A stretch of DNA of 64,000 nt from Pirellulaceae bacterium (GTDB lineage Bacteria; Planctomycetota; Planctomycetia; Pirellulales; Pirellulaceae). The notes beneath the pieces are model-generated. The model was not told the DNA's origin. It was given only the letters and a program-made list of their open reading frames with translations, and ran no database searches. Shown here piece after piece: positions 1 through 64,000 of the stretch. The position numbers were made by a program, and so were the translations under genes. The stretch covers positions 13,480-77,479 of the forward strand of contig JALCBQ010000001.1 in NCBI GenBank assembly GCA_028066335.1, given 5' to 3'. Each line of letters opens with the position of its first letter. Positions within the stretch are counted from its first letter, which is position 1.

Positions 1-1
1 T

Positions 2-1792
2 CAATTGTGGTGGGGACATCAGATTCCTATTTGGTCACAAGTTTGCAAAACAGAGGAAGAGCACGATCAACTTGTTCGTGAGCTTCAAAATGATTCTGCG
101 GTCGTTTCTGGAGAGGTCGCTTATCAGGTCGAGCTTGATGTCGAACGACAGTCAGCTGAGGCACATGGTGGGGTCGTCCACGGTGCAGCCAAGGTTCAGC
201 TCCCTTACGCGACTATTCACGTTTGTATTCAAGAGGAGAATAAAGAGTTTGCCGCCCGCTATGAAGAGTCCGGTTTCGTTCGGGAAAGCGATGTTCTCGA
301 TACATGGTTTAGTTCGGCCCTTTGGCCTCATTCGACCCTTGGCTGGCCCGAAAAAAATGCCGATTTTGATTACTTTTTTCCAACGGATGTCCTTATTACT
401 AGCCGGGACATTATTACATTGTGGGTCGCCAGGATGGTCTTGGCTAGCCTCAATAACACAGGGGAAGTTCCTTTTCGCCGAGTCTTTATCCACCCCAAAA
501 TTCTTGATGGTTTTGGGGAAACGATGTCCAAGTCAAAGGGGAATGGAGTCGACCCCGTGGACGTTATCCAAAAGTTTGGTGCCGATGCACTCCGGTTTAG
601 CCTTGCCTATATTACGACCGAAACCCAAGATGTCCGCATGCCGGTCCAGTTTGAATGTCCCCATTGTAGTGAATTGCTCCCACAAACGAAAAAAAATCGT
701 GTCTTACCGGTTATTGAGTGTACTTCTTGCAAAAAGATATTCTCGACTCAATGGGCAAACACCGATGAAGAGAAAAGGGCACCACGTGGGGCTGTTGTCA
801 GTGAACGATTTGAGACATCGAGGAACTTCGTCAACAAATTATGGAATGCTTCCCGATTTGTTATGATGAATCTTGAGGGATTTGAGCCCGAGCCGATCGA
901 CCATGCATTGTTAGCTCTTGAAGATCATTGGATTCTCAGCCGTCTATCAACGGTGACGACAAAGGTAACTGAGGCACTTGAACATTTTCATTATGGGGAA
1001 GCAATGCGGCAAGTCTATGACTTTGCCTGGGATGAGTTCTGTAGCTTTTATGTCGAAATGGCGAAAAACCGCCTTCAGAACCGAGAGAGCCGCGCTGTTG
1101 CGCAACAAGTGATGGCCTATGTTCTCGATAACCTTTTACGACTTCTTCATCCCGTTATGCCGTTTGTCACTGAGGAGATTTGGCAACTGTTTGGAGAAGT
1201 TAGTCCAGCTCGTGGCCTTGAAACGATCGAAGTCGCTCACGAATCGGTTATGGTTTCTTCGTGGCCTGCAGTTGGCACTCGCTATCAAAATCCGGTGATC
1301 GAAGATCAGTTTCAGAAATTTCAGCAGACCCTGGGCGCCTTGCGCGAGATTCGTTCACGCCAAAACATTGCTCCCAAAAAGAGCCTTGAGTTTCTTGTCG
1401 AATGTCCAGATGATGTTACCGAATTGCTCAAACCGATGGAGCCTTATTTTTCCTCAATGGCAAATGCCAAGGGGGTTTGTTGGCAAGAAAAAGTTGAGAT
1501 CCCAGAGACGAACGCTCACTTGCAACTAGATGGGTTCGATATTTATGTCGACCTCAAAGATTTTATCGATGTTAAGGCTGAGCTCAAGCGAAACCGAAAA
1601 CAACAGGAGAAACTTGAGAAAATGGTTCTCGGCAAAGAGAAAAAATTGCAAAACGAAGGCTTTCTCGCACGGGCTCCTGAAAATGTTGTCGAAACCGAAC
1701 GGCAGTCGTTGGTTACTTTGCAAGAGCAGCTTCATGCTGTTATGGTCGCCATTGAACGACTAGAAAAAATTGAAGCATTGGCCCAAAAGTAG
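2..1792 (+). CDS. valS: Valyl-tRNA synthetase, C-terminal ~595 aa (5-prime end outside window)
   Basis: The ORF is open at the window edge. Class-I aaRS KMSKS loop (TMSKSKGN). WWGHQIPIW and DVLDTWFSSALWP motifs. NKLWNASRF anticodon-domain motif. Long C-terminal coiled coil (KAELKRNRKQQEKLEKMVLGKEKKLQNEGF) typical of bacterial ValRS. Confidence 0.95.
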   Translation, partial: QLWWGHQIPIWSQVCKTEEEHDQLVRELQNDSAVVSGEVAYQVELDVERQSAEAHGGVVHGAAKVQLPYATIHVCIQEENKEFAARYEESGFVRESDVLDTWFSSALWPHSTLGWPEKNADFDYFFPTDVLITSRDIITLWVARMVLASLNNTGEVPFRRVFIHPKILDGFGETMSKSKGNGVDPVDVIQKFGADALRFSLAYITTETQDVRMPVQFECPHCSELLPQTKKNRVLPVIECTSCKKIFSTQWANTDEEKRAPRGAVVSERFETSRNFVNKLWNASRFVMMNLEGFEPEPIDHALLALEDHWILSRLSTVTTKVTEALEHFHYGEAMRQVYDFAWDEFCSFYVEMAKNRLQNRESRAVAQQVMAYVLDNLLRLLHPVMPFVTEEIWQLFGEVSPARGLETIEVAHESVMVSSWPAVGTRYQNPVIEDQFQKFQQTLGALREIRSRQNIAPKKSLEFLVECPDDVTELLKPMEPYFSSMANAKGVCWQEKVEIPETNAHLQLDGFDIYVDLKDFIDVKAELKRNRKQQEKLEKMVLGKEKKLQNEGFLARAPENVVETERQSLVTLQEQLHAVMVAIERLEKIEALAQK

Positions 1793-1824
1793 GGCGCTAG
1801 GTAGAAGACAGTTGCGGTGTCGTT

Positions 1825-1842
1825 CAATGCGATATCGCATTG
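1825..1842. repeat. 18-bp perfect palindrome CAATGCGAT|ATCGCATTG between valS and the next gene
   Basis: Read directly from the sequence. It lies 33 nt after the valS stop and 55 nt before the ATG at 1897. No T-run follows, so it is not a classical intrinsic terminator. It could be an RNA hairpin (7-bp stem, 4-nt loop) or a dimeric operator. Confidence 0.4.
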
Positions 1843-1896
1843 CCAAAATTAAGGTATTCAAGACGCTCTCTATATTTTTTAGGTGGTTAGAAAATC

Positions 1897-2322
1897 ATGC
1901 CAGTTCAAGTAGAGCTTTCACGGATTATTCTCTGTGAAATTAGTGAGAAGCAGGCGATCTATCTTCGTGAAGTCGGAGGGATACGAGAGTTTCCAATAAT
2001 CATTGGAATTTACGAAGCTTCTTGTATTGACCGTCGTGTGAAAGGGTACCATCCTCCTCGCCCTCTTACACACGACCTCATGTCAGGGATTATCCACGCA
2101 CTAGAAGCCGATTTTGAGAGTGTTGTTATTACAGAGCTTGTCGACGAAACCTATTATGCTAAACTTTGCCTTCGAAGAAATGACAACGCAGTTCTCGAGA
2201 TAGATTCGCGTCCTTCAGACGCCATAGCCATTGCAGTAACTCGATCACCTGCAATACCGATTTATGTAACCGAAGAGGTCCTCTCTGCGGCTCTGGCTGA
2301 CAACAACAAACCACAAGGGTGA
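1897..2322 (+). CDS. Bifunctional nuclease family protein (DUF151/BFN domain)
   Basis: 141 aa. The pattern FPIIIGIYEA..I......PRPLTHDL......LEA....VVI..L.D.TYYA.L......V.IDSRPSDAIAIA matches my recollection of the DUF151 bifunctional nuclease family. Confidence 0.8.
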   Translation: MPVQVELSRIILCEISEKQAIYLREVGGIREFPIIIGIYEASCIDRRVKGYHPPRPLTHDLMSGIIHALEADFESVVITELVDETYYAKLCLRRNDNAVLEIDSRPSDAIAIAVTRSPAIPIYVTEEVLSAALADNNKPQG

Positions 2323-2403
2323 CTCGCAATTGCCTCAATACCGCCTTGGAATTTTAGTCCGTTTTGACATAGGGCTGTGGTCAATAAAATAGGATAGAAG
2401 AAG

Positions 2404-4185
2404 TTACCGAAGAACGTCGGCAAAAGCTTCTTGCAGTGACCGGAGTCCTATTTGACCTTTATCCCCTTCGATAACAACGTTGACTCGCACTTCGCTTGTG
2501 CTAACCATTGAAACGTTGAGGTTTGCCTTGAAGAGGCTCTGGAACATTCGGATCGCTACATCGGTATGGCTTCGTAGGCCAAGGCCGGAAACGGACAGTT
2601 TACTGATTGTTTCGCTATGCTGGATCGTTGCGCAATCGAATTCTTGGCAAATTTTATTGGCGATCTTTAGTGCTAGGGTCAAATGTTCTTTAGGAATGGT
2701 AAAGCTCAAGCTCGTCGTCCCCTCATTGCCATCGTAGCTTTGAACGATCATGTCGACAAAAACATTCTCATGGGCGACACGATCAAAAATATCTGAAGCG
2801 ACACCGGGACGGTCAGGAACGCCCAATATTGTTATACGAGCCTGGTCATCGTCAAGCTCGACCGTATCAATGGTGAGGTCTTCCATACCAACGACCTGGA
2901 GACGTTTGACGACCTCTAGCGCATTTTGTGGCGGTTGGCAAATTTCGGGGAGGACTGGTTTTTCATCCCACGGTGGTTTTTCCAGCTGAAATTCTTGATG
3001 GACAGCACGAAGGGCTGTTAATGCCGACTTTCTATCGACAAGGACCGAGATTTTTATTTCGCTTGTGGTGATCATTTGAATATTCACTTCGGCTTGTGAA
3101 AGGGAGCGAAACATTTTATTGGCCACGCCGATCTGTTCAGCCATGCCTAGGCCGACGACCGAAATTTTGGCGACTTCAGAATCGTGGGTGATTTGTTCAA
3201 TGTCCAAGGCCTGCTTGGCATCTTCAACCGCCTCAAGGGTCGATTCAAGATCCGACTCCAGTACTGTAAACGAAATATCGGCTTTGCCATCAATACCAAC
3301 ATTCTGAACGATCATATCGACGGTAATTGCCTGATCGGCAAGTCGAGAGAAAATGGCCAGGGAGCTACCAGGAACGTCGGGTACACCAAGGAGAGTAACC
3401 CGTGCTTCATTTTTGGTCATAGCGGCACCACTAACGGGGAGTCCGTCGACCTCGGGCTGTGAGACGATGAGCGAGCCGGTAATGTCGGTAAAACTATTTC
3501 GTACATGAATCGGCACACCAAATTTTTTGCCAAATTCGACAGCCCGACTGTGCATAACACCGGCGCCCAGGCTAGCGAGTTCGAGCATCTCTTCGTAGCT
3601 AATATGTGAAATACATCGAGCTTCTGGCATGACCCGTGGATCGGTCGTATAGACTCCATCGACATCGGTATAGATTTCGCACTGGTTAGCGCCCAATACA
3701 GCAGCAAGAGCAACAGCCGTTGTGTCACTTCCCCCCCGACCTAGCGTTGTAATATTGAAATCTTCGTCAATTCCCTGAAAACCGGCAGCAATAACGATGT
3801 TCCCTTCACCGAGAAGGCGTTGGATTCGTTCAGTCGAGATTGCTTTAATGCGTGCTTTCGTATGTGAACTGTCCGTTTGAATTCCGATTTGGGCACCGGT
3901 TAGGCTAATCCCTTTTGCTCCAAGTGAGTCTACTGCCATTGCCATAAGAGCGACACTTACCTGTTCCCCTGTCGAAAGGAGCATATCCATTTCACGGGCG
4001 GGTGGTTCGTCGCTAAGTTCGGCAGCAAGTGCGACGAGCTGATCGGTACGAGCCCCCATTGCGCTGACGACCATAACGACTTGATGACCCTCTTGTTGGG
4101 CACGGATCGCTTTTCGTGCGGCAGCCAAAATCTTTTGACTGTCAGCGACACTGGTTCCACCAAATTTTTGAACAATAAGTGACAT
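2404..4185 (-). CDS. lysC: Aspartate kinase, long form with duplicated ACT-pair regulatory region
   Basis: N-terminus IVQKFGGTSVA, then VVVSAMG.TD.L, GRGGSDTTAVALA and TDVDGVYTTDPR kinase motifs. Two collinear regulatory repeats are visible: ARVTLLGVPDVPGSSLAIFSRLADQAITVDMIVQN and ARITILGVPDRPGVASDIFDRVAHENVFVDMIVQS. Confidence 0.95.
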   Translation of the reverse strand: MSLIVQKFGGTSVADSQKILAAARKAIRAQQEGHQVVMVVSAMGARTDQLVALAAELSDEPPAREMDMLLSTGEQVSVALMAMAVDSLGAKGISLTGAQIGIQTDSSHTKARIKAISTERIQRLLGEGNIVIAAGFQGIDEDFNITTLGRGGSDTTAVALAAVLGANQCEIYTDVDGVYTTDPRVMPEARCISHISYEEMLELASLGAGVMHSRAVEFGKKFGVPIHVRNSFTDITGSLIVSQPEVDGLPVSGAAMTKNEARVTLLGVPDVPGSSLAIFSRLADQAITVDMIVQNVGIDGKADISFTVLESDLESTLEAVEDAKQALDIEQITHDSEVAKISVVGLGMAEQIGVANKMFRSLSQAEVNIQMITTSEIKISVLVDRKSALTALRAVHQEFQLEKPPWDEKPVLPEICQPPQNALEVVKRLQVVGMEDLTIDTVELDDDQARITILGVPDRPGVASDIFDRVAHENVFVDMIVQSYDGNEGTTSLSFTIPKEHLTLALKIANKICQEFDCATIQHSETISKLSVSGLGLRSHTDVAIRMFQSLFKANLNVSMVSTSEVRVNVVIEGDKGQIGLRSLQEAFADVLR

Positions 4186-4240
4186 TGAGAAGTCTCTTTA
4201 AGGACGAATTGTATTGAAAAAGAGGAAGTAAAGGAAAAGA

Positions 4241-5443
4241 CTATTTTAAAATGAAATGGTTCATGAGCTCATTTCCTTGTGGCTTGGCAAGTCCTTGGCC
4301 AGCAGTCGGTTCATCGTAGGTTGTGTGTTCGTCAGGTATTAGTTCAGTGCCTGCCATCGTAAAGGGAACAAAGCCATGGCTATGTGTTTTCGTCCGGACT
4401 GGAGTAGGATGGTCAGGAGTGACGAGTATACGGTAGTCCCCCAGGCTTTTGAGTTTTTTCCAAACAGGGCCGACAATATCGCGATCGATCGCTTCGAGCG
4501 CCTTGATCTTGGCGGTAACATCACCTTCGTGAGAAGCTTCGTCAGGGGCTTCAATATGGACACAGATAATATCGGCCGAATCTAAATGGTCAACGCAGGC
4601 TTGTCCCTTTGCCTGATAATCGGTGTCTGTATAGCCTGTTGCGCCTTCGACTTCAACCCGTTCCCAACCGATTAAAGAGGCAATCCCTCGTAAAAGGTCG
4701 ACGGCGGTTATCATTTTGCCACGTAGGCCATGAAGTTTTTCAAAAGAGGGAAGTTGTGGAGTACGGCCAAATCCCCACAGCCAGATGTTTGTTGCTGGTA
4801 ACTTGTTCGCATGAATACGGGCGTTGTTAACAGGATGGTTTTGAAACACTTCAAGGCTGCGACTCATGAGGTCGTTCAAAAAGTCGCTGCCAGCGCCTCG
4901 AGGAAAATCTTCACCGACTGATTTGTCTGTGAGGTCATGGGGTGGGGTGGCACGGGTCTCCATAGAGAAGGGGGCTCTCTTTTCAGGGGTACCACGGTAG
5001 AGAAGAAGGTTTCGATAGCTAACCCCAGGGATAAATTCGAGTTCACTTTCGGGAGTCGCTTTTTGAAGATCGGCCAAGAGCTCTTTGGCTTCTTCGCTCG
5101 AGATATGTCCGGCTGTAAAGCTCTTCATGATTTGGTTATCAATCGAGACGAGATTACAACGGATTGCCCAATCATCGGGGCCAAGCTCAATCCCTTGTGC
5201 CGCCGCTTCGAGTGGGGCCCTGCCTGTAAAAAACTCGTTCGGATCGTATCCAAGAAGGCTCATGTTCGCTACGGCCGAGCCGGCTGGAAGGTGTTTAGGG
5301 ACATTGTTGGCATAGCCGACTATTCCGGCGGTAGCGATCGCATCCATGTTCGGGAGCTTTGCCGCTTGAAGGGGTGTTTTACCAACGAGGGACTCTTGTG
5401 GTTCGTCGGCTGCTCCGTCGGGGATAATAATCACGTATTTCAT
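4241..5443 (-). CDS. Cofactor-independent phosphoglycerate mutase-like protein (archaeal ApgM type); likely the 'proposed homoserine kinase' subfamily
   Basis: 400 aa. N-terminus MKYVIIIPDGAADEP. The ICVHIEAPDEASHEGD and ILVTPDHPTP metal-site motifs belong to the alkaline-phosphatase-superfamily ApgM family. It is sandwiched between hom and lysC on the same strand with 74- and 55-bp gaps. Confidence 0.8.
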   Translation of the reverse strand: MKYVIIIPDGAADEPQESLVGKTPLQAAKLPNMDAIATAGIVGYANNVPKHLPAGSAVANMSLLGYDPNEFFTGRAPLEAAAQGIELGPDDWAIRCNLVSIDNQIMKSFTAGHISSEEAKELLADLQKATPESELEFIPGVSYRNLLLYRGTPEKRAPFSMETRATPPHDLTDKSVGEDFPRGAGSDFLNDLMSRSLEVFQNHPVNNARIHANKLPATNIWLWGFGRTPQLPSFEKLHGLRGKMITAVDLLRGIASLIGWERVEVEGATGYTDTDYQAKGQACVDHLDSADIICVHIEAPDEASHEGDVTAKIKALEAIDRDIVGPVWKKLKSLGDYRILVTPDHPTPVRTKTHSHGFVPFTMAGTELIPDEHTTYDEPTAGQGLAKPQGNELMNHFILK

Positions 5444-5517
5444 AACAAGGGCCTTATCTCGTCTGCAATAGATTCATTTAAAAATTGCAATGGAAGAAGA
5501 TTAACAGAAGCAGGTTT

Positions 5518-6837
5518 CTAGTCTAAAACGCGGAGTCGGATACATTGTTGTTCAACACACTTAAGGGTGTTGATTGCCGCGACAGCTTGTCGACTGGCCC
5601 CCTCGCTCGTTTTATGAGTCAAAATAACGATAGGGACGTATTTCCTTGTCTGACCATCGGTTGATTCGATTTTGGAGAGTCCCTCTTGTTGGAGAATCGA
5701 CTTGATCGAGATTCCATGTTCTCCGAGGGTTCCAGCGATTTGAGACAAGACACCCGGTTGTTCGAGAACAGTCAGGCGTAAATAAAATTCGCCTGCAAGC
5801 GTATTGGGTTCACGAAGATTAACCCGAGGTGGTTGTTTCGACCATAGTTTTAATGTTTCAAAAGTTAATTCAGTCCGGCCAACGGCTGTGTCAATCATGT
5901 CGGCGACAATAGCTGAGGCGGTTGGCATTTGTCCTGCCCCCGGGCCATAGAAGAAAAGGTTTCCGGCGGCATCGCAATCGACACTAATCGCATTATTGGC
6001 ATCTTGGACCTCGGCGAGAGGACGCCCCTTTTTGACAAGGGTTGGCGAGACATGAAGCTCGAGCCCTTCTTTGGTGAGTTGGGCAATCGCCAAGAGCTTA
6101 ATACGGTAACCGAGGTGATCGGCACACTTCATGTCGGTCTGGGTAAGGACATCAATTCCTGTTCGGGCGATCTCCTTCCAATTGACCCGTGCCCCAAAAC
6201 CGAGGTGGGCCAAGATTGCCAGCTTTTGGGCCGCATCGGTTCCGTCGACATCCATAGTAGGGTCGGCTTCCGCATAACCAAGCTCTTGTGCCTGTTGAAT
6301 GACTTTGTCGTAGGAGGCTCCTTTTTCAGCCATTTGAGTAACAACAAAGTTACTTGTTCCGTTGAGGATTGCCTGGAGCCCATTAAGCTGGTTTGCAGAT
6401 AAACATTGGCTCATGTTCGTGATAATCGGTATTCCACCAGCAACGGCCGCTTCGAAGGCGATCGATCGCCCCAGCTCTCGGGCGCGATCGAAAAGCTCGG
6501 CCCCATGTTCGGCTAAAAGAGCTTTATTAGCAGTAACAATATCTTTGCCACTTTCCAGAAGCTTTAACAAAATTGTTCGGGCCGGCTCTAGGCCACCGAT
6601 CATTTGGGCGACGACCTTTATTTCTGGATTGTCGAGGACTTCGTTGAGGTCTTCGGTGAGTAGTCCTTCTGGTAGATCGACTTGTCGTTTCTTGTTGATG
6701 TCACGTATGACGACCTTTTCAAGCCAAAGTGTACGGCCAGCGTGGCGGGCAGTTCGGTCTCCATGATCCAAAAGGAGGCGGGCAACACCGGTGCCAACCG
6801 TTCCCATGCCAACAATGGCGACTTTGGTGACTTTCAT
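5518..6837 (-). CDS. hom: Homoserine dehydrogenase
   Basis: Rossmann N-terminus MKVTKVAIVGMGTVGTGV. Motifs TANKALLA, GGIPII, ILNGTSNF, GYAEADP and DV.G.DAA.KL, plus a C-terminal ACT-like domain. The ATG at 6837 is preferred over the ORF-track start at 6870, because the Rossmann fold begins right after it. Confidence 0.93.
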   Translation of the reverse strand: MKVTKVAIVGMGTVGTGVARLLLDHGDRTARHAGRTLWLEKVVIRDINKKRQVDLPEGLLTEDLNEVLDNPEIKVVAQMIGGLEPARTILLKLLESGKDIVTANKALLAEHGAELFDRARELGRSIAFEAAVAGGIPIITNMSQCLSANQLNGLQAILNGTSNFVVTQMAEKGASYDKVIQQAQELGYAEADPTMDVDGTDAAQKLAILAHLGFGARVNWKEIARTGIDVLTQTDMKCADHLGYRIKLLAIAQLTKEGLELHVSPTLVKKGRPLAEVQDANNAISVDCDAAGNLFFYGPGAGQMPTASAIVADMIDTAVGRTELTFETLKLWSKQPPRVNLREPNTLAGEFYLRLTVLEQPGVLSQIAGTLGEHGISIKSILQQEGLSKIESTDGQTRKYVPIVILTHKTSEGASRQAVAAINTLKCVEQQCIRLRVLD

Positions 6838-7194
6838 TCGTTTGTATTTATTCCTGTCGAGTCGACGCAAGGCTAAGATGTAAGGAACATTAAACTGCCA
6901 TCGTGCAACAACCCCGATTTTCCGTCAAGGTATTTCTCGACCACATCTAGGAAAACGGTATAAATTCGGCCCCTATAGGACGAAAAGTTTTCTGACTTTT
7001 GCCATGATCTCTGTTTTTTCACAAAAGTGTAAAGATTAAGGCCCCACTAGTAGTTTTCCGAAAATAGGCGATACTATCCAATGGTCACAATGAGAAGTTA
7101 AATAAGCGATTGTTCTCTTGCGTCTCTCTCGTCGTTGGAGGTCTTCTCAGTTGTGTGTGACAAACTCTATTTTGCACACGAAAGGTCAAAAACG

Positions 7195-8253
7195 ATGAAC
7201 AGCTCTGCCGAAACTTTTTTTAAGAAGTTACTGGAAACACCAGGCCCTTCCGGATACGAAGAACAGGTACAAGAGATTGTCCGAGAATATGCTAGCCCTT
7301 TTGCAGACTCGGTTTCGACCGATGCACATGGGAATGTGATCGTATGTAAGAACCCTGAGGCCGATTTCAAGCTCATGTTGGCTGGCCATTGCGATCAAAT
7401 AGGGATGTTAATTACCCATATCGACGAAGATGGTTTTCTGTACGCTCAGACAATTGGTGGATGGGATCCTCAACAACTCATTGGGCAGAGAATGACAGTT
7501 TGGACAGAAGAGGGGGGCATACCTGCTGTGATCGCCCGAAAACCGATTCATCTTTTGACCCCTAAAGAGCGGGAGCAAGTCGTACAGACCAAGGAGCTTT
7601 GGCTCGATATTGGTGCAAAGAACAAAGAAGAGGCGAGCCAACTCGTCTGTATCGGTGACCCTGTTACACTTGAACTTGGCTACCAACCAATGCGCAACGG
7701 TTTAGCAAATTCCCCCGGGATGGATAACCGGACCGGTGTTTGGGTCGTGATAGAAGCTTTGAGGCGGGCCGCCGAAAAAGGGGTGACAATTGGCCTTTAT
7801 GCTGTGTCGACAGTCGCCGAAGAGATCGGCCTCCGTGGGGCGCAAACGAGTGCCTACGGCATCGACCCAACGGTCGGCATTGCTGTCGATGTAACACATG
7901 CGACGGATTGTCCCACGATCGATAAGAAACAAAACGGTGATCTCGCTTTGGGGAAGGGGCCTGTCATTTATCGAGGGCCAAATATTAATCCCGTTGTTTT
8001 CAGGAGGATTACCGAGGTGGCTAATGGTAAGGAGCACCCTTACCAGCTTTCGGCCCTTGGACGCGCTGCGCCAAACGATTCCAACGCGATCCAAATTACA
8101 CGGGCCGGGGTAGCGACTGGCCTCGTTGCGATTCCAAACCGTTATATGCATAGTGCGGTCGAGACGATTTCGCTAGACGATATCGATCATGCAGCCGAGC
8201 TTTTGGCCGATTTTGCCTGCGAACTGAAAGAGGGGGACTCGTTCACTCCATGA
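7195..8253 (+). CDS. M42 family metallopeptidase (FrvX / glutamyl-aminopeptidase-like)
   Basis: TPGPSGYEE...V near the N-terminus, HCDQIG, the DNR.G motif (GMDNRTGV), VAEEIGLRGA and RYMHS are hallmarks of the M42 family. The start at 7195 (MNSS...) is preferred over 7135. Confidence 0.85.
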   Translation: MNSSAETFFKKLLETPGPSGYEEQVQEIVREYASPFADSVSTDAHGNVIVCKNPEADFKLMLAGHCDQIGMLITHIDEDGFLYAQTIGGWDPQQLIGQRMTVWTEEGGIPAVIARKPIHLLTPKEREQVVQTKELWLDIGAKNKEEASQLVCIGDPVTLELGYQPMRNGLANSPGMDNRTGVWVVIEALRRAAEKGVTIGLYAVSTVAEEIGLRGAQTSAYGIDPTVGIAVDVTHATDCPTIDKKQNGDLALGKGPVIYRGPNINPVVFRRITEVANGKEHPYQLSALGRAAPNDSNAIQITRAGVATGLVAIPNRYMHSAVETISLDDIDHAAELLADFACELKEGDSFTP

Positions 8254-8495
8254 TTTTCACCTTAGGGTACCTCAGGTTAAGGGATGGATCGAGGCTTTGG
8301 TCGTTGGAAAAAGTAATCCAAGATGAGAATTGATGATTTTGAGCCGAAGAAGGGAAGTGGCCGGTTGCCATCCCCTTTTACTTCTGCCAAAATGGCAAAG
8401 GACTTAGAGCAGGGGCCTTTTTCGGCTAGATATTGAGTCGAAATTAGGGGCTATCTCTTTGTCTGGTAGATGTTTAGAGAGAAGTGTCAGGTTTT

Positions 8496-8511
8496 TGGCA
8501 CAATGATTGCA
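8496..8511 (+). promoter_or_regulatory. Candidate sigma54 (-24/-12) promoter TGGCAC-N5-TTGCA facing groEL copy 1
   Basis: The sequence TGGCACAATGATTGCA was read directly. GG and GC are spaced exactly as in the consensus TGGCACG-N4-TTGCW. It sits on the + strand, 131 nt upstream of the GTG at 8642. Confidence 0.4.
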
Positions 8512-8587
8512 TGATGCGGGTCAACCTTTGCGTTTGGTGGTGGGGAAGGTCTTGGCTGCCAAGAGGTGCAATCAGGTAAATTCGATT

Positions 8588-8615
8588 TTTGACAAATAGA
8601 AATATATACATTTAA
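8588..8615 (+). promoter_or_regulatory. Candidate sigma70-type promoter TTGACA-N16-TTTAAT upstream of groEL copy 1
   Basis: Perfect -35 hexamer TTGACA at 8588-8593. An AT-rich -10-like TTTAAT follows after 16 nt, about 27 nt upstream of the start codon. The -10 element is weak. Confidence 0.3.
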
Positions 8616-8641
8616 TTTAGTCTTTCGAAAGGGAGAAGAAC

Positions 8642-10354
8642 GTGGCAAAGCAGATAGTCTTTGATGAGCAGGCACGACAACCTTTGTTGCAAGGGGTGTC
8701 CAAGTTAGCTAAGGCTGTTCGGAGTACACTTGGACCACGGGGCCGTAACGCAGTACTTGATAAAGGTTGGGGTTCGCCCAAAGTGACCAAAGATGGTGTT
8801 ACTGTCGCTGAGGAGATTGAGCTCGACGATCCTTATGAGAACCTTGGGGCTCAGTTAGTTAAAGAGGCAGCCAGCAAAACGAACGACCTCGCCGGTGATG
8901 GGACGACGACAGCAACGGTCTTGGCCGAGGCAATTTTTCGCGAGGGCCTTAAGATGATAGCCGCTGGCGCTGATCCGATGTCGCTCTCACGTGGTATTCA
9001 AAAAGCGGTCGCTGCCGTGACAACCCACATTCGAAAGAGTGCAACGAAGGTCTCTGGGAAAAGCAAGAAAGAGATCGAACAAGTTGCGACAATCGCTGGG
9101 AATAATGACTCTGCCGTTGGCAAGGTTCTGGCCGAAGCGTTCATGAAGGTCGGCAAAGATGGTGTGATCACCGTCGAAGAGGGACGTGGTAGTGAGACGA
9201 CAGTCGAAGTTGTTGAGGGCATGCAGTTCGATCGTGGTTACCTTTCTCCACATTTTGCCACCGATCAAGATAAAATGATCTGTGAGTTCGAAGACTGTTA
9301 TGTCCTTGTTTTCGAAGACAAAATTTCCTCCATTAAAAAATTAGTACCCCTTCTTGAAAGTGTCTCGAAAGCGAGCAAGCCTCTCTTGGTCATTGCAGAA
9401 GACGTCGAGGGTGAAGCGCTGGCGACCCTGGTCGTAAATAAAATGCGGGGTATTTTGAACGTTGCCGCAGTTAAGGCTCCTGGATATGGCGATCGTCGTA
9501 AAGCGATGCTCGGTGACATCGCAGCATTGACGAAAGCGACGCCTATTTTTAAAGACCTTGGTGTCGACCTTGAGAGTGTTAAACTCTCTGATCTTGGTCG
9601 TGCGAAAAAAATCCGCGTTACTGCCGACGAAACGACTATGGTTGGTGGTGGCGGTAGCAAAGCCGAAATCGAAGCACGCGTTGCCCAAATTCGTGCCGAA
9701 TTGGATGCGACTGAAAGTGACTACGATAAAGAAAAGTTACAAGAACGACTTGCCAAATTAGTCGGCGGTGTCGCCCAGATTAATTGTGGTGCCGCAACCG
9801 AAACCGAAATGAAAGAGCGAAAAGATCTTCTTGAAGATGCTCGTTCGGCAACTTCAGCCGCATTGGCTGAGGGGGTTGTCCCTGGTGGTGGTGTGGCCCT
9901 TCTAAGAAGTGAATCGGCGTTGAATAAGCTCGACCTTGAGGGTGATGAAAATCTTGGCGTGACGATTATCAAACGTGTTCTCGAATATCCGTTGAGTGCC
10001 ATTGCTGAAAATGCGGGTAAGGACGGTCCTGTCGTTGTCAATCGCGTCCGCCAAACAAAGGGAAAAACCGAAGGGTACAACGCCAATACCGATACCTATG
10101 GTGACCTAGTCGAGGCAGGGGTCATTGACCCAGCTCGTGTTGTCTGCACTGCATTGCAGAATGCTTCGAGTGTCGCCTCGTTATTGCTAACAACCGAATC
10201 GTTAATTACCGATATACCAACCGATGAAGAAGAGGGTGGTGGACACGATGAGGGTATGGGTGGTGGAATGCCTCCAGGAATGGGCGGAATGGGTGGCGGT
10301 ATGCCAGGAATGGGCGGTATGCCAGGCATGGGTGGCATGCCTGGAATGATGTAG
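8642..10354 (+). CDS. groL: Chaperonin GroEL, copy 1 (with Gly-Gly-Met C-terminal tail)
   Basis: GTG start preceded by GGGAGAAG. Motifs [37 protein letters not shown] and [11 protein letters not shown]-terminal tail [33 protein letters not shown]. Confidence 0.97.
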
Positions 10355-10440
10355 TCTGCTCGCTCTGTATTCCCCAATTTTATTTACAACGAAAATCAAT
10401 ATTTACTCAGGGTACCCAAAACTTTAAGGAACCATAAACG

Positions 10441-10740
10441 ATGTCTAATGTCAATATTCGTCCACTTGATGATCGTGTTGTTGTCGAGCCGGCTACTGCA
10501 GAAGAAATCACCGCCGGTGGGATTGTTCTGCCTGATACCGCAAAAGAAAAACCACAACGGGGAACCGTCGTCGCTGTCGGTCCTGGCCGTTTACTCGATA
10601 GTGGCCAACGTGGCGCCCTTTCGGTTACTGTCGGTGACGAAGTCATTTACGGCAAGTATGGCGGAACCGATATAGAAGTCAACGGCCAAGATGTTAAGGT
10701 ATTGCGTGAAAGCGACATCTTGGCAAAAGTTCTTGCCTAA
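10441..10740 (+). CDS. groS: Co-chaperonin GroES
   Basis: 99 aa. [10 protein letters not shown]...[25 protein letters not shown] is the classic GroES mobile-loop region. Confidence 0.97.
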
Positions 10741-10881
10741 GAAGCTCAAAAGAAGCAGGAGTGATTTAGAGATACTCTTTTCTAAATCATCAGAAGGCTC
10801 TTTCTGCCCCTGTTTGGTTTTTACGTTTTTACAAGTCTCCATTTTACGAATTCATTTTTTATAAATAAAGAGGATCCAGTC

Positions 10882-12501
10882 GTGGCGAAACAGTTACTTT
10901 TTAAAGACCACGCCCGTGCCAAAATGTTGCAAGGTGTGGAAAAGTTGGCTCAGGCCGTTGCAACCACCATGGGGCCTGTCGGGCGAAATGTCCTGATCAA
11001 TAAATCGTTTGGTGGACCGACCGTTACCAAAGATGGCGTTACCGTTGCCAAGGAGATTGATCTCGAAGACCGCTTTGAAAATATGGGGGCCAAGCTCGTC
11101 GTTGAGGTCGCTCAAAAGACCTCGGATACTGCCGGGGACGGTACAACGACGGCAACCGTTTTGGCAAGAGCTATCTTTAAGGAAGGATTGCGGAATATTG
11201 TTGCTGGTAGCAATCCAACGGCGATTCGACGTGGAATCGACAAAGCGGTCGAAGCGGCTGTCGAAGCACTTGAAGGTATGAGCAAATCGGTTTCCAGCAA
11301 AAAAGAAGTCGCCCAAGTCGGTGCCATTAGCGCCAACAACGATATGGAAATTGGTGAATTGCTTGCCGATGCTCTCGAAAAAGTTGGCAAAGATGGCGTT
11401 ATCACTGTCGAAGAAGGTAAGTCAACGAAGACAGAGGTCGATTTTGTCGACGGGATGCAATTTGATAAAGGCTTTATTTCCCCTTATTTTATTACCGATC
11501 AATCGACGATGCAGTGTGATCTTGAAAATGCACTCGTTTTGATCTGTGAAAAGAAAATTGGGAATGTCCGCGAGATCGTGCCAATTCTTGAAAAAGCGAG
11601 TCAATCTGGTAAGCCACTATTGATTATTGCTGAAGACATAGAGGCCGAAGCACTCACCCTTTTGGTCGTGAATAAATTGCGTGGTGTTTTGAATGTCGCC
11701 GCTGCAAAAGCTCCTGGCTTTGGTGATCGTCGCAAAGCAATGCTTAGTGACATTGCTGTTTTAACTGGTGGAACGGTTATCAGCGAAGACCTTGGTCTAC
11801 AACTTGAAAACCTATCGTTGGATCAACTCGGTTCAGCCAAGAAAATTACCCTCGACAAAAACAGTACGACCATCGTCGAAGGAAGTGGAGATCATAGCGA
11901 AGTTGAAAAACGTATTAGCCAACTTCGTAATCAGGTTGAAGCGACCGACAGCGATTACGATAAGGAAAAGTTGCAAGAGCGACTTGCCAAACTAGCTGGC
12001 GGTGTTGCCGTTGTCTCGGTCGGTGCAGAGACAGAAGCCGAGATGAAACAGAAAAAGGCCCGTATCGAAGATGCTCTTCATGCAACACGAGCCGCTGTCG
12101 AGGAAGGTATCTTGCCTGGTGGTGGTGTCGCACTTTTACGTTGCCACGATGCACTCGACGATGCCCGAAAGTCGGCCCGCGGTGATGAAAAAATTGGTGT
12201 TGACATTGTTAAAGACGCTCTCTCGTCACCTCTGAAGCAGATTGCCAGTAACGGTGGTATTGATGGGTCAGTCGTCGTTGACGATGTTTTACAGTTGAAA
12301 ACTAACCACGGCTACAATGCACACACTGGTGAATATGGTGACATGTTTAAAGCAGGTGTGATTGATCCAGTCAAGGTCGTCCGATCGGCATTAAGTAACG
12401 CAGCAAGTATCTCGGCCTTGCTATTAACGACAGAGGCCTTGGTTACTGATCTTGATAAAGAGGACAAAGAGAAACAACAGGTCGAAGGAAGTATTCGCTA
12501 A
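10882..12501 (+). CDS. groL: Chaperonin GroEL, copy 2 (no GGM tail)
   Basis: GTG start preceded by AAGAGGA. Motifs [28 protein letters not shown] and [10 protein letters not shown]. It ends ...[17 protein letters not shown] and has no Gly/Met repeat. Confidence 0.97.
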
Positions 12502-12537
12502 GTTGGGCAGGCTCCTGTTTCTCGTTTGAGTATTTTG

Positions 12538-12571
12538 AAATGAGCCACCTGGAGGCTGGGTGGCTCATTTT
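12538..12571 (+). terminator. Stem-loop / intrinsic terminator after groEL copy 2
   Basis: Perfect 12-bp inverted repeat AAATGAGCCACC / GGTGGCTCATTT with a 9-nt loop, running into TTTT. It starts 37 nt after the stop codon. Confidence 0.65.
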
Positions 12572-12623
12572 CGCATTCTGTTCTTCCCTTTTTCTGTATT
12601 TCCTTTCCACCTTGTAGGCCAAA

Positions 12624-13763
12624 ATGTCCGGAAAACGTGATTATTATGAAGTCCTTGAGGTAACGAGAGAGGCTTCTGAGAAGGAAATTACCCGTGCCTA
12701 TCGGCGATTGGCAGTTAAATACCATCCTGATAGTAACATTGGAAACGAGGAAGTAACTCAAAAGTTTAAGGAGGCGGCAGAAGCTTTTGAGGTTCTGGGT
12801 GATACGCAGAAGCGGGCTCGCTATGATCGTTACGGCCATGCTGGGGTTTCGGGTGCTTCTGGCGGTGGCGGTTTTCACGATGTCAGTGAAATTTTTGAAG
12901 CCTTTGGTGATATATTTGGTGGTGGAGGGAGTCCTTTTGGCGATATTTTTGGTGGTTCGGGTCGTGGAGGGCCGAGAAGGCATCGGGGGGCCGATATCCG
13001 ATGCGAAGTGACATTAACCCTCGAAGAGGCGGCCGAAGGGATTACTAAAACAGTCCATGTCAACCGGCACAAAGCATGCGAAGCTTGTGAAGGTTCAGGG
13101 TGCAAAGATGGTGCCAAACCGATCTCCTGTTCGACCTGTAGTGGATTAGGACAAGTCGTTCAGTCGGCTGGTATTTTACGAGTACAGACGACCTGTCCCA
13201 CCTGCCAAGGTACAGGGGAAAAGATTGACGACCCTTGTTTGAGTTGCCGTGGCGAAAAGTTTATTCAGGAAAAAATTGCCCTTGAATTACCTATTCCCGC
13301 CGGTATTGATGACGGAATGAAGATCCGCCTTACTGGTGAGGGAGAGCCGAGCCCTGACGGGGGACCTGCGGGCGACTGTTATTGTTTTGTTCATGTTAAA
13401 GAACATGCAATATTCAAGCGAGATGGACGCAGTCTCGTCATTCAGGTGCCGATTTCCTACAGTCAGGCCGCTCTTGGGACTACAATTGAAATTGCCACCC
13501 TCAATGGACCACACAAGTTAACGATTCCAATGGGAACTCAATCGGGTGAACTTTTTCGAGTTCAGGGGAAGGGGGTCTGCGATCCAAGGGGTGGTCGTAA
13601 GGGTGACCTTCTGGTTCATGTCTATATCGAGGTTCCCAAAAAGCCATCGACCGACCAAGAGAAATTATTGCGTGAGCTTGCCGAGTTAGAGCATAACGAC
13701 GTTACCCCCGAACGGAAAAGTTTTTTAGAGACGATTAAAAATTATTTTACAACGACCTCCTGA
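12624..13763 (+). CDS. dnaJ: Molecular chaperone DnaJ
   Basis: J-domain with YRRLAVKYHPD, a G/F-rich linker, and four CxxCxG(x) zinc motifs (CEACEGSG, CSTCSGLG, CPTCQGTG, CLSCRGEK). Confidence 0.95.
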   Translation: MSGKRDYYEVLEVTREASEKEITRAYRRLAVKYHPDSNIGNEEVTQKFKEAAEAFEVLGDTQKRARYDRYGHAGVSGASGGGGFHDVSEIFEAFGDIFGGGGSPFGDIFGGSGRGGPRRHRGADIRCEVTLTLEEAAEGITKTVHVNRHKACEACEGSGCKDGAKPISCSTCSGLGQVVQSAGILRVQTTCPTCQGTGEKIDDPCLSCRGEKFIQEKIALELPIPAGIDDGMKIRLTGEGEPSPDGGPAGDCYCFVHVKEHAIFKRDGRSLVIQVPISYSQAALGTTIEIATLNGPHKLTIPMGTQSGELFRVQGKGVCDPRGGRKGDLLVHVYIEVPKKPSTDQEKLLRELAELEHNDVTPERKSFLETIKNYFTTTS

Positions 13764-13820
13764 GAACTTTTTTAACCAGATCGACCAAACAAGTTTCAAC
13801 ATAGCAGGATCTAAAAGAGA

Positions 13821-14357
13821 ATGACCGACGAAACAAACCAGACTGAAAACGAGTCTGAAAAAAATCAACGAGTAGAACAGCCACAAACGGCTGAAGAAAA
13901 AATCATTGCCCTTGAGGCACAGCTTGACGAAAGTCGCAATGATGCATTGCGTCACCAGGCCGAGTTGGAAAATTTCCGAAAACGGGTTTACCGTGACCAA
14001 GAGCAGGAACGAAAATATTCGACACTCCCTTTGTTAAGTGATTTGTTGCCAGCGATTGATAATTTACAGCGGGCGACCGAATCGGCTAAAGAGAGTGAAA
14101 ATGCTGCTAGCCTTGTGGAAGGGGTCGATATGGTTATTGACCAACTATTAACCGTTTTAGAGCGGCAACACTGTAAGAAAATCGAGGCTTTGGGTCTTCC
14201 CTTCGATCCAAATTTTCACGAAGCGATCGGCCAAGCTCCTAGCCCTGCTGGTTATGAGCCGGGAACCGTTACAATGGTTACCCGGGAAGGTTATCAGCTT
14301 CACGATCGGGTCGTTCGACCGGCTCAAGTTTTTGTTGCAGCTTCTGCCAGTTCATAG
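13821..14357 (+). CDS. grpE: Nucleotide exchange factor GrpE
   Basis: 178 aa. L..QAE.ENFRKR...D.E, LLP.IDNL.RA and FDP..HEA......... followed by GY.L.DRV.RPA.V, as in the GrpE family. Confidence 0.93.
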   Translation: MTDETNQTENESEKNQRVEQPQTAEEKIIALEAQLDESRNDALRHQAELENFRKRVYRDQEQERKYSTLPLLSDLLPAIDNLQRATESAKESENAASLVEGVDMVIDQLLTVLERQHCKKIEALGLPFDPNFHEAIGQAPSPAGYEPGTVTMVTREGYQLHDRVVRPAQVFVAASASS

Positions 14358-14396
14358 TGACGATAACCACACAGCCACTCTAAAAGGAAAAAAGTA

Positions 14397-14675
14397 ATGC
14401 CAACCTACGATTACGAGTGCCATGGCTGCGGGCATGAGTTCGAAATCTTCCAGTCGATGACCGAACCCCATAAGCGGAAATGTCCCGAATGTAAAAAGCT
14501 TAAACTTCGTCGCCTCTTTGGGGCAGGGGCTGCCCTTGTTTTTAAGGGGACCGGGTTCTACGAAACCGATTATCGTAGCGATTCCTACAAAAAAGGGGCT
14601 GCCGCTGAAAAAGAGAAAAACAAGGCTCCCAAAGGCGATACCTCAAAAAAATCGCCCAAAAAGAAAGATAAGTAA
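14397..14675 (+). CDS. FmdB-family zinc-ribbon protein
   Basis: N-terminus MPTYDYECHGCGHEFEIFQSM....KCPECK is the FmdB/CxxC_CxxC_SSSS signature. The tail is Lys-rich. Confidence 0.8.
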   Translation: MPTYDYECHGCGHEFEIFQSMTEPHKRKCPECKKLKLRRLFGAGAALVFKGTGFYETDYRSDSYKKGAAAEKEKNKAPKGDTSKKSPKKKDK

Positions 14676-14705
14676 ACAGCCCGTTTCCTGAAAGGCTATT
14701 GAAAT

Positions 14706-14927
14706 ATGTCGAATCCACAATGTCCTAGCTGTGGTATTCTCTTTGAAAAAGCGAATTCCAAAACGATGCCATTCTGTTCACAAGATTGCCGACAGCTCGA
14801 TTTGGGAAAGTGGCTTAACGAGTCGATTCGAATTCCACTTTCGCCCGAAGAGATGGCTGAAAGACGCCAACTAGCTAGTTTTGAGTTCGATAACAACGAC
14901 GAATCTATCGATGAGGAAGAGATTTAA
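14706..14927 (+). CDS. yacG: DNA gyrase inhibitor YacG-like zinc-finger protein
   Basis: CPSCG...(N)...PFCSQDCRQLDLGKWLNE matches the YacG motif (CPxC...PFCSxRCxxIDLGxW). Confidence 0.8.
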   Translation: MSNPQCPSCGILFEKANSKTMPFCSQDCRQLDLGKWLNESIRIPLSPEEMAERRQLASFEFDNNDESIDEEEI

Positions 14928-15010
14928 AAAGAGAGCCTTGCCTCTTCCCTGTGGTGAATTTCTATTGTCGCCGGTTGTTCTTGTCGAAATCGTTTATTAT
15001 ATTGTGGGTC

Positions 15011-15040
15011 AAGGAGAGGTTCTTCCTCTCTCCTTATTTT
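15011..15040 (+). terminator. Possible intrinsic terminator after yacG
   Basis: AAGGAGAGG-ttctt-CCTCTCTCCTT (stem with a 2-nt bulge) followed by ATTTT, 84 nt after the yacG stop. Confidence 0.45.
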
Positions 15041-15461
15041 GATTGATGCACAACTTCTTTAGTGGGCTAACATCGATGTGTATTTCAATGCAATCGAGAA
15101 ATTTCAGACAGACTTTGGCGGTACCGCGCCGTCATGTTTGTCTTCACTTTGTAGCTTGGCTTGTAATTTAAATTATTGATTCGGTCATTTTTTGCCCTCT
15201 ATCGAGCCTGCTTTCGCTTGCGCGATAGAATGGATGTCTAATGATTCTCTTCATGTCGTTCCCACGATGTTTCTCGATTCTGTTGTAGAGTATTTCCGCC
15301 CCGGATAATGGTATTCATTGTTCGCTGGGTCATTAGTAGAATAAGGTGGTAATACAAAGGGGGGGAAGGAGAGATTATTGAGGCAGAAGAGGGGTAAAAG
15401 GTAGCCAAAGACGAGCATTCGAGAAATCTTGCTAAATAGTTTTTATTTCAGAGAGTATTTA

Positions 15462-16550
15462 ATGAAAAAAATATTACTACTAGGTTCAGGGAAGATTGGC
15501 CGAACGATCGCCTCTTTTCTCTCTAGCACCGATTATCAAGTGACGGTCGCTGATATTAACCAGGAAGAACTCAATCGCCTCAAAAAAAGGGTGCCCAACG
15601 TTCACAAGGCGGTACGAATGAATGCAGAAAACCGTACGGAATTGGTCGAGGCAATGAGTAAGAATGATGCCGTTCTATCGGCTCTTTCTTTTCGGTTCAA
15701 CCCTTTGATTGCCGAGGTCGCTTTAGAGAGAGGGCTTTCCTATTTTGACCTTACTGAAGATGTCGAGACGACTAGAAGGGTTCGAGAGATTGCTACCCAA
15801 GCAAAGGAGGGGCAAATTTTTATGCCTCAATGTGGCCTTGCTCCCGGCTTTATTTCTGTCGTTGCAAAATATTTAACCCAAGGTTACGAAAAACTGGATA
15901 CCGTCCACATGCGTGTCGGTGCTTTACCAGAGTTTCCAAGCAATATCATGAAATACAACCTGACATGGTCGACCGATGGACTCATTAACGAATACTGTAA
16001 TCCATGTGAGGCAATTCATGAAGGAGAAAGGCAGGAGGTTTTACCACTAGAAGGGCACGAAGAGTTTTCGCTCGATGGCATCCGATATGAAGCATTCAAT
16101 ACTTCTGGTGGTTTGGGAACTTTATGTGAAACATTCGATGGAAAAGTGCGCGAGCTAAATTATCGGACAATTCGGTATCCTGGTCACCGTGAATTGATGG
16201 CTTTTTTGTTGGATGAGTTACGTCTTTCGCAACGACGAGAACTTCTAAAAGATATTTTGGAGAGTGCCATTCCTATTACATATCAAGACGTCGTCGTTGT
16301 TTTTTCATCGGTAACAGGTTGGAAAGATGGCCGCTATGTTCAAACTTCGGATGCGAGAAAAATTTATATGCAGAGGGTCGATAATACGCCGTGGAGTGCT
16401 ATCCAAATTACAACGGCGGCCGGTATTTGTGCCGCGGTCGATCTTCATATGCTTGGAAAGCTTCCTGCCAAAGGGTTTGTCCGACAAGAAGATATTGCTT
16501 TTCCTGATTTTATTGAAAACCGATTCGGTAAATATTATGCAACAAGCTAG
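15462..16550 (+). CDS. Saccharopine dehydrogenase family oxidoreductase (NAD(P)-binding)
   Basis: Rossmann N-terminus KILLLGSGKIGRTIA. The length and the central CGLAPGF motif fit the saccharopine dehydrogenase / homospermidine-synthase-like family. An ALDH7-type gene lies downstream. The ATG at 15462 is preferred over 15429. Confidence 0.78.
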   Translation: MKKILLLGSGKIGRTIASFLSSTDYQVTVADINQEELNRLKKRVPNVHKAVRMNAENRTELVEAMSKNDAVLSALSFRFNPLIAEVALERGLSYFDLTEDVETTRRVREIATQAKEGQIFMPQCGLAPGFISVVAKYLTQGYEKLDTVHMRVGALPEFPSNIMKYNLTWSTDGLINEYCNPCEAIHEGERQEVLPLEGHEEFSLDGIRYEAFNTSGGLGTLCETFDGKVRELNYRTIRYPGHRELMAFLLDELRLSQRRELLKDILESAIPITYQDVVVVFSSVTGWKDGRYVQTSDARKIYMQRVDNTPWSAIQITTAAGICAAVDLHMLGKLPAKGFVRQEDIAFPDFIENRFGKYYATS

Positions 16551-17069
16551 TTCGTAATCCGACTGTTAGAGACAAAGTATCGGTCGGAGAGGCTGTTTTG
16601 GCCTTAAGCTGCTAGCTTTTATTTGGCTGTTTGGGGCCGTCGATCATCGGGAGTTAACTGGCCGCCGTTATAGGAATAAAACGCCAGCCCCAAGAGATAT
16701 CTTGTGTCCTTCCAAAAGAAGAGAAAATCGATCAAAATAACTTATCCTGCAGATAGTAAGGTGGGGCTATTTGTAGTAAAACAAATGGGTCAGAAAGTCG
16801 CTTTAGAGGGCTTGATATTTGGAGGGATTTCTCCTCGAGATTGGAGCCGTCTGGGTCGGGCAGGCGACTTGAGACAAGTGCAAAGAATACACAGAGTAGG
16901 AAGACTGTTCTTTCTTCGGGTTCTTAGGAGGAGTGGTTTGAGATAAAGATTACTGCTTTCCTCTTCTATTTTTCGTATAAATGGGGCTTTTTTACCAAAT
17001 AATTGGCCAAAATAAGGGTATTTTTCTACCCATATCAGGCTGTTATATATACCTAGTAAGGACTGTGTT

Positions 17070-18620
17070 ATGGAGACTTTAGACCTTCTAAAGCGTTTGG
17101 GAGTTCCCCCAAATTACGGTGGTTCGGCGATCGGTTCTGACTGGACTGTTAATAATGAAGGTGGGAATAGCCGCCCTAAATTCAGTGTTCATTCGCCAAT
17201 TGATGGGGCACTTCTAGCCGAAATAGAAGTGGCCAATAAAGAGGATTTAGAGGTCGTTGTCGCTGAATCGGTCAGTGCCTTTAGGCAGTGGCGGACCGTT
17301 CCAGCCCCGATTCGTGGTGAGTTTGTTCGTCGGTTAGGTGAAAAATTACGCCATAATAAAGAGGACCTTGCAAAGGTTATTACTCTGGAAGCGGGTAAGA
17401 TCATGCAGGAATCGCTTGGTGAAGTCCAGGAGATGATCGATATTTGTGAGTTTGCCGTCGGTCTCTCTCGTCAACTTTACGGCCTTACGATCGCTTCGGA
17501 ACGACCTAACCATCGGTTAATGGAACAGTGGCATCCTCTTGGCCCTGTTGGAGTTATCTCGGCATTTAATTTTCCGGTCGCTGTATGGGCCTGGAATTCT
17601 GCCCTTGCCCTCGTCTGCGGCGATTCGGTCATTTGGAAACCTTCTGAGAAAACGCCACTTTGTGCAATTGTCTGCCATGCTTTGGCAATGGAAGTGGCGG
17701 CGGAAATGGCTGAAGTCCCTAAGGGGGTTCTTTCTTACATTGTTGGAGACGGTCCCGAAATCGGAAAAGTACTGGCCGCTCATCCTATGGTTCCGTTGGT
17801 TTCGGCGACAGGTTCGGTTCCGATGGGCCGTTCCGTCGCAGCGACAGTCGCCTCCCGTTTGGGTAGGTCGTTATTAGAGTTGGGCGGAAATAACGCCCTT
17901 ATTGTCTCACCTCATGCCAATCTTGACAACGCACTGCGTGCGATCGTTTTTTCTGCTGTTGGAACGTGTGGTCAGCGTTGCACAACCTTACGCCGCTTAA
18001 TCGTTCACGACTCGGTTGCTGATCGTCTTTTGGAGCTACTATGTAAGGTTTATACGACATTGCCGATTGGAAATCCATCGAATGAAGCAACCCTTATTGG
18101 GCCATTGATCGACGAACAATCGGTTCAAAACTATGAAGCTGCCTTGGAAAAGGCGAAGGCACAAGGAGGGAAGGTTCATGGTGGTGGTCGACTTACTGAA
18201 AAGGTTCCTAAAGGTGGATACTATGTGAAACCTGCAATTGTTGAAATCAGCTCGAATGCTGAGATTTTACAACAAGAGACCTTCGCCCCGATTATGTATT
18301 TTGTTCGGTATTCTGACCTTAAGGAGGCGATCGAAATTCAGAACAATGTCCCACAAGGTCTTTCGTCGGCAATCTTTTCAGATAACATTCAGGAGGCCGA
18401 GTTCTTCCTCTCGGCTGCCGGGAGTGACTGTGGAATTGCGAATGTTAATTTGGGGACAAGTGGTGCCGAAATAGGTGGTGCCTTTGGTGGAGAAAAAGAG
18501 ACCGGTGGTGGTCGCGAGTCGGGTTCGGATGCGTGGAAAGCCTATATGCGTAGGGCGACAAACACGATTAACTATGGGACAGAACTTCCTTTAGCCCAAG
18601 GGATTAAGTTCGATTTCTAA
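17070..18620 (+). CDS. Aldehyde dehydrogenase, ALDH7 / alpha-aminoadipic-semialdehyde (piperideine-6-carboxylate) dehydrogenase type
   Basis: GEVQEMIDICEFAVGLSRQLYG is a motif I recognise as characteristic of ALDH7/AmaB. It also has ELGGNNA, catalytic-Cys GQRCTTLRR and GGEKETGGGRESG. Confidence 0.88.
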   Translation: METLDLLKRLGVPPNYGGSAIGSDWTVNNEGGNSRPKFSVHSPIDGALLAEIEVANKEDLEVVVAESVSAFRQWRTVPAPIRGEFVRRLGEKLRHNKEDLAKVITLEAGKIMQESLGEVQEMIDICEFAVGLSRQLYGLTIASERPNHRLMEQWHPLGPVGVISAFNFPVAVWAWNSALALVCGDSVIWKPSEKTPLCAIVCHALAMEVAAEMAEVPKGVLSYIVGDGPEIGKVLAAHPMVPLVSATGSVPMGRSVAATVASRLGRSLLELGGNNALIVSPHANLDNALRAIVFSAVGTCGQRCTTLRRLIVHDSVADRLLELLCKVYTTLPIGNPSNEATLIGPLIDEQSVQNYEAALEKAKAQGGKVHGGGRLTEKVPKGGYYVKPAIVEISSNAEILQQETFAPIMYFVRYSDLKEAIEIQNNVPQGLSSAIFSDNIQEAEFFLSAAGSDCGIANVNLGTSGAEIGGAFGGEKETGGGRESGSDAWKAYMRRATNTINYGTELPLAQGIKFDF

Positions 18621-18840
18621 TCGATTTCAAGGGAGTTTCCCTTTGGGCAAATGCTTTTGATTTGGCAGTTGACTTCGGTGAGCTGCTTTTTTTTAAAGTT
18701 TTTTTGCAAGGGGCGAATTCTTGTTTTGGCGATAGTCCAAAATGCTCTTGTCTTAGAAAAATAATTATCTTATAGATGGGCAGGGCAGAGAGACTTTCGC
18801 CATTTTTAAAGCATTGTTTGAATTCAAGGATGAGTTCTCT

Positions 18841-19890
18841 ATGAACAGAATGTCGGGTGCGTTGCTGTCAGTGGTTATTGCCATTGGTGGTTTCTTTTTC
18901 TTTAAGAATTTTGAAATAACAGGGTTAGAGGGGGTTTCGTTTCGGCCACGTGGTGAGCATGTCGATGATGGAGCCGACCAGGGACAGGGTAGTGTTACCA
19001 AGACATCAGGTGAACAGGGATCTGGTTTATCAGGAGGGGGGACATCTTTTTCAGAAGGTTCTGCCCATCGAAAAGATTCTATAAAAATCGCCTCGTTTAA
19101 TATTCAGGTTTTTGGAACCTCCAAGTCGAATAAACCTGATGTAATGGCCAAGCTGGCCAATATTGTACGACGATTTGATGTTGTTGCCATTCAGGAAATT
19201 CGCTCTAAAAACCAAGATATTATTCCACAGTTTGTAAATCTTATTAACGCAACAGGGCGAAAGTACTCATTTGCGATCAGTGAACGGATTGGTCGAACTG
19301 TCAGTAAGGAACAATATGTATACATTTTCGATACGGAAACTTTATTACTTGATCGGACAAAATTATACACCGTTCCCGATCATAACGACCTTCTTCACCG
19401 AGAGCCATTTGTCGGTTGGTTCCGTACTCGGGGCCCTCCTGCCGACAAAGCATTTACTTTTACGTTGGTCAATATTCACACCGACCCCGATGAGACCAAG
19501 CAAGAGCTGGATGCACTCGCTGATGTCTATCGTTACGTAAAAAATGATGGACGAAACGAAGACGATGTGATTATTTTAGGAGACCTTAACGTCGATGAGC
19601 ATCACCTTGGTCGCCTTGGGAGTATCCAGGGAATGACCAACGCTATTACTGATGTACCGACAAACACGAGAGGGACCAAACAGTACGATAATCTGATTTT
19701 TCACGGGATGCATACCGACGAATATTTACGCCGATTTGGTGTTTTTGACCTTAAAAGAGAGTTTAATATTAGCGAAGCAGAGGCACTGAGAATTTCAGAC
19801 CATCAGCCTGTATGGGGGGAATTCAGTATCTACGAAGGTGGGCCTGATGTCGGTATTGCAAACAAACCCAATCTACCTGTCAATCGTTGA
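18841..19890 (+). CDS. Secreted/anchored endonuclease-exonuclease-phosphatase (DNase I-like) family protein
   Basis: Hydrophobic N-terminus (ALLSVVIAIGGFFFF) followed by a Gly/Ser-rich linker. Then IKIASFNIQVFG, VVAIQEIR, NIHTDP, GDLN and SDHQPVW, which are EEP/DNase I catalytic motifs. The ATG at 18841 is preferred over the TTG at 18814. Confidence 0.8.
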   Translation: MNRMSGALLSVVIAIGGFFFFKNFEITGLEGVSFRPRGEHVDDGADQGQGSVTKTSGEQGSGLSGGGTSFSEGSAHRKDSIKIASFNIQVFGTSKSNKPDVMAKLANIVRRFDVVAIQEIRSKNQDIIPQFVNLINATGRKYSFAISERIGRTVSKEQYVYIFDTETLLLDRTKLYTVPDHNDLLHREPFVGWFRTRGPPADKAFTFTLVNIHTDPDETKQELDALADVYRYVKNDGRNEDDVIILGDLNVDEHHLGRLGSIQGMTNAITDVPTNTRGTKQYDNLIFHGMHTDEYLRRFGVFDLKREFNISEAEALRISDHQPVWGEFSIYEGGPDVGIANKPNLPVNR

Positions 19891-19988
19891 TCATGTAAAG
19901 TATCTTTGCGTTTACAGTAGAGGCGACTCTGCCTAAGCTTTTCCTGCGGCAAGACTCAAGTTCTCAGCAAAAAAGAGTTATTCAAAAT

Positions 19989-20034
19989 GAGACCTTCAGA
20001 ATCTGAAGCATCAGATTTCAGGGTCTCTTTTTTT
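19989..20034. terminator. Intrinsic terminator between convergent genes
   Basis: GAGACC...ATCTGA-agca-TCAGAT...GGTCTC compound hairpin followed by TTTTTTT on the + strand, with an A-run just upstream. It lies between the stops at 19890 (+) and 20044 (-). Confidence 0.7.
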
Positions 20035-20043
20035 ATTCTGCCT

Positions 20044-20868
20044 TTAGTGATTTTCGCTCCACGGGTTTTCCCAGTGCCCCCAATTTTCCAGGTATTCTTG
20101 GTAAATCGAGCAGACTTTGGACTGATCTTCTACCCAACGTTTGGTTTTGGATAGAAGGGCCTGCTCTTCACTAAGCGAGAGCTGCCCTAACATGACCCGA
20201 CTTCGTAGGAAGAGGAAGTAGGTATCCAGAACATCACATCGGCAATAGTCGTTTATTTCAGCAAGTTTACCATCGTGAAACATGTCTTGAACCATGTCAC
20301 CTTGAACCCGCATTTTTCCCGGTTTTCCTAAAAGGTTTGCTGCAAGGTTCAGCCCTCCATTGAATCGGGTCGCTCCAAAGTTTGTAAGAAGATCTTGAAG
20401 ATCAAAATGGGCCGAGGTGTTATAGCGATTTCTTGGCTGTTCATAGCTTGGGGCATGAAGCCGAAACCATTCCGGGACGCTAATGCCATATCGAAAAGCG
20501 GCAAGTTCTAGGAGAGGAACATCAAAGGTGCGGCCATTAAAAGTCACAAGAGTCGGCTTTTTATAGGCTTGCCAACCTTGCCAAAAATGTTGCGTAATTA
20601 TGTGAGGACGAAATTGGGGTTCGTCCAAAACAACAAGGTCAATGAGTTCAAAATTAGCCCCAATTTTTGCGAGAGCAAGAGAAACGGGTAGTTGGAATGT
20701 ATAAGGGATAAAATCGGAGCCTCGAGTTTCCAGTAGCTCTTTGCGGTATTTTTGAATCGCCTCATTAGGAGAAAGTTCTTCATCGGGAAAATGGATCGTT
20801 GAAATAAGCTTGCCATCAGCGACACTTTCAATATCAAAAACAAAATACTGAATTTTTTGTTCTGGCAT
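20044..20868 (-). CDS. Predicted 3-prime-5-prime exonuclease, PolB-exonuclease-like (RNase H fold)
   Basis: 274 aa. YFVFDIES (ExoI DxE) at the N-terminus, LVTFNGRTFDVPLL (ExoII-like) and DYCRCDVLDTYFLF (ExoIII-like Y..D). This matches my recollection of the 'predicted exonuclease related to PolB exonuclease domain' family. Confidence 0.72.
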   Translation of the reverse strand: MPEQKIQYFVFDIESVADGKLISTIHFPDEELSPNEAIQKYRKELLETRGSDFIPYTFQLPVSLALAKIGANFELIDLVVLDEPQFRPHIITQHFWQGWQAYKKPTLVTFNGRTFDVPLLELAAFRYGISVPEWFRLHAPSYEQPRNRYNTSAHFDLQDLLTNFGATRFNGGLNLAANLLGKPGKMRVQGDMVQDMFHDGKLAEINDYCRCDVLDTYFLFLRSRVMLGQLSLSEEQALLSKTKRWVEDQSKVCSIYQEYLENWGHWENPWSENH

Positions 20869-21012
20869 TAGTGGAGACTTTTTAAAAAAGGCCTAAGAGA
20901 TAAAAGGAAGGCTGTCCTCATCATAGACTATTCATCATTGTGCGTCGATGGGCGAGTTGGAGCCAAAAACAGAGCAGGCAAGAGGTAGCTCAAGGAAAAA
21001 GTCGTCGCTGTG

Positions 21013-22104
21013 CTATGGATGAACTGATGGAGAAGGATGTTCCATGAGTGGAACAAGAGAGATTTTATCCGAAAAGAGTAGCGAAAGAGTGTTATCAATT
21101 AGGCGGATTGTTTCGGCTGAATCTTTGTTAAGGGTTTGTTGGTTTTTCAAAAGGGAGTTGATCATTTCTGGACCATCGGACCAGCGAACCTTCATAATGG
21201 AGGAACATTTTCCGAGAAGTTGGTAAATCCGGGTGCGGGCTACTGAAAGTTTTTCAGCCTGTTCGATAACTGAAGGGGGAGCTTGATAAGGGGTTAAATA
21301 GCTTTTTAGCAGTTCATAGAGCATTTCCCCACCATCATGTTGAATCTGATTTAGGATCAGAGTGATAACCTTACTGTGGAAATCTTCGGGGGTTGGAAAC
21401 AAGTTATTTTCAACTTGATTACGTATCCAGTGTTTAATTTGAACAATAAATCGGGGGCGGAGGCAAATGGCTAGGTGGTAGTCGAGCAGGCTTTTTTCGA
21501 GAAAGATATGGAGACTATTAAAGATGAGAAAAATTGATTGAAGTCGTTTGGGGCCGTATTTTTTAAGACCCTTAATTTCGAGCAGCGAGTATTGCAGATA
21601 AGTATCGACTGGGGTGTTCCAAATATCGAGAGGAATATTTTGGAGTGAGAAGGCAAGGCGACCGATTGGTTCGTGAGTAAGATAGTGGTTGTGCAGTGTT
21701 TGTTGCCAGCTTCGCCATTGTCGTTCGGTGACTTCACTCGGTTTGATTGAATGTATTGCCTCGAAGTTTGGTAATATGTGAGAAGAGGTCGCTGATATTT
21801 TTAGAGGTCTTATTCTTGTCGGTGACTCTAGTTCTTGTAATGTTCTTTCCAGGAGAGAAAGAAGTCCGTCAATTTTTTTCTTGCCAATCCCCCTCTTTTG
21901 AGAGAGTTCCTCAAAGTCAAAGGAGAGAAGATCGCAAATCGAGTGCCTTAAAAAAACTTTAGGAAGGTTGCGATCAGTATGAAGTACCCAATAGGCTAGG
22001 CTATTTTCAAGACAAGGATCGTCAATAAGTGGTTGGAACCGTTCTAGTATTGTGTGATAACGAGATTCAAGTCGTTTAAATTCGGCAATTGAAATGTATG
22101 GCAT
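21013..22104 (-). CDS. Hypothetical protein with HhH-like motifs and a C-terminal HTH (sigma-70 region-4-like)
   Basis: 363-aa ORF with no competing ORF. GIGKKKIDGL and LKKYGPKRLQSI resemble helix-hairpin-helix motifs. EQAEKLSVARTRIYQLLGK resembles a sigma r4/LuxR-type HTH. I did not recognise a family. Confidence 0.55.
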   Translation of the reverse strand: MPYISIAEFKRLESRYHTILERFQPLIDDPCLENSLAYWVLHTDRNLPKVFLRHSICDLLSFDFEELSQKRGIGKKKIDGLLSLLERTLQELESPTRIRPLKISATSSHILPNFEAIHSIKPSEVTERQWRSWQQTLHNHYLTHEPIGRLAFSLQNIPLDIWNTPVDTYLQYSLLEIKGLKKYGPKRLQSIFLIFNSLHIFLEKSLLDYHLAICLRPRFIVQIKHWIRNQVENNLFPTPEDFHSKVITLILNQIQHDGGEMLYELLKSYLTPYQAPPSVIEQAEKLSVARTRIYQLLGKCSSIMKVRWSDGPEMINSLLKNQQTLNKDSAETIRLIDNTLSLLFSDKISLVPLMEHPSPSVHP

Positions 22105-22412
22105 TCGGGTTATTGATCAAGGGGTTCTAGACAGTTAAGCAAAAGGGAGAAGAGAGGTGAATGTGCTGTAAGGGCAAAAAAGAGAATCTCCCTATTCAAT
22201 GGTTTTATTATTCCCCATCGAGGGTATTCATTCTGATTTAGGATTTTTAAGTAGTCAACCCTAAAAATAGCCAGGGATCCCTCTGTAGTGGGGTTTCTGA
22301 AGGAGTGTTTGGCCAGATAATTGAGTACCATTCTTCAGGAAGTGGTTGCCGGATGTGAATGGTTGTCATAGAGTAGAGGGGGGAGGGGCTTTTCTCCAAT
22401 AGGCTCTCAAAA

Positions 22413-23852
22413 ATGGGTGGTTACGCAATGAAAAGATCAAGAGAAGGGGCAAAATTTTGTATCATTGGTGCGGGACCCTCTGGACTGACGATTGCTAAAA
22501 ACTTCAAGCAGGTCGGTATTTCTTTTGATTGGTTTGAAAAGGAGGGCGACATTGGTGGGGTTTGGAATTACAAAACACCTCATGGTGCTGTCTATGATTC
22601 CACACATTTAATCTCTTCAAAAAAGCTGACAGAGTATACCGATTTCCCCATGCCCGAAGAATATCCTGATTATCCTGCCCATCGTCAGGTTATCGAGTAC
22701 CTTCGCTCTTATGTGTCTGCTTTTTGCTTGTCAGAGTCTCTTAGGCTAGAGACAACGGTCGAATCTGCTCGTCCCATTAGCCGCCAGAATAAGTGTGTTC
22801 TGCAAGTTGAGGAAACCGAGTTAAGCCAATCTCCTCTTTGGGAGGTTAGAACGACACATAAAGGGATAACACAAACGGATCATTACCAGGGACTTGTCAT
22901 TGCTAATGGGCATCACTGGGACTGTCTATGGCCAGAAGGACTTGGCGACTTTTCGGGAGAGGTCATCCACTCACATGATTACAAGTCAGCCGAGCAACTG
23001 AAAGGAAAACGAGTCTTAGTTATCGGTGCAGGAAATAGTGGGTGTGATATTTCCGTAGAGGCGGCTCAAAACGGGGTAAAAGCGTACCAAAGCATGCGTC
23101 GTGGGTACCATTTCTTGCCAAAATTTATCTTGGGTAAACCGGCTGACCACTGTGGAGATCGGTTAATGCGGTGGCGCATGCCGTTGTGGCTTCGACGGAA
23201 AATTGCAGCAATTTTTATTCGAGTAACGCTAGGAGACCCTCAACGGTTTGGCCTGCCACGACCCGATCACCGATTATTTGAGACCCATCCTATTATCAAC
23301 TCTCAACTTTACTACTATGTTGGTCATGGTGATTTAGAAGTTAAGCCGGCAATCAAAAGTTACCAGGGCAAGAAGGTGATTTTTGTTGACGGTACCGAAG
23401 CCGAGGTCGATTTGATCGTCTGTGCAACAGGGTATCGTATTCGTTTCCCTTTTATTGAGACTGATCTGCTCAACTGGAAAGAGGGGCGACCAGACCTTTT
23501 CTTAAATACCTTTCACCCGAAGTATAAAAACTTATTTGTTGGTGGTTTAACACAACCCAATAGTGGGCAGTGGGGGCTAACTGATCTACAGGCTCAGCTG
23601 ATGGCCGGTTATGTGTTAGCTCAAAAAGAAGATCACAAACTGGCCGATTGGTTTTCGAAAAAAGTCGCTGGACAGGGACATGATCTTAGTGGTGGCATTT
23701 CGTTTAAGGATTCAGCACGACACCTCTTGGAGGTCGAGTACTTTTCTTACCGTAAGCTACTTTTACGCTATGGAAAAAAATTCGAGGCAATTCGAGAAAA
23801 AAACAATAAATACGAGGGACTATCAGCAGAGTCGGTTCATTCTCCCGTTTGA
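22413..23852 (+). CDS. Flavin-containing monooxygenase (FAD/NADPH-dependent, FMO/BVMO-like)
   Basis: FAD site IIGAGPSGL, FMO-like motif with DYPAH near residue 80-90, and a second dinucleotide site VLVIGAGNSGCDI. An alternative ATG lies at 22428. Confidence 0.87.
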   Translation: MGGYAMKRSREGAKFCIIGAGPSGLTIAKNFKQVGISFDWFEKEGDIGGVWNYKTPHGAVYDSTHLISSKKLTEYTDFPMPEEYPDYPAHRQVIEYLRSYVSAFCLSESLRLETTVESARPISRQNKCVLQVEETELSQSPLWEVRTTHKGITQTDHYQGLVIANGHHWDCLWPEGLGDFSGEVIHSHDYKSAEQLKGKRVLVIGAGNSGCDISVEAAQNGVKAYQSMRRGYHFLPKFILGKPADHCGDRLMRWRMPLWLRRKIAAIFIRVTLGDPQRFGLPRPDHRLFETHPIINSQLYYYVGHGDLEVKPAIKSYQGKKVIFVDGTEAEVDLIVCATGYRIRFPFIETDLLNWKEGRPDLFLNTFHPKYKNLFVGGLTQPNSGQWGLTDLQAQLMAGYVLAQKEDHKLADWFSKKVAGQGHDLSGGISFKDSARHLLEVEYFSYRKLLLRYGKKFEAIREKNNKYEGLSAESVHSPV

Positions 23853-23862
23853 AATAGGAGCA

Positions 23863-24603
23863 TTAGAAATCGAGAACCATCTCGTCCGTTGCTAAATAAA
23901 TTTCTGGAAAAATATTTCGTACCGAGTCGAGACCGAGGGGATCTTCTTCAGTGGAGAGAGGATTCATGTGGACGAGGTACATCTTTTGGACATTTGCCTT
24001 TTTGGCGACTTTTGCGACCGGGGTTAAGCAGCTATGTCCGGTCAGTTTTGCCTGATCTTCTTTGCCATCGGGAAAGTAGCACTCATGGATAAGGAGATCA
24101 ACATTTTTAATTTTTTCAATATATTTGGCATGCTCGGTCGCCGTTGTGTCGGTAACGAAGGCAAGGCTTTTGTCGGGCCAGTCGAGTCGAAAGCCGATCG
24201 AGCCACCAGGGTGAATCAAAGGGAAATAGGTTAGTTCCCCATTGCCCGGAAGGGGATAACTGTCAGTTAATGGAACAAAGTCAAAGGGAGGTTTCACCGG
24301 AAAAAGGGTGGGATGAAAAAGGTGGTTTTCAAGTGCGGAAAGGCAGCCGGGAGCACCATGAACGTGGACATGGGAGAGTTTTTTTCCTAAGAGAATATCA
24401 AATAAAAAAGTAAGACCGATTGAATGGTCAAGATGGGCATGAGTAAGAAAAATATTGAGAAAGTCGGTTTGCAGAAGCTCGCGACTACGGAACATACCTG
24501 TTCCTGCATCTAGAATAATTCCCATCTCTGGAATCATTATAGAAAGGGTATGTCGTCTGTTGTTAGGGTGGTACCCGGTCGTTCCAAGGAAATGGATTTT
24601 CAT
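23863..24603 (-). CDS. MBL-fold metallo-hydrolase (RNase Z / PhnP-like)
   Basis: FLGTTG...ILDAGTG, THAHLDHSIG (HxHxDH), and later ECYF and HM motifs. 246 aa. Confidence 0.87.
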   Translation of the reverse strand: MKIHFLGTTGYHPNNRRHTLSIMIPEMGIILDAGTGMFRSRELLQTDFLNIFLTHAHLDHSIGLTFLFDILLGKKLSHVHVHGAPGCLSALENHLFHPTLFPVKPPFDFVPLTDSYPLPGNGELTYFPLIHPGGSIGFRLDWPDKSLAFVTDTTATEHAKYIEKIKNVDLLIHECYFPDGKEDQAKLTGHSCLTPVAKVAKKANVQKMYLVHMNPLSTEEDPLGLDSVRNIFPEIYLATDEMVLDF

Positions 24604-24634
24604 GGAAAATATAGAGATTCATATAGGCAGAAAA

Positions 24635-25075
24635 TTAAGAGACTTCGAGGCTCGTTTCAAAAAGTTGATCGTCATGGCGAAATGCTTTGAATTCCAGCCC
24701 GTTACCACTTGGGTCGTTGAGAAAAAAAGTCGCCTGTTCTCCAGGTTGTCCCTCAAAGCGAAGGTAAGGCTCCAAGAGGAAAGTTGTTCCGCTGGTTTTT
24801 AGTTTTTCGGCTAAATTGTGCCAATCTTGCCAAGTTAAAATAATACCAAAATGTCGGACTGGTACCTGGTGATTATCAACAGTATTCGTCGGGGTTTCGC
24901 CACATTCCTGTTGGCAAAGGTGAGCAGTCACCTGATGGCCAAAAAAATCGATGTCAATCCAATGATCGCTCATTCGCCCAATTGTACACCCTAGTTTTTC
25001 TTCGAAGAAGGTTTGGGTTGCTTCCAGATTGGTCACGGGAAAAGCCAGGTGAAAAGGTCGTAAAGTCGAATGCAT
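24635..25075 (-). CDS. VOC (glyoxalase/bleomycin-resistance/dioxygenase) family protein
   Basis: 146 aa. PFHLAFPV.NLE....FF...LG, HFG and DPSGN.LEFK are typical VOC beta-alpha-beta-beta-beta modules. Confidence 0.83.
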   Translation of the reverse strand: MHSTLRPFHLAFPVTNLEATQTFFEEKLGCTIGRMSDHWIDIDFFGHQVTAHLCQQECGETPTNTVDNHQVPVRHFGIILTWQDWHNLAEKLKTSGTTFLLEPYLRFEGQPGEQATFFLNDPSGNGLEFKAFRHDDQLFETSLEVS

Positions 25076-25115
25076 CGTTTTACTTTCCTACGGTGAGTTA
25101 TATTAAAAAGTACAA

Positions 25116-28100
25116 TTAAGCAGGTTTTTTGATTTTGTTAAGAAGTTTATCAATCCCTTTTTTAATCTGGTCGTCGACGGTTTTTTGCAAAGTTGATTGG
25201 AGAAGTTGTTGGATACCTCGCTTGTCAATCTGAGGAGATAATAGTGTTCCAGTAAGGGGCAATGCAAGACGTTGATTTTGTAAGTTAGCCAATGCTCGGT
25301 TTGCATTTGCCCATTTTGGTGGCACGAGGAATTCTACAAGAAGGTTTATTTGTTTGTCTAGAGTAACCGAGCCTTGGGTTTGAACAGTGATTCCCTGAAC
25401 CTGCATAACAAAATTACGGTGTGTAACGATTTCATTGATCATTTGAATAGGAACTTTTTGGGGTGGCAAGAGCAACCAGGTTGTGTCGGCAGCAAGGAGC
25501 TGATTGAGATCACCAAGGTTACTGAGTTGGTTGATTTGAGAAATCAGAGTTGTGATTTCCTGGGCAACAGGGCCGGGGCCTACACGTCCTTGATGGATTT
25601 CAAGGGTTGCAGCGACCTCGCTTTTACTGGAGTCAGAAAGTGCGAACATCGCTTTTTGCACGTCCAGCGAGAATCGGCCGTTGGCCCGTGTCGCTTCGGC
25701 AACGATCGGAGTGGCATATTGGAGCCAGTTCTGACACATTTCTGGGGTGATTTCAATATCGGTAAAAAGCTTCCCCGTCGCTAATGTCAGAGGGAGTATG
25801 GGATCACCAAGGTCGAAAGTTGCAGTCGTCGTTAGTTCACCCCCGTTGACCTGTAGTTTAAGAGGCATCGTTGCGATAATGCCTTTTTGTAATGCAAGGC
25901 CAAATTCACCTTCGTTTATTGTAAATCCTTGTACGGCGACCTTCTGCCAGCCGATTTTTCCACTGGCAGTTAAATTGTCGGGCCACACAATTTGTCTTGT
26001 TGTTAGCTCTGAGGAAGTAATCGGTGTAATTGCCGAAGGTGACGGTTGGATAATGACCTCTTTCCAGTAGGGGAGATCGCCTTGGATTGAGAATGAATCG
26101 GTCCGCTCACCGACGAGTTCTAGTTTTGTCGCTAGAAACTGTTGGAGGTTTGGGCTAAGTTTTTGCAGATTATAAAGAATATTTCCTTGTAGGTCGATGG
26201 TGTGTGTTGTGCCATTTGGTGTTAAGCTCCCCCGAGCGTTCATTGCCGAGTGGATGGTACTTCCTTCGAGTTTAGAGAGGGTCCATTTACCCGTAGTAGG
26301 CGAGTAAGAAGCTTCTAGATTATTTTGGAGAAGTGGCTCTTGCCAAAGTGTTTTCCAGCTATTTTGATCAGGGACCCATTCGACAAGTTGCAGGTTTTCC
26401 CCGTGAAGTGCCAGATTAAAGTTGTTTGAATCTCCTTGAGGGAAGCTGTTCAATGCACCTTGCAACGCTCCAGCTCCGCGCCATGGAGCATCGCCTTCTT
26501 GTTCGAACCAATTCGAGATTTGCCATACATTGAGGTTGAACTGGAGGTTCCCTGTGAATTTTGAAGGATCGCCTACAGGAAGTGAGGTTCTATCGAGCAA
26601 AAGAGCAAGGCTGTTGCCTGTGAGTGAAAGTTTTTCAGCGCTTACTCTTTGGCTTTGTAAAAGGTACGAAAGGTCACCTTCGAGAACTATTTTAGGTTCG
26701 TTGATGGTAAGGCCGTATCCTGTAAATTTTCCCTCATTAATTTCAACCTTAAGGTTGGTTGTGGCGAGCTGTTCGGGTGAGGCCTGAAGCCTCCCTGTTA
26801 AGAAAAAGTTACCGCCTATCTCGTTCTCTTTTAACCCTTCGACAAATGGGATCCGATCTGCAAAGGTCGCCAAATTTCCTGTCGCCTCGATTTGAAAAGG
26901 CCACTCGCTCATGAGCGTTTTGGCGGGCAAAGATTGGAAAAGTACAGCACTAAGTTGATCATTTCCAGAGGCGACCTTGACCGTTAGCTTGTCAACAATC
27001 GTTTTGTCTGAGGTAAGGTCATCATTGTCGATTTTCATCTGTGCGTCGGTAATAAAAATCAACTTTTCTTCTTTCCAAGGGCGTTGGCCTTCTGAGGCGA
27101 GATGAAAATTTTGGGCGACGAGTTCTGCCCGAGCGGCTAAATGACTTTGGTCATTTTGATCCCACTGAATAGCCCCGTTAAGGTCACCTTGTAGTTCTGA
27201 AAAAGGAAGATTAAGAATAGGGGACATTTCATGCTTTAATTTGTTTAAATCGCCACTAAAACGAAGAAGGCCCTGCTTGATATTGCCACCCCCATTTGCC
27301 TGCAAAAAGGGAGAGTTAAGAGCGAGGTTATCAAGGCGAAGTTCTTGACTGAGATCAAAAGTGACCGAGGCATCCATTGCGGGAAGCGAAGAGACGCTCT
27401 GTTTCTTATCAATACCTTCGATGTTTTTAAGGGCGACCTGACCGGTGAATTTTTGGCTGCTAGCTTGTTGTGCGACGGAGAAAAGAAGTTGTCCATCGGT
27501 AATTTCTAACCCTTCCTGAATAAGGAGTGTTTTAGGGATGGCTTTACTCAGGGTAGCCAGATTCACTTGGCCTGTTGCTTGTGCTTCTGAGAGAGTTTGA
27601 AGGAGTTTTGTGTAGTCATCGAAGTTAAGAGGGAATGACCCTGAGGCGGAGACGTTCCCAAGATCGGCTACAGCCTCGAATGAAGTAATTTCTATCTTCT
27701 CTGTATCAATAATAAAGTCGCCTTGAACGTCAAAGTTCTGAATGGCTATTTTTTCCTCTGCGGCAAAACTTGGGTTTTGGTAGTGAATGCGAGAAGACCG
27801 TAGAGGAGTAAAAACAATTTGATGCTTTCCATTGGTAAGGAGCTCATATTTTCCTACCGCCGTGAGGTGACCGGCGAGAGGAAGAGGTTGAACCGGGAAG
27901 TTTTCTGTCGAAACATATCGATGTACAATAGGGTCAAGAAGGCCAAGGTTTACGTCGGTCGAGTCAAACGCAACAGTGCAGTGACTTGCACCAGTAGATA
28001 ACTCTGCGTCGCTTCGGGGATGATAGTCAATCGTTGCTGCAAACGTTCCATAGTCATTTTGAGAGGGGAATTTTTTGTTGAGAACTGTTTTCCCTTCAAC

Positions 28101-28745
28101 GACACAGTGGAGTTGATTTTCTTGGGTTGGATCGTATGTTAGCTCAGCAGCGATTTGATTAAGCTGCCATTTCTCGTTAGAACCTTTTTGAGCCACCATG
28201 AGGCTCCCGTTTTGGACAAGAAGGTCAAGGTTGATTTTGGAATCGGTGCTTTCCTGGTCCCATAGTGGTTTAAGAAGTTCTTCGAGATCGGATGATCCTT
28301 GCTCGACAGTGATAGAAATTTGTGGATCGGTCAAAATGATCGTGCCAAGGTTCGTTTGATCGGTTAGAAGAGTCAACAGTGAGTTCTCAGTTTTGGCCTG
28401 TCTAATGGTTACCAGGGTTGCTGAACCGTCTTCGGTTGTAAGCTTGATGTTGGTAAGTGTTACTGGTGAGAACCAGCCTAAAGAGAAGGAGCCAGCGCGC
28501 CCCTTTGCTGCAATGGGAAGTGAGCTCTGGAGGAGATAGTTAGGCAATGGCGTAAATGAGAGAATGGAGGGGGCTAAATAAAGAAGTAGAAAGAAGATTG
28601 TAAAAGAAAGGCTTCCACGAAGAATACGCCGTCTTTGTCGCTTGATTTTTTCGATACGTGATGTTTGACGGGAAGGTTGCCCTTGAGGGCTTTCAGATGT
28701 CGTTGGAAGTTCCGTAGTGGTCTCTCTTTGAGTCGGTTGCGTCAC
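25116..28745 (-). CDS. Large TM-anchored, beta-rich envelope protein, AsmA/TamB-like (tentative)
   Basis: 1209 aa, GTG start. The N-terminus is basic, followed by one TM helix (LSFTIFFLLLYLAPSILSF). The remainder is a very long Asn/Gln/Thr/Gly-rich predicted beta region without enzymatic motifs. This architecture is typical of AsmA-like bridge proteins. The assignment is by architecture only. Confidence 0.55.
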   Translation of the reverse strand: MTQPTQRETTTELPTTSESPQGQPSRQTSRIEKIKRQRRRILRGSLSFTIFFLLLYLAPSILSFTPLPNYLLQSSLPIAAKGRAGSFSLGWFSPVTLTNIKLTTEDGSATLVTIRQAKTENSLLTLLTDQTNLGTIILTDPQISITVEQGSSDLEELLKPLWDQESTDSKINLDLLVQNGSLMVAQKGSNEKWQLNQIAAELTYDPTQENQLHCVVEGKTVLNKKFPSQNDYGTFAATIDYHPRSDAELSTGASHCTVAFDSTDVNLGLLDPIVHRYVSTENFPVQPLPLAGHLTAVGKYELLTNGKHQIVFTPLRSSRIHYQNPSFAAEEKIAIQNFDVQGDFIIDTEKIEITSFEAVADLGNVSASGSFPLNFDDYTKLLQTLSEAQATGQVNLATLSKAIPKTLLIQEGLEITDGQLLFSVAQQASSQKFTGQVALKNIEGIDKKQSVSSLPAMDASVTFDLSQELRLDNLALNSPFLQANGGGNIKQGLLRFSGDLNKLKHEMSPILNLPFSELQGDLNGAIQWDQNDQSHLAARAELVAQNFHLASEGQRPWKEEKLIFITDAQMKIDNDDLTSDKTIVDKLTVKVASGNDQLSAVLFQSLPAKTLMSEWPFQIEATGNLATFADRIPFVEGLKENEIGGNFFLTGRLQASPEQLATTNLKVEINEGKFTGYGLTINEPKIVLEGDLSYLLQSQRVSAEKLSLTGNSLALLLDRTSLPVGDPSKFTGNLQFNLNVWQISNWFEQEGDAPWRGAGALQGALNSFPQGDSNNFNLALHGENLQLVEWVPDQNSWKTLWQEPLLQNNLEASYSPTTGKWTLSKLEGSTIHSAMNARGSLTPNGTTHTIDLQGNILYNLQKLSPNLQQFLATKLELVGERTDSFSIQGDLPYWKEVIIQPSPSAITPITSSELTTRQIVWPDNLTASGKIGWQKVAVQGFTINEGEFGLALQKGIIATMPLKLQVNGGELTTTATFDLGDPILPLTLATGKLFTDIEITPEMCQNWLQYATPIVAEATRANGRFSLDVQKAMFALSDSSKSEVAATLEIHQGRVGPGPVAQEITTLISQINQLSNLGDLNQLLAADTTWLLLPPQKVPIQMINEIVTHRNFVMQVQGITVQTQGSVTLDKQINLLVEFLVPPKWANANRALANLQNQRLALPLTGTLLSPQIDKRGIQQLLQSTLQKTVDDQIKKGIDKLLNKIKKPA

Positions 28746-28974
28746 AGGAACCCCTTTGAGTTTAATAGATGGTTAACTAGTTTGGTCTTCCTCATTTTAG
28801 AAGATTAAACTCGGAGGACAACAGAGGAGATAAAAATTCTCAACAAGTAAGGGTATGAGGCTATTACAGTAATATTCTTTTCGCTTATGATAGGGGAGAG
28901 GGCGGCTAACGTCTACAGAAACAGTGGAGCCGTCGGTTTATTGAGATTTAGGGTTTTTATAATCGTAACCGAGT

Positions 28975-30240
28975 ATGTCCAAATTACCTAAGTTTTTTAC
29001 CGTTTGCCAACATTGGGAAACGACCAAGGTTTCTGATATTCAAAAAGAGGTCGAAAAGGAGTTGTCTGCATTACAGCTTGGGGAGAAGGTTCGAAAAGGG
29101 CAGACGGTTGCGATTACCGCTGGTAGTCGAGGTATTGCTAATATTTCGCTGATTTTGCGTTCAATCGTTGACTATTTCAAAAAATTGGGAGCCGTCCCTT
29201 TTTTAGTGACGGCCATGGGAAGTCACGGTGGGGCGACTGCTCAAGGACAGCGTGAAGTGTTGGAGAATTATGGGATTACCGAAGAGTACTGTGGTTGCGA
29301 GATTCGGAGTGACATGGAGACTATTGCAGTCTGTCGGGCAAAAGAAGGCTTTGAAGTCCATATGGACAGGCACGCCTGGGAGGCCGATCACTTAGTCGTC
29401 TGCAATCGAGTGAAGCCACATACCGGATTTACAGGTGATTTACAAAGTGGCCTCATGAAGATGTTGCTCATTGGGCTGGGAAAACACAAAGGGGCAACGA
29501 TATACCATCGAGCGATCAAAGATTATTCGTTTGGTCAAATTGTCCGAAGTGTCGTTGGTGAGGTAGTGGGGCGTGGCAATCTGTTGGCTGGTTTGGGAGT
29601 TGTGGAAAATGCTTATGAAGAGACATCGGTTGTTTGGGGAGCAAGAGGAGAAGAGCTTGAATCTCTTGATAAAAAGTTATTGCAAATAGCGGCCGATCAA
29701 ATGCCGACACTCCCTTTTCCTAACTTAGATATTCTATTGATCGATGAAATTGGAAAAAACATTAGTGGCACAGGAATGGACACAAATGTTGTTGGCAGAA
29801 AGTTTGATGATCACCGTGCGGCAAAGGACGAATACCCTAAGATAAAACGGATTTTAGTCCGAGGGTTGACCCAGGAGTCGAAAGGGAATGCGACAGGAAT
29901 TGGAATGTCCGAGTTCTGTTTATCAAGGGTTGTTGAGGCGATGGATCTAGAGGTGACCAATACGAATTGTCTCACTTCTGGTCATGTAACCGCAGCGATG
30001 ATACCTATTCATTTTCAGACCGATCGTGAGATGTTAGAGGCGGCGTTAGGAACGATCGGCTTGACACATCCTGAGGAGGCAAAGATTGTTTGGGTGCCCA
30101 ATACACTCAAGCTAGATCAGTTTATTTGCTCAAAAGTTTTTGAAAACGTGTTGAAAAAACAGGAAGGCCTGACTATTTTGTCTGGTCCCAAGGCATTGCC
30201 TTTTGGCGAGAATGGACTACTTGTCTCACCGTTTGAGTAG
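28975..30240 (+). CDS. LarA-N-terminal-like (DUF2088-type) domain protein (tentative)
   Basis: 421 aa. VAITAGSRGI...LVTAMGSHGGAT...VVCNRVKPHTGFTGDLQSGLMKMLLIGLG is collinear with the LarA N-domain pattern (..SDHTRP..ATG.HR......SH.FAGFSGG.K...PG). The family call is from memory. Confidence 0.5.
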   Translation: MSKLPKFFTVCQHWETTKVSDIQKEVEKELSALQLGEKVRKGQTVAITAGSRGIANISLILRSIVDYFKKLGAVPFLVTAMGSHGGATAQGQREVLENYGITEEYCGCEIRSDMETIAVCRAKEGFEVHMDRHAWEADHLVVCNRVKPHTGFTGDLQSGLMKMLLIGLGKHKGATIYHRAIKDYSFGQIVRSVVGEVVGRGNLLAGLGVVENAYEETSVVWGARGEELESLDKKLLQIAADQMPTLPFPNLDILLIDEIGKNISGTGMDTNVVGRKFDDHRAAKDEYPKIKRILVRGLTQESKGNATGIGMSEFCLSRVVEAMDLEVTNTNCLTSGHVTAAMIPIHFQTDREMLEAALGTIGLTHPEEAKIVWVPNTLKLDQFICSKVFENVLKKQEGLTILSGPKALPFGENGLLVSPFE

Positions 30241-30367
30241 TTGTTTTTTAAAGATCGGGGTAGTATTTCAGTATTATTTTATGTAGAAATATGGTGTGCG
30301 GAATCGTCTATTTTAAGGCACTTGAAATTAACCAGAAAAACCCAGAAATTGACCGAGCAGAATCCGT

Positions 30368-31705
30368 ATGACGAACCTTTGTTCCCTTGAAGAACATTTT
30401 TGTTTAGAGCTAACTGATGAACTACGAGAGTGGTTCACGGCTGGGCCTCCATTAGATGAAAAGCTTTTTGAGTTTCATCAAAAAGTGACCCTTGAAGAAC
30501 TTTTAGACCTTGAGAAGGGGGTGGAGAAAAACATTCAAATCTGGCCCGGCTTTTTGCCTCCCGACACACTTCCGTTACTTAGTAATGGTCTCGGAGATTG
30601 GTTGTTGTTAAGAGTTTTGCCGTCAGGGGAGATAAGTGAGGTTATTTGTTGGCGACATAGTGGTGGTGATTGGGTTCCATGGGGAAGGACGTTAGCCGAG
30701 GCGTTACTATTCGATACGATTCGACAACAGCAGGGGGTTGCCCAAGAGGATACTCGTCAGATCGATAAGTCGGAGCCGGCAATGCTTTGGTGTCTGGAAA
30801 ATTTGCCTCTCGATTCGACCCAAGAATCTAACTTGCTTTATGAAATTACCAAAAGTCGGCTTGTGGCAACGCCGAAGGTGAGCGATCCAGTTTGTTATCC
30901 TACGCAAAACCCCATTGTTCCCGATTTATGGGAGTTGCTAGTCGATTATCGGCTGTGTGAGGTCGTTGCACGACGAGACTTGTGCCAATATTACCTGAAC
31001 TCGCCGCTAAGAGAGCGGGCCCATTTGACCGATGCCCAAAAACTAAACGTTTCATGGCGACCCGATTTCATCCAGTGGTTAAGTGATACAAGGACAATCC
31101 CTGAGGAGAAAAGGTCATTATTGCAAGAGTATTATAATCTTGGCGAAGATGAGCTATTTAACCAAGACTGGGAAAAGGTCAGGGACTTATTACACCCTTT
31201 GGTTCAAAAACGTGGCGACCTGATGTGGGTTTTGAATTTGGCCGGTTGGCAAGCCGAAGTATTGCATCAGCCTGACCAAGCGATCATGTATTATTATCAG
31301 GCGATCAAAGCGTCGTCGTTTACCGATGAGTCGGTTCGTTTTCGAATGAACTGGACCGAAGAGTCCTTTTGGAAATTTCCTGCAGCGCGCCTTTACAGTT
31401 ATGCTAAAGTTGTGCCGGAAGCTCTGAAAAAAGATGACTACTTGCAGATATTGTGGGAACAAGATATCTCTAATTTGCCTAACACAGTTGCACGATACTG
31501 GTTTGAAAAAGGGGTACAGTGTAAACGAAAAGGTGAGTATTGGCAGGCTTATCAGAACTTCTATAAAGCGGGGTGGGACGTCGAGCATTCAACCCTTCAA
31601 ATGTTTCCCACCATCTTGCAAGAGCTCTCGGTTTGTGCGAACAACAGCGGGGGCCGTGGCCTTGCCCGGTTGGCAGAGATGTATCACCAGGCACTCGTTA
31701 GTTAA
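30368..31705 (+). CDS. Hypothetical protein, SMI1/KNR4 (SUKH)-like N-domain plus TPR-like C-terminal region (tentative)
   Basis: 445 aa. LTDELREWFTAG ... LPLLSNGLGDWLLLRV...EVICWRHSGGDWVPWGRTLAEAL resembles the SUKH-1 pattern. The C-terminus has TPR-like helices (AIMYYYQAIKA, GEYWQAYQNFYKAGWD). Confidence 0.45.
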   Translation: MTNLCSLEEHFCLELTDELREWFTAGPPLDEKLFEFHQKVTLEELLDLEKGVEKNIQIWPGFLPPDTLPLLSNGLGDWLLLRVLPSGEISEVICWRHSGGDWVPWGRTLAEALLFDTIRQQQGVAQEDTRQIDKSEPAMLWCLENLPLDSTQESNLLYEITKSRLVATPKVSDPVCYPTQNPIVPDLWELLVDYRLCEVVARRDLCQYYLNSPLRERAHLTDAQKLNVSWRPDFIQWLSDTRTIPEEKRSLLQEYYNLGEDELFNQDWEKVRDLLHPLVQKRGDLMWVLNLAGWQAEVLHQPDQAIMYYYQAIKASSFTDESVRFRMNWTEESFWKFPAARLYSYAKVVPEALKKDDYLQILWEQDISNLPNTVARYWFEKGVQCKRKGEYWQAYQNFYKAGWDVEHSTLQMFPTILQELSVCANNSGGRGLARLAEMYHQALVS

Positions 31706-31794
31706 TTATAGAAAATAGTTTCTCTAGAGGGGTTTGAGCCTGTTTGTGGGGTGATCCCATGGAAAGTAGCGGAGTACTTAATTCTCCACCTAGC

Positions 31795-34011
31795 CTATAG
31801 ATCAAAATAAAAAGTTTGCAATAGGGTGCGGTATAACCTTTGACCAATAGTTTGGTAACCGGTGTGGATATAGGCTGTCCCACTTCCGCCATTAAGTGTC
31901 GAGTCGGGGTTTTTCTCAAGTGGTACACTCGCCTTGTAAGAGACGTTTAGCGATGAAGTAAGTCTGCTTTTTTCGTTTCGAGATGGACTAGAGTCTTTTT
32001 CCCGATTTTCCAATAACGCTTGGTGTTGATGGTCATCTTGAGCGATATACTCAATCGTTCCCTGGAAAACTTTCCCTGGCTCACTCGTTAATGTTAAAGC
32101 GACAGTTTGGTTTTGTTTAATAAACTCGATTTTATTTTGTGGAATGGTAAGAATCGCTTCGAACTGATTAGTTGGGGCGATCTCCAGTAAAAGCTGATCA
32201 CCACGGAGGTAGGATCCTAGTTTTTCTTTTTTTAGAAGAGGTGCATTGTTGTTTGGAGTTGAGGTTGTCGCTTGTTGGTGACCAGTATAGCGGACTGGCA
32301 AATAGGCGGTTCCGGCTAGAGGAGAACGTATAGTTAGCCCTTCTTTCTCCTGTTGATATGCTTCGAGCTGTTCTGTGATTGCATCGATTTTTGCTTTTAA
32401 TCGTAAGAGGTCAAGGCTGGCATTGTTTTCCAAAAGTGCAAGCTGGTTAGCAGTCTGTTGCTCTAGTTCTGCTAACTCGAGATCTCCTTTGAGTTCTTCA
32501 ATTTGTCGTTCGAGCTCTCGGTTTTCAAGAAAAACAAGAGGCATTTCTTTGTCGACAACAGCCCCATTCGTAACATGGAAATCCTTTAGTTGTCCAGCGA
32601 CGGGAGGATAAACTTGAACGGCATTTTTGGGTTGAAGGTAGAACTTGCAACGGACCGAATAGGGGAGGGGAATCCAAAGGATACCAATGATAATACCAGT
32701 CAGGAGAGTCAACGAAATAAGGATAGATCTTGATTGGAGCATTGTTTGTTTTCCCGGGGTTCGAAGAAAGGAAACGAATCGGGTGGCAGGTAAAACCAAG
32801 AGTGTAAAGAGAGAGAGAAATACGAGTAATTGGCCGATGATTTGTAAGCCATAGGGTTTAAAAATATGGTAAAGCATCCAAAGAATTGATAAAGAGAGTA
32901 TCCAGCGGTAAACCAAACAGGCGACACTATACAGGGCAAAAATAATACGGTTCTTCTGGGGTAAAAAGGGATCGCGTTTCTCAGGGAGACCTAGACACCA
33001 TTTGCCTGCTGTTTGTCTTAGTGAGGCATTTGCCTTATCACGTAGGTTGGGTATTTCTAAATAATCTGAAAGGATGTAGTAACCGTCGAAACGCATGAGA
33101 GGGTTTGCGTTAAACAACAAGGTGCCAGTTGAACAAACGACCATCACATTCAGGGCTAAAAAATGAAGCAGCCCCTCTTGGGTAAACCACCACAAAAAGG
33201 TCGCCCCGGCCGCTAGCAAAATTTCAAAATAAATTCCACCTGCCCCAATTGTTATTCTTTGCCACTTGTTTGGTAAAGTCCAGCTGTCTGAGACATCGCA
33301 ATACAGACAGGGCATAAAGACCAGAAACATGACCCCCATCTCGTGGCATTCGCTTCCATAGTATTTGCAAGCAATTCCGTGACCAAATTCATGAATGATT
33401 TTGGTAATTGTTAGTGTGATTCCAAGGAGGAGCCAGTTTTCAGCAGAAAAGAAAGTATAAAAATCAGGAAGCCTTTCAGTAAATTCATTAAACTGAGAAA
33501 AAATTAAAAAAAGTGCCGAAAGGGCAAAGAAACCTCCAAAGGCGATAGCCGGTAAAGAGAATAACCATCCAAAATAATGGGTTGCTTTCTCCAGAATTGT
33601 TGTTGGATTCATCCCTGGGAGGCGGAGAAATAGAAAGTTCGAAAAGAGAGCAAGCCTCTTTTTTTGTTGGTTTTTTTGTTGTCTTTGGTATAAAACATCG
33701 CCTTGACCAGACTGCTCAGAAATAAGAAGGCCACTTTGATGGAGGGAGCCAAGAAAGTGTTCTAGTTCCTGAAGAGAGAGTTGTTTGGGAGCATGTTTTT
33801 CGTAAAATTGCTTTTGAATTTCGGCGACAGTTTTCTGCCCATCTAGTAACTGAAGAAGAGTGTACTCCTCTTCGGCAAAACGGTAATATTTAAGAGTAAG
33901 AGGGTCTTTTAGCAGCCAGTAGTTTTGTCCTTGATACGTCTGTACGACAGCTTTTAGTTCCGTTCGAAACCTTAAATTTAAAGGGCGAGTTGTTTCAATC
34001 GAAGAAGACAA
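31795..34011 (-). CDS. Fusion protein: PqqD/RRE-like N-domain + site-2-protease (peptidase M50) membrane core + HlyD-like periplasmic adaptor domain
   Basis: 738 aa. HEFGH at 33379-33393 and NANPLMRFDG at 33082-33111 are the S2P HExxH and NxxPxxxxDG signatures. Multiple hydrophobic helices. The C-terminal ~290 aa contain a heptad coiled coil (ELERQIEELKGDLELAELEQQ...) and a beta-rich end like membrane-fusion proteins. The N-terminal ~100 aa (YWLLKDPLTLKYYRFAEEEYTLLQLLDGQKTVAEI...) look PqqD-like. Confidence 0.85.
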   Translation of the reverse strand: MSSSIETTRPLNLRFRTELKAVVQTYQGQNYWLLKDPLTLKYYRFAEEEYTLLQLLDGQKTVAEIQKQFYEKHAPKQLSLQELEHFLGSLHQSGLLISEQSGQGDVLYQRQQKNQQKKRLALFSNFLFLRLPGMNPTTILEKATHYFGWLFSLPAIAFGGFFALSALFLIFSQFNEFTERLPDFYTFFSAENWLLLGITLTITKIIHEFGHGIACKYYGSECHEMGVMFLVFMPCLYCDVSDSWTLPNKWQRITIGAGGIYFEILLAAGATFLWWFTQEGLLHFLALNVMVVCSTGTLLFNANPLMRFDGYYILSDYLEIPNLRDKANASLRQTAGKWCLGLPEKRDPFLPQKNRIIFALYSVACLVYRWILSLSILWMLYHIFKPYGLQIIGQLLVFLSLFTLLVLPATRFVSFLRTPGKQTMLQSRSILISLTLLTGIIIGILWIPLPYSVRCKFYLQPKNAVQVYPPVAGQLKDFHVTNGAVVDKEMPLVFLENRELERQIEELKGDLELAELEQQTANQLALLENNASLDLLRLKAKIDAITEQLEAYQQEKEGLTIRSPLAGTAYLPVRYTGHQQATTSTPNNNAPLLKKEKLGSYLRGDQLLLEIAPTNQFEAILTIPQNKIEFIKQNQTVALTLTSEPGKVFQGTIEYIAQDDHQHQALLENREKDSSPSRNEKSRLTSSLNVSYKASVPLEKNPDSTLNGGSGTAYIHTGYQTIGQRLYRTLLQTFYFDL

Positions 34012-34042
34012 TGAGTTTCTCTTTGATCAAAAAATCAATGGT

Positions 34043-35017
34043 TTATTGATGAACTAACATTGAGGCATTCATTCCGGGGCGGAGTAACCACTGACCTTTG
34101 TGTTGCATGTTGTTTACTTCGGCGCGTATTCGGTAATTGTTTCCCGCCCCAACGATCGGATCGATTAAAGTGACTTGACCTTGAATTTGAAATTTCTGGT
34201 TGCCGGCAAGGCCTGCTTCAATGGTCACTGGCTTACCGAGTAAGTCGGAGGGGTTCGCTCGATCAACACGAATTCGGCCGACGACACGTAGCTTATCCAT
34301 TTGGATAATACGTAGTATCGGCTCACCAACGTTCACCCACTCTCCTTTTTGCTTTTGAATTTCCCAGATGAGTCCTTGGGTCGGTGCAACAATTTTTCTC
34401 CGTTGGATACTCAATTGCGAGGCGTCGACCTCATCTTGTTTTATTTCGGCAGTTAATTTGGCGACTTTAAGGTTAAGGCGGCTCCGGTCTATTTGAAGAG
34501 CGGCTTGTTCTCGGGCTAACTTTAGCCGGCGAATGTCGGCCTCGGGAACGGCACCAGGAGATCGTTTGTTTATTTGTTCGTCTTGTTCGAGTTCGGCCTT
34601 TGCCACGGCAAAAGCTGCCTCGGCAAATCGGACTTCGATATCATCGTTTGCTTCGACCTGAGCAGCAAGGAGTTGGCGATGGGAGGCCTTTTTTTGCAAT
34701 TGAGGCTGGTCGTCGTTTATCTGAACAAGGAGAGTGTTAGCCTGAACATAATCACCTTCTTTAATATTCATTGCAGTGATTGGGCCTGCCTCTTGGGCTG
34801 AGAGGCGTACATCTTGAATAAGGCTAACCAGGCAGAGAGGAATAACAATTGGTTCAGTGGCATGGCGATTTTGTTCTTTAGTAAGCTGAGTCGCCAGCAC
34901 TTGTTTCTTTTCAGGGAGAAAAAAGGAGAGGCAAAAGAGAGGTACCCCGACAATAAGAAGAGAAAAAGCAAGTTTTCTAAAAGAGGAGGTATAAAACCTA
35001 TAGGAGAAGTAGTTCAT
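34043..35017 (-). CDS. HlyD-family periplasmic adaptor (membrane-fusion protein)
   Basis: 324 aa. N-terminal TM helix (LAFSLLIVGVPLFCLSFF), a biotin-lipoyl-like segment (IKEGDYVQANTLLVQIND), a coiled coil, then IVAPTQGLIWEI and a beta-barrel-like C-terminus. Confidence 0.8.
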   Translation of the reverse strand: MNYFSYRFYTSSFRKLAFSLLIVGVPLFCLSFFLPEKKQVLATQLTKEQNRHATEPIVIPLCLVSLIQDVRLSAQEAGPITAMNIKEGDYVQANTLLVQINDDQPQLQKKASHRQLLAAQVEANDDIEVRFAEAAFAVAKAELEQDEQINKRSPGAVPEADIRRLKLAREQAALQIDRSRLNLKVAKLTAEIKQDEVDASQLSIQRRKIVAPTQGLIWEIQKQKGEWVNVGEPILRIIQMDKLRVVGRIRVDRANPSDLLGKPVTIEAGLAGNQKFQIQGQVTLIDPIVGAGNNYRIRAEVNNMQHKGQWLLRPGMNASMLVHQ

Positions 35018-35062
35018 AATAACGCTTCCATGAAAAGTAAATTTACAGTTTTGTTTTTGGCG

Positions 35063-37270
35063 TTACCACCAAAGAGCTGCTTTGGTTTGAATCGTTTCTA
35101 TAAAGTCCTGGAAAATGACATAACCAAGAGATTGGCGACCACATAAAATTTGGGCGCTAACACTTGCACTCGGTCGAAGATCAGGGATTTTTTCTCTCTC
35201 GACAGCAACATAGACAGGAACAAATTGTTTTCCTTCAGGGGTACGGGTCGTTGTCGTGTCGATTTGGGTCACGGTGCCGTAAAATGATTCTCCGGGAAGG
35301 GTCGCTAGAGTAAAGTGGACGGTGAGCTTTTCTTTTTTCTGGTGAGCAAGAAGGTGCTTAAGGCGACGTTCAGGGACCTGAAGTTCAAGTTGCCATTGGC
35401 CTGTCGCCTGAACGATTTTCATTAAAGTTTGTCCCTGTTGAACTGGCCGCTGGGTAAGTTGTTTTTTAACTTGCCACGTGGTGATTTGGCCATCAAGGGG
35501 ACTATGGATCGTCAGTTGTTTTTGTTTGAGCTGCTGCAGATGTTGTTGGCGGAGAATATTTTCCTCTTCTTGCCGTAGTTGGGTGAGGTTCCCGCTTACT
35601 TGTAATTCTTCTTGTTGGCTTAGCTTTTGATGGTTGAATTTTTGTTCATGGGCAAAAATTTTCTCTTGAACATTACGGAGATCACCTTCAAGCTTGTTGG
35701 TTTGAAGGTCAAAGTTAGCATTGTAGAGCTGAGCTAGTGGTTGGCCTGCTTTGACCTTTTGGCCGTGCTCAACAAAAACCTCCTCCACGAGGCCCTCATA
35801 AGGAGAGAAAACCTGTTGTCCGACAACGGGCTGCAGTTCGCCTTTTGCAAACATTTTAAAGTCGGCCGGTATACAGAATAAGGTTGCCAACGTAGCAAAG
35901 AAGATTAGGAAGAGAGTCGTAGTCCTAGACTGTGGAAGCTCCTTTCTGATCACCCCTAGTTTTTTCCAAAGAGGGAGTAGAAAAAGATGGCTATGTTCTT
36001 TCGCATTTCCTAAGGCAAGGGTGCTATGTTCTACAGCAGAGGCGATAAGATTTCGGTCTTTCGGCGCAAAGGTTCCTTGTTTTAGTCGTTCAAAGAGAAG
36101 CAATCCAACGAGATGTTTCTTTTTTTTCTTAGGATGTTCTTGGGAGGAGGTGTTACCTTCTCGGTAGAAAAGAGGCTCAATTCGAAGCGCCTTAGTATGG
36201 GACAGGTCAAGATAATGTTGTAGAGGTGCTTCAAGTTGAGGTGGAAGGGGAGCTATAGACTCATTCGCCGATGGGGATGGTTCCTCGTAGTGAAACGGTT
36301 TGAGAGTTTGGGAAACGCTCGAAACGAGCTTTGTTAGAGCAATATTTGTTTGCGAACGGGGTTGGATTTGGTCAATTCCACTAGTTGCTACGACCTCGAC
36401 TTTGGAGCCTCGAATATTGAGAAGACTTACTCGATCTACATTAGTGAGATGGCGGCCTTCATTCACGACGGTGTAAGCTGTCTTTTTCCAGTCAAGGGAT
36501 TGATGAACTTGTCGGATAAATTGTTGTTGTGGTTGCCACTGGCTTTGCATGCGGACGAGGTGACGGAGATGACGATCTTTAAAATAGGTCGATGCTAAAC
36601 GACTCATGTTTTGTAGAAAGTTGAGGTAGCCATGGCGGATTTTAGGGTCTTGTTGAGGGCGTTGGAAAATTTCGAGAAGTCCGATGACAGTTTTCCCTTT
36701 GGGGACATCTTGAGAAACATCAACGAGAGATTGATCAAGATAAAGTGGAACGATTATACGAAGATACCCTGTCGGATTCCCTTTTTCTCCTGGAAGGAGG
36801 ACTGTCGGTTTTGCTTTTTTTAAGAAGATGGCTAAGAATTGTTGGTGTTTTTCTTGAGTCTCTCTGTTTTGTAGAAGAGGCAGGTCATTGTTATTGACCT
36901 GAAAAGAGAGGTCAGAGATTACGCCTTTATCAATTTCCCATAGGAGACCGGCTGGAGCAGCGAGGGCTTCGACGACTCGTGGGAGAAATTCGCTGGCGAA
37001 GACGTGGGGATCAGGATTTTGGGCGATAATTGCTTCAATTTCGTGAACAAGAGACTGAATTTGTGAACGGGTTTCTAAAAGAAGTTTCTCGCCGATATGA
37101 TCGGCCGGGTTAGCTGATCGTTGAGAAGCTGAGTTAGGCAGTTGGTTTTCAGAAGGGTTGGCCGTGGGGAACGGGATCGTTGAATCGTCTTTTCTGCTCT
37201 TCCTTTTTGTGTGAAGAGTTCTTTTTTGAGAAGAAGATTTTTGTGGTTGAGGTATCGGCTCGGACGACAT
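35063..37270 (-). CDS. Tandem GAF-like cytoplasmic domains + TM + HlyD-like periplasmic adaptor
   Basis: 735 aa. Residues ~60-235 and ~250-425 each show a GAF-like pattern (...AGLLWEID...RIIVPLY...VIGLLEIFQR, and DRVSLLNIRGSKVEVVATSG...IEPLF...LVGLLLFERL). TM helix TTLFLIFFATLATLFCIP. Then a lipoyl-like VKAGQPLAQL, a long coiled coil, IHSPLDGQI and a beta-rich end. Confidence 0.7.
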   Translation of the reverse strand: MSSEPIPQPQKSSSQKRTLHTKRKSRKDDSTIPFPTANPSENQLPNSASQRSANPADHIGEKLLLETRSQIQSLVHEIEAIIAQNPDPHVFASEFLPRVVEALAAPAGLLWEIDKGVISDLSFQVNNNDLPLLQNRETQEKHQQFLAIFLKKAKPTVLLPGEKGNPTGYLRIIVPLYLDQSLVDVSQDVPKGKTVIGLLEIFQRPQQDPKIRHGYLNFLQNMSRLASTYFKDRHLRHLVRMQSQWQPQQQFIRQVHQSLDWKKTAYTVVNEGRHLTNVDRVSLLNIRGSKVEVVATSGIDQIQPRSQTNIALTKLVSSVSQTLKPFHYEEPSPSANESIAPLPPQLEAPLQHYLDLSHTKALRIEPLFYREGNTSSQEHPKKKKKHLVGLLLFERLKQGTFAPKDRNLIASAVEHSTLALGNAKEHSHLFLLPLWKKLGVIRKELPQSRTTTLFLIFFATLATLFCIPADFKMFAKGELQPVVGQQVFSPYEGLVEEVFVEHGQKVKAGQPLAQLYNANFDLQTNKLEGDLRNVQEKIFAHEQKFNHQKLSQQEELQVSGNLTQLRQEEENILRQQHLQQLKQKQLTIHSPLDGQITTWQVKKQLTQRPVQQGQTLMKIVQATGQWQLELQVPERRLKHLLAHQKKEKLTVHFTLATLPGESFYGTVTQIDTTTTRTPEGKQFVPVYVAVEREKIPDLRPSASVSAQILCGRQSLGYVIFQDFIETIQTKAALWW

Positions 37271-37617
37271 TTATTTTTGGTGAGGTAAATGGAAAGATTT
37301 CAGGCAAGAGACTTGCCCCGCAGTTTAGTGAAAAGGCAGGGAATATTCCTTCGAGATAATTTGTAAAAATGGGACACAGCTAAAAGGGAGAGGGACGACG
37401 ACTATAGCAAAATAGAACGTTTGGGAGAATGGCAGTTCGGTGGCGGGTATGGTTGAGGGAATAAAATGATTGTAAAGGATAATTTGGGGTAGCTTTTCTT
37501 GACGGGCTGTGCGAAAATATCGAGCTTTGGCCCCCTTTATCTAGCGGACTATTAGGGACGTTCTGTAGTCGTTTATGGGGTTAAGGCTCTTAAGAAATGT
37601 GGTTCCCATAAATCTCC

Positions 37618-37836
37618 ATGGCAAAAGAAGAAGCACTCGAAGTTGAAGGTACAGTTGTTCAGGCGCTGGCAAATACCCGTTTTCGCGTTCAATTAGATAC
37701 CGGAACAGAGGTAATGGCACACGTTGCCGGACGTATGCGAAAATTCTTTATTCGAATTGTTCCGGGCGACAGGGTTCGAGTCGAACTCTCGCCTTATGAC
37801 CTTACCAAGGGACGGATTGTTTTCCGTGAACGGTAA
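37618..37836 (+). CDS. infA: Translation initiation factor IF-1
   Basis: 72 aa. [13 protein letters not shown]...L.NT.FRV.L..G.....[25 protein letters not shown] matches IF-1 over its whole length. Confidence 0.97.
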
Positions 37837-38033
37837 TTCATAGCCGATTTGATAATGAGCCCTTACATAGGGGCTTTCGGTGTGTATTCTTTTTACTTTT
37901 AAAAGATTGCCGTGTCAATTTGAGCCCCTTTGTGCGCCATTTCACCTTTTGTCGTCTCGTTTTCAAAAGAAAAGCTATTTGACATCCCGTTCCTTGGCAT
38001 GTTTCGGTAATTTGAATGCCTCTTTTTCTCTTG

Positions 38034-38058
38034 TAACCTATTTTATAACAATAGGTTA
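38034..38058. promoter_or_regulatory. 9-bp perfect inverted repeat TAACCTATT-N7-AATAGGTTA (candidate operator)
   Basis: Read directly from the sequence. It lies ~190 bp upstream of the GTG at 38247 in a 410-bp AT-rich intergenic region. Confidence 0.3.
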
Positions 38059-38115
38059 GGAAGAATGTTTTGTTTTGTTTCCCTGGAGTTTTCTTTATAC
38101 GTTAAAATTTGTAAG

Positions 38116-38134
38116 TTTTTGAAACTTTCAAAAA
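38116..38134. promoter_or_regulatory. 19-bp perfect palindrome TTTTTGAAA-C-TTTCAAAAA (candidate operator)
   Basis: Read directly from the sequence. It lies ~115 bp upstream of the GTG at 38247. Confidence 0.35.
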
Positions 38135-38246
38135 AAGCTTTGGTAATGTTATCAGAAGGTTTCCTTTTGGAGGCCTGTGCGGTATCTTGGTAGGTTCTGT
38201 TTATATAGAAATTATTATTTATTTAGCTCAAGGTAGGAGAAATTTC

Positions 38247-39890
38247 GTGAGAAAGTTTGTAAGCAAAACAATCCTGTGTTTGGCGGCCGTTGCCTTGTTG
38301 GCTTTGCCCCTTACTCGGGCAAATGCACAAGATGTTGAGTTGGCAGGTGGCGTTAAGCCGACGATGATTGTTGCAACAGCGAGTGTCGATGAGCTGCTCT
38401 CTGATGCGAATTATATTGCTACCGCCGTTGGTAACCCTGAGTCTGTGATGATGGCCCAGTTTATGCTTCGTGGAATGATTAACGGCGTTGACACAGGGAA
38501 ACCGGTTGGTGCTGTTCTCGGATTTGATGGTATCGAGCCAGTCCCCTTTGTTATGGTTCCGGTGAGTAATTTAGACGCCATCATGGCGAGTGTAGGACAG
38601 GCAGGGACAGTTGAGTTTGAAGAGCTGGAGGAAAACCTTTATTCACTAGAGATTCCTCCAGGAGAGACGGTCTATCTAACGGTTGATAATGGGTATGCCC
38701 TTTTGGCGACCGACCTTGATGTTCTGGAGAACTCTTCGGTCTCCCCTGAAAAATTGCTTTCCAAAATGACGGAAAAGCACGATATTGCGGTTGATATCTT
38801 TGTTCAGAATTTCCCTGCAGAGTTCAAGGACCAATTCCTACATGAAATGAAATTAGGGTACGAAAATTCTATTCGTTTTATGAGCGAAGAAGATCGTATT
38901 AATTCCCAAGCGGTCATGGACACGATGTTCAATAATTTTGAACGTATCTTTGATGAACTTACCCGGGTAAGTTATGCAATCGGTGTTGATGAAGATAGTA
39001 CCAAAACTTATCTCGATGTTGCTGTAACGGCCCTTCCTGGTTCTGAAATTGATGAACTCATTGAAAGTTCTCGCTCGTTGCAATCAGATTATCTTGGGTT
39101 CTTGGTCTCTGACGCAGCTGTTACTTACAACGCAGTCGGTAAATCGGCCCAAAATGACATCGATAATGTTGTTGCAATGCTCGACAATGTCGAGACACAA
39201 GTCCTTGATCAAATGGAGGGTGAACTTAGTGGAGAAGATCTTCTCCTTGCTCAGGGTATTGTGAAAAAACTTCTTGATGTCACCAAAGAGTCCGTCGCTC
39301 AGGAAAAAAATGATGGTGGAGCTGCCCTGATTCTAAAGCCGGGCCAGTTTACCTTTGTAGCTGGCGCTTATACGGAATCTGGTGACAAAATCACTGATGC
39401 AGTTAGCGATCTCTTTACCCTTATTTCAGAAAAGGGCGAAGGTGTACCGATTGATCTTTCGACCTTTAGCGATGGTGGAATCGACTTTCATAAGATGGTC
39501 GTCACCTTGCCTGAATTAGACGAAGGACGAAAGGTATTTGGCGAAACGGTCGAAGTCTTGATTGGCAACAATAATAAGTCTGTCTATGTCGGGTTAGGAA
39601 ACGAGTGCCTTCCAACTTTAAAGAAGATAATCAGTAACCCTGGTTTACCAACTGGCGCAAAAGAGTTACCTACTCAGTTTAATATTTCGGTTGTTCCTAT
39701 ATTGAACTTTGTTGCTGCATTAGATGAGAACCCTGTCATGGATGCTGTTGCTCAACAGGCTGAAAAGTATGCTGGTGACGACAGCCTTCGATTGTCTGCC
39801 GATTACATCCCGAATGGTGTTTCGATCCGTCTTCAAATTGATGAAGGTATTTGGAAAATTATTGGTGAAGTGGCACAGTTAGGCCAATAA
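38247..39890 (+). CDS. Secreted protein of unknown function, paralog A of a tandem pair
   Basis: GTG start 8 nt after AGGTAGGAGA. Signal peptide VRKFVSKTILCLAAVALLALPLTRANA-QD. ~547 aa, acidic, with no enzymatic motif recognised. It is collinear with the next gene. The ORF-track start at 38187 is less likely, because it has no signal peptide context. Confidence 0.75.
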   Translation: MRKFVSKTILCLAAVALLALPLTRANAQDVELAGGVKPTMIVATASVDELLSDANYIATAVGNPESVMMAQFMLRGMINGVDTGKPVGAVLGFDGIEPVPFVMVPVSNLDAIMASVGQAGTVEFEELEENLYSLEIPPGETVYLTVDNGYALLATDLDVLENSSVSPEKLLSKMTEKHDIAVDIFVQNFPAEFKDQFLHEMKLGYENSIRFMSEEDRINSQAVMDTMFNNFERIFDELTRVSYAIGVDEDSTKTYLDVAVTALPGSEIDELIESSRSLQSDYLGFLVSDAAVTYNAVGKSAQNDIDNVVAMLDNVETQVLDQMEGELSGEDLLLAQGIVKKLLDVTKESVAQEKNDGGAALILKPGQFTFVAGAYTESGDKITDAVSDLFTLISEKGEGVPIDLSTFSDGGIDFHKMVVTLPELDEGRKVFGETVEVLIGNNNKSVYVGLGNECLPTLKKIISNPGLPTGAKELPTQFNISVVPILNFVAALDENPVMDAVAQQAEKYAGDDSLRLSADYIPNGVSIRLQIDEGIWKIIGEVAQLGQ

Positions 39891-39971
39891 GTTTCAAGAT
39901 AGATTTTTAACGATTGGTTGGATAGCTTCTCCGAGTTTAGGGATTTGCTTAAAGCCAATAGTTGACCTCCC

Positions 39972-40004
39972 AAAGGCACTGCCGATAAAAGCAGTGCCTT
40001 TTTT
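39972..40004 (+). terminator. Intrinsic terminator after paralog A
   Basis: GGCACTGC-cgataaaa-GCAGTGCC followed by TTTTTT, with an AAA run just before the stem. It starts 82 nt after the stop. Confidence 0.75.
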
Positions 40005-40068
40005 GGGGCCCTTCTTGTATACCAGATGTTCTGACATTTAGGTTACCTTTTCTTTGCCCTTTCTTATC

Positions 40069-41763
40069 ATGAGGCACATTGTGAGACTTCTATACCGATT
40101 CTCAATGGCTCTTATTTGGCTTTCTTCTTCTCCTTTGATGGCAGGGTACTCTCAGGAAGTAGTTGTAAAAAGTGAGGCCCAACTTGCGGCATTCCAGGAG
40201 GAAGAGATCGGTTTTGTAGCTATTAAAAATCTGGGACGGGTCCAGGCGATTTTTCAAAAATATTCTCAAAAATTAGGGCTAGGGGCAGAGGCCATTTTCG
40301 TACAAGCTGCTCTCAACGGCATGAGCACAGTCGTGGATAACGAGCGACCAATAGGTATCGTCTTCGATCACTCAAAGGAGAAAAAAGAGTACACTCTCGT
40401 GTTACCCGTTAAAAATAAAAAAGGATGTGAAGACCTTTTTCATAGCTTTGCCTCTCTTGGAAAAGCAGAAATTCAGAAACATGAGGGTTACGAGACTGTG
40501 AGTATCCCAGGTTATCCTAGACCTTTAGCAGTCTCGATTACCGATCAATGGTGGACGATTACCTTAAACCATGAGGCGTTACAAGAGGTTCAAAATATAG
40601 AAGGGCTTGAAGAACACTTACAAAAGCTCACCGAGGCCAATGATGTTAGCCTATGGATGCCAATTAAGCCACTCATTGCTGACTTTGAGAATTTAATACC
40701 CCAGGTACTAGATACCAACGAGGTGATTGACCCTCGGTTTTCTACCGGCTTACCACCTGAGAAATTGCACGAATTACAAACGTTACGGGCGTGTGTGCAG
40801 TGGGCAAAACCTTATGTTCTGGAGGGGGAATACCTTGAGCAAGGGCTAACCTTTGACTTTGAAAAAGAACAGATCCGCTACCATTTTCACTATCAGCCGG
40901 CAGATGGATCTTCTATTGAGAAGGGGCTAACGGGCAAGCATATTAAGAGTTCCCAAGGAGGGTTTGTTAGTAATGAAGTCGCATTTTTTTCCCAGTGGAA
41001 TTTTGAACTAGGAGAAGACCTCATCAATGTGTTCCAGCTCCTTTGCAAGCAGCTTAAGGCACAGATGCGAGGAAGCTTAGAAACCGAAATGCCTGCTCAA
41101 GTCCGCGAGATGGTAATTTCTCTCGGTGACCGCCTGCTAAACCTTATTGAAGAAACGGCGGCGGAAAAACGGATCTATGGAGGAGTTCGGTTTGAATTCG
41201 CAGGAATGGAAACGACCTCCGTTGTCGGGACCGGTCTCGCTGATGGATATGAGCTCGAAGATATTATCGGAACCCTAATGGAAGAGGGGGGGGAGTACGA
41301 TGCTATAGTCTACGATTACGATTGGTATAAAGGTTTCAACATTCATAAAATTGAAGTTCCAGCTGGTGATCAGGAAGACGAAATAGCAGCTGCCGATTTT
41401 TTTCTTGCCATCGCTGAAAAAGAGGCTTATCTAGCTCTTGCAGATGAGCGAGGTCGCCTAGCTCTAAGAAGAGTTCTAAAAGATGCTGCAGAAAGAGAAG
41501 AAGACCTTAAGGCGGCTGGCTTTATCGTACAAATTAACGGTAAACATTTTGCCGGAGGAATTTACAATACTTTCCCCGAGGAAAGCTCGATTCCTAGTAT
41601 TCAACAAAAAAGTGAGGCACTCCAAAAATTTCTCACCGACCCGAAATTACAAGAGAAAAGTGACTTAATTCAACTAAAAGTGACCCAGGAAAAGGGAGCG
41701 GTTCAGGGCACCCTGATTTTTGATGAGGTAAACCTAGGGTGGCTAATCCCGTTAATGAAATAG
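40069..41763 (+). CDS. Secreted protein of unknown function, paralog B of a tandem pair
   Basis: ATG at 40069 gives the signal-like N-terminus MRHIVRLLYRFSMALIWLSSSPLMAG. ~564 aa. Shares collinear weak similarity blocks with paralog A (see findings). Confidence 0.75.
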   Translation: MRHIVRLLYRFSMALIWLSSSPLMAGYSQEVVVKSEAQLAAFQEEEIGFVAIKNLGRVQAIFQKYSQKLGLGAEAIFVQAALNGMSTVVDNERPIGIVFDHSKEKKEYTLVLPVKNKKGCEDLFHSFASLGKAEIQKHEGYETVSIPGYPRPLAVSITDQWWTITLNHEALQEVQNIEGLEEHLQKLTEANDVSLWMPIKPLIADFENLIPQVLDTNEVIDPRFSTGLPPEKLHELQTLRACVQWAKPYVLEGEYLEQGLTFDFEKEQIRYHFHYQPADGSSIEKGLTGKHIKSSQGGFVSNEVAFFSQWNFELGEDLINVFQLLCKQLKAQMRGSLETEMPAQVREMVISLGDRLLNLIEETAAEKRIYGGVRFEFAGMETTSVVGTGLADGYELEDIIGTLMEEGGEYDAIVYDYDWYKGFNIHKIEVPAGDQEDEIAAADFFLAIAEKEAYLALADERGRLALRRVLKDAAEREEDLKAAGFIVQINGKHFAGGIYNTFPEESSIPSIQQKSEALQKFLTDPKLQEKSDLIQLKVTQEKGAVQGTLIFDEVNLGWLIPLMK

Positions 41764-41831
41764 TAGAAGAGGTGCCTCTTCTGGGTAGAAAGTCACCAAT
41801 AGAGAGCCTTACAATATTTTAGTAACAAACG

Positions 41832-41866
41832 AAAAAGAGGGATGGCATTTCATCATTCCTCTTTTG
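41832..41866. terminator. Bidirectional stem-loop between convergent genes
   Basis: AGAGGGATG / CATTCCTCT arms (one G-U pair on the + strand, one A-C mismatch on the - strand), flanked by AAAAA upstream and TTTT downstream. It lies between the stops at 41763 (+) and 41890 (-). Confidence 0.55.
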
Positions 41867-41889
41867 TTACACTTAGCTCTACCTTGGGC

Positions 41890-42975
41890 TCACTCGTTAG
41901 ACTTTACTTTTGAAGTAAATGCGGCATCGAGAAGGCGAGAGCGAAGGTTTTGGCATGTTTTTTGGAAAGTCTGAGGGTCTTTAGAGAGCTTCTCGACGTC
42001 ACTATTTTTTGTGCGGCTGTCGGTTGGGGGATCTTTAGCAGGAGCAGAAGAGGGCTGGAGCGGAGTCCCACAAATATAATGGTTGTCCGTTCCATCGTGC
42101 CAAAAAATTTGGTTACGCCCTTTTTCCTTTGCAGCATAGAGTGCTAAATCGGCCTGTCTTAGCATTTCGCTCACGTCATTGGCCGTCGAGGAATAGGCGA
42201 CACCACCACTTAGAGTAAACTGCAGCGTTTGCTGTTCATAAGAAATTTGCAAACGTTCGGCTGTTTGGCGACATTTTTCTGCGATTTCAGCAACGAGTTT
42301 TGGGTTGGCTTTGGGTAGAAGTAGGGCAAATTCTTCGCCACCAAGTCGAAAAACAAGATCGGGCTTGGTATGGGAGCTTTGCAAACATAGGGCGATTTGC
42401 TTAAGGACGAGATCTCCAGCTGGATGGCCATAGGTATCATTGATCGATTTGAAATAATCAGCATCAAATAGAAACAGAGCGGCCGTTGAATGAGTAGACT
42501 TTCCCGAGAGGATCTTCTCAAGAGTTGTCTCGAAGGCGCGGCGGTTACCAAGCCCGGTTAGACTGTCGGTGCGAGCTTCACAAAGGTATTTTTCTAGTTG
42601 GCCAGCTTGATTATGGATTCGATGCTCGGCTTGTTCAAGGCGAGTTTGTAGCTCTTGGTTTGCTGCAAAAACTTGTTGCCAGAGTGAATTGTCCGTTGGT
42701 TTAGTATCAAGAGGGGAGGTCTCTGCGATTTCTTGCCACTGTGCGAGGGTGTGGCGATATTGAGAGACGTCATCTGAGACCGTATGGGCAGTTGCCGAAA
42801 GTTCGCTAACCAGGCTCGCGATTTCGGTTTTTTCAGCGTTGCTCATTTTGGGTGATTCTTGCCATCGAAAAGAGGCCCAAACCCCGAGGGCCAGCCCTAG
42901 AATCAAAAAGAGGGCACTAAAAAGAGAGCCTAAAATAAAGGGATCATAGCTCATTGTGGCTGTTGGGTAGTCCAT
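41890..42975 (-). CDS. Diguanylate cyclase (TM + coiled coil + GGDEF domain)
   Basis: N-terminal TM helix (ILGSLFSALFLILGLALGVWASF), then DSLTGLGNRRAF, FDADYFKSINDTYGHPAGD and active-site RLGGEEFALLL. Confidence 0.9.
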   Translation of the reverse strand: MDYPTATMSYDPFILGSLFSALFLILGLALGVWASFRWQESPKMSNAEKTEIASLVSELSATAHTVSDDVSQYRHTLAQWQEIAETSPLDTKPTDNSLWQQVFAANQELQTRLEQAEHRIHNQAGQLEKYLCEARTDSLTGLGNRRAFETTLEKILSGKSTHSTAALFLFDADYFKSINDTYGHPAGDLVLKQIALCLQSSHTKPDLVFRLGGEEFALLLPKANPKLVAEIAEKCRQTAERLQISYEQQTLQFTLSGGVAYSSTANDVSEMLRQADLALYAAKEKGRNQIFWHDGTDNHYICGTPLQPSSAPAKDPPTDSRTKNSDVEKLSKDPQTFQKTCQNLRSRLLDAAFTSKVKSNE

Positions 42976-43145
42976 CTGGAGTCAATAACTGGAAAAGCCG
43001 CTCTTCAATTGTAGGTTATGGTAGCCCTTTTCGCTTGAGAAATTGTGGAAATCAGAAGGAAACTGGTATTAATTGGTTTGGTTTTTACCCTGAAATAGTG
43101 TAGAATCCCTCCCATTGAAATTCATTTTTGGTCGCTATCTAACCA

Positions 43146-43433
43146 TTGGGGGATGTTTTTGTGAATAGTAAAGGGCGTGGCAAAGAAAAAGTTCTTGCAG
43201 GTATTTTAGGAATTCTAATTGGTGGTCTTGGAGTTCACCACTTTTATCTCGGCTCGACAACTTCGGGAGTTATCCTTTTAGTAGCATCTCTATTCACGTG
43301 TGGTTTTGCCAGTATCGTCGGGCTTATTGAAGGGATTATGTTATTGGTGATGAATGACGAGGAGTTCGATGCTCGTTATAACCAACGGGAACCGGAAGGG
43401 ATGGAATTTGTCTTTACAAAGCCTAATCTTTAG
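43146..43433 (+). CDS. TM2 domain-containing membrane protein
   Basis: KVLAGILGILIGGLGVHHFYLG....G...L fits the TM2 domain with two TM helices. The start is uncertain (TTG at 43146 or GTG at 43161). Confidence 0.78.
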   Translation: MGDVFVNSKGRGKEKVLAGILGILIGGLGVHHFYLGSTTSGVILLVASLFTCGFASIVGLIEGIMLLVMNDEEFDARYNQREPEGMEFVFTKPNL

Positions 43434-43516
43434 TCGATAGGCTCAAACGGCCTATACCTGCTCCTTTTACTTCTTTTGGTGAAATCTGGTAAAAGTGACC
43501 GTAGTTGATTTTCTGA

Positions 43517-43544
43517 GAGCCTTCATGTTGAGGGCTCTTTTTTT
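43517..43544 (+). terminator. Intrinsic terminator
   Basis: GAGCCTTCA-tgt-TGAGGGCTC (9-bp stem with one G-U pair) followed by seven T residues. Confidence 0.7.
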
Positions 43545-43764
43545 ATGTATTTTACCTTTGGCAAGGTCCAACTAGAACCATTAAAGGGATTAAAGTGACT
43601 AAAGGAGATACCTGTATCGAGAAATGGGGGAATTTGCAAGGTGTTTCTTAAATATCTGTTTTTAAAAGTTTATAATGTACCAACGACGACCAAGTCTAGG
43701 GTTTTTAGTAGCCAGTTGACTTTTAGGGGTCGCCCTTTCTCGCCATAAGGACTGTTCATCGGCA

Positions 43765-45024
43765 ATGTCTCTGTTATTATTTGAAGATCAATATGTTACC
43801 GATCTCTACCCAATAACGATCAGCCGACCTGCCTATACGATTACTTGTGGTAGCTTTCGACTTATGGACTGGATCGAAAAGCTGGATCGGCCTGTAAAAA
43901 CGATCATTCGCCGCTATTTACGTGAGATTGAGGAGGCCGATTTTCCAGCAGTGAATGCAACAACACTCACTGCCAACTCCCTTTCAAAGCCACTTATCCT
44001 TGTTAATGCTCGTTTATTACCCTCGGCGAAAAATTACCACTTACTCGCTGAAGTGATTCAAAGAGGTGAAGAGATTGCCCTGTGGTCTGGCGAATGTCTG
44101 GCGATTGCTCTTTTGCCCAATGAGGCGTCCTATCCGCCGGCGACCCTTGCTAGTAGTGAACTGACGACCTATTTTGATCGATTGCAATTAAATAAGTTGC
44201 CACGAGGGGAAGAAGAGCCTGTGTTGTTGCGATATCCCCATGAAGTCGTTGCCCACCACATGGAGATTTTAGGAGACAGCTTGGTACATCGGCTTGAAGA
44301 AACGGGAAAATACGAAGAGGTTGACGATGGTGTTTTCGTGGCAAAAGGGGCAGAACTTGGGCCTTATTGTGTGACCGATAGTTCTCAAGGCCCTGTTATT
44401 CTAGACGAGAATGTTACGATTGGGCCGTATTCACTTTTAAGTGGTCCCCTTTATATTGGTCCAAACTCTCGGGTGCTGGAACACTCGGCAATCAAAGACG
44501 CCGTTTCATTGGGGCACACGACCAAAATTGGTGGTGAAGTCGAGGCGTCGATAATCGAGCCTTTTACGAACAAGCAGCACCATGGATTTCTAGGACATAG
44601 TTATTTGGGGAGCTGGATCAATTTAGGGGCAGGGACTTGCAATAGCGATCTCAAAAATACCTACGGTACGATCAATATGGATTATAGTGGTCAAAAGGTC
44701 GCCACAGGTATGCAATTTATGGGGTGTATTATTGGGGATTATTCCAAAACGGCAATCAATACGTCTATTTTCACTGGAAAAACGATCGGTGCCTGTAGTA
44801 TGGCCTATGGGTTTGTTACTACCAATGTTCCCAGTTTTGTGAACTATGCACGTTCTTTTGGGCAAGTAACAGAGATTGCTCCCGAAGTGATGGTTGCTAC
44901 TCAACAAAGGATGTTTGCTCGGCGTAAAGTCGACCAGCGGGAGGCCGATCGGCAACTTATGTCAGCGATGTACGATCACACACGTTATGAGCGACAATTG
45001 GCCGACGAGCCACTCTCTCTCTAA
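43765..45024 (+). CDS. Putative sugar nucleotidyltransferase/acyltransferase with left-handed beta-helix ('alternative bacterial GlmU'-like)
   Basis: 419 aa. The N-terminus LLLFEDQYVTDLYPITISRPAYTITCGSFRL matches my recollection of this family. The C-terminal half has hexapeptide repeats (IGPYSLLSGPLYIGPNSRVLEHSAIKDAVSLGHTTKIGGEVEASII...). Confidence 0.68.
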   Translation: MSLLLFEDQYVTDLYPITISRPAYTITCGSFRLMDWIEKLDRPVKTIIRRYLREIEEADFPAVNATTLTANSLSKPLILVNARLLPSAKNYHLLAEVIQRGEEIALWSGECLAIALLPNEASYPPATLASSELTTYFDRLQLNKLPRGEEEPVLLRYPHEVVAHHMEILGDSLVHRLEETGKYEEVDDGVFVAKGAELGPYCVTDSSQGPVILDENVTIGPYSLLSGPLYIGPNSRVLEHSAIKDAVSLGHTTKIGGEVEASIIEPFTNKQHHGFLGHSYLGSWINLGAGTCNSDLKNTYGTINMDYSGQKVATGMQFMGCIIGDYSKTAINTSIFTGKTIGACSMAYGFVTTNVPSFVNYARSFGQVTEIAPEVMVATQQRMFARRKVDQREADRQLMSAMYDHTRYERQLADEPLSL

Positions 45025-45339
45025 TGAGAAGGCTTTCCTCGATCCTTCTTTTAGGCCCAATGGAAAGAGACTTAGCAAACAGATTAAAGGGCCTGAGAAG
45101 TGATGAGCTTTCGAGTCTTTGTCTCTTCTTGGGAAGCGATTAGGCAAATTTTAGCTTTTCAGTCTGAAAAACTCTAGGCAGGCAGTTTTTCTGTTGTACA
45201 AAGGGATTTGATCCTTAGTGACAGCAAGGTTCGATTATTTCTGTGAAGAGACTCTTCAATTAACAGATTGTATTTCATGGGAGTGGCTAAGCCAGATTTA
45301 GCCAAGAGCCTACCGATTTCAAAGGAATAGAGACAAAGC

Positions 45340-46224
45340 ATGCCTTTTTCAGATATTTATAAGCCGAGTGGTCTGGCGATTACCTACGAACTGTTTCCAC
45401 CAAAGACCGAATCAGGGGCCGAGGCCCTTTTTCATCACGTCGAGCAACTGTTGCCGTTTCAGCCTTCTTGTATTACCTGTACCTATGGGGCAGGGGGGAC
45501 GACACAACAAAAGACTCTGGAAATTATCTCATCGGTAAAAGAGCGGTTCGGCGTGCCTGTCGCCTCTCATTTAACATGTGTCGGTGCAACCGAAGAGGAG
45601 TTGCGAGGTTATCTTCAAAAAGCCCAAAATGCCCAGATCGAAGGAATTGTTGCCCTACGAGGGGATCCACCAAAAGGAGAGAAAGAGTTTAAGGTGACCA
45701 AAGGGGGACTCGCTTACGCAAACGAGCTCGTTACCCTTATTCGAGAAGAATTTCCAGACTTTCAAATTGCAGTAGCTGGATATCCTGAAAAACATCAAGA
45801 GGCGCCTTCTCTTGAGGTCGATCTTTTGAACTTAAAGAGAAAAGTTGATGCCGGTGCCGATGTTGTTCTGACCCAGCTTTTCTATGAGAACCAAACGTTT
45901 GAGTCATTCCGGCGTGAGTATGAAAAGGCTGGAATTACCAAACCCCTTGTCCCTGGGATATTACCAATTACAAGCTTTTCCCAGATCAAACGGATAACGG
46001 CCCTTTGTGGTGCTATTTTACCACAAGGACTTTCAAATCAGTTGGCTGATCGGGAAAATGATCCTGAAGGGCAGTTTGAAATAGGAGTTGAGTTTGCAAC
46101 GCGTCAGGTTGAGGAGCTTGTAGAAATGGGGGTTCCAGGCATCCATTTTTATGTTCTCAATAAGTCGCAAGCGACCTGCCAGGTTTTGAGAAATCTTAAT
46201 ATTGTCGGGTCGACCTGTTCGTAA
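45340..46224 (+). CDS. metF: 5,10-methylenetetrahydrofolate reductase
   Basis: YELFPPKT, CTYGAGGTT, HLTCVG, ALRGDPP and TQLFY motifs. 294 aa. Confidence 0.93.
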   Translation: MPFSDIYKPSGLAITYELFPPKTESGAEALFHHVEQLLPFQPSCITCTYGAGGTTQQKTLEIISSVKERFGVPVASHLTCVGATEEELRGYLQKAQNAQIEGIVALRGDPPKGEKEFKVTKGGLAYANELVTLIREEFPDFQIAVAGYPEKHQEAPSLEVDLLNLKRKVDAGADVVLTQLFYENQTFESFRREYEKAGITKPLVPGILPITSFSQIKRITALCGAILPQGLSNQLADRENDPEGQFEIGVEFATRQVEELVEMGVPGIHFYVLNKSQATCQVLRNLNIVGSTCS

Positions 46225-46291
46225 GTCGTGAGGCCCTCTATAGAAGGCTGTTTTGCGCCGAAATTTTACAATCGCTTAAAAAACACAAAGG

Positions 46292-46317
46292 AGATAGACC
46301 GCCCAAGCGGTCTATCT
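46292..46317. terminator. Strong stem-loop between convergent metF and rpoD
   Basis: Perfect 11-bp stem AGATAGACCGC / GCGGTCTATCT with a CCAA loop. An A-rich run upstream would give a U-tract on the minus-strand transcript. Confidence 0.55.
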
Positions 46318-46470
46318 TCTTCTCTTGTTTCGAAATAAGTGGGCTCAGCGTTCCTTAAAAAAACGTGTTCTTTATCAGAACGAGCCTCCAGAAACTCAAG
46401 TGCCTTTTTATTTCTACATGGTGAATGCTTCTTGGGAGAAACTAGGTAAGAATAGCCACCCGGATAAACA

Positions 46471-48039
46471 CTAGCAGCCAGACTTCTCTTCGAGCCCTTC
46501 AACAAAGCAAGCGAGCGACCGGCTACGATATGGTTGTTGTAGTTTGCGAACGGCCTTGGATTCGATTTGTCGGACTCGTTCGCGGGTAACGGAGAAGATT
46601 TTGCCGACCTCTTCAAGGGTATATGAATTACCATCTTTGAGACCGTAACGGAGTTGTAGAATATCTCGCTCTCTTTGGCTAAGGTCGCTCATGAGGCTTT
46701 GGATACGTTGTTTGAGAGCCTCTTGATTTGTCTGGAACATTGGGTCGTTATCTCGATAGTCTTGGAGAAACTCGCCAAAATAGCTGTCGTCGTGATCATT
46801 AACAGCCTGATCTAAAGAGAGAGGGTGCCGTACCATTTTCATAATGCACTTGGTGTCGGCTAGGGAAATGCCTGTTTTTTCGGCAACCTCTTCTGCTGAT
46901 GGGTCACGTCCAAGTTCCTGGACCAAATCGACTGTGACAGCCCGAATTTTGCTAATAGTATCGATCATATGAACAGGTACCCTGATCGTCCGGCTTTGGT
47001 CGGCAATCGCACGGGTAATCGCTTGACGAATCCACCACGTAGCATAGGTCGAAAACTTGTAACCACGAGCATGTTCGAATTTATCAACGGCACGCATGAG
47101 GCCGGTGTTACCTTCTTGAATCAGATCCAAAAAGCTCAGACCACGGTTACGATACTTTTTTGCAATCGAAACGACGAGTCGGAGATTACCAGCCGAAAGG
47201 ATCCGTTTGGCAGCATCGTGTTCTTGACGAATAGAGTAGGTCTTTTGGATTCTACGCTTGAGCGTTTTGGGGCTCTCGAGAGTCAGTTTCATAAGGAGGT
47301 GGAGTTCCTTGCGGAGAGAGAGTCGCTCGGTTTCAGTCAGTCCCTCTTCTTGCTGAAGGTTCGTTTGCAATTCGACCATCCGTTTGCTGATCTCTTCGAG
47401 TTGTTCAAACAACGGCTGGATACGGTTTGTTCGAAGATCGAGCTCCTCAATGAGGCGGACCGCTTTCCCTCGTCGACGGGCAAGACGTTGCCATGCTGAT
47501 TTACGGTCAGAAGAAGTGTTCTTCTTGTTAATGGCAATTTTAAAATCTTTACGATTGCACGCGACCAAATGACGTAATGTTTTGATATTGGGTGGCAGTA
47601 ACTGCATGAGATGCCGTTTGCCACTTTCGTTCGTAACCGAGACCTCAATAGTCCGGTCGAGCCGTAGTCGACCATCAAGAACTTGTTGAAAAAGTTCAAT
47701 AGATTGGCTAATAACAAAGTCAGTCGCCAACATTTGATACCGATATCGGTTACGCGCTTTTCGAATTCGGTGGGCGACATTGAGTTCTTCTGATGGGCTA
47801 AGCATCGGAATCTCACCCATTTGCATGAGATACATCCGGACAGGGTCTTCAACAGAGGTTACCCCGGTCTCTTCATCAAAAGTAATTGGTTTTTCATCAC
47901 TCTCTTCGCTACTCGCAATCCCTTCTTCATACGAAAATGTTTCACGATCGGTCGAGTTGCTCGTTAGATAATCTGAATCTTGGTAATCGTCAAATTGGTG
48001 TACCGAAGGACTCATCGTCTTCTCCAAGTGGGGCTTCAT
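46471..48039 (-). CDS. rpoD: Primary-type RNA polymerase sigma factor (sigma-70 family, RpoD-like)
   Basis: Acidic N-terminus. Region 1.2 DPVRMYL.QMG, region 2 [32 protein letters not shown]....[19 protein letters not shown], region 3 RVPVHM and region 4 [20 protein letters not shown]. Confidence 0.95.
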
Positions 48040-48431
48040 AAATCAAAAGTTGCTCAGCTCGCAGGACGGCTCTACTTAGTCGCATCTACCATACCAAAGC
48101 AATCTTCAAAGACAATTTCGCCGGGTTGGATGATGTTAACTCTTTTTGTATAAACAGGTTATATCTATTGGTGTAACTGAAAAAGAGTGGGATCAGAGAA
48201 AGAAGTTTTCTGAAATGTGCTCATTTTGAAACAATGGTGATCGCAAAAGAAGACAGTTGAAAAAAATCAACATCTCAAAAATCAGATCCGTCTGGTAAGA
48301 AACTACCGGAACTGCCGGTAATGTTGTCCCAAAGATGACATCGCCCAATTTAAGGTTTTTATCGAGGGGATACAATAGTTAATTTGGGAAATATAGAAAA
48401 ATAGATATGGCAGGAGGAAGAGGGAGTTTTC

Positions 48432-49370
48432 TTACTCTCTAATTTTCTGAGAAAAATCAGGAGAGTCGGCGTAATATTGTGCTCGGCCTGTTACGTAAGC
48501 AGCCGATTTGACATCTGCAAACGGTTCATCATGACGTATGAGCCCTAGTTCGTAAAGAAGGCGATCGGAATAGCCGGGCATGAGAACCTCTAAGGTATAT
48601 GGGATGCGTCCAGGGTAAAGCCGATTCACATGTTCCAGAAGGTTCGTAGTACAATTATTTTTAATCGTGTGATAGTACTCAGGCTTCTCTGCTAGCTCGT
48701 TTGCCCGCTCCATTACGTCGACAAAAAGGGAATAAACCGCCTCTTGCTCGGCCTGGATACGGTACATATAGACATCATTTTTTAGTTCGTTTGTCCGCCA
48801 CCTTACGATATCTTTTTCATCGCCGATGACATAAATAAGCTCGTATTGCCCTACCATTCCATGCAAAGGGTTATAATTTTCCCCTTTCTCTTTTCGAACT
48901 TCGACCGAGACAGCGACGTATTCTCCATCTTCGAACCCAAAGCTAATAAAGGTATGGGCCATCGAAGGCATCTCGGGAAAAGGGACCAAAAAAAAGTCGA
49001 CAGTCGTCAGTTTTCGCAGGTCGTATGTCTTGTCATAGTGATCCAATACATAGAGGTTCCCTTCGTCTAAGTGTAGGCAGTTTCTCACGTTATGAAGGGT
49101 AACAGTCTCGTCTTCATGGAAAGAAGCCTGACAAAGGGTCCCCTGAGCAGGTTCCCAGTCTCGGTCATTGGAAGGTTCTTCGAGTGCTAATAAGTCGAGA
49201 GGGCCGTCACTCTTTTCTACCTGACTACAGCCATAAAAAAGGCAAAGCCCAATCGGTATTAACAGTTGTAAACCGTTATTTAGAAAAGACATAGGGTTAA
49301 AAGACATCCGGTGAAAATGGAAGGCAGCAGGACTGGTACGCTCACGAAACCAAGCAGGCATATATGGCAC
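48432..49370 (-). CDS. DUF4105 (Lnb N-terminal periplasmic domain) family protein
   Basis: YDL..L..VDFF..PF......AHTF.SFGFEDGEY.AVSVE.RKEKGE.Y.P..G...QYEL.YV.GDE.D....RTN ... NNCTTN pattern, preceded by an N-terminal hydrophobic lipoprotein-like segment ending in C. Confidence 0.78.
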   Translation of the reverse strand: MPYMPAWFRERTSPAAFHFHRMSFNPMSFLNNGLQLLIPIGLCLFYGCSQVEKSDGPLDLLALEEPSNDRDWEPAQGTLCQASFHEDETVTLHNVRNCLHLDEGNLYVLDHYDKTYDLRKLTTVDFFLVPFPEMPSMAHTFISFGFEDGEYVAVSVEVRKEKGENYNPLHGMVGQYELIYVIGDEKDIVRWRTNELKNDVYMYRIQAEQEAVYSLFVDVMERANELAEKPEYYHTIKNNCTTNLLEHVNRLYPGRIPYTLEVLMPGYSDRLLYELGLIRHDEPFADVKSAAYVTGRAQYYADSPDFSQKIRE

Positions 49371-50055
49371 GATTCGATCGGCTTATCGGCCGGCAGAAGG
49401 AATACTCATACAAAATCGAGCCTGACAGGACAAGGTCAATTACGATAACCAAAGGACAACGTCAAAAGAACACGCCCCAGTTCAGGGCTTTGGTTTTTTG
49501 AATAAATACCATAACAAGAGGGGTGTATTGCCACCTGATTGTACTAGAAAAATAGGTCAATTATTGGGAAAAAGTAACCTAAAAGTGGTCCCATAGGGGG
49601 TAGAAATCGACCTCTTTTGCAATTTTTTACCCCATTTTCTGAGCTAACAGACTCGGAAGAACAAAAGAGTGTTTCCGAAGTTTGCCTACATGTCGAAACC
49701 ATCCCATATCTTCTATCTTAAAAAAGGGGTATAACATCTTCCACTTCAGATTTATCCCATTTGTAATTTGGTTGCATGTAGTAGTTCGCTTGGTGAGCAG
49801 ATGATAGCGAGTGGGTATTTCTCGTAGGTATACATGGCAACACCTCCTCCTCAATAGAGTAAAGTCGACTCTTCCCTGAAAAGAAAAAAACTTCCTCTCG
49901 GCCGTCATGGAGGCCCGGGCAAAACTCTGTTATAGTTGGTAGTTATAGCGAGATTTTGTCACAGAAGCTCGACAACACTGTAGATCTTCATTACAAACCT
50001 TATTCGTCCTTGAATCGACTATTTATCGAAACCAATAAGAAAAAGAGATTGCTCC

Positions 50056-51684
50056 ATGTCCGAAGATTCTTCCTCTCCAACGATGCAACAACTCGTCGAG
50101 ATATTCCAGGCACAACAAGAAAAAATCGCTCAAGGGGGAGGAGAAAAGGCAATCGCTCGCCAACATGCCAAAGGTCGCCTTACAGCCCGGGAACGAATTG
50201 CACATCTTATTGATCCCAATACGACCCTTCTGGAAATTGGTGAGTGGGCCGCCTATGAAATGTACACCGACTATGGTGGAGCTGTCTCGGCAGGAGTCGT
50301 TACTGCTGTTGGTCAAGTTCAAAATCGAAAGGTCATGCTCATTGCCAACGATGCAACGGTCAAGGCAGGTGCCTTTTTTCCGGCGACCTCCAAAAAAGTC
50401 TTGCGAGCTCAGAAGATCGCATTTCAGAACCATTTACCTCTTATTTATCTCGTCGATTCGGCCGGTATCTTTTTGCCATTACAAGAAGATGTCTTTCCCG
50501 ATGAAGACGATTTTGGACGTATTTTTAGGAACAATGCAATCATCTCGGCTGCCGGTATTCCACAGACAGCAGCGATTATGGGGAACTGTGTTGCCGGTGG
50601 TGGCTATCTCCCCGTCCTTTGTGATGAGGTTTTAATGACCGAAGGTTCGGGCCTCTACCTTGCTGGCCCGGCCCTTGTGAAAAGTGCCATTGGTCAAGTC
50701 GTCGATAGTGAAGATTTAGGTGGTGCCCAAATGCACGCCGCTATTAGTGGAACCATTGATTATCGTGAGCCAAACGACGAGGCATGTCTCGACCGATTAC
50801 GACAACTCTACGGAAAGCATCGCCCCGACGACCCCAAGGCGGTCGCCCCTTTTTTTCAAAACGAATCCAAAGAGCCGGCCCGTCCCCCAAAAGATATTTA
50901 TGAGATCGTCGATCCTGATTCTCGGAAAGAGTATGAGGTCAAAGATCTACTCGAATGTCTCGTCGATGAAGGGACCTTTGACGAGTATAAAGAAGAAATT
51001 GGCCAGACGATCGTCTGTGGTACTGCTAATATTGGAGGGTATGCCGTCGGGATTGTTGCAAACCAACATCACCGTGTCGTCTCTGCGAGTGGTCAGTTTG
51101 AATTTGGTAGTGTCGTTTATGTCGAGTCGGCTGAGAAGGCGGCCCGCTTTATCATGAATTGTAACCAACAGTGGTTACCGATTCTTTTCCTGCAGGATGT
51201 CAATGGCTTTATGGTCGGCCGAGATTCCGAACATAGTGGGATTATCAAAGCAGGTGCCAAAATGGTCAACGCTCTGAGTAATAGCCGTGTCCCCAAAATC
51301 ACTGTCTTAACAGGTGGTTCGTATGGTGCAGGAAATTACGCCATGTGTGGCAAGGCATTCGATCCTCGTTTTATTTTTGCTTGGCCTAATGCACGTTGTG
51401 CAGTAATGGGAGGCGCCCAAGCGACCTCGACTTTGCTCGAAATTACAATTCGTAGCCTCAAAAGAGATGGGCACGAGGTTGATGCAAAAGAGCTGGAGAC
51501 CTTGCGACAAAAAGTTCAGGCCGATTACGATCGTCAAACCGATGTCCGTTATGGCGCTGCACGGGGCTGGGTCGACGCGATCATTGACCCTGCTAAAACG
51601 AGGGACGTTTTGGTTGACGCTCTGGCTCTCGTAACTCGAAAAGCGAGCGATGAACCGTACCGTGTCGGTGTCTACCAAGTTTAG
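50056..51684 (+). CDS. Acyl-CoA carboxylase carboxyltransferase (beta) subunit, methylcrotonyl-/geranyl-CoA carboxylase type
   Basis: 542 aa. GGGEKAIARQHAKGRLTARERI..L.DP, the MGNCVAGGGYLP motif, LAGP.LV and GGSYGAGNYAM are typical of the MccB/AtuC/PccB family. Confidence 0.9.
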   Translation: MSEDSSSPTMQQLVEIFQAQQEKIAQGGGEKAIARQHAKGRLTARERIAHLIDPNTTLLEIGEWAAYEMYTDYGGAVSAGVVTAVGQVQNRKVMLIANDATVKAGAFFPATSKKVLRAQKIAFQNHLPLIYLVDSAGIFLPLQEDVFPDEDDFGRIFRNNAIISAAGIPQTAAIMGNCVAGGGYLPVLCDEVLMTEGSGLYLAGPALVKSAIGQVVDSEDLGGAQMHAAISGTIDYREPNDEACLDRLRQLYGKHRPDDPKAVAPFFQNESKEPARPPKDIYEIVDPDSRKEYEVKDLLECLVDEGTFDEYKEEIGQTIVCGTANIGGYAVGIVANQHHRVVSASGQFEFGSVVYVESAEKAARFIMNCNQQWLPILFLQDVNGFMVGRDSEHSGIIKAGAKMVNALSNSRVPKITVLTGGSYGAGNYAMCGKAFDPRFIFAWPNARCAVMGGAQATSTLLEITIRSLKRDGHEVDAKELETLRQKVQADYDRQTDVRYGAARGWVDAIIDPAKTRDVLVDALALVTRKASDEPYRVGVYQV

Positions 51685-51764
51685 CCGAGCATTCCTTGCG
51701 ACCTTGGCAGTAGGCTAAACAGGAGACTAACAAGGGTTTTGACAAAGGTACAACACAGAATTTC

Positions 51765-53204
51765 ATGACAAAGGATTTGCCAATGACCATTCGAATAGGT
51801 GGGGGAGCCGGTTTTCTCGGTGACAACCTTGATGCACCCAGAGAGTTGGCCGAGCGAGGGGAACTCAACTATTTGACCCTTGAGTACCTTGCCGAGCTGA
51901 CCCTTTCGATTTTGGCAAGACAGAAAGAGAAAGATCCAACCAAAGGGTTTGCGGCCGATTTAATTCCTGTTACCGAGAGTCTTGTTCCTATATTTCAACA
52001 ACAAACAGATCTTCGTCTTATCTCCAATGGAGGCGGGATGAATCCTGCCGCTGCCGCTCAGGCCGTCGCTGCCGTTATCGCTCCTTCACTCCCACAAAAA
52101 AAAATCGCTGTTGTCACTGGCGACGACCTCTATCCCCACTTGGAAAATTTTCTAAAACAGGGGAATCGGTTTGAACATTTTGAGACAGGGGAGCCGTTGG
52201 TTGAGGCACTTTTTCGAAAGGAGCTTCTCCCTAAGAGGGTGGAGCAATCAAGTGACCGATTGGGTGATTGCCTATTACCTGTTGTGAGTGCCAACGCCTA
52301 TCTTGGTGCCGAGCCGATTTGTAAGAGCCTTGGCGAAGGTGCCGAGATTGTTTTGACCGGTCGTGGCTCAGATGCGGCATTGACGGTCGGGCCGGCCCTT
52401 CATGAATTTGGCTGGAGTCTAACTGATTACGATAAAATTGCAGCCGCAACGGTCGCTGGCCATCTTATTGAGTGTGGTGCCCAGGCGACGGGGGCCTATA
52501 CAACGAGTTGGCAAAATGTCGACCTCGCCGAGGTCGGCTACCCGATTGCTCAGCTCGACGCTGCGGGGGCACTCGTTTTAACAAAACCGGAGGGGACCGG
52601 TGGGGTCGTTAATCGACGGACGGTCATTGAACAACTGGTTTACGAAATCGGCGATCCAAGCCTCTATTTTACCCCTGACGTAACGGTCGATTTTACAACG
52701 ATCAATGTCGACGAAATCGGCCCCGACCGAGTTGCGCTAACTGGTTTGACCGGAAGTTCCCCCCCCGAAACATACAAAGTCTCACTTGCCTACCGAAATG
52801 GTTTTACAACGAGTAGCCAACTGTTGGTCTATGGGAGCGATTGTATCGACAAGGCACGGGCCTGTTCCGAAATCGTCTTTGACCGGTTAGCCAAAATCGG
52901 CCTTAAGTACGACCGGAAAAATGTTGAACTACTCGGTCTCGGCCAGGGGGTCGTCGGCGTCAATGAGGCGACGAGTGCCAATGAGGTCGTTCTGCGAATT
53001 AGTGTCGCTGACAAAAGTCGTGACAAGGTAGTCCGATTTACTCAAGAGATCGCTCCCTTAATTACGAGTGGCCCGGCCGGTTTGGCCGGTTACGCTGTTG
53101 CCCGTAGTCCGGTTCGCCCGGTCTTTGCCTATTGGCCAACGACGATCTCCCGAGAGCTCCTCTCTTCAGAGGTCGTTGTCAAACCGGCTGCGAGCTGGCG
53201 TTAA
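51765..53204 (+). CDS. AtuA family protein (acyclic terpene utilisation, DUF1446)
   Basis: 479 aa. IRIGGGAGF.GD......EL.E.G.L.YL..EYLAE.T..IL and HLIECG.Q.TG motifs match my recollection of AtuA/DUF1446. Confidence 0.83.
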   Translation: MTKDLPMTIRIGGGAGFLGDNLDAPRELAERGELNYLTLEYLAELTLSILARQKEKDPTKGFAADLIPVTESLVPIFQQQTDLRLISNGGGMNPAAAAQAVAAVIAPSLPQKKIAVVTGDDLYPHLENFLKQGNRFEHFETGEPLVEALFRKELLPKRVEQSSDRLGDCLLPVVSANAYLGAEPICKSLGEGAEIVLTGRGSDAALTVGPALHEFGWSLTDYDKIAAATVAGHLIECGAQATGAYTTSWQNVDLAEVGYPIAQLDAAGALVLTKPEGTGGVVNRRTVIEQLVYEIGDPSLYFTPDVTVDFTTINVDEIGPDRVALTGLTGSSPPETYKVSLAYRNGFTTSSQLLVYGSDCIDKARACSEIVFDRLAKIGLKYDRKNVELLGLGQGVVGVNEATSANEVVLRISVADKSRDKVVRFTQEIAPLITSGPAGLAGYAVARSPVRPVFAYWPTTISRELLSSEVVVKPAASWR

Positions 53205-53250
53205 AGTTGTTCTTGGAAAAAATGTAGAGTTCTAAAGCGATTCAAAATAT

Positions 53251-53577
53251 ATGGCGAGAGGTACAATGCCAACCAAAATTTCAGAACTAGCGACTGCAAG
53301 GAGTGGCGACAAGGGAAACCATGCGAATATTGGGGTCGTTGCCCACAATGAGCATAGTTACGCCATTCTAAAAAAGTGGCTCACCAGCGAGGTCGTCGCC
53401 GAATACTTTCGATCTCTTGGAGCGACCGAGGTCCGCCGCTACGAGCTTCCTAGAGTGCAAAGCCTGAACTTTGTTTTATACAATAGCCTTGGTGGTGGGG
53501 CGAGCGAGTCACTTAGAATCGACACTCAGGGAAAACTCCTGGCGACAGCACTTCTGGAGCAAGAGTTGCCCGAATAG
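53251..53577 (+). CDS. Small AtuA-associated protein (~100 aa)
   Basis: 108 aa. L....RSGDKG...N.GV.A.....Y..L...L....V..YF. I recall a conserved ~100-aa partner encoded directly after atuA-family genes, possibly DUF4387 (unverified). Confidence 0.6.
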   Translation: MARGTMPTKISELATARSGDKGNHANIGVVAHNEHSYAILKKWLTSEVVAEYFRSLGATEVRRYELPRVQSLNFVLYNSLGGGASESLRIDTQGKLLATALLEQELPE

Positions 53578-53688
53578 TTTTTGACCCATACCGTGGTTTC
53601 TAAGGTCTCTAAGCGACTCTGCGATTCTTCTGCGATATCTGTAAAAGTAACGATAAAACGACAATAAAATAGCTAAAGAAAGAAAACA

Positions 53689-54468
53689 ATGTCATTGGTC
53701 GAGGTAAAAAAACATGGTCCCAGTGGAACGATTATTCTTAGCCGTTCGGAAAAACGAAACGCACTTTCACGTGGGTTAATTGGCGACCTTAAACAAGCTT
53801 TTTTTGATCTTTATCAGGAGAAGTCGGTCAAGGCAGTGATCTTAACGGGGGCAGGGTCGGCTTTTTGTGCCGGGATGGATCTTAAAGAGATGCTCCAAGC
53901 TTCGCAGGAACAAGATCCTCACCTTGTATGGCAACAAGATGCCGAAATCTATCAAGAGCTTTTGGAGCAGATGCTTCAGTTTCCCAAGCCGATCATTGCA
54001 GCGGTCAACGGTCCCGCAATGGCAGGTGGTGGTGGACTTGTTTTGGCCTGCGATATCATATTGGGTTCACCGACAGCGACTTTTGGTTTCCCCGAGCCCA
54101 AGAGGGGGCTTGTTGCCGGTATGGTTTCACCGATGCTCGCTTTTCGAATTGGTGGTGGCAAAGCGACAAACCTATTGTTAACGGCCAGAACCCTCTCGGC
54201 ACAAGAAGCTTTCGAATGGGGGGTTTTTCATGAATTACTCGAAGAAGAAAAACTTTGGGCGAGGGCACATGAGATCGCTTGCGAATGTAGTGAGTCGGCG
54301 CCTTCGGCACTTATGTTGACCAAACGCGTCGTCTACGAAACGATCGGTGAGTATTTGCAGACGCAACTCGGATCGGGGGCGGCCCACAGCGCAGCGGCCC
54401 GATCGACTCCATCGGCCAAAGAGGGATTGGCAGCCTTTTTGGAAAAACGGGAGCCGAGTTGGGACTAA
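53689..54468 (+). CDS. Enoyl-CoA hydratase/isomerase (crotonase) family protein
   Basis: 259 aa. RSEKRNAL, VILTGAGSAFCAGMDLKE, IAAVNGPAMAGGGGLVLACD and GFPEPKRGL are crotonase oxyanion-hole and catalytic motifs. Confidence 0.92.
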   Translation: MSLVEVKKHGPSGTIILSRSEKRNALSRGLIGDLKQAFFDLYQEKSVKAVILTGAGSAFCAGMDLKEMLQASQEQDPHLVWQQDAEIYQELLEQMLQFPKPIIAAVNGPAMAGGGGLVLACDIILGSPTATFGFPEPKRGLVAGMVSPMLAFRIGGGKATNLLLTARTLSAQEAFEWGVFHELLEEEKLWARAHEIACECSESAPSALMLTKRVVYETIGEYLQTQLGSGAAHSAAARSTPSAKEGLAAFLEKREPSWD

Positions 54469-54558
54469 GCCGGTCCAAAGATAAAGGGATAAAAAGAGCA
54501 AGGTAGAAAGAGGGTTCTTTCTTTTGAGGAGATGGCTCCACGACTCTTTATGAGGTCG

Positions 54559-54623
54559 GTCACCCTTATTTGTCACCCTTATTTGTCACCCTTATTTGTC
54601 ACCCTTATTTGTCACCCTTATTT
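54559..54623. repeat. Perfect tandem repeat, 5 x 13 bp (GTCACCCTTATTT)
   Basis: Counted base by base: units at 54559, 54572, 54585, 54598 and 54611, with no mismatches. The last unit supplies the final Lys codon and the TAA stop of the minus-strand gene ending at 54618. Confidence 0.97.
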
Positions 54624-56195
54624 AGAGTCTCTTAAGATAAAAGGTTCTTCTGGAACGGCGCTCTTTTGGTAGAGAGGGGCGTAACGGTAGTAGACTTCGA
54701 GAATCATTGCTGACATTGCTGTGCAGTAAAGTCGACCACCGGCCTCGTTATGTTGGTCACCTTCGAAATACCAGCTTCCACTTTCGTGCCCTCGACTTGC
54801 CTGGGTTCGAATAAGATACTCTCGCATCTTTTCGTTCCACGCCTCCCATTGTGGCCCACCTTGATGGCGTAAAATTTGGGTCGTGTAGAAGTTAAAATAG
54901 ATGTCATTAGGGGAAGGACCTAAATCGACGAGATAGTCGACCCCTTTTTTAAGCTGGGGATCCTCTCTGGCTATCCCAAAATACATTCTGTTCAAAAGTC
55001 CGATACTCGTCGGTCCTGGTAATTTATCTGGTTTGATATAGCCGTAATAAGCCCCCTTTTCGGTCTCCATTTTGTCGAGAAATTGCTCGGCCCGTTTGAG
55101 GGTCTCTGGCGGTATCGACATACCGGCCATTTGGCCACTACGAAGGGCCATGATCTGCCAACCGGTCACCGTCATGTCGCCCGGCTGTCGAGGGGTATAA
55201 CGCCAGCCACCATCGTTCGGATTTTGAGTATAGACGATATAGTTAATCGCCTCTTGGGCAGGCTCTTTGTATTTAGAATCGCCTGTCATGGTATAAATTT
55301 CGCAGAGGACAATGGTTGCCAGTCCGTGCGAATACATGTCACCGACTCCACGAAAATCAGAGAGAATCTTATGACTGTTTTCGGTATTGGTGGCTGTTCT
55401 TTTTTGTTTAAGGAGATAGTTCAGACCGTTTTCAATCGCTTTTTTATATTGTCCTTCCTGGTGTGTTTGACCAGAACCCAAGAAGGCATAAAGGGCCAGG
55501 GCAGTCGCGCCAGTATCGTGTTCTGAAAGTCCCTGATGGCGACATTGTCCATTGCATGGCTCATGTTCGGCGAACTGAAGCCTCCACGAACCATCTGCGA
55601 GCTGGTGTTTGGCGAGCCAGCGGAGCGCGTTAGCGACCGCTTGTTCACTTTGAGCTGTTCCCCCCCCTTCGGTGATCATTTTTTGCCGTTCATTCTCTTT
55701 TCGAGAATCGAGGCCTCCCCCTTTCCGGCTGGCAAGTGGTTGGACCAGTAAGGAGTCAGTTTTGTGGGCATTCAAAAGTTGATTAGGAAGGGTAAGGGTC
55801 GTTTCGGCCGTTGCGTTGGCCTCCTCTTGGCTTTCATTTTGCGAAAATTGTTCGGCGAGTTCATTGTGTTCAAGAAGCTCGTTATTAGCACTTTGTTCTA
55901 GTAAGTCTGAAAAGTCGGTCGCGTTGAGTTCGATTTTGTCTGCCGGTAGGATCGAGTCGTTATTAGCCGAACTGATATAAAGGGAAGGGGGGCCATGGCC
56001 AATACCGGCTGCCTGGGAGAGAACGAGCAACAAGGTGAGGAAAATGAGGTGAAGAAAGAGGCTGGCCAAGAGGCCGGAGTATGACTGGCTAGATTTTGGG
56101 TGTGAGAGAGAAGGTCTGTACCTTTGGTAGATACCACCTGTTGATTGGGGAGAGTCGTTCTTATCTTTTTGGGCTCGTCGGCCAAACATAGTCAA
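54618..56195 (-). CDS. TM-anchored prenyltransferase/squalene-oxidase-repeat (alpha/alpha toroid, terpene-cyclase-like) protein
   Basis: 525 aa. TM helix (LLASLFLHLIFLTLLLVL) and a low-complexity acidic linker. Then repeated ..A..WL...Q..DGSW / GGWRY / SGSWYF motifs typical of the prenyltransferase/SQHop-cyclase repeat. Confidence 0.8.
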   Translation of the reverse strand: MTMFGRRAQKDKNDSPQSTGGIYQRYRPSLSHPKSSQSYSGLLASLFLHLIFLTLLLVLSQAAGIGHGPPSLYISSANNDSILPADKIELNATDFSDLLEQSANNELLEHNELAEQFSQNESQEEANATAETTLTLPNQLLNAHKTDSLLVQPLASRKGGGLDSRKENERQKMITEGGGTAQSEQAVANALRWLAKHQLADGSWRLQFAEHEPCNGQCRHQGLSEHDTGATALALYAFLGSGQTHQEGQYKKAIENGLNYLLKQKRTATNTENSHKILSDFRGVGDMYSHGLATIVLCEIYTMTGDSKYKEPAQEAINYIVYTQNPNDGGWRYTPRQPGDMTVTGWQIMALRSGQMAGMSIPPETLKRAEQFLDKMETEKGAYYGYIKPDKLPGPTSIGLLNRMYFGIAREDPQLKKGVDYLVDLGPSPNDIYFNFYTTQILRHQGGPQWEAWNEKMREYLIRTQASRGHESGSWYFEGDQHNEAGGRLYCTAMSAMILEVYYRYAPLYQKSAVPEEPFILRDSK

Positions 56196-56531
56196 GGAAT
56201 GGGGTGCAGAAGGGTAGGGGCGTGAGGCAATCTATAGAGAAGATCACGTGACCGAAAATTATAGCTCACAAGGGAAAAAGAGAGGCAAGGAAATCTCCCT
56301 TTTTAGGGGAACTTTTTAAAGGTCATAGTGGTTATACGGGCCTAGGTTATTGCCCGATTGTTTCGAGGAAAAACGTCAAGAAAGTAGGTAGGGGTAGGAT
56401 TTTGCGGAGGTTTTCTCGAGTTTTTCAGGCTAGCCACTAGCGGAAATGGCGAGTCTATGTTTTAATGACTGGTTCAAAAGGCGATAGAATCGTTTGTAAA
56501 CCTGTAGGCTATTCCGTAAAAGAGACGAAAA

Positions 56532-56696
56532 ATGGCTAAAAGTAAAAAGAAAAAAGAGACGATGTTTTTGGTCTGTCAGGAGACAGGCGATTACAACTAC
56601 ACAATTCGCAAAAAACCGGGCACCGAAAAGCTAAGCCTCAAGAAATATTCGGCCCGTTTGCGTAAACATACACTTCATGTCGAGAAGAAAAAATAA
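56532..56696 (+). CDS. rpmG: 50S ribosomal protein L33
   Basis: Translated by hand, because it is below the ORF-track length cut-off: [54 protein letters not shown]. The pattern ..L.C......Y.T.K.......L.LKKY.P..RKHT.H.E.K is the L33 signature. A strong terminator follows. Confidence 0.9.
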
Positions 56697-56715
56697 CTCA
56701 AAAGACGTCGTCTGG

Positions 56716-56745
56716 GCCCCTTGCCAAAAGCAAGGGGCTTTTTTT
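56716..56745 (+). terminator. Intrinsic terminator after rpmG
   Basis: Perfect 9-bp stem GCCCCTTGC / GCAAGGGGC with a CAAAA loop, followed by TTTTTTT. Confidence 0.85.
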
Positions 56746-56922
56746 GTGCTGCGCCTTGTTTGCCTTTACCACACCATTTTGCTGTTCTGATGTTTCTGTC
56801 TCTTCGACTTGAGATATGGGTTGCGGCTATTGGGCGAAATAGAGAGAATGTAGAGCAAGAGAATCGGCTCTTGGAAGGAGAGAGGGTCGAGCACAAAAAG
56901 CCAAAATGGGGCAACAGCTAGG

Positions 56923-58683
56923 ATGACCAAAACTTGGAAAATTTGTCACCACGACTTGGCAAAAATCGCTCATCTTGAAAAAAACCTTGCGATACCGGCC
57001 GTCGTTGCCCAGCTACTCACCGCACGTCAGTTAACTGACCTTGAGGTGGCCAGACAATTTCTCAATCCCAAACTTTCAGATTTACGCGAGCCGACCGACC
57101 TGCCGGGAGTTTCCCAAGGGGTCGAAGTTATTCTACGGGCTATCCAGGAGAAGAAGAAAGTCACTATCTACGGTGATTATGATGCCGACGGGATGACCTC
57201 GACGGCAATTTTGTACCGTTGTTTGGAGTTGCTGGGGGCGACGGTCGATTACCTTATTCCCAATCGGTTGGGTGAAGGGTATGGCCTTCATCGAGAAAAC
57301 TTAGATCAACTTGCCGCACGGGGTAGCGACCTTGTTGTTACGGTCGATTGTGGGATTAGTGATGTCGACGAGGTCGCCTATGCGACCAAGCTCGGTATAG
57401 AAATTATTATTACTGACCACCATCGGGTCGGCCCGACGATTCCCGAGGCGGCGGCCGTTGTTCATCCTGCCTTGCCAGGTGGTGGCTATCCATTTGATGG
57501 CTTGTGTGGTGCGGGGGTCGCTTTCAAGCTTGCCTGGGCACTTTGCCAAGAAGTTAGTGGCGAAAAAAAGGTCAGTCCGCGAATGCGGAACTTTCTTCTT
57601 GAAGCCGTTTCCCTAGCGATGATCGGCACCGTCGCCGATGTGGTTCCCCTGCTCGACGAAAATCGTGCCCTTGTAAAGTATGGCCTCTCATCCATTTTGG
57701 ACCAAGCCCCGATGGGTCTTCAGAAGCTTCTTATCGCGACGAAGCTCGATCAAAAAAAGGGACGCCTAAAAACGACCGATATCGGTTTTGGCTTGGCACC
57801 TTTACTCAATGCGGCTGGGCGGCTCGGTCAGGCGCCGTTGGCCGTCGAATTGCTAACGACGAGTAACGAGGCTCGGGCTGAGGCGATTACCGAGTATATT
57901 TGCCAACTTAACGAGAGTCGTGGGACGCTTGAGCGGTCGGTCTATCGTGAAGCTCATAAACAACTCCAGGAAAAGTATAATATCGAGGAGGCCCCGGCCT
58001 TTGTTCTGTCTGGGAAAGGGTGGCATTCGGGGGTTATTGGAATTGTTGCGAGTCGACTTGTCGACAAGTATGGTAAGCCCACTTTCATTGTGGCACAGGA
58101 TAAATTGGGGCTCAAGGTAGGGGTCGGGTCAGGGCGGGCTGCAAATGGGCTAAACCTTTACCAGGCTCTTGCGGCTTGTAAGGATCACTTGGTTTCGTTT
58201 GGCGGTCATGCAGCGGCAGCCGGCTTTAAAATAGACGATGACAAAATAGAAGCCTTTACCCAACAGTTTGAAGAATACCTGGAAGAACTTCCCGGTGATC
58301 AGGTCGCTGAACTGACGATTGATGCCGAGATCGCCTTTGGGCAATTAACTCATGAAAGTATTCGCCAGTTCGATCTGTTGGAGCCATTCGGGCAAGGGAA
58401 CAAATCGCCACTTTTTTGTGCCATGGGGGTTGAGCTTGTCGGTGAGCCGAAGACGATGGGTGGAGGTAAACGCCATTTTTCGGCCCAGTTTCGCCAAGGG
58501 AACCATACCCTTCGGGCGATCGCTTTTGGCCGGGCCGATTGGGTCGAGGAAATGTTAAAAGTGGGAGGCACATTTGACATTGCGTTTCGGCCAACGATTA
58601 ACGAATTTCGAGGACAGTTTAACGTTGAAATTCGTCTGGAAGATTGGCGTAAGGCTAGCCATGCGGCCGCCGTTGCCGGCTAA
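56923..58683 (+). CDS. recJ: Single-stranded-DNA-specific exonuclease RecJ
   Basis: DHH-family motifs IYGDYDADGMTS, TVDCGI, IITDHH and GHAAAAGF (DHHA1). 586 aa. Confidence 0.95.
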   Translation: MTKTWKICHHDLAKIAHLEKNLAIPAVVAQLLTARQLTDLEVARQFLNPKLSDLREPTDLPGVSQGVEVILRAIQEKKKVTIYGDYDADGMTSTAILYRCLELLGATVDYLIPNRLGEGYGLHRENLDQLAARGSDLVVTVDCGISDVDEVAYATKLGIEIIITDHHRVGPTIPEAAAVVHPALPGGGYPFDGLCGAGVAFKLAWALCQEVSGEKKVSPRMRNFLLEAVSLAMIGTVADVVPLLDENRALVKYGLSSILDQAPMGLQKLLIATKLDQKKGRLKTTDIGFGLAPLLNAAGRLGQAPLAVELLTTSNEARAEAITEYICQLNESRGTLERSVYREAHKQLQEKYNIEEAPAFVLSGKGWHSGVIGIVASRLVDKYGKPTFIVAQDKLGLKVGVGSGRAANGLNLYQALAACKDHLVSFGGHAAAAGFKIDDDKIEAFTQQFEEYLEELPGDQVAELTIDAEIAFGQLTHESIRQFDLLEPFGQGNKSPLFCAMGVELVGEPKTMGGGKRHFSAQFRQGNHTLRAIAFGRADWVEEMLKVGGTFDIAFRPTINEFRGQFNVEIRLEDWRKASHAAAVAG

Positions 58684-58936
58684 TTTTTGGAGAATCTGCT
58701 CTCGAATCATTCAGCTCTTAGGACTGGAATTTGCCCCTTCTTTTCCTAAAGCTTTTTAGCCCTCTCTTTTTTTTCAAAAAAGAGTTGTTTCTGCTAGTGG
58801 TTGTTGTTAAAGTGGTATTCGCACAGGGAGGTCGATAGAGGCCTCCTTGCGTAGATCTCTATCGGTACCTCGGTACCTTTTTTGTTGCGTTTTTGATTTT
58901 CTTCCTTTACAAGAGCTTTCCCCGCGAGACGATATC

Positions 58937-61900
58937 ATGAGACGAAATCCTACCTGCCTGGCCGTTGCTGCCCTTCCTCGAACGGCCTCCAATTACCACT
59001 TGCTGCCAGTTTTCTTTTTTGTGTTTGGCATCGTTCTATTTAGTTCGACCCTCTATGGTGGAGAACGAATTGATGAAAAAAATGAGAAGAATAAAACGGT
59101 AGAGACCCAAGATCGACCGACCAATCATCAACTGTTTCAAAGCTTTAGGTATCGAAATGTCGGCCCGAACAATATGATGGGGCGAATTGCAGCGATCGAC
59201 GCACTCAATACTGACTATCGGACTGTCTTGATCGGATCGGCCTCGGGAGGGGTTTTTAAATCGACCAATGCTGGGTTGACGTGGGAAGCAATCTTCGATG
59301 ACTATGGGAGTGGCTCTATCGGCGATGTCGCTTTTTTCCAGAAGAACCCCAACATTATTTGGGTTGGAACGGGCGAATCGGCTAACCGTAACAGTAGTGG
59401 TTGGGGAGATGGTATTTATAAGTCGACTGACGGTGGTAGGAGTTTTAAGAATATGGGTCTAAAAGAGACTCATCACATCGCCGAGCTTGCAGTTCATCCT
59501 ACTGATCCTAATATTGTTTACGCCGCTGCTGTTGGGCACTTGTGGGGATATAGTGGTACCAGAGGGCTTTATAAAACGTCTGATGGTGGAAAGACATGGG
59601 ATAAACTTTCTGGTGGCCTTCCGACCGATCCAAAGACTGGTTGTACTGAAATTATTATGGATCCTTCCGATCCTGAGGTTTTGTATGCCGGTTTTTATCA
59701 CCGTTTGCGTGGTCCGGCGACCATGCATAGTGGTGGTCGAGAAGGTGGAATTTACAAGTCGACTGATAGTGGCAAAAGCTGGAAAAAGCTGACAGAGGGC
59801 CTCCCAACGGGTGAGACTGGAATGATCGATATCTCGATTTGTCGTAAGTTTCCTCAGATAGTCGTCGCTGCTGTCGAAGCGAGTGATCAACTGCCACGCG
59901 ACAAAAGTGTTCCAAACTCGGGCGTTTATCGTTCGGACGATGGTGGCAATACGTGGAAATATCTCTATTACAATGCGACGCGCCCTTTTTATCATGGCCA
60001 AGTCGAAATTGATCCGAACGATCCTGATCGAATTTATTATGTCTCACGAAGTTTTGCTCATACAAGAGATGGTGGCAAAACATGGCGAGGTAGAAAACCA
60101 TGGCGCAGTACTGGTGGTGACGACCACGATTTGTGGATTTGTCCCTACGATAGCAAAATCAACTATACAGCGACCGACCAAGGGGCCTACTTGACCGTCG
60201 ATGATCGGACCTCGCTGGCCCTTAACAATATGGCAATTGGCCAATATTATGCGATCGGTGTTGATCAACGTGACCCTTACTACATCATTGGTGGTCTCCA
60301 AGACAACGGTCTTTGGATTGGGCCAAGCAACAGTCGTGAGCGGCGCGGTATTTTGACCATGCACAACAAATATTTGGGCAACGGCGATGGCTTTCATTCT
60401 CAAATTGATCCGACTGATTGGCGGATAGCCTATATTGTGAACCATGTCGGATTTGCTGCTCGTAAAAACCTGGAGACAGAAGAGTTCGCGTTTATTACAC
60501 CAACCCCTGAGACGATCACAAACTATCTTGACTACTACGATCCGAATTTTGATCAAGAACCGATTGTATACACGATCGCACCGGGGGAACATTGGTTCTT
60601 TGGGGCAGATGCTCAGCGGCCCAAGCTTCCTGTCCAGTTCCGCTTTAACTGGAGTAGCCCACTCGTTATGTCGCCGACCGATCCCAAGACCCTTTACTTT
60701 GGGTCGAACTATCTTTTTAAGTCGACCGACCGAGGTGACACCTGGGAAATCATTAGTGACGACCTTACGACAAACGATGTCGACCTACGTAATCCTAATG
60801 GTGAAGGTGGTCTTACTATTAGCAATACTGGTGGTGAAAACCATTGTACAATCATGACAATTTCTCAATCGCCATTTGATGATCAAGTCGTTTGGGTCGG
60901 TACCGATGACGGAAATGTCCAAGTGACCCAAAATGGTGGTAAAACATGGTCGAATGTACGTCTGAATATTCAAGGTATTCCTAAGAAAATCTGGGTTAGC
61001 CGGGTAGCCGCTTCGCACCATGAAAAAGGGACCGCCTATGTAACACTTGATAACCATCGTCACGACGACATGAAGCCTTATGTTTATAAGACGACCGACT
61101 TTGGAAAAAGCTGGACCAACATTAGCTCGAACCTTCCCGAAAATGGGTCGGTCTATGTCATTCAAGAAGATGCAAAAAATCCGAATTTCCTCCTCGTTGG
61201 AACCGAGTTTGCAATGTTTGCTTCGATTGATGGTGGTAAAAGTTGGGAGCGGTTTATGAACGGTATGCCAACAGTCGCTATGTACGACGCTCTTATTCAT
61301 CCACGCGACTCCGACCTTGTCGTTGGAACCCATGGGCGTAGTATTTGGATCGCTGACGATTTAACACCGCTGCAACAACTTACTGATGAAGTGTTGGCTA
61401 AAAAATCCCATCTCTTTGAAAGTCGCCGAGCGACGAAATGGATTAGTATCGATTTGGGCCGAAAACAGTCAAACTTTGACTTTCGTGGACAAAATCCACC
61501 TAGTGGTGCCCTCATTCATTACTATCTTCAAGAGAGAGCCGGCAGAGTAGATCTTCAAATTGAAGATCTCTCAGGTAACCTTGTTACAACTATTCGGCGG
61601 CCTGCAACGGGTGCCGGTATTCAGCGGGCGACATGGAACATGAGCTTTCGACCGACAGCCGAGCAGGAAGCGGCCTTGAAGTCCGATCTTCGTGAGGGAG
61701 TTGAGTATCTAAAAACGGTTATTCCGGAAGATAAAGAGCGGGTATTAAGTCGACTTGAGGAGCGGCTCGAATCGTCGAGCGGAATGCGAGGCCTCAACGG
61801 TGTGAGAGCTTCACTAGTGAATTCGTTTGGTGCGTATGCTCCTGGCCGACCAATTTTTGGTAAAAAGCTCGAAAATATTTCGGCACCAGCGGGGGAATAT

Positions 61901-61981
61901 CGGGTAACCCTTACGGTTGATGGTGTAAAGCATAGCAGTACTCTTACCGTTCGTGACGATCCCTTAAAAGGGCAGAAATAA
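58937..61981 (+). CDS. Large secreted Asp-box (BNR) repeat protein, sortilin/VPS10- or GH74-like double beta-propeller
   Basis: At least ten S/T-x-D-x-G-x-T/S-W/F motifs (STNAGLTWE, STDGGRSFK, TSDGGKTWD, STDSGKSWK, SDDGGNTWK, TRDGGKTWR, STDRGDTWE, TQNGGKTWS, TTDFGKSWT, SIDGGKSWE). The N-terminus is signal- or TM-like. The ATG at 58937 is preferred over the TTG at 58847. Confidence 0.85.
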   Translation: MRRNPTCLAVAALPRTASNYHLLPVFFFVFGIVLFSSTLYGGERIDEKNEKNKTVETQDRPTNHQLFQSFRYRNVGPNNMMGRIAAIDALNTDYRTVLIGSASGGVFKSTNAGLTWEAIFDDYGSGSIGDVAFFQKNPNIIWVGTGESANRNSSGWGDGIYKSTDGGRSFKNMGLKETHHIAELAVHPTDPNIVYAAAVGHLWGYSGTRGLYKTSDGGKTWDKLSGGLPTDPKTGCTEIIMDPSDPEVLYAGFYHRLRGPATMHSGGREGGIYKSTDSGKSWKKLTEGLPTGETGMIDISICRKFPQIVVAAVEASDQLPRDKSVPNSGVYRSDDGGNTWKYLYYNATRPFYHGQVEIDPNDPDRIYYVSRSFAHTRDGGKTWRGRKPWRSTGGDDHDLWICPYDSKINYTATDQGAYLTVDDRTSLALNNMAIGQYYAIGVDQRDPYYIIGGLQDNGLWIGPSNSRERRGILTMHNKYLGNGDGFHSQIDPTDWRIAYIVNHVGFAARKNLETEEFAFITPTPETITNYLDYYDPNFDQEPIVYTIAPGEHWFFGADAQRPKLPVQFRFNWSSPLVMSPTDPKTLYFGSNYLFKSTDRGDTWEIISDDLTTNDVDLRNPNGEGGLTISNTGGENHCTIMTISQSPFDDQVVWVGTDDGNVQVTQNGGKTWSNVRLNIQGIPKKIWVSRVAASHHEKGTAYVTLDNHRHDDMKPYVYKTTDFGKSWTNISSNLPENGSVYVIQEDAKNPNFLLVGTEFAMFASIDGGKSWERFMNGMPTVAMYDALIHPRDSDLVVGTHGRSIWIADDLTPLQQLTDEVLAKKSHLFESRRATKWISIDLGRKQSNFDFRGQNPPSGALIHYYLQERAGRVDLQIEDLSGNLVTTIRRPATGAGIQRATWNMSFRPTAEQEAALKSDLREGVEYLKTVIPEDKERVLSRLEERLESSSGMRGLNGVRASLVNSFGAYAPGRPIFGKKLENISAPAGEYRVTLTVDGVKHSSTLTVRDDPLKGQK

Positions 61982-62012
61982 CGTTAACGATCCTTATTTT
62001 AAATAGGCGAAG

Positions 62013-62030
62013 AGCCCTCTTCGGAGGGCT
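62013..62030 (+). terminator. Stem-loop with TTCG tetraloop after the Asp-box gene
   Basis: AGCCCTC-TTCG-GAGGGCT, followed by TTCGTT (a weak U-tract), 32 nt after the stop. Confidence 0.5.
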
Positions 62031-62347
62031 TTCGTTATAAAGTGGGAGAAGGAGCGGTTTATCTCTTATTCCGTTTTTTGAGTACCCTTTTTAGGCACTC
62101 TTCTCGATCCTTGGGGCGATTTCAATCGGCATTGCAAGAATGTACATCGCTGGGATGCAGGGGAAAAGACCGGCTTTTCGCTGGTAAATCCCTTCGATGG
62201 TGAGAAACCATTCCAGAGAGAAAATGGCGGCTATTTTCTTTTGTATTTGCATTGGGCCGTTTATTTTAGCCCTTGTGAAGAACAACTTATCGTAATTAAA
62301 TTAGACGGATTCTCCGTTTTCACGTTTTCGCCCTGGAGTTTTGGGTA

Positions 62348-64000
62348 ATGACGATAGCTGAAGTTTCGCATGGGGCAAAAATCTCAGATAATCTTCAACG
62401 TTTGTTGGACTCATTTAAGTCAGATTCGACTTCAAAGTATCCTGTCACTGTTCAAAAAGCGGTCTATTTAGCACAAATATTACAAGATCGTGCGGCAACC
62501 TTGCAGTCGAAACAAGAACGACGGCAGCAGGCCGAACTGGACAAAATGATCCAAAATCCCGAGGATAAGGTCACTCTTACGAAGCTAACCGACCAGGCTT
62601 TTCGTTCAAATAGCCCACATCGCTCGGTCGAGCAAATGATCTATATCCTCGATGTTCAAGGGATACCACGCTATTTTAGCGCCGTTGATAAGGCGCTGCT
62701 CAAGGGGTTTCAGTCGTTTGGGGGCTACTTGCCGGGGGTGGCGGCCCCGATGGTCAAGGACAAAATGCGTCAAGAAACGGCCAATGTCATCTTGCCCGCT
62801 GAAAAGGAGCACCTTGCCCGACACCTTCGAAATCGTCGTGAGATTGGCATTCGAATGAATGTAAATCATCTCGGAGAGGCACTTCTCGGAGAGAGCGAAG
62901 CACAAAACCGGCTTAAAACTTATTTGCAAACGTTGCAAATGCCAGAGATCGAGGTTATTTCGGTCAAGATCTCAACGATCTATTCTCAAATATGGCCGAT
63001 TGCCCGTCAACATACAGTGAACGAGTTGTGCGATCGGATGGAGCTGCTCTATCGAGCCGCTGCCAAATCGACCTTTACCCGGGCCGATGGGACTGTCGTT
63101 CCAAAATTTGTCTATCTCGATATGGAAGAATATCGTGACATGGCGATTACCTCGGAGGTCTTCATGAAGACCCTTGATCGCCCCGGCATGGAAAATATTA
63201 AAGCGGGTATTGTTCTTCAGGCTTATATTCCTGACTCTTACAGGGTTCAGAAGGAACTACTCGCTTGGGCCAAAGAACGGGTCGCCAATGGTGGGGCACC
63301 TCTGATGATGCGAATCGTCAAGGGGGCAAACATGGAGATGGAACGGGTCGAGGCCTCCATACGAGATTGGCCCCAAGCTCCCTATAAGCGGAAAATCGAC
63401 ACGGACGCGAATTATAAAAGAATGTTGCATGAAGGTCTTAAAAAAGAGAACCTCAATGCGATTCACCTTGGCATGGCTTCGCATAACCTCTTTGAATTAT
63501 CGTACAGCCTTGTAATGGCAGTCGAAAATAACGCGCTCGACAGAGTCCACTTTGAAATGCTCGAAGGGATGGCAAGCCACCAACGACGTGCCTTGTATGA
63601 AATGACTAACAACATGTTGTTGTACGCACCGGCCTGTAAAAAAGAAGATTTTATTCATGCCATCGGTTACTTGATTCGTCGTCTTGACGAAAACACAGGT
63701 CCTGAAAACTTCTTACGATACGCATTTAAAGTTTCAGTTGGCAGCTCCGACTGGAAAAAAATGGAAAAACTATTCCTCGATTCGTTCGATCTCGTTGAGA
63801 CCGTCTATGAAGAACCGCGACGGACCCAAAATCGTCAACTTCCAATTGAGCAACCCGATACCGCCAAGATGCGTTGGGAAGAGTTCATCAACGAACCTGA
63901 TACCGACTTTTCTCTGGAAAAAAATATCGAGTGGGCTCATGAACTCGCAAAAATCTGGAAGCCACGAAGTAACGAGACCGCTGTCGAGGTTCCTGTCGTC
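62348..64000 (+). CDS. putA: Bifunctional proline dehydrogenase / 1-pyrroline-5-carboxylate dehydrogenase PutA, N-terminal 551 aa (3-prime end outside window)
   Basis: Translated by hand, because it is open at the window end and absent from the ORF track: MTIAEVSHGAK... It contains NVNHLGEA, VYLDMEEY, LQAYIPDS, RIVKGANMEMER, ASHNLF, EMLEGMA and IGYLIRRLDENTGPENFL, which are proline dehydrogenase barrel motifs. The frame stays open for all 551 codons. Confidence 0.93.
   Translation, partial: MTIAEVSHGAKISDNLQRLLDSFKSDSTSKYPVTVQKAVYLAQILQDRAATLQSKQERRQQAELDKMIQNPEDKVTLTKLTDQAFRSNSPHRSVEQMIYILDVQGIPRYFSAVDKALLKGFQSFGGYLPGVAAPMVKDKMRQETANVILPAEKEHLARHLRNRREIGIRMNVNHLGEALLGESEAQNRLKTYLQTLQMPEIEVISVKISTIYSQIWPIARQHTVNELCDRMELLYRAAAKSTFTRADGTVVPKFVYLDMEEYRDMAITSEVFMKTLDRPGMENIKAGIVLQAYIPDSYRVQKELLAWAKERVANGGAPLMMRIVKGANMEMERVEASIRDWPQAPYKRKIDTDANYKRMLHEGLKKENLNAIHLGMASHNLFELSYSLVMAVENNALDRVHFEMLEGMASHQRRALYEMTNNMLLYAPACKKEDFIHAIGYLIRRLDENTGPENFLRYAFKVSVGSSDWKKMEKLFLDSFDLVETVYEEPRRTQNRQLPIEQPDTAKMRWEEFINEPDTDFSLEKNIEWAHELAKIWKPRSNETAVEVPVV

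What the first reader, a model, noticed from the sequence alone, without database searches (positions are those of the whole stretch)
31795..37270. Three-gene envelope module (GAF-GAF-TM-HlyD / HlyD / PqqD-like-M50-HlyD) with no pump, outer-membrane factor or substrate gene nearby
Three co-directional minus-strand genes are separated by only 45 and 31 bp. All three carry a membrane-fusion-protein-like periplasmic part (lipoyl-like hairpin, long heptad coiled coil, beta-rich end).
- Canonical adaptors work with an ABC, RND or MFS inner-membrane pump and a TolC-like duct. Neither is present in the operon or its flanks, which are infA on one side and a convergent SUKH-like gene on the other.
- The only polytopic membrane component is an intact site-2-protease (M50) core, fused in one polypeptide to an adaptor domain.
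- One of the other adaptors carries two cytoplasmic GAF-like sensor modules.
This suggests a self-contained machine in which intramembrane proteolysis is physically coupled to a periplasm-spanning adaptor assembly and gated by a cytoplasmic ligand. I know of no characterised system with this composition. The nearest precedent I can name is the M50 protease YydH in the B. subtilis yydFGHIJ peptide operon, but that operon contains an ABC exporter and a precursor gene.
Basis: partly seen in the sequence, partly recalled or inferred. Interest (0 to 1): 0.82.

Follow-up and report, generated by a model that had tools for sequence, protein, structure and literature searches.

The report
Pump-less exporter cassette for giant surface proteins
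Three adjacent genes encode the core of a widespread but never-tested secretion machine, built from three periplasmic adaptors and a membrane protease instead of a pump, and it probably exports giant cell-surface proteins that carry a short "LE-x-R-x-LL" tag at their start.

Summary
Three co-directional minus-strand genes sit 45 and 31 bp apart:
- A: GAF-like domains, one TM helix, HlyD adaptor.
- B: one TM helix, HlyD adaptor.
- C: PqqD/RRE-like domain, intact M50 protease core, HlyD adaptor.

No ABC, RND, MFS, TolC or SecA gene lies anywhere in the 64 kb window. The C fusion is genuine: it occurs in at least 600 species, and A-B-C are contiguous in 54 of 63 informative planctomycete loci.

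The composition is not unknown. Kamneva, Poudel and Ward (2015) described this module bioinformatically, together with a secondary SecA_DEAD ATPase, and left its function open.

The new evidence comes from Proteobacteria. In 10 of 10 plasmid or chromid operons I inspected, the homologous cassette follows a large repeat protein (a giant of 3,750-16,000 aa in nine). Nine of the ten proteins carry the N-terminal motif LE-x-R-x-(L/M)(L/F/Y). TolC is annotated in 6 operons, DUF3467 is present in 3, and SecA2 in 3. None has a pump.

The same motif is the planctomycete "export signal" RRLxxExLExRxLLA, first noted in 2004, for which I found no assigned machinery.

My best reading is that A-B-C are the leader-recognising peptidase and conduit of a pump-less, type-I-like exporter for such proteins. 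The substrates, the outer-membrane duct and any ATPase would be encoded elsewhere. The module identity is firm. The substrate link is inferred, and the mechanism is speculative.

The parts
35063..37270 (-). Gene A (735 aa). Layout: disordered N-terminus, two cytoplasmic alpha/beta (GAF-like) modules, one TM helix, periplasmic HlyD-type adaptor.
   Evidence: ORF. Pfam HlyD_3, HlyD_D23 and Biotin_lipoyl_2. 37 of 42 homologues hit GAF. AF2 model has mean pLDDT 84. Foldseek matches MacA and AcrA.
35981..37105 (-). Cytoplasmic sensor or docking region of A: module 1 (aa 56-255) and module 2 (aa 261-430).
   Evidence: Secondary-structure pattern of the AF2 model. GAF is shown at family level only. 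The two modules are not similar to each other by hhalign. The profile of this region also hits the roughly 620-aa HlyD proteins of Mesorhizobium and Pontibrevibacter operons.
35858..35914 (-). Single TM anchor of A (aa 453-471).
   Evidence: Hydropathy scan.
35126..35848 (-). Periplasmic adaptor part of A (aa 475-715): lipoyl-like domain, alpha-hairpin (helices 518-547 and 552-584), beta-barrel.
34043..35017 (-). Gene B (324 aa): N-terminal TM anchor (aa 16-34) and a short HlyD-type adaptor.
   Evidence: Homologous to the 260-310-aa 'RND adaptor' genes of the proteobacterial operons.
31795..34011 (-). Gene C (738 aa). Layout: cytoplasmic PqqD/RRE-like domain, 7-TM site-2-protease (M50) core, periplasmic HlyD-type adaptor.
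33712..33984 (-). PqqD/RRE-like peptide-binding domain of C (about aa 10-100). Predicted fold is beta-beta-beta-(beta)-alpha-alpha-alpha.
   Evidence: AF2 secondary structure. This region is covered by NCBIfam daptide_HExxH. Pfam PqqD hits 7 of 32 family members. PGAP names homologues 'PqqD family'.
33082..33576 (-). M50 catalytic core of C (aa 146-310). It contains HExxH (nt 33379-33393), an invariant Cys/His cluster (aa 215-238) and NxxPxxxxDG (nt 33082-33111).
   Evidence: Pfam PF02163 above cut-off. Invariant columns in the 32-sequence alignment.
32671..32949 (-). TM helices 5-7 of C (aa 355-447), which place the following adaptor domain in the periplasm.
   Evidence: Hydropathy scan and AF2 helices.
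31810..32670 (-). Periplasmic adaptor part of C (aa 448-734): lipoyl-like domain, alpha-hairpin (helices 498-524 and 531-557), beta-barrel.
37271..37617 (.). 347-bp divergent intergenic region between gene A and infA. It is the presumed promoter region of the cassette.
   Evidence: Sequence read. No consensus sigma-70 site was found, and there is no terminator between A, B and C. Assigning it as a promoter region is inference.

Best explanation
The three genes encode the inner-membrane and periplasmic core of a pump-less, type-I-like (TolC-dependent) export apparatus. It is the planctomycete form of the 'SecA_DEAD-associated' module described by Kamneva et al. in 2015.

Proposed substrates: large surface proteins that begin with a basic stretch followed by LE-x-R-x-(L/M)(L/F/Y). 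This motif is known as the NCBIfam LEPR-XLL domain, as Pfam Planc_extracel, and as the planctomycete signal RRLxxExLExRxLLA.

Proposed mechanism (inferred):
1. The cytoplasmic PqqD/RRE-like domain of C binds this leader.
2. C's site-2-protease core has its active site near the cytoplasmic face. It removes the leader, provides the inner-membrane passage, or does both.
3. The HlyD-type domains of A, B and C assemble into one mixed periplasmic sleeve that docks onto an outer-membrane duct encoded elsewhere.
4. The cytoplasmic GAF-like modules of A regulate the machine or dock accessory factors. Candidates are a wing-less SecA2-like ATPase and the small protein DUF3467, both of which are co-encoded in fuller versions of the operon.

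What is shown: domain composition, membrane topology, cassette conservation, absence of any pump, and co-operonic giant LE-x-R-x-LL proteins in Proteobacteria.

What is inferred: the substrate class in Planctomycetes, leader binding and cleavage, and the energy source.
For: Anatomy and topology:
- The topology is coherent: the RRE domain is cytoplasmic, 7 TM helices follow, and the adaptor domain is periplasmic.

Conservation:
- The C family is present in at least 600 species genomes and in more than 4,500 clusters at 90% identity.
- Its RRE+M50 half alone finds 12,145 clusters at 50% identity, and the best hits are nearly all fusions of about 740 aa.
- A-B-C are contiguous in 54 of 63 informative planctomycete loci despite different flanks.
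- No pump or OMF family recurs nearby.

Published precedent:
- Kamneva et al. described the same module with SecA_DEAD.
- SecA2 abuts the cassette in 7 of 80 planctomycete loci, and DUF3467 in 28 of 80.

Proteobacterial operons:
- In 10 of 10 annotated or ORF-called operons, the homologous adaptor + adaptor + RRE-M50-adaptor set directly follows a large repeat protein; in nine it is a giant of 3,750-16,240 aa, in Magnetospirillum only 492 aa.
- TolC is annotated in 6 of these operons, DUF3467 is present in 3 and SecA2 in 3. None has an ABC, RND or MFS pump.
- Homology of every part to the window's A, B and C and to planctomycete SecA2 and DUF3467 was confirmed.

Substrate motif:
- 9 of the 10 adjacent repeat proteins carry LE-x-R-x-(L/M)(L/F/Y) near the N-terminus. 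Eight were read directly and one is named LEPR-XLL by PGAP.
- NCBIfam LEPR-XLL hits above cut-off, and Pfam Planc_extracel hits weakly at the same residues.
- In Planctomycetes this motif is a proposed export signal. It is present on 8 of the 10 longest Tuwongella proteins, and I found no assigned machinery (PMC8567305).
- Motif-bearing proteins lie within 1.5 kb downstream of C in 8 planctomycete loci (Fisher odds ratio 3.1, p=0.034).

Characterised relatives:
- MpaP is an RRE-dependent intramembrane leader peptidase.
- EpeP is thought to both cleave and export its peptide.
Against: - The window holds no substrate, TolC, SecA2 or DUF3467 gene, so every link to them is by homology.
- The planctomycete proximity statistic is weak (p=0.03), and its motif definition was fixed only after I had seen examples.
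- The curated motif models score below cut-off on the planctomycete proteins.
- Only 10 proteobacterial operons were inspected, all from plasmids or chromids. One of them (Magnetospirillum) has only a 492-aa neighbour without the motif.
- No energy source is evident in most operons.
- An S2P-like 7-TM domain is not known to conduct proteins.
- PqqD/RRE and GAF are not detectable in the window's own proteins by Pfam alone.
- My literature view covers open-access papers only. I cannot exclude that the substrate link is already published.
Confidence: 0.55

Rival explanations
1. A RiPP-type small-peptide maturation and export device. C would recognise and cleave the leader of a small ribosomal peptide encoded elsewhere, and the adaptors would export the peptide.
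For: - The best curated hits for C's N-terminal half are RiPP leader peptidases: daptide MpaP-type at E=4e-56 and YydH/LiaK at E=2e-11.
- The domain architecture is RRE-like.
- EpeP is thought to both cleave and export its peptide.
Against: - Both NCBIfam scores are far below the equivalog cut-offs: 190.6 against 300, and 44.1 against 225.
- No conserved small ORF and no modifying enzyme lies next to the cassette in 80 planctomycete loci or in 10 proteobacterial operons.
- The recurrent neighbours are giant proteins instead.
- The cassette sits among housekeeping genes and is near-universal in Pirellulales. That is unlike a biosynthetic gene cluster.
Confidence: 0.12
2. A type-I-like exporter as Kamneva et al. 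proposed, with SecA2 as motor and M50 as pore, but for substrates other than LE-x-R-x-LL proteins. The adjacency of giant proteins in Proteobacteria would then be incidental or specific to that lineage.
For: - The module and its SecA_DEAD association are published and were reproduced here.
- The planctomycete proximity signal for motif-bearing proteins is weak.
Against: - Large-protein adjacency is seen in 10 of 10 operons, and the motif in 9 of 10. These span alpha-, beta- and gammaproteobacteria with otherwise unrelated flanks.
- The motif is shared with Planctomycetes.
Confidence: 0.15
3. A signalling device based on regulated intramembrane proteolysis. The M50 core would cleave a membrane-tethered regulator in response to a ligand sensed by the GAF modules. 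The adaptor domains would act only as periplasmic scaffolds or sensors.
For: - The M50 active site is intact.
- GAF is present at family level in A.
- Canonical site-2 proteases act in signalling (established knowledge of RseP and SpoIVFB).
Against: - No sigma or anti-sigma pair or transcription factor recurs next to the cassette.
- The N-domain is RRE-like rather than a PDZ or CBS domain.
- TolC, SecA2 and giant secreted proteins are co-operonic in relatives.
- Three different adaptors with alpha-hairpins argue for a conduit.
Confidence: 0.08
4. Orphan adaptors that serve ABC, RND or MFS pumps encoded elsewhere, with the M50 fusion having an accessory quality-control role.
For: - Adaptors can be encoded apart from their pumps.
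- Two-adaptor pumps exist. TriABC is an example, and it was the best PDB hit for A (6vej).
Against: In about 90 loci from two phyla the trio never sits beside a pump, whereas TolC often does in Proteobacteria. The only polytopic partner that is consistently conserved is the M50 domain itself.
Confidence: 0.07

Closest known systems
SecA_DEAD-associated 'type I secretion-related' module (Kamneva, Poudel & Ward, PLoS One 2015, PMC4452313)
   Same: It has the same three protein types: a Peptidase_M50 protein with HlyD, a HlyD/biotin-lipoyl protein, and a GAF-HlyD protein. It occurs in the same phyla (Planctomycetes, Proteobacteria and others) and also lacks an ABC transporter. Its function was left open.
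   Different: The defining SecA_DEAD gene is absent from this 64 kb window, and it abuts the cassette in only 7 of 80 planctomycete loci. That paper did not identify substrates, DUF3467 or the RRE-like domain.
Canonical type I secretion and tripartite efflux systems (HlyBD-TolC, MacAB-TolC, AcrAB-TolC, and TriABC-OpmH with two adaptors)
   Same: The periplasmic adaptors have the same lipoyl, alpha-hairpin and beta-barrel architecture. TolC is co-encoded in proteobacterial relatives. Giant repeat adhesins are typical T1SS cargo. The use of more than one adaptor species has a precedent in TriAB.
   Different: There is no ABC, RND or MFS pump. The inner-membrane component is a site-2-protease-like domain fused to an adaptor. 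The presumed signal is N-terminal rather than the C-terminal signal of RTX-type T1SS substrates. Three adaptor species are used.
RRE-dependent intramembrane leader peptidase MpaP/DapP of daptide biosynthesis (NCBIfam NF041824)
   Same: An N-terminal RRE is fused to an M50 intramembrane metalloprotease. The homology is full-length: E=4e-56 over model positions 9-375 of 379.
   Different: The score is below the family cut-off (190.6 against 300). C has no adjacent precursor or modification genes, has an extra C-terminal adaptor domain and extra TM helices, and occurs in diderm hosts.
EpeP/YydH/LiaK epipeptide M50 proteases (NCBIfam NF058609)
   Same: The M50 core is shared. EpeP is proposed to combine leader cleavage with export.
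   Different: Similarity is very weak (44 bits against a cut-off of 225). The yydFGHIJ operon contains a radical-SAM enzyme, an ABC exporter and a precursor gene, none of which is present here.
Planctomycete N-terminal 'export signal' RRLxxExLExRxLLA (Studholme 2004; Pfam PF07595) and the NCBIfam LEPR-XLL domain (NF012209)
   Same: The motif occurs on the repeat proteins encoded next to homologous cassettes, and on planctomycete proteins adjacent to the cassette in 8 loci.
   Different: It is a substrate-side feature and is not present in the window. Its link to this cassette is my inference and has not been demonstrated.

Membership tests
Kamneva-2015 SecA_DEAD-associated T1SS-like module | Polytopic Peptidase_M50 protein carrying HlyD domains | tested here: met
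   Pfam PF02163, HlyD_3 and HlyD_D23 all hit protein C. The fusion is conserved.
Kamneva-2015 SecA_DEAD-associated T1SS-like module | Separate HlyD/biotin-lipoyl protein and GAF-HlyD protein co-encoded | tested here: met
   Proteins B and A. GAF is found in 37 of 42 A-family members, although not in the window copy on its own.
Kamneva-2015 SecA_DEAD-associated T1SS-like module | Secondary SecA_DEAD protein in the same locus | tested here: not met
   tblastn with planctomycete SecA2 finds nothing in the 64 kb window. SecA2 is adjacent in 7 of 80 related loci. The paper itself notes that components can be encoded elsewhere in the genome. Whether this genome has one cannot be tested with the window alone.
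Canonical T1SS / tripartite efflux pump | Periplasmic adaptor (MFP) with lipoyl, alpha-hairpin and beta-barrel domains | tested here: met
Canonical T1SS / tripartite efflux pump | Energised inner-membrane transporter (ABC, RND or MFS) | tested here: not met
   None is present in the window. None recurs in 80 planctomycete loci or in 10 proteobacterial operons.
Canonical T1SS / tripartite efflux pump | TolC-family outer-membrane factor | tested here: not met
   No OEP protein is encoded in the window. TolC is annotated next to the homologous cassette in 6 of 10 proteobacterial operons, so a duct encoded elsewhere is plausible.
Site-2 protease / Peptidase M50 (PF02163) | HExxH and NxxPxxxxDG motifs in TM helices, and a score above the gathering threshold | tested here: met
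   33.6 bits against a cut-off of 27.2. H207, E208, H211, N301, P304, D309 and G310 are invariant. All 32 family members hit PF02163.
Daptide RRE-peptidase MpaP (NF041824, equivalog) | Score at or above the curated cut-off, and a daptide BGC context (precursors ending in Thr, MpaB/C/D/M) | tested here: not met
   190.6 bits against a cut-off of 300. No such genes or small ORFs lie nearby.
YydH/LiaK epipeptide protease (NF058609, equivalog) | Score at or above the curated cut-off, and a radical-SAM epimerase, precursor and ABC exporter in the operon | tested here: not met
   44.1 bits against a cut-off of 225. No such neighbours are present.
RiPP recognition element (PqqD-like) domain | Three-stranded sheet plus three-helix winged-helix fold that binds a leader peptide | tested here: inconclusive
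   The predicted secondary-structure order fits this fold. Pfam PqqD hits 7 of 32 relatives but not the window copy. PGAP naming supports the assignment. Peptide binding cannot be tested here.
GAF domain | Sequence or fold match to GAF, and ligand binding | tested here: inconclusive
   At family level the match is clear. The window copy is below threshold. The fold search was dominated by the adaptor part of the protein. The two modules are not similar to each other by profile comparison.

The most novel reading that the evidence does not exclude
This is a distinct class of diderm protein-secretion system. An RRE-guided site-2-type metalloprotease fused to a periplasmic adaptor replaces the ABC transporter of type I secretion. 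It recognises, and probably removes, an N-terminal LE-x-R-x-LL leader on giant adhesin-like proteins. It works with two further adaptors, TolC, and in one subtype a wing-less SecA2 ATPase plus DUF3467. In Planctomycetes it would be the long-sought export route for proteins carrying the RRLxxExLExRxLLA signal.
Probability: 0.4. Interest if true: 0.9.

Novelty: new variant of a known kind. Interest (0 to 1): 0.72.

Why it matters
If this reading is right, a secretion route present in at least hundreds of species has gone uncharacterised. I sampled Planctomycetota and alpha-, beta- and gammaproteobacteria, including IncF-type plasmids of E. coli and Citrobacter.

It would show that a TolC/adaptor conduit can be fed by something other than an ABC, RND or MFS pump.

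It would also assign machinery to the planctomycete-specific N-terminal export signal, which has been known since 2004 and marks most of the largest surface proteins of these bacteria.

Finally, it would connect RiPP-style leader recognition (an RRE plus an M50 protease) with the secretion of proteins thousands of residues long.

The E. coli plasmid version makes the idea directly testable by standard genetics.

Tried and rejected
- **Rfam and tRNA scans of the window:** nothing found.
- **Whole-chain Foldseek of both models:** the top 50 hits were all adaptors, so the M50, RRE and GAF parts could not be checked by fold.
- **GAF duplication test:** hhalign of module 1 against module 2 of A was not significant.
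- **DUF3467 as a SecB-like chaperone:** a profile search against PDB sequences found nothing credible, best E=0.046 to chorismate synthase. The only paper mentioning DUF3467 was not opened. The idea is dropped as unsupported.
- **Conserved small ORFs as precursor peptides:** only DUF3467, infA and antisense shadow ORFs clustered.
- **Recurrent pump near the cassette:** an ABC-2 ATPase and permease pair lies about 7 kb away on the opposite strand in only 6-7 loci. I judged this to be lineage synteny.
- **Motif HMM:** it recovered only its six planctomycete training instances above noise, so it adds no independent evidence. The window has no motif-bearing ORF.
- **Promoter and terminator scan:** fewer sites than in shuffled controls, so uninformative.
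- **Literature follow-up on the 2015 module, LEPR-XLL and DUF4347:** nothing relevant on this system. The 'Giant genes' preprint concerns a different system.
- **Frameshift-artefact explanation for the M50-HlyD fusion:** rejected.
Full report
**1. The observation**

ORF listing confirms three minus-strand genes:
- A: 35063-37270, 735 aa.
- B: 34043-35017, 324 aa.
- C: 31795-34011, 738 aa.

They are separated by 45 and 31 bp. No terminator-like site lies between them on the coding strand.

All three proteins hit Pfam HlyD_3 and HlyD_D23 above the gathering thresholds. A also hits Biotin_lipoyl_2. Profiles of the A and C families match solved adaptors, namely MacA, EmrA, MexJ, HlyD, LipC and the two-adaptor TriAB fusion 6vej. 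AlphaFold models have mean pLDDT 84 for A and 73 for C, and they match MacA, AcrA, MexA and EmrA with Foldseek probability 1.0.

C carries Peptidase_M50 at 33.6 bits against a cut-off of 27.2. In an alignment of 32 homologues, HExxH (H207, E208, H211) and NxxPxxxxDG (N301, N303, P304, D309, G310) are invariant. So is a Cys/His cluster: C215, C222, H223, E224, C235 and C238.

Hydropathy plus the models give a coherent topology:
- A: a cytoplasmic N-terminal region, one TM helix (aa 453-471), then a periplasmic adaptor.
- B: one TM helix (aa 16-34), then an adaptor.
- C: a cytoplasmic N-domain, seven TM helices, then a periplasmic adaptor.

- GAF: 37 of 42 A-family members hit Pfam GAF, but the window copy does not. 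The two alpha/beta modules of the model show no profile similarity to each other.
- PqqD-like: 7 of 32 C-family members hit Pfam PqqD. The predicted beta-beta-beta-alpha-alpha-alpha order fits an RRE. PGAP calls proteobacterial homologues 'PqqD family'.

**2. Surroundings**

The rest of the 64 kb window is housekeeping: ValRS, aspartokinase, two GroEL copies, DnaJ, GrpE, RpoD, MTHFR, RecJ and others. It contains no ABC, RND, MFS, OEP or SecA gene, no Rfam hit and no tRNA. The source is a Pirellulaceae MAG.

**3. Is it a fixed cassette?**

Yes.
- C has more than 4,500 relatives at the 90%-cluster level.
- Its RRE+M50 half finds 12,145 clusters at 50% identity, 4,024 of them at E<=1e-30. The best 150 are almost all fusions of about 740 aa.
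- At least 600 species genomes encode it, and the best 80 are all Planctomycetota.
- In those 80 loci, 63 have enough upstream DNA to judge, and 54 of these (86%) show A-B-C contiguous and in the same order. The flanks differ between loci.
- Clustering all neighbouring ORFs found no recurrent pump or outer-membrane factor.

Two accessory genes do recur.
- DUF3467 is a protein of about 110 aa. It abuts the cassette on the same strand, within 308 bp, in 28 of 80 loci.
- A SecA-like protein with SecA_DEAD, PP_bind and P-loop domains, but no match to a wing or scaffold domain, lies directly upstream in 7 of 80 loci.

No conserved small ORF that could be a precursor peptide was found.

**4. Prior knowledge**

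A full-text search found Kamneva, Poudel & Ward 2015 (PMC4452313). [quoted passage not shown] These are co-encoded with three protein clusters: Peptidase_M50/HlyD, HlyD/biotin-lipoyl and GAF/HlyD. They suggested that SecA_DEAD supplies ATPase activity and that the M50 protein forms the membrane pore in place of an ABC transporter. They called the biological role 'completely unknown'. I found no follow-up work.

So the composition is not unprecedented, although it remains uncharacterised. On the protease side, the closest characterised relatives are:
- the daptide RRE-peptidase MpaP, matched at E=4e-56 over the whole NCBIfam model but below its cut-off;
- more distantly, YydH/EpeP. EpeP is thought to both cleave and export its peptide.

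**5. New evidence: what the cassette sits next to elsewhere**

A tblastn search of the annotated plasmid collection found 88 records. I inspected ten proteobacterial operons from ten genera: Azospirillum, Pseudosulfitobacter, Kosakonia, Escherichia, Magnetospirillum, Thalassospira, Variovorax, Cupriavidus, Mesorhizobium and Pontibrevibacter.

All ten place a short adaptor, a longer HlyD and an RRE-M50-HlyD directly downstream of a repeat protein. In nine the repeat protein is a giant of 3,750 to 16,240 aa. In Magnetospirillum it is 492 aa.
- TolC is annotated in 6 of the ten.
- DUF3467 is present in 3.
- SecA2 is present in 3, mis-annotated as 'DEAD/DEAH box helicase' or 'prepilin peptidase'.
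- None has a pump.

HMM and phmmer searches confirmed that each part is homologous to the window's A, B and C and to planctomycete SecA2 and DUF3467.

Two subtypes appear.
- Subtype (i) has a long HlyD of about 620 aa together with DUF3467 and/or SecA2. In two of these operons the long HlyD matches the GAF-region profile of A. The planctomycete cassette belongs here.
- Subtype (ii) has a HlyD of about 450 aa plus an adjacent TolC, and no ATPase.

**6. The substrate signature**

Eight adjacent repeat proteins were read directly at their N-termini:

| Genus | N-terminal sequence |
|---|---|
| Pseudosulfitobacter | MEALEPRFLLSAD |
| Azospirillum | MALEPRFMFDAA |
| Kosakonia | SLEPRMLFDGA |
| E. 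coli | RFALESRQLFDGA |
| Variovorax | MALEARYMFDAA |
| Thalassospira | EPIEPRILLSAD |
| Cupriavidus | LALEPRLLYDAA |
| Mesorhizobium | FEALEPRLLLSAD |

A ninth, in Pontibrevibacter, is named LEPR-XLL by PGAP. Only the short Magnetospirillum protein lacks the motif.

NCBIfam's LEPR-XLL model scores 30.2 against a cut-off of 17 on the Pseudosulfitobacter protein. Pfam's Planc_extracel model hits the same residues weakly.

Planc_extracel derives from the planctomycete consensus RRLxxExLExRxLLA. [quoted passage not shown] In Tuwongella it is found on 52 proteins, including 8 of the 10 longest (PMC8567305).

In my planctomycete loci, proteins of 500-2,100 aa with this motif lie within 1.5 kb downstream of C in eight loci. 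Examples are RLESRQLLAVT, LEALEDRRLLAFT, QLESRQLLDAA and LETLERRDCP. Against all other ORFs this gives an odds ratio of 3.1 and p=0.034. That is suggestive only, which is what one would expect if most substrates are scattered around the genome.

**7. Interpretation**

The firm conclusion (confidence about 0.9) is that the trio is the planctomycete form of the 2015 module. It is a conserved, pump-less assembly of three adaptors and an M50 protease.

The best-supported functional model (confidence about 0.55) is as follows.
- It is the inner-membrane and periplasmic core of a type-I-like exporter for LE-x-R-x-LL proteins.
- C's RRE-like domain recognises the leader.
- C's protease core processes the leader and possibly provides the passage across the inner membrane.
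- A, B and C together form a mixed adaptor sleeve that reaches a TolC-like duct.
- SecA2 and DUF3467 act as accessory factors that dock on the cytoplasmic side, possibly on A's GAF-like region.

Leader binding, cleavage, stoichiometry, the translocation path and energisation are all inferences. The lack of any ATPase in subtype (ii), and the improbability of an S2P fold conducting a megadalton protein, remain unexplained.

**8. Rivals considered**

- A RiPP-type small-peptide system. Argued against by the absence of a precursor or modification genes, by sub-cut-off family scores, and by giant-protein neighbours.
- The same exporter acting on other cargo.
- A regulated-intramembrane-proteolysis signalling device. 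No regulator partner recurs, and a secretion context does.
- Orphan adaptors for distant pumps. In about 90 loci the trio is never beside a pump.

**9.

- The machine is real, conserved and uncharacterised, and the YydH lead pointed the right way.
- It has a published bioinformatic precedent.
- It is probably not self-contained.

**10. Limits**

- Everything about substrates, TolC, SecA2 and DUF3467 rests on homologous loci, not on this window.
- Only ten proteobacterial operons were examined, all from plasmids or chromids.
- The planctomycete statistic is weak, and its motif definition was partly post hoc.
- The literature search covered open-access text only.

Noticed in passing
window 8642-10354 and 10882-12501 (+), with 12624-13763 and 13821-14357: Two tandem GroEL (Cpn60) paralogues are followed by DnaJ and GrpE, forming a chaperone cluster.
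   Followed up: no
window 38187-39890 and 40054-41763 (+): Two ORFs of similar length (567 and 569 aa), neither with a Pfam hit. Relatives of the first recur beyond infA in 13 planctomycete loci. I read this as lineage synteny with the cassette; the function is unknown.
   Followed up: partly
window 25116-28745 (-): A 1,209-aa protein with no Pfam hit. Its counterpart in Bythopirellula has a faint DUF748 hit, which I guess may be AsmA/TamB-like. It recurs downstream of the cassette in 11 loci.
   Followed up: partly
L091 (E. coli plasmid NZ_CP104683.1), locus 1-13776: IncF-type plasmids of E. coli (18 PLSDB records) and Citrobacter (8 records) carry homologues. The inspected E. coli plasmid carries the full homologous system: a 4,457-aa Ig-like protein with N-terminus RFALESRQLFDGA, then TolC, a 293-aa adaptor, a 457-aa HlyD and a 714-aa RRE-M50-HlyD. 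This is a tractable model for experiments.
   Followed up: partly
L086 11029-13053; L099 22015-24102; L100 22055-24082: The SecA2-like ATPase of the module is mis-annotated in RefSeq as 'prepilin peptidase' or 'DEAD/DEAH box helicase'. Its phmmer E-values to planctomycete SecA2 are 1e-136 to 1e-149.
   Followed up: yes
28 of 80 planctomycete loci (e.g. L019 6463-6798, L051 12397-12729); L093 9678-9974; L099 16622-17053; L100 17734-18102: DUF3467 (PF11950) is a frequent fourth gene of the cassette. It is always on the same strand and lies within about 300 bp upstream of A or downstream of C. It has no solved relative by sequence and I found no characterisation of it in the literature.
   Followed up: partly
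L048 16579-20600: A second, paralogous pair lies about 4 kb downstream of the main cassette in one Planctomycetaceae MAG: a 618-aa HlyD and a 722-aa RRE-M50-HlyD. The latter hits daptide_HExxH at E=4e-49.
   Followed up: partly
window 33298-33369 (C residues 215-238): An invariant Cys/His/Glu cluster (C215, C222, H223, E224, C235, C238) lies immediately after the HExxH helix and has low model confidence. I am not aware of it in canonical M50 proteases. It may be a second metal site or a re-entrant substrate-binding loop.
   Followed up: no
L005, L010, L011, L025, L058, L066, L068, L075, L080: Nine planctomycete loci lack the contiguous A-B-C arrangement. Eight have C without adjacent A or B; L075 has both, but not contiguous. 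Neighbours there include DUF481, BON and cytochrome c genes. The partners may be encoded elsewhere, or these may form a different sub-type.
   Followed up: partly
window 54618-56195 (-): A 525-aa protein with weak hits to squalene-hopene-cyclase and LanC-like alpha/alpha-toroid repeats, of the prenyltransferase or terpene-cyclase type. It is unrelated to the cassette.
   Followed up: no

What the first reader, a model, noticed from the sequence alone, without database searches (positions are those of the whole stretch)
33082..33984. Catalytically intact S2P core preceded by a PqqD/RRE-like peptide-binding domain
The 738-aa protein has both zinc-site signatures of site-2 proteases, read directly from the DNA: HEFGH (33379-33393) and NANPLMRFDG (33082-33111). 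Its first ~100 residues (LNLRFRTELKAVVQTYQGQNYWLLKDPLTLKYYRFAEEEYTLLQLLDGQKTVAEIQKQFYEK...LQELEHFLGSLHQSGLL) have the winged-helix-like pattern I associate with PqqD / RiPP recognition elements, which bind leader peptides. An RRE-like domain fused to an intramembrane protease would imply recognition and cleavage of a specific peptide or small protein. No short precursor-like ORF is visible within the operon, in the 347-bp upstream region or in the 89-bp downstream region.
Basis: partly seen in the sequence, partly recalled or inferred. Interest (0 to 1): 0.7.

Follow-up and report, generated by a model that had tools for sequence, protein, structure and literature searches.

The report
Leader-binding membrane protease fused to export adaptor
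This planctomycete gene fuses a leader-peptide-binding domain, an intact membrane-embedded zinc protease and a periplasmic export-adaptor domain, and it probably belongs to an apparently undescribed machine that trims and exports very large surface proteins carrying an N-terminal "LE-x-R-x-LL" tag.

Summary
The 738-aa ORF (31795-34011, minus strand) carries HEFGH and NANPLMRFDG at the stated coordinates. Both motifs are invariant in 40 planctomycete and 11 proteobacterial homologues. The N-terminal ~100 residues are RRE/PqqD-like: Pfam PqqD matches 16 of 22 homologues, the AF2 model has pLDDT 86, and the top Foldseek hits are RREs bound to leader peptides.

First, RRE-S2P fusions are already known: the daptide leader peptidase MpaP is the closest NCBIfam match (E 4e-56, below its cutoff). 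Second, residues ~450-738 form a MacA/AcrA-like membrane-fusion domain.

The gene is the last of a three-gene cassette (tandem-GAF-MFP, small MFP, RRE-S2P-MFP) found in 57 of 80 planctomycete loci. No precursor ORF or modifying enzyme is conserved next to it.

In Proteobacteria the same fusion sits with TolC and adaptors beside giant proteins. Eight of 10 of these begin with an ALE[PSA]Rxx[LFY] (LEPR-XLL) motif. A truncated SecA paralogue and DUF3467 recur in both phyla. Four planctomycete loci have an LExRxLL protein directly downstream.

Best reading (inferred): leader-guided processing and export of LEPR-XLL-type proteins. I found no literature on such a system.

The parts
31795..34011 (-). 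738-aa RRE-S2P-MFP fusion protein (TTG start; stop at 31795-31797)
   Evidence: ORF. An exact match is in NCBI as 'HlyD family efflux transporter periplasmic adaptor subunit [Pirellulaceae bacterium]' (P0001). More than 4500 homologues exist.
33718..33975 (-). RRE/PqqD-like domain (aa 13-98): three to four beta-strands followed by three helices, predicted cytoplasmic
   Evidence: Pfam PqqD matches 16 of 22 homologues, best E 1.5e-5; the window's own domain scores 17.4 bits, below the cutoff of 23.4. The AF2 model has pLDDT 85.7. The top Foldseek hits are TbiB1 with leader (5v1v), lasso B1 (6jx3), CteB and ThcOx.
32662..33564 (-). M50/S2P membrane core (aa ~150-450): 7 predicted TM helices plus a beta-hairpin after the HExxH helix
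   Evidence: Pfam Peptidase_M50 E 3.3e-8. NCBIfam daptide_HExxH E 4.4e-56 and YydH/LiaK E 1.9e-11. Hydropathy. AF2 secondary structure.
33379..33393 (-). HEFGH zinc-binding and catalytic motif (H207, E208, H211)
   Evidence: Read. Invariant.
33082..33111 (-). NANPLMRFDG motif (N301...D309 G310), which supplies the third zinc ligand
   Evidence: Read. N301, P304 and D309 are invariant across both phyla.
31798..32661 (-). C-terminal membrane-fusion (HlyD/MacA-like) domain (aa 451-738): barrel-sandwich, alpha-hairpin 498-557 and beta-barrel, predicted periplasmic
   Evidence: Pfam HlyD_3 scores 41 bits and HlyD_D23 38.6 bits, both above cutoff. AF2 secondary structure. Foldseek hits are MacA (1.6e-13), AcrA, MexA and EmrA.
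34043..35017 (-). 324-aa membrane-fusion protein, the small adaptor and second gene of the cassette
   Evidence: Pfam HlyD_3 E 4e-19 and RND_mfp E 2.5e-22. Directly upstream of the S2P gene in the 57 cassette loci and, with only partial upstream flank, in a few more; tblastn matches it in 62 of 80 loci.
35063..37270 (-). 735-aa protein with a tandem GAF cytoplasmic region (aa ~60-445), one TM helix and a membrane-fusion domain; first gene of the cassette
   Evidence: Pfam HlyD_3 and HlyD_D23. GAF is hit in 12 of 12 homologous N-regions, best E 4.8e-11. Conserved from residue ~60 onward. In cassette order in 57 loci.
37271..37617 (.). Intergenic region between the cassette and the divergent infA gene; presumed promoter region, with no conserved small ORF
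   Evidence: The promoter role is inferred and was not tested.

Best explanation
The gene encodes a three-module inner-membrane protein. The modules are a cytoplasmic RRE/PqqD-like leader-binding domain, a catalytically intact M50/site-2-type intramembrane zinc protease with 7 TM helices, and a periplasmic membrane-fusion (MacA/HlyD-like) domain. With the two upstream adaptors (tandem-GAF-TM-MFP and a small MFP) it forms a conserved envelope module. I propose the following mechanism. The RRE binds a short N-terminal leader of the LE-x-R-x-LL (LEPR-XLL) type as an added beta-strand. The protease cuts the leader at the cytoplasmic face of the membrane. The three adaptor domains build the periplasmic conduit through which the cargo, typically a very large repeat protein, leaves the cell. 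In Proteobacteria that conduit leads to TolC. In several genomes a truncated SecA paralogue and a DUF3467 protein are co-encoded and may supply the motor and a chaperone.

What is shown: the domain identities, the motif conservation, the cassette conservation and the cross-phylum gene neighbourhood. What is inferred: which substrate the RRE binds, that the leader is cleaved, that the cassette exports the cargo, and how the cargo crosses the inner membrane. In this window only the three core genes are present, so the cargo, ATPase and outer-membrane partner would be encoded elsewhere.
For: Domains. The M50 motifs are invariant. The N-domain is RRE-like. The whole RRE+M50 region is homologous to the daptide leader peptidase (NF041824, E 4.4e-56, aa 22-415), which the literature describes as an RRE-dependent intramembrane leader peptidase (PMC10036551). 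The C-terminal domain is an MFP. The predicted topology is N-in/C-out with 7 TM helices.

Cassette. Genes 1-2-3 are in the same order in 57 of 80 planctomycete loci, and no other neighbour is conserved.

Cargo link. Ten proteobacterial plasmid contexts place the same fusion with MFPs, and 8 of the 10 also with TolC, beside a large protein (1.4-16 thousand aa, except one of 493 aa). Eight of these 10 proteins start with ...ALE[PSA]Rxx[LFY][DSN]A. Two pass the NCBIfam LEPR-XLL model and two fall just below it. In Planctomycetes, large ORFs with a basic N-terminus followed by LExRxLL lie directly downstream on the same strand in L009, L037, L047 and L077. About 11 credible motif proteins occur in the 1.28 Mb examined.

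Accessory genes shared across phyla. DUF3467 is adjacent in 28 planctomycete loci and in Thalassospira and Methylosinus. A truncated SecA paralogue (SecA_DEAD 1e-103; 45-48% identity between phyla) is adjacent in 7 planctomycete loci and 3 proteobacterial ones. L047 carries the full set in one run.

Leader motif. The daptide leader motif (E-L-D-P-M-E-A-P at positions -8 to -1) shares an L-[DE]-P core with LEPR. This is suggestive only.
Against: No experiment or structure links the RRE to the LExRxLL motif, and co-folding could not be run. The window and about 20 kb of extra flank contain no LExRxLL protein, SecA paralogue, DUF3467 or TolC. Most planctomycete cassettes have no adjacent candidate cargo. 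Planctomycete motif proteins do not reach the NCBIfam LEPR-XLL model. Two of 10 proteobacterial neighbours lack the motif. No ABC transporter or other obvious inner-membrane channel is in the cassette, and most cassettes lack the SecA paralogue, so the translocation step is unexplained. About 10 loci have the fusion gene alone, without adjacent adaptor genes. The enrichment estimate for Planctomycetes rests on 4 loci.
Confidence: 0.55

Rival explanations
1. One reading: a RiPP-type leader peptidase that recognises and cleaves a small ribosomal precursor peptide encoded elsewhere in the genome. The peptide would then be handed to the adaptor conduit for export, as a bacteriocin-like product.
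For: The closest characterised relatives are RiPP leader peptidases: daptide MpaP and YydH/LiaK (PMC10036551). RRE domains are typical of RiPP pathways, and the Foldseek hits are all RiPP enzymes. Weak hits to the NHLP bacteriocin-system HlyD also appear.
Against: No conserved small ORF lies next to 57 cassettes or in the window's intergenic regions. No modifying enzyme or ABC/C39 exporter is conserved nearby. The daptide model cutoff is not reached: 190.6 against 300. The RRE is highly conserved across orders and phyla, which fits one shared motif better than diverse RiPP leaders. The consistent neighbours are giant proteins.
Confidence: 0.15
2. A regulatory site-2 protease (regulated intramembrane proteolysis). 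The S2P core would cleave a membrane-anchored partner, for example the single-TM GAF adaptor of gene 1 or an anti-sigma-like protein. This would switch the adaptor assembly or a transcriptional response on or off, and the RRE would serve as a docking site for that partner.
For: Regulated proteolysis is the classical role of S2P enzymes such as RseP and SpoIVFB (established knowledge). Gene 1 combines sensor-type GAF domains with a single TM helix. The cassette is widespread in Planctomycetota genomes, and infA and housekeeping genes flank it in some loci.
Against: No sigma or anti-sigma gene is conserved nearby. The protein lacks PDZ and CBS domains. Its M50 core groups with RiPP leader peptidases rather than with RseP models. 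The N-terminal tails of genes 1 and 2 carry no conserved motif that an equally conserved RRE could recognise.
Confidence: 0.1
3. An ordinary tripartite efflux or adaptor system in which the M50 part is only a membrane anchor (a pseudo-protease) and the N-domain is a generic winged helix.
For: NCBI names the protein and many homologues simply 'HlyD family efflux transporter periplasmic adaptor subunit'.
Against: All zinc-ligand and catalytic residues are invariant across two phyla. The N-domain matches PqqD/RRE and not DNA-binding HTH families. No pump subunit (RND, ABC or MFS) is in the cassette.
Confidence: 0.03

Closest known systems
Daptide leader peptidase MpaP (NCBIfam NF041824, 'daptide biosynthesis intramembrane metalloprotease'; Ren et al. 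2023, PMC10036551)
   Same: It has an N-terminal RRE fused to an M50/S2P core. It is homologous over aa 22-415 (E 4.4e-56, profile positions 9-375 of 379). Its proposed job is leader-guided removal of an N-terminal leader.
   Different: The score of 190.6 is below the equivalog cutoff of 300. MpaP-type proteins end after the protease (379-position model), whereas this protein adds a ~290-aa MFP domain. No daptide precursor, oxidative decarboxylase, aminotransferase or methyltransferase is nearby. The phylum and context differ.
YydH/LiaK epipeptide maturation metalloprotease (NF058609; KEGG name 'putative peptide zinc metalloprotease protein', which JGI gives to the homologues)
   Same: It has an M50 core with the same motifs (E 1.9e-11, aa 159-325).
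   Different: It has no RRE and no MFP domain, and the match is far below cutoff (44 against 225). No radical-SAM epimerase or ABC exporter is present here.
Peptidase-containing ABC transporters with HlyD/TolC (bacteriocin-type type I secretion)
   Same: The functional logic is the same: an N-terminal leader is recognised and cut by a protease that is physically part of an exporter using an MFP and, in Proteobacteria, TolC.
   Different: Here the protease is a zinc M50 and not a C39 cysteine peptidase. There is no ABC transporter. Three different MFP modules are present. The likely cargo is giant proteins and not small bacteriocins.
RseP/SpoIVFB-type site-2 proteases
   Same: It shares HExxH and NxxPxxxxDG motifs in TM helices, and a beta-hairpin after the first catalytic helix.
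   Different: It has no PDZ or CBS domain and no anti-sigma context. It carries RRE and MFP fusions.
MacA/AcrA/EmrA periplasmic adaptors of tripartite pumps
   Same: The C-terminal 290 aa and genes 1 and 2 have the barrel-sandwich, alpha-hairpin and beta-barrel fold.
   Different: The adaptor is covalently fused to a protease and not paired with a pump.
Accessory SecA2 systems for giant adhesins (Gram-positive bacteria)
   Same: A dedicated SecA paralogue is co-encoded with very large surface proteins in related loci.
   Different: The paralogue here is truncated (~640-720 aa), occurs in diderm bacteria with MFP and TolC parts, and is absent from this window.

Membership tests
Peptidase family M50 / site-2 protease | HExxH motif in a transmembrane helix | tested here: met
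   HEFGH occupies aa 207-211 within predicted helix 190-217. It is invariant.
Peptidase family M50 / site-2 protease | Second motif NxxPxxxxDG, which supplies the Asp zinc ligand | tested here: met
   NANPLMRFDG occupies aa 301-310. N301, P304 and D309 are invariant across both phyla.
Peptidase family M50 / site-2 protease | Profile match above the curated threshold | tested here: met
   Pfam PF02163 scores 33.6 bits against a cutoff of 27.2.
Peptidase family M50 / site-2 protease | Proteolytic activity | not testable with these tools
   Only residue conservation is available.
RRE / PqqD-like leader-binding domain | Profile match to PqqD | tested here: inconclusive
   The window sequence scores 14.1-17.4 bits, below the cutoff of 23.4. 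PqqD is nevertheless the commonest hit, in 16 of 22 homologues, best E 1.5e-5. PGAP names proteobacterial homologues 'PqqD family'.
RRE / PqqD-like leader-binding domain | Winged-helix fold: a three-stranded sheet followed by three helices | tested here: met
   The AF2 model has pLDDT 85.7, with strands 20-26, 29-36 and 41-45 and helices 47-55, 62-73 and 80-93.
RRE / PqqD-like leader-binding domain | Structural similarity to solved RREs and not to DNA-binding wHTH domains | tested here: met
   The Foldseek top hits are TbiB1-leader complexes (E 6.8e-3, probability 1.0, TMt 0.69), lasso B1 6jx3, CteB and ThcOx. The E-values are modest.
RRE / PqqD-like leader-binding domain | Binds a leader peptide | not testable with these tools
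   Co-folding and binding assays were not available.
Daptide biosynthesis protease (NF041824 equivalog) | Score above the equivalog cutoff | tested here: not met
   190.6 bits against 300.
Daptide biosynthesis protease (NF041824 equivalog) | Co-located daptide precursor and Dmp-forming enzymes | tested here: not met
   No conserved small ORF or enzyme lies near 57 cassettes or in the window.
Membrane-fusion protein (HlyD/RND adaptor) | Barrel-sandwich, coiled-coil hairpin and beta-barrel, with a profile match | tested here: met
   HlyD_3 scores 41 bits against 22.2 and HlyD_D23 38.6 against 30. The hairpin is at 498-524/531-557. Foldseek hits MacA at 1.6e-13.
Type I secretion system | ABC transporter partner | tested here: not met
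   None is conserved in the cassette in either phylum.
Type I secretion system | TolC-family outer-membrane partner | tested here: inconclusive
   TolC is encoded in 8 of the 10 proteobacterial cassettes examined. None was found in the window or in the planctomycete loci.

The most novel reading that the evidence does not exclude
The cassette is the core of a previously undescribed protein-secretion pathway shared by Planctomycetota and Proteobacteria. In it, an N-terminal LE-x-R-x-LL (LEPR-XLL) signal on giant repeat proteins is read by an RRE domain and removed by a fused site-2-type protease. The cargo is then exported through a hetero-oligomeric adaptor tube (RRE-S2P-MFP, GAF-MFP and a small MFP) to TolC. 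A truncated SecA paralogue would act as motor and DUF3467 as chaperone, with no ABC transporter involved.
Probability: 0.4. Interest if true: 0.9.

Novelty: new variant of a known kind. Interest (0 to 1): 0.72.

Why it matters
RRE domains are thought of as handles for small RiPP precursors, and site-2 proteases as signalling or leader peptidases. Here both are welded to a TolC-type adaptor and are consistently encoded beside giant proteins that share an N-terminal motif of unknown function (NCBIfam LEPR-XLL).

If the link holds, three things follow. It would assign a function to the LEPR-XLL signal. It would explain how many giant planctomycete and proteobacterial surface proteins without Sec signals leave the cell. 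And it would define a secretion route that uses neither an ABC transporter nor the classical pathways.

The family is large: at least 599 loci in the one-genome-per-species collection and more than 4500 proteins. It also occurs on IncHI1B and other plasmids of enterobacteria, which gives genetically tractable test systems.

Tried and rejected
1. A profile search of the N-domain against PDB sequences found nothing useful; the only hit had E 0.96. Only fold comparison worked.

2. I searched for a precursor. Small ORFs of 25-130 aa around 57 cassettes clustered only as frame-shadow ORFs of the three genes or as DUF3467 and infA. The window's intergenic ORFs are tiny and unconserved.

3. I looked for conserved motifs in the cytoplasmic N-tails of genes 1 and 2 as possible RRE ligands. 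There are none; both tails are unconserved.

4. I tested a link to the IncHI conjugation protein RSP and rejected it. In R27, rsp lies among trh genes without the cassette, and the RSP papers never mention TolC, HlyD or S2P genes.

5. I searched the window and about 20 kb of additional flank for an LExRxLL protein, DUF3467, a SecA paralogue or TolC. None was found.

6. I considered the four invariant cysteines after HExxH as a possible second metal site. They are planctomycete-specific and replaced by A, V or T in Proteobacteria, so they are not part of the shared mechanism.

Only the daptide paper is relevant, and nothing describes this system.

8. The NCBIfam LEPR-XLL model did not detect the planctomycete motif proteins. 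The cross-phylum motif similarity therefore rests on my own alignment by eye and regular expression.
Full report
**Observation.** On the minus strand the window encodes a 738-aa ORF (31795-34011, TTG start). Reading the DNA gives HEFGH at 33379-33393 and NANPLMRFDG at 33082-33111, exactly as reported.

The protein passes Pfam Peptidase_M50 (33.6 bits against a cutoff of 27.2). In an alignment of 40 full-length homologues of 40-44% identity, H207, E208, H211, N301, N303, P304, D309 and G310 are invariant. H207, E208, H211, N301, P304 and D309 stay invariant when 11 proteobacterial homologues of 21-25% identity are added. The protease is therefore intact and under selection.

**N-terminal domain.**
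- The window sequence alone gives only sub-threshold PqqD hits: Pfam E 0.06 for the whole protein and 0.006 for the isolated domain; TIGR03859 E 0.054.
- When 22 homologous N-domains are scanned one by one, PqqD is by far the commonest family (16 of 22, best E 1.5e-5). DNA-binding HTH families appear only once each.
- An AlphaFold2 model of residues 1-128 (pLDDT 85.7) shows strands 13-15, 20-26, 29-36 and 41-45, followed by helices 47-55, 62-73 and 80-93.
- Its best PDB matches are bona fide RiPP recognition elements: TbiB1 bound to its leader peptide (5v1v; E 6.8e-3, probability 1.0, target TM 0.69), lasso-peptide B1 6jx3, the sactisynthase CteB, the cyanobactin oxidase ThcOx and TglHI.
- The E-values are modest and a sequence-profile search of the PDB found nothing. 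Even so, the fold call is consistent across methods.

NCBIfam's 'daptide biosynthesis intramembrane metalloprotease' model matches residues 22-415, covering the RRE and the M50 core together, at E 4.4e-56. [quoted passage not shown] PGAP already labels proteobacterial homologues 'PqqD family protein' or 'PqqD family peptide modification chaperone'.

The window protein is nevertheless not a daptide protease. Its score of 190.6 is below the cutoff of 300, and no daptide genes are nearby.

Residues ~450-738 hit HlyD_3 and HlyD_D23 above threshold. A full-length AF2 model (pLDDT 76) shows the following elements in order:
- the RRE;
- a long helix (103-125);
- seven TM helices (153-172, 190-217 carrying HExxH, 249-276, 281-301, 355-387, 390-417 and 427-445);
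- a beta-hairpin (226-235) after the catalytic helix;
- a barrel-sandwich, an alpha-hairpin (498-524/531-557) and a beta-barrel.

Foldseek matches this last part to MacA (1.6e-13), AcrA, MexA and EmrA, which are TolC-docking adaptors. Seven TM helices place the RRE in the cytoplasm and the adaptor domain in the periplasm. This topology is inferred.

**Surroundings.** The gene is the last of three co-oriented genes. Gene 1 (35063-37270) has a conserved tandem GAF region, one TM helix and an MFP domain; GAF is hit in 12 of 12 homologues, best E 4.8e-11. Gene 2 (34043-35017) is a small MFP.

The family is large. More than 4500 proteins match at E<1e-5, and at least 599 loci match in a one-genome-per-species collection. 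The best 80 loci are almost all labelled Planctomycetota. In 57 of those 80 loci the three genes occur in the same order. No other large neighbour is conserved, and no small intergenic ORF is conserved. The window's own intergenic gaps contain only tiny unconserved ORFs.

**The decisive lead came from Proteobacteria.** A tblastn search of residues 1-450 against plasmids found 94 records with the same ~700-730-aa fusion. I examined ten contexts that include upstream sequence. In all of them the fusion sits with one or two further adaptor genes, and in 8 of them also with TolC, beside a large protein:
- DUF4347 proteins in Azospirillum and Burkholderia;
- an Ig-like protein on a Citrobacter IncHI1B plasmid;
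- 'LEPR-XLL domain' proteins in Pseudosulfitobacter (a 38.7-kb gene) and Thalassospira;
- a LamG-like protein in Methylosinus (26.5 kb);
- a tandem-95-repeat protein in Variovorax (48.7 kb);
- a VCBS protein in Eleftheria;
- an ELWxxDGT protein in Magnetospirillum;
- an HrpK-domain protein in Phyllobacterium.

Eight of the ten begin, after a short basic stretch, with the same motif. Examples are ...EALEPRFLLSADP, MALEPRFMFDAAG...FALESRQLFDGAA...LALEPRVVYDASV...DTLEPRVLLNADV...EPIEPRILLSADP...WALEARLMFDAAA and ...MALEARYMFDAAA. NCBIfam's 24-position LEPR-XLL model scores two above its cutoff (31.9 and 29.1 against 17) and two just below.

**The same link is visible in Planctomycetes.** In the 1.28 Mb of planctomycete loci there are about 11 large ORFs with a basic N-terminus followed by LExRxLL, for example ...ERLEDRLLLAV...ERLESRQLLAV and ...EALERRDLLTT. 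Four of them (L009, L037, L047, L077) lie directly downstream of the fusion gene on the same strand. My own rough estimate is that this position makes up about 4% of the sequence searched. About 0.45 such cases would then be expected by chance, giving a Poisson p of roughly 1e-3.

**Two accessory genes recur in both phyla.**
- A DUF3467 gene is adjacent on the same strand in 28 planctomycete loci. It also lies between the giant gene and the adaptors in Thalassospira and Methylosinus.
- A gene that RefSeq calls 'prepilin peptidase' is in fact a truncated SecA paralogue. It hits SecA_DEAD at 1e-103 plus the preprotein cross-linking and P-loop domains, and scores 597 bits against the SecA cutoff of 814. 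It is found next to the cassette in Methylosinus, Pseudosulfitobacter and Rhizobium. It is also found, at 45-48% identity, immediately upstream of gene 1 in seven planctomycete loci.
- Locus L047 (a Bremerella MAG) has everything in a row: SecA-like, GAF-MFP, MFP, RRE-S2P-MFP, DUF3467 and an LExRxLL protein.

**Mechanism proposed.**
- Shown: the domains, the conserved catalytic residues, the three-gene module and the cross-phylum neighbourhood.
- Inferred: the cytoplasmic RRE captures the LE-x-R-x-LL leader as an extra beta-strand. The M50 site, at the cytoplasmic face of the membrane, removes the leader. The three adaptor modules form the periplasmic conduit, which in Proteobacteria leads to TolC. 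The SecA paralogue and DUF3467, where present, act as motor and chaperone.
- By homology, the daptide enzyme is proposed to do the first two steps on a leader whose motif (E-L-D-P-M-E-A-P, positions -8 to -1) shares an L-[DE]-P core. This similarity is suggestive only.
- How the cargo crosses the inner membrane is unresolved. No ABC transporter is in the cassette, and most cassettes lack the SecA paralogue.

**Limits specific to this window.** The three core genes stand alone here. No LExRxLL protein, DUF3467, SecA paralogue or TolC is present in the 64 kb or in about 20 kb of added flank. Any partners and cargo must be encoded elsewhere in the genome. About ten related loci carry the fusion gene without adjacent adaptors.

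**Rivals.**
- A RiPP leader peptidase for a distant small precursor. This keeps the homology argument but lacks any precursor, modifying enzyme or exporter, and it fits poorly with an RRE conserved across phyla.
- A regulatory S2P acting on a membrane partner. No sigma or anti-sigma context is present, and there is no conserved tail motif in genes 1 or 2.
- An inert anchor. The invariant catalytic residues refute this.

**Comparison and novelty.** As a protein it is a new variant of a known kind: an RRE-S2P leader peptidase of the MpaP/YydH branch carrying a fused MFP. As a system, the combination of RRE-S2P-MFP, GAF-MFP, MFP, TolC, truncated SecA, DUF3467 and LEPR-XLL cargo matched no dedicated NCBIfam model. 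It also matched no paper in ten full-text searches. The literature check covers only the open-access library, so prior description elsewhere cannot be excluded.

**Verdict.** My confidence in the full mechanistic reading is about 0.55, and the interest score is 0.72.

Noticed in passing
window 33298-33369 (aa 215-238 of the 738-aa protein): Four cysteines (C215, C222, C235, C238; CKxxGxEC...PCLYC) flank the beta-hairpin just after HExxH. They are invariant in 40 planctomycete homologues but replaced by A, V or T in all 11 proteobacterial homologues. They could form a lineage-specific metal site or disulfides. AF2 confidence is low here (pLDDT <50 at 229-241).
   Followed up: partly
L085 15029-17053; L086 14204-16120 (RefSeq plasmids NZ_CP085155.1, NZ_AP022333.1): Genes annotated 'prepilin peptidase' are truncated SecA paralogues (SecA_DEAD 1e-103, SecA_PP_bind, P-loop_SecA). 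This looks like an annotation error in the public records.
   Followed up: yes
L014-L079 (28 loci), e.g. L015 6463-6732 and L047 12433-12654: A ~90-100-aa DUF3467 gene lies immediately upstream of gene 1 or immediately downstream of the fusion gene in about half of the planctomycete cassettes and in two proteobacterial ones. Its function is unknown. It is absent from this window.
   Followed up: partly
L001, L006, L007, L021, L023, L054, L057, L062, L064, L076: Here the fusion gene occurs without the two adaptor genes next to it. A glycosyltransferase-like gene is divergently upstream in five of these loci, and a ~250-aa ORF directly upstream in three. The cassette may be split in some lineages, or this may be a paralogous subgroup.
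   Followed up: partly
L044 17692-20090: A second, more distant paralogue of the RRE-S2P-MFP gene (25% identity over aa 7-563) lies about 6 kb downstream of the first cassette in the same locus.
   Followed up: no
window 38187-39890 and 40054-41763 (+): Two adjacent ORFs of 567 and 569 aa have no Pfam hit. The first is syntenic with infA and the cassette in 13-14 related loci.
   Followed up: no
window 25116-28745 (-): A 1209-aa ORF with an N-terminal TM segment has no Pfam hit. It is conserved near the cassette in 10 related loci.
   Followed up: no
window 41890-42975 (-): A GGDEF diguanylate cyclase (E 1.4e-44) lies about 4.6 kb upstream of the cassette. This may be relevant because gene 1 carries GAF sensor domains, but the linkage is not conserved.
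   Followed up: no
L083 (Citrobacter freundii IncHI1B plasmid NZ_CP142906.1, 267964-287728): A clinical-type conjugative plasmid carries the whole module: a 13.4-kb Ig-like gene whose product starts with ...FALESRQLFDGAALA, then TolC, adaptors and the S2P fusion. Eighteen Escherichia plasmid records also match the query. This is a convenient experimental system. It is distinct from rsp of R27.
   Followed up: partly
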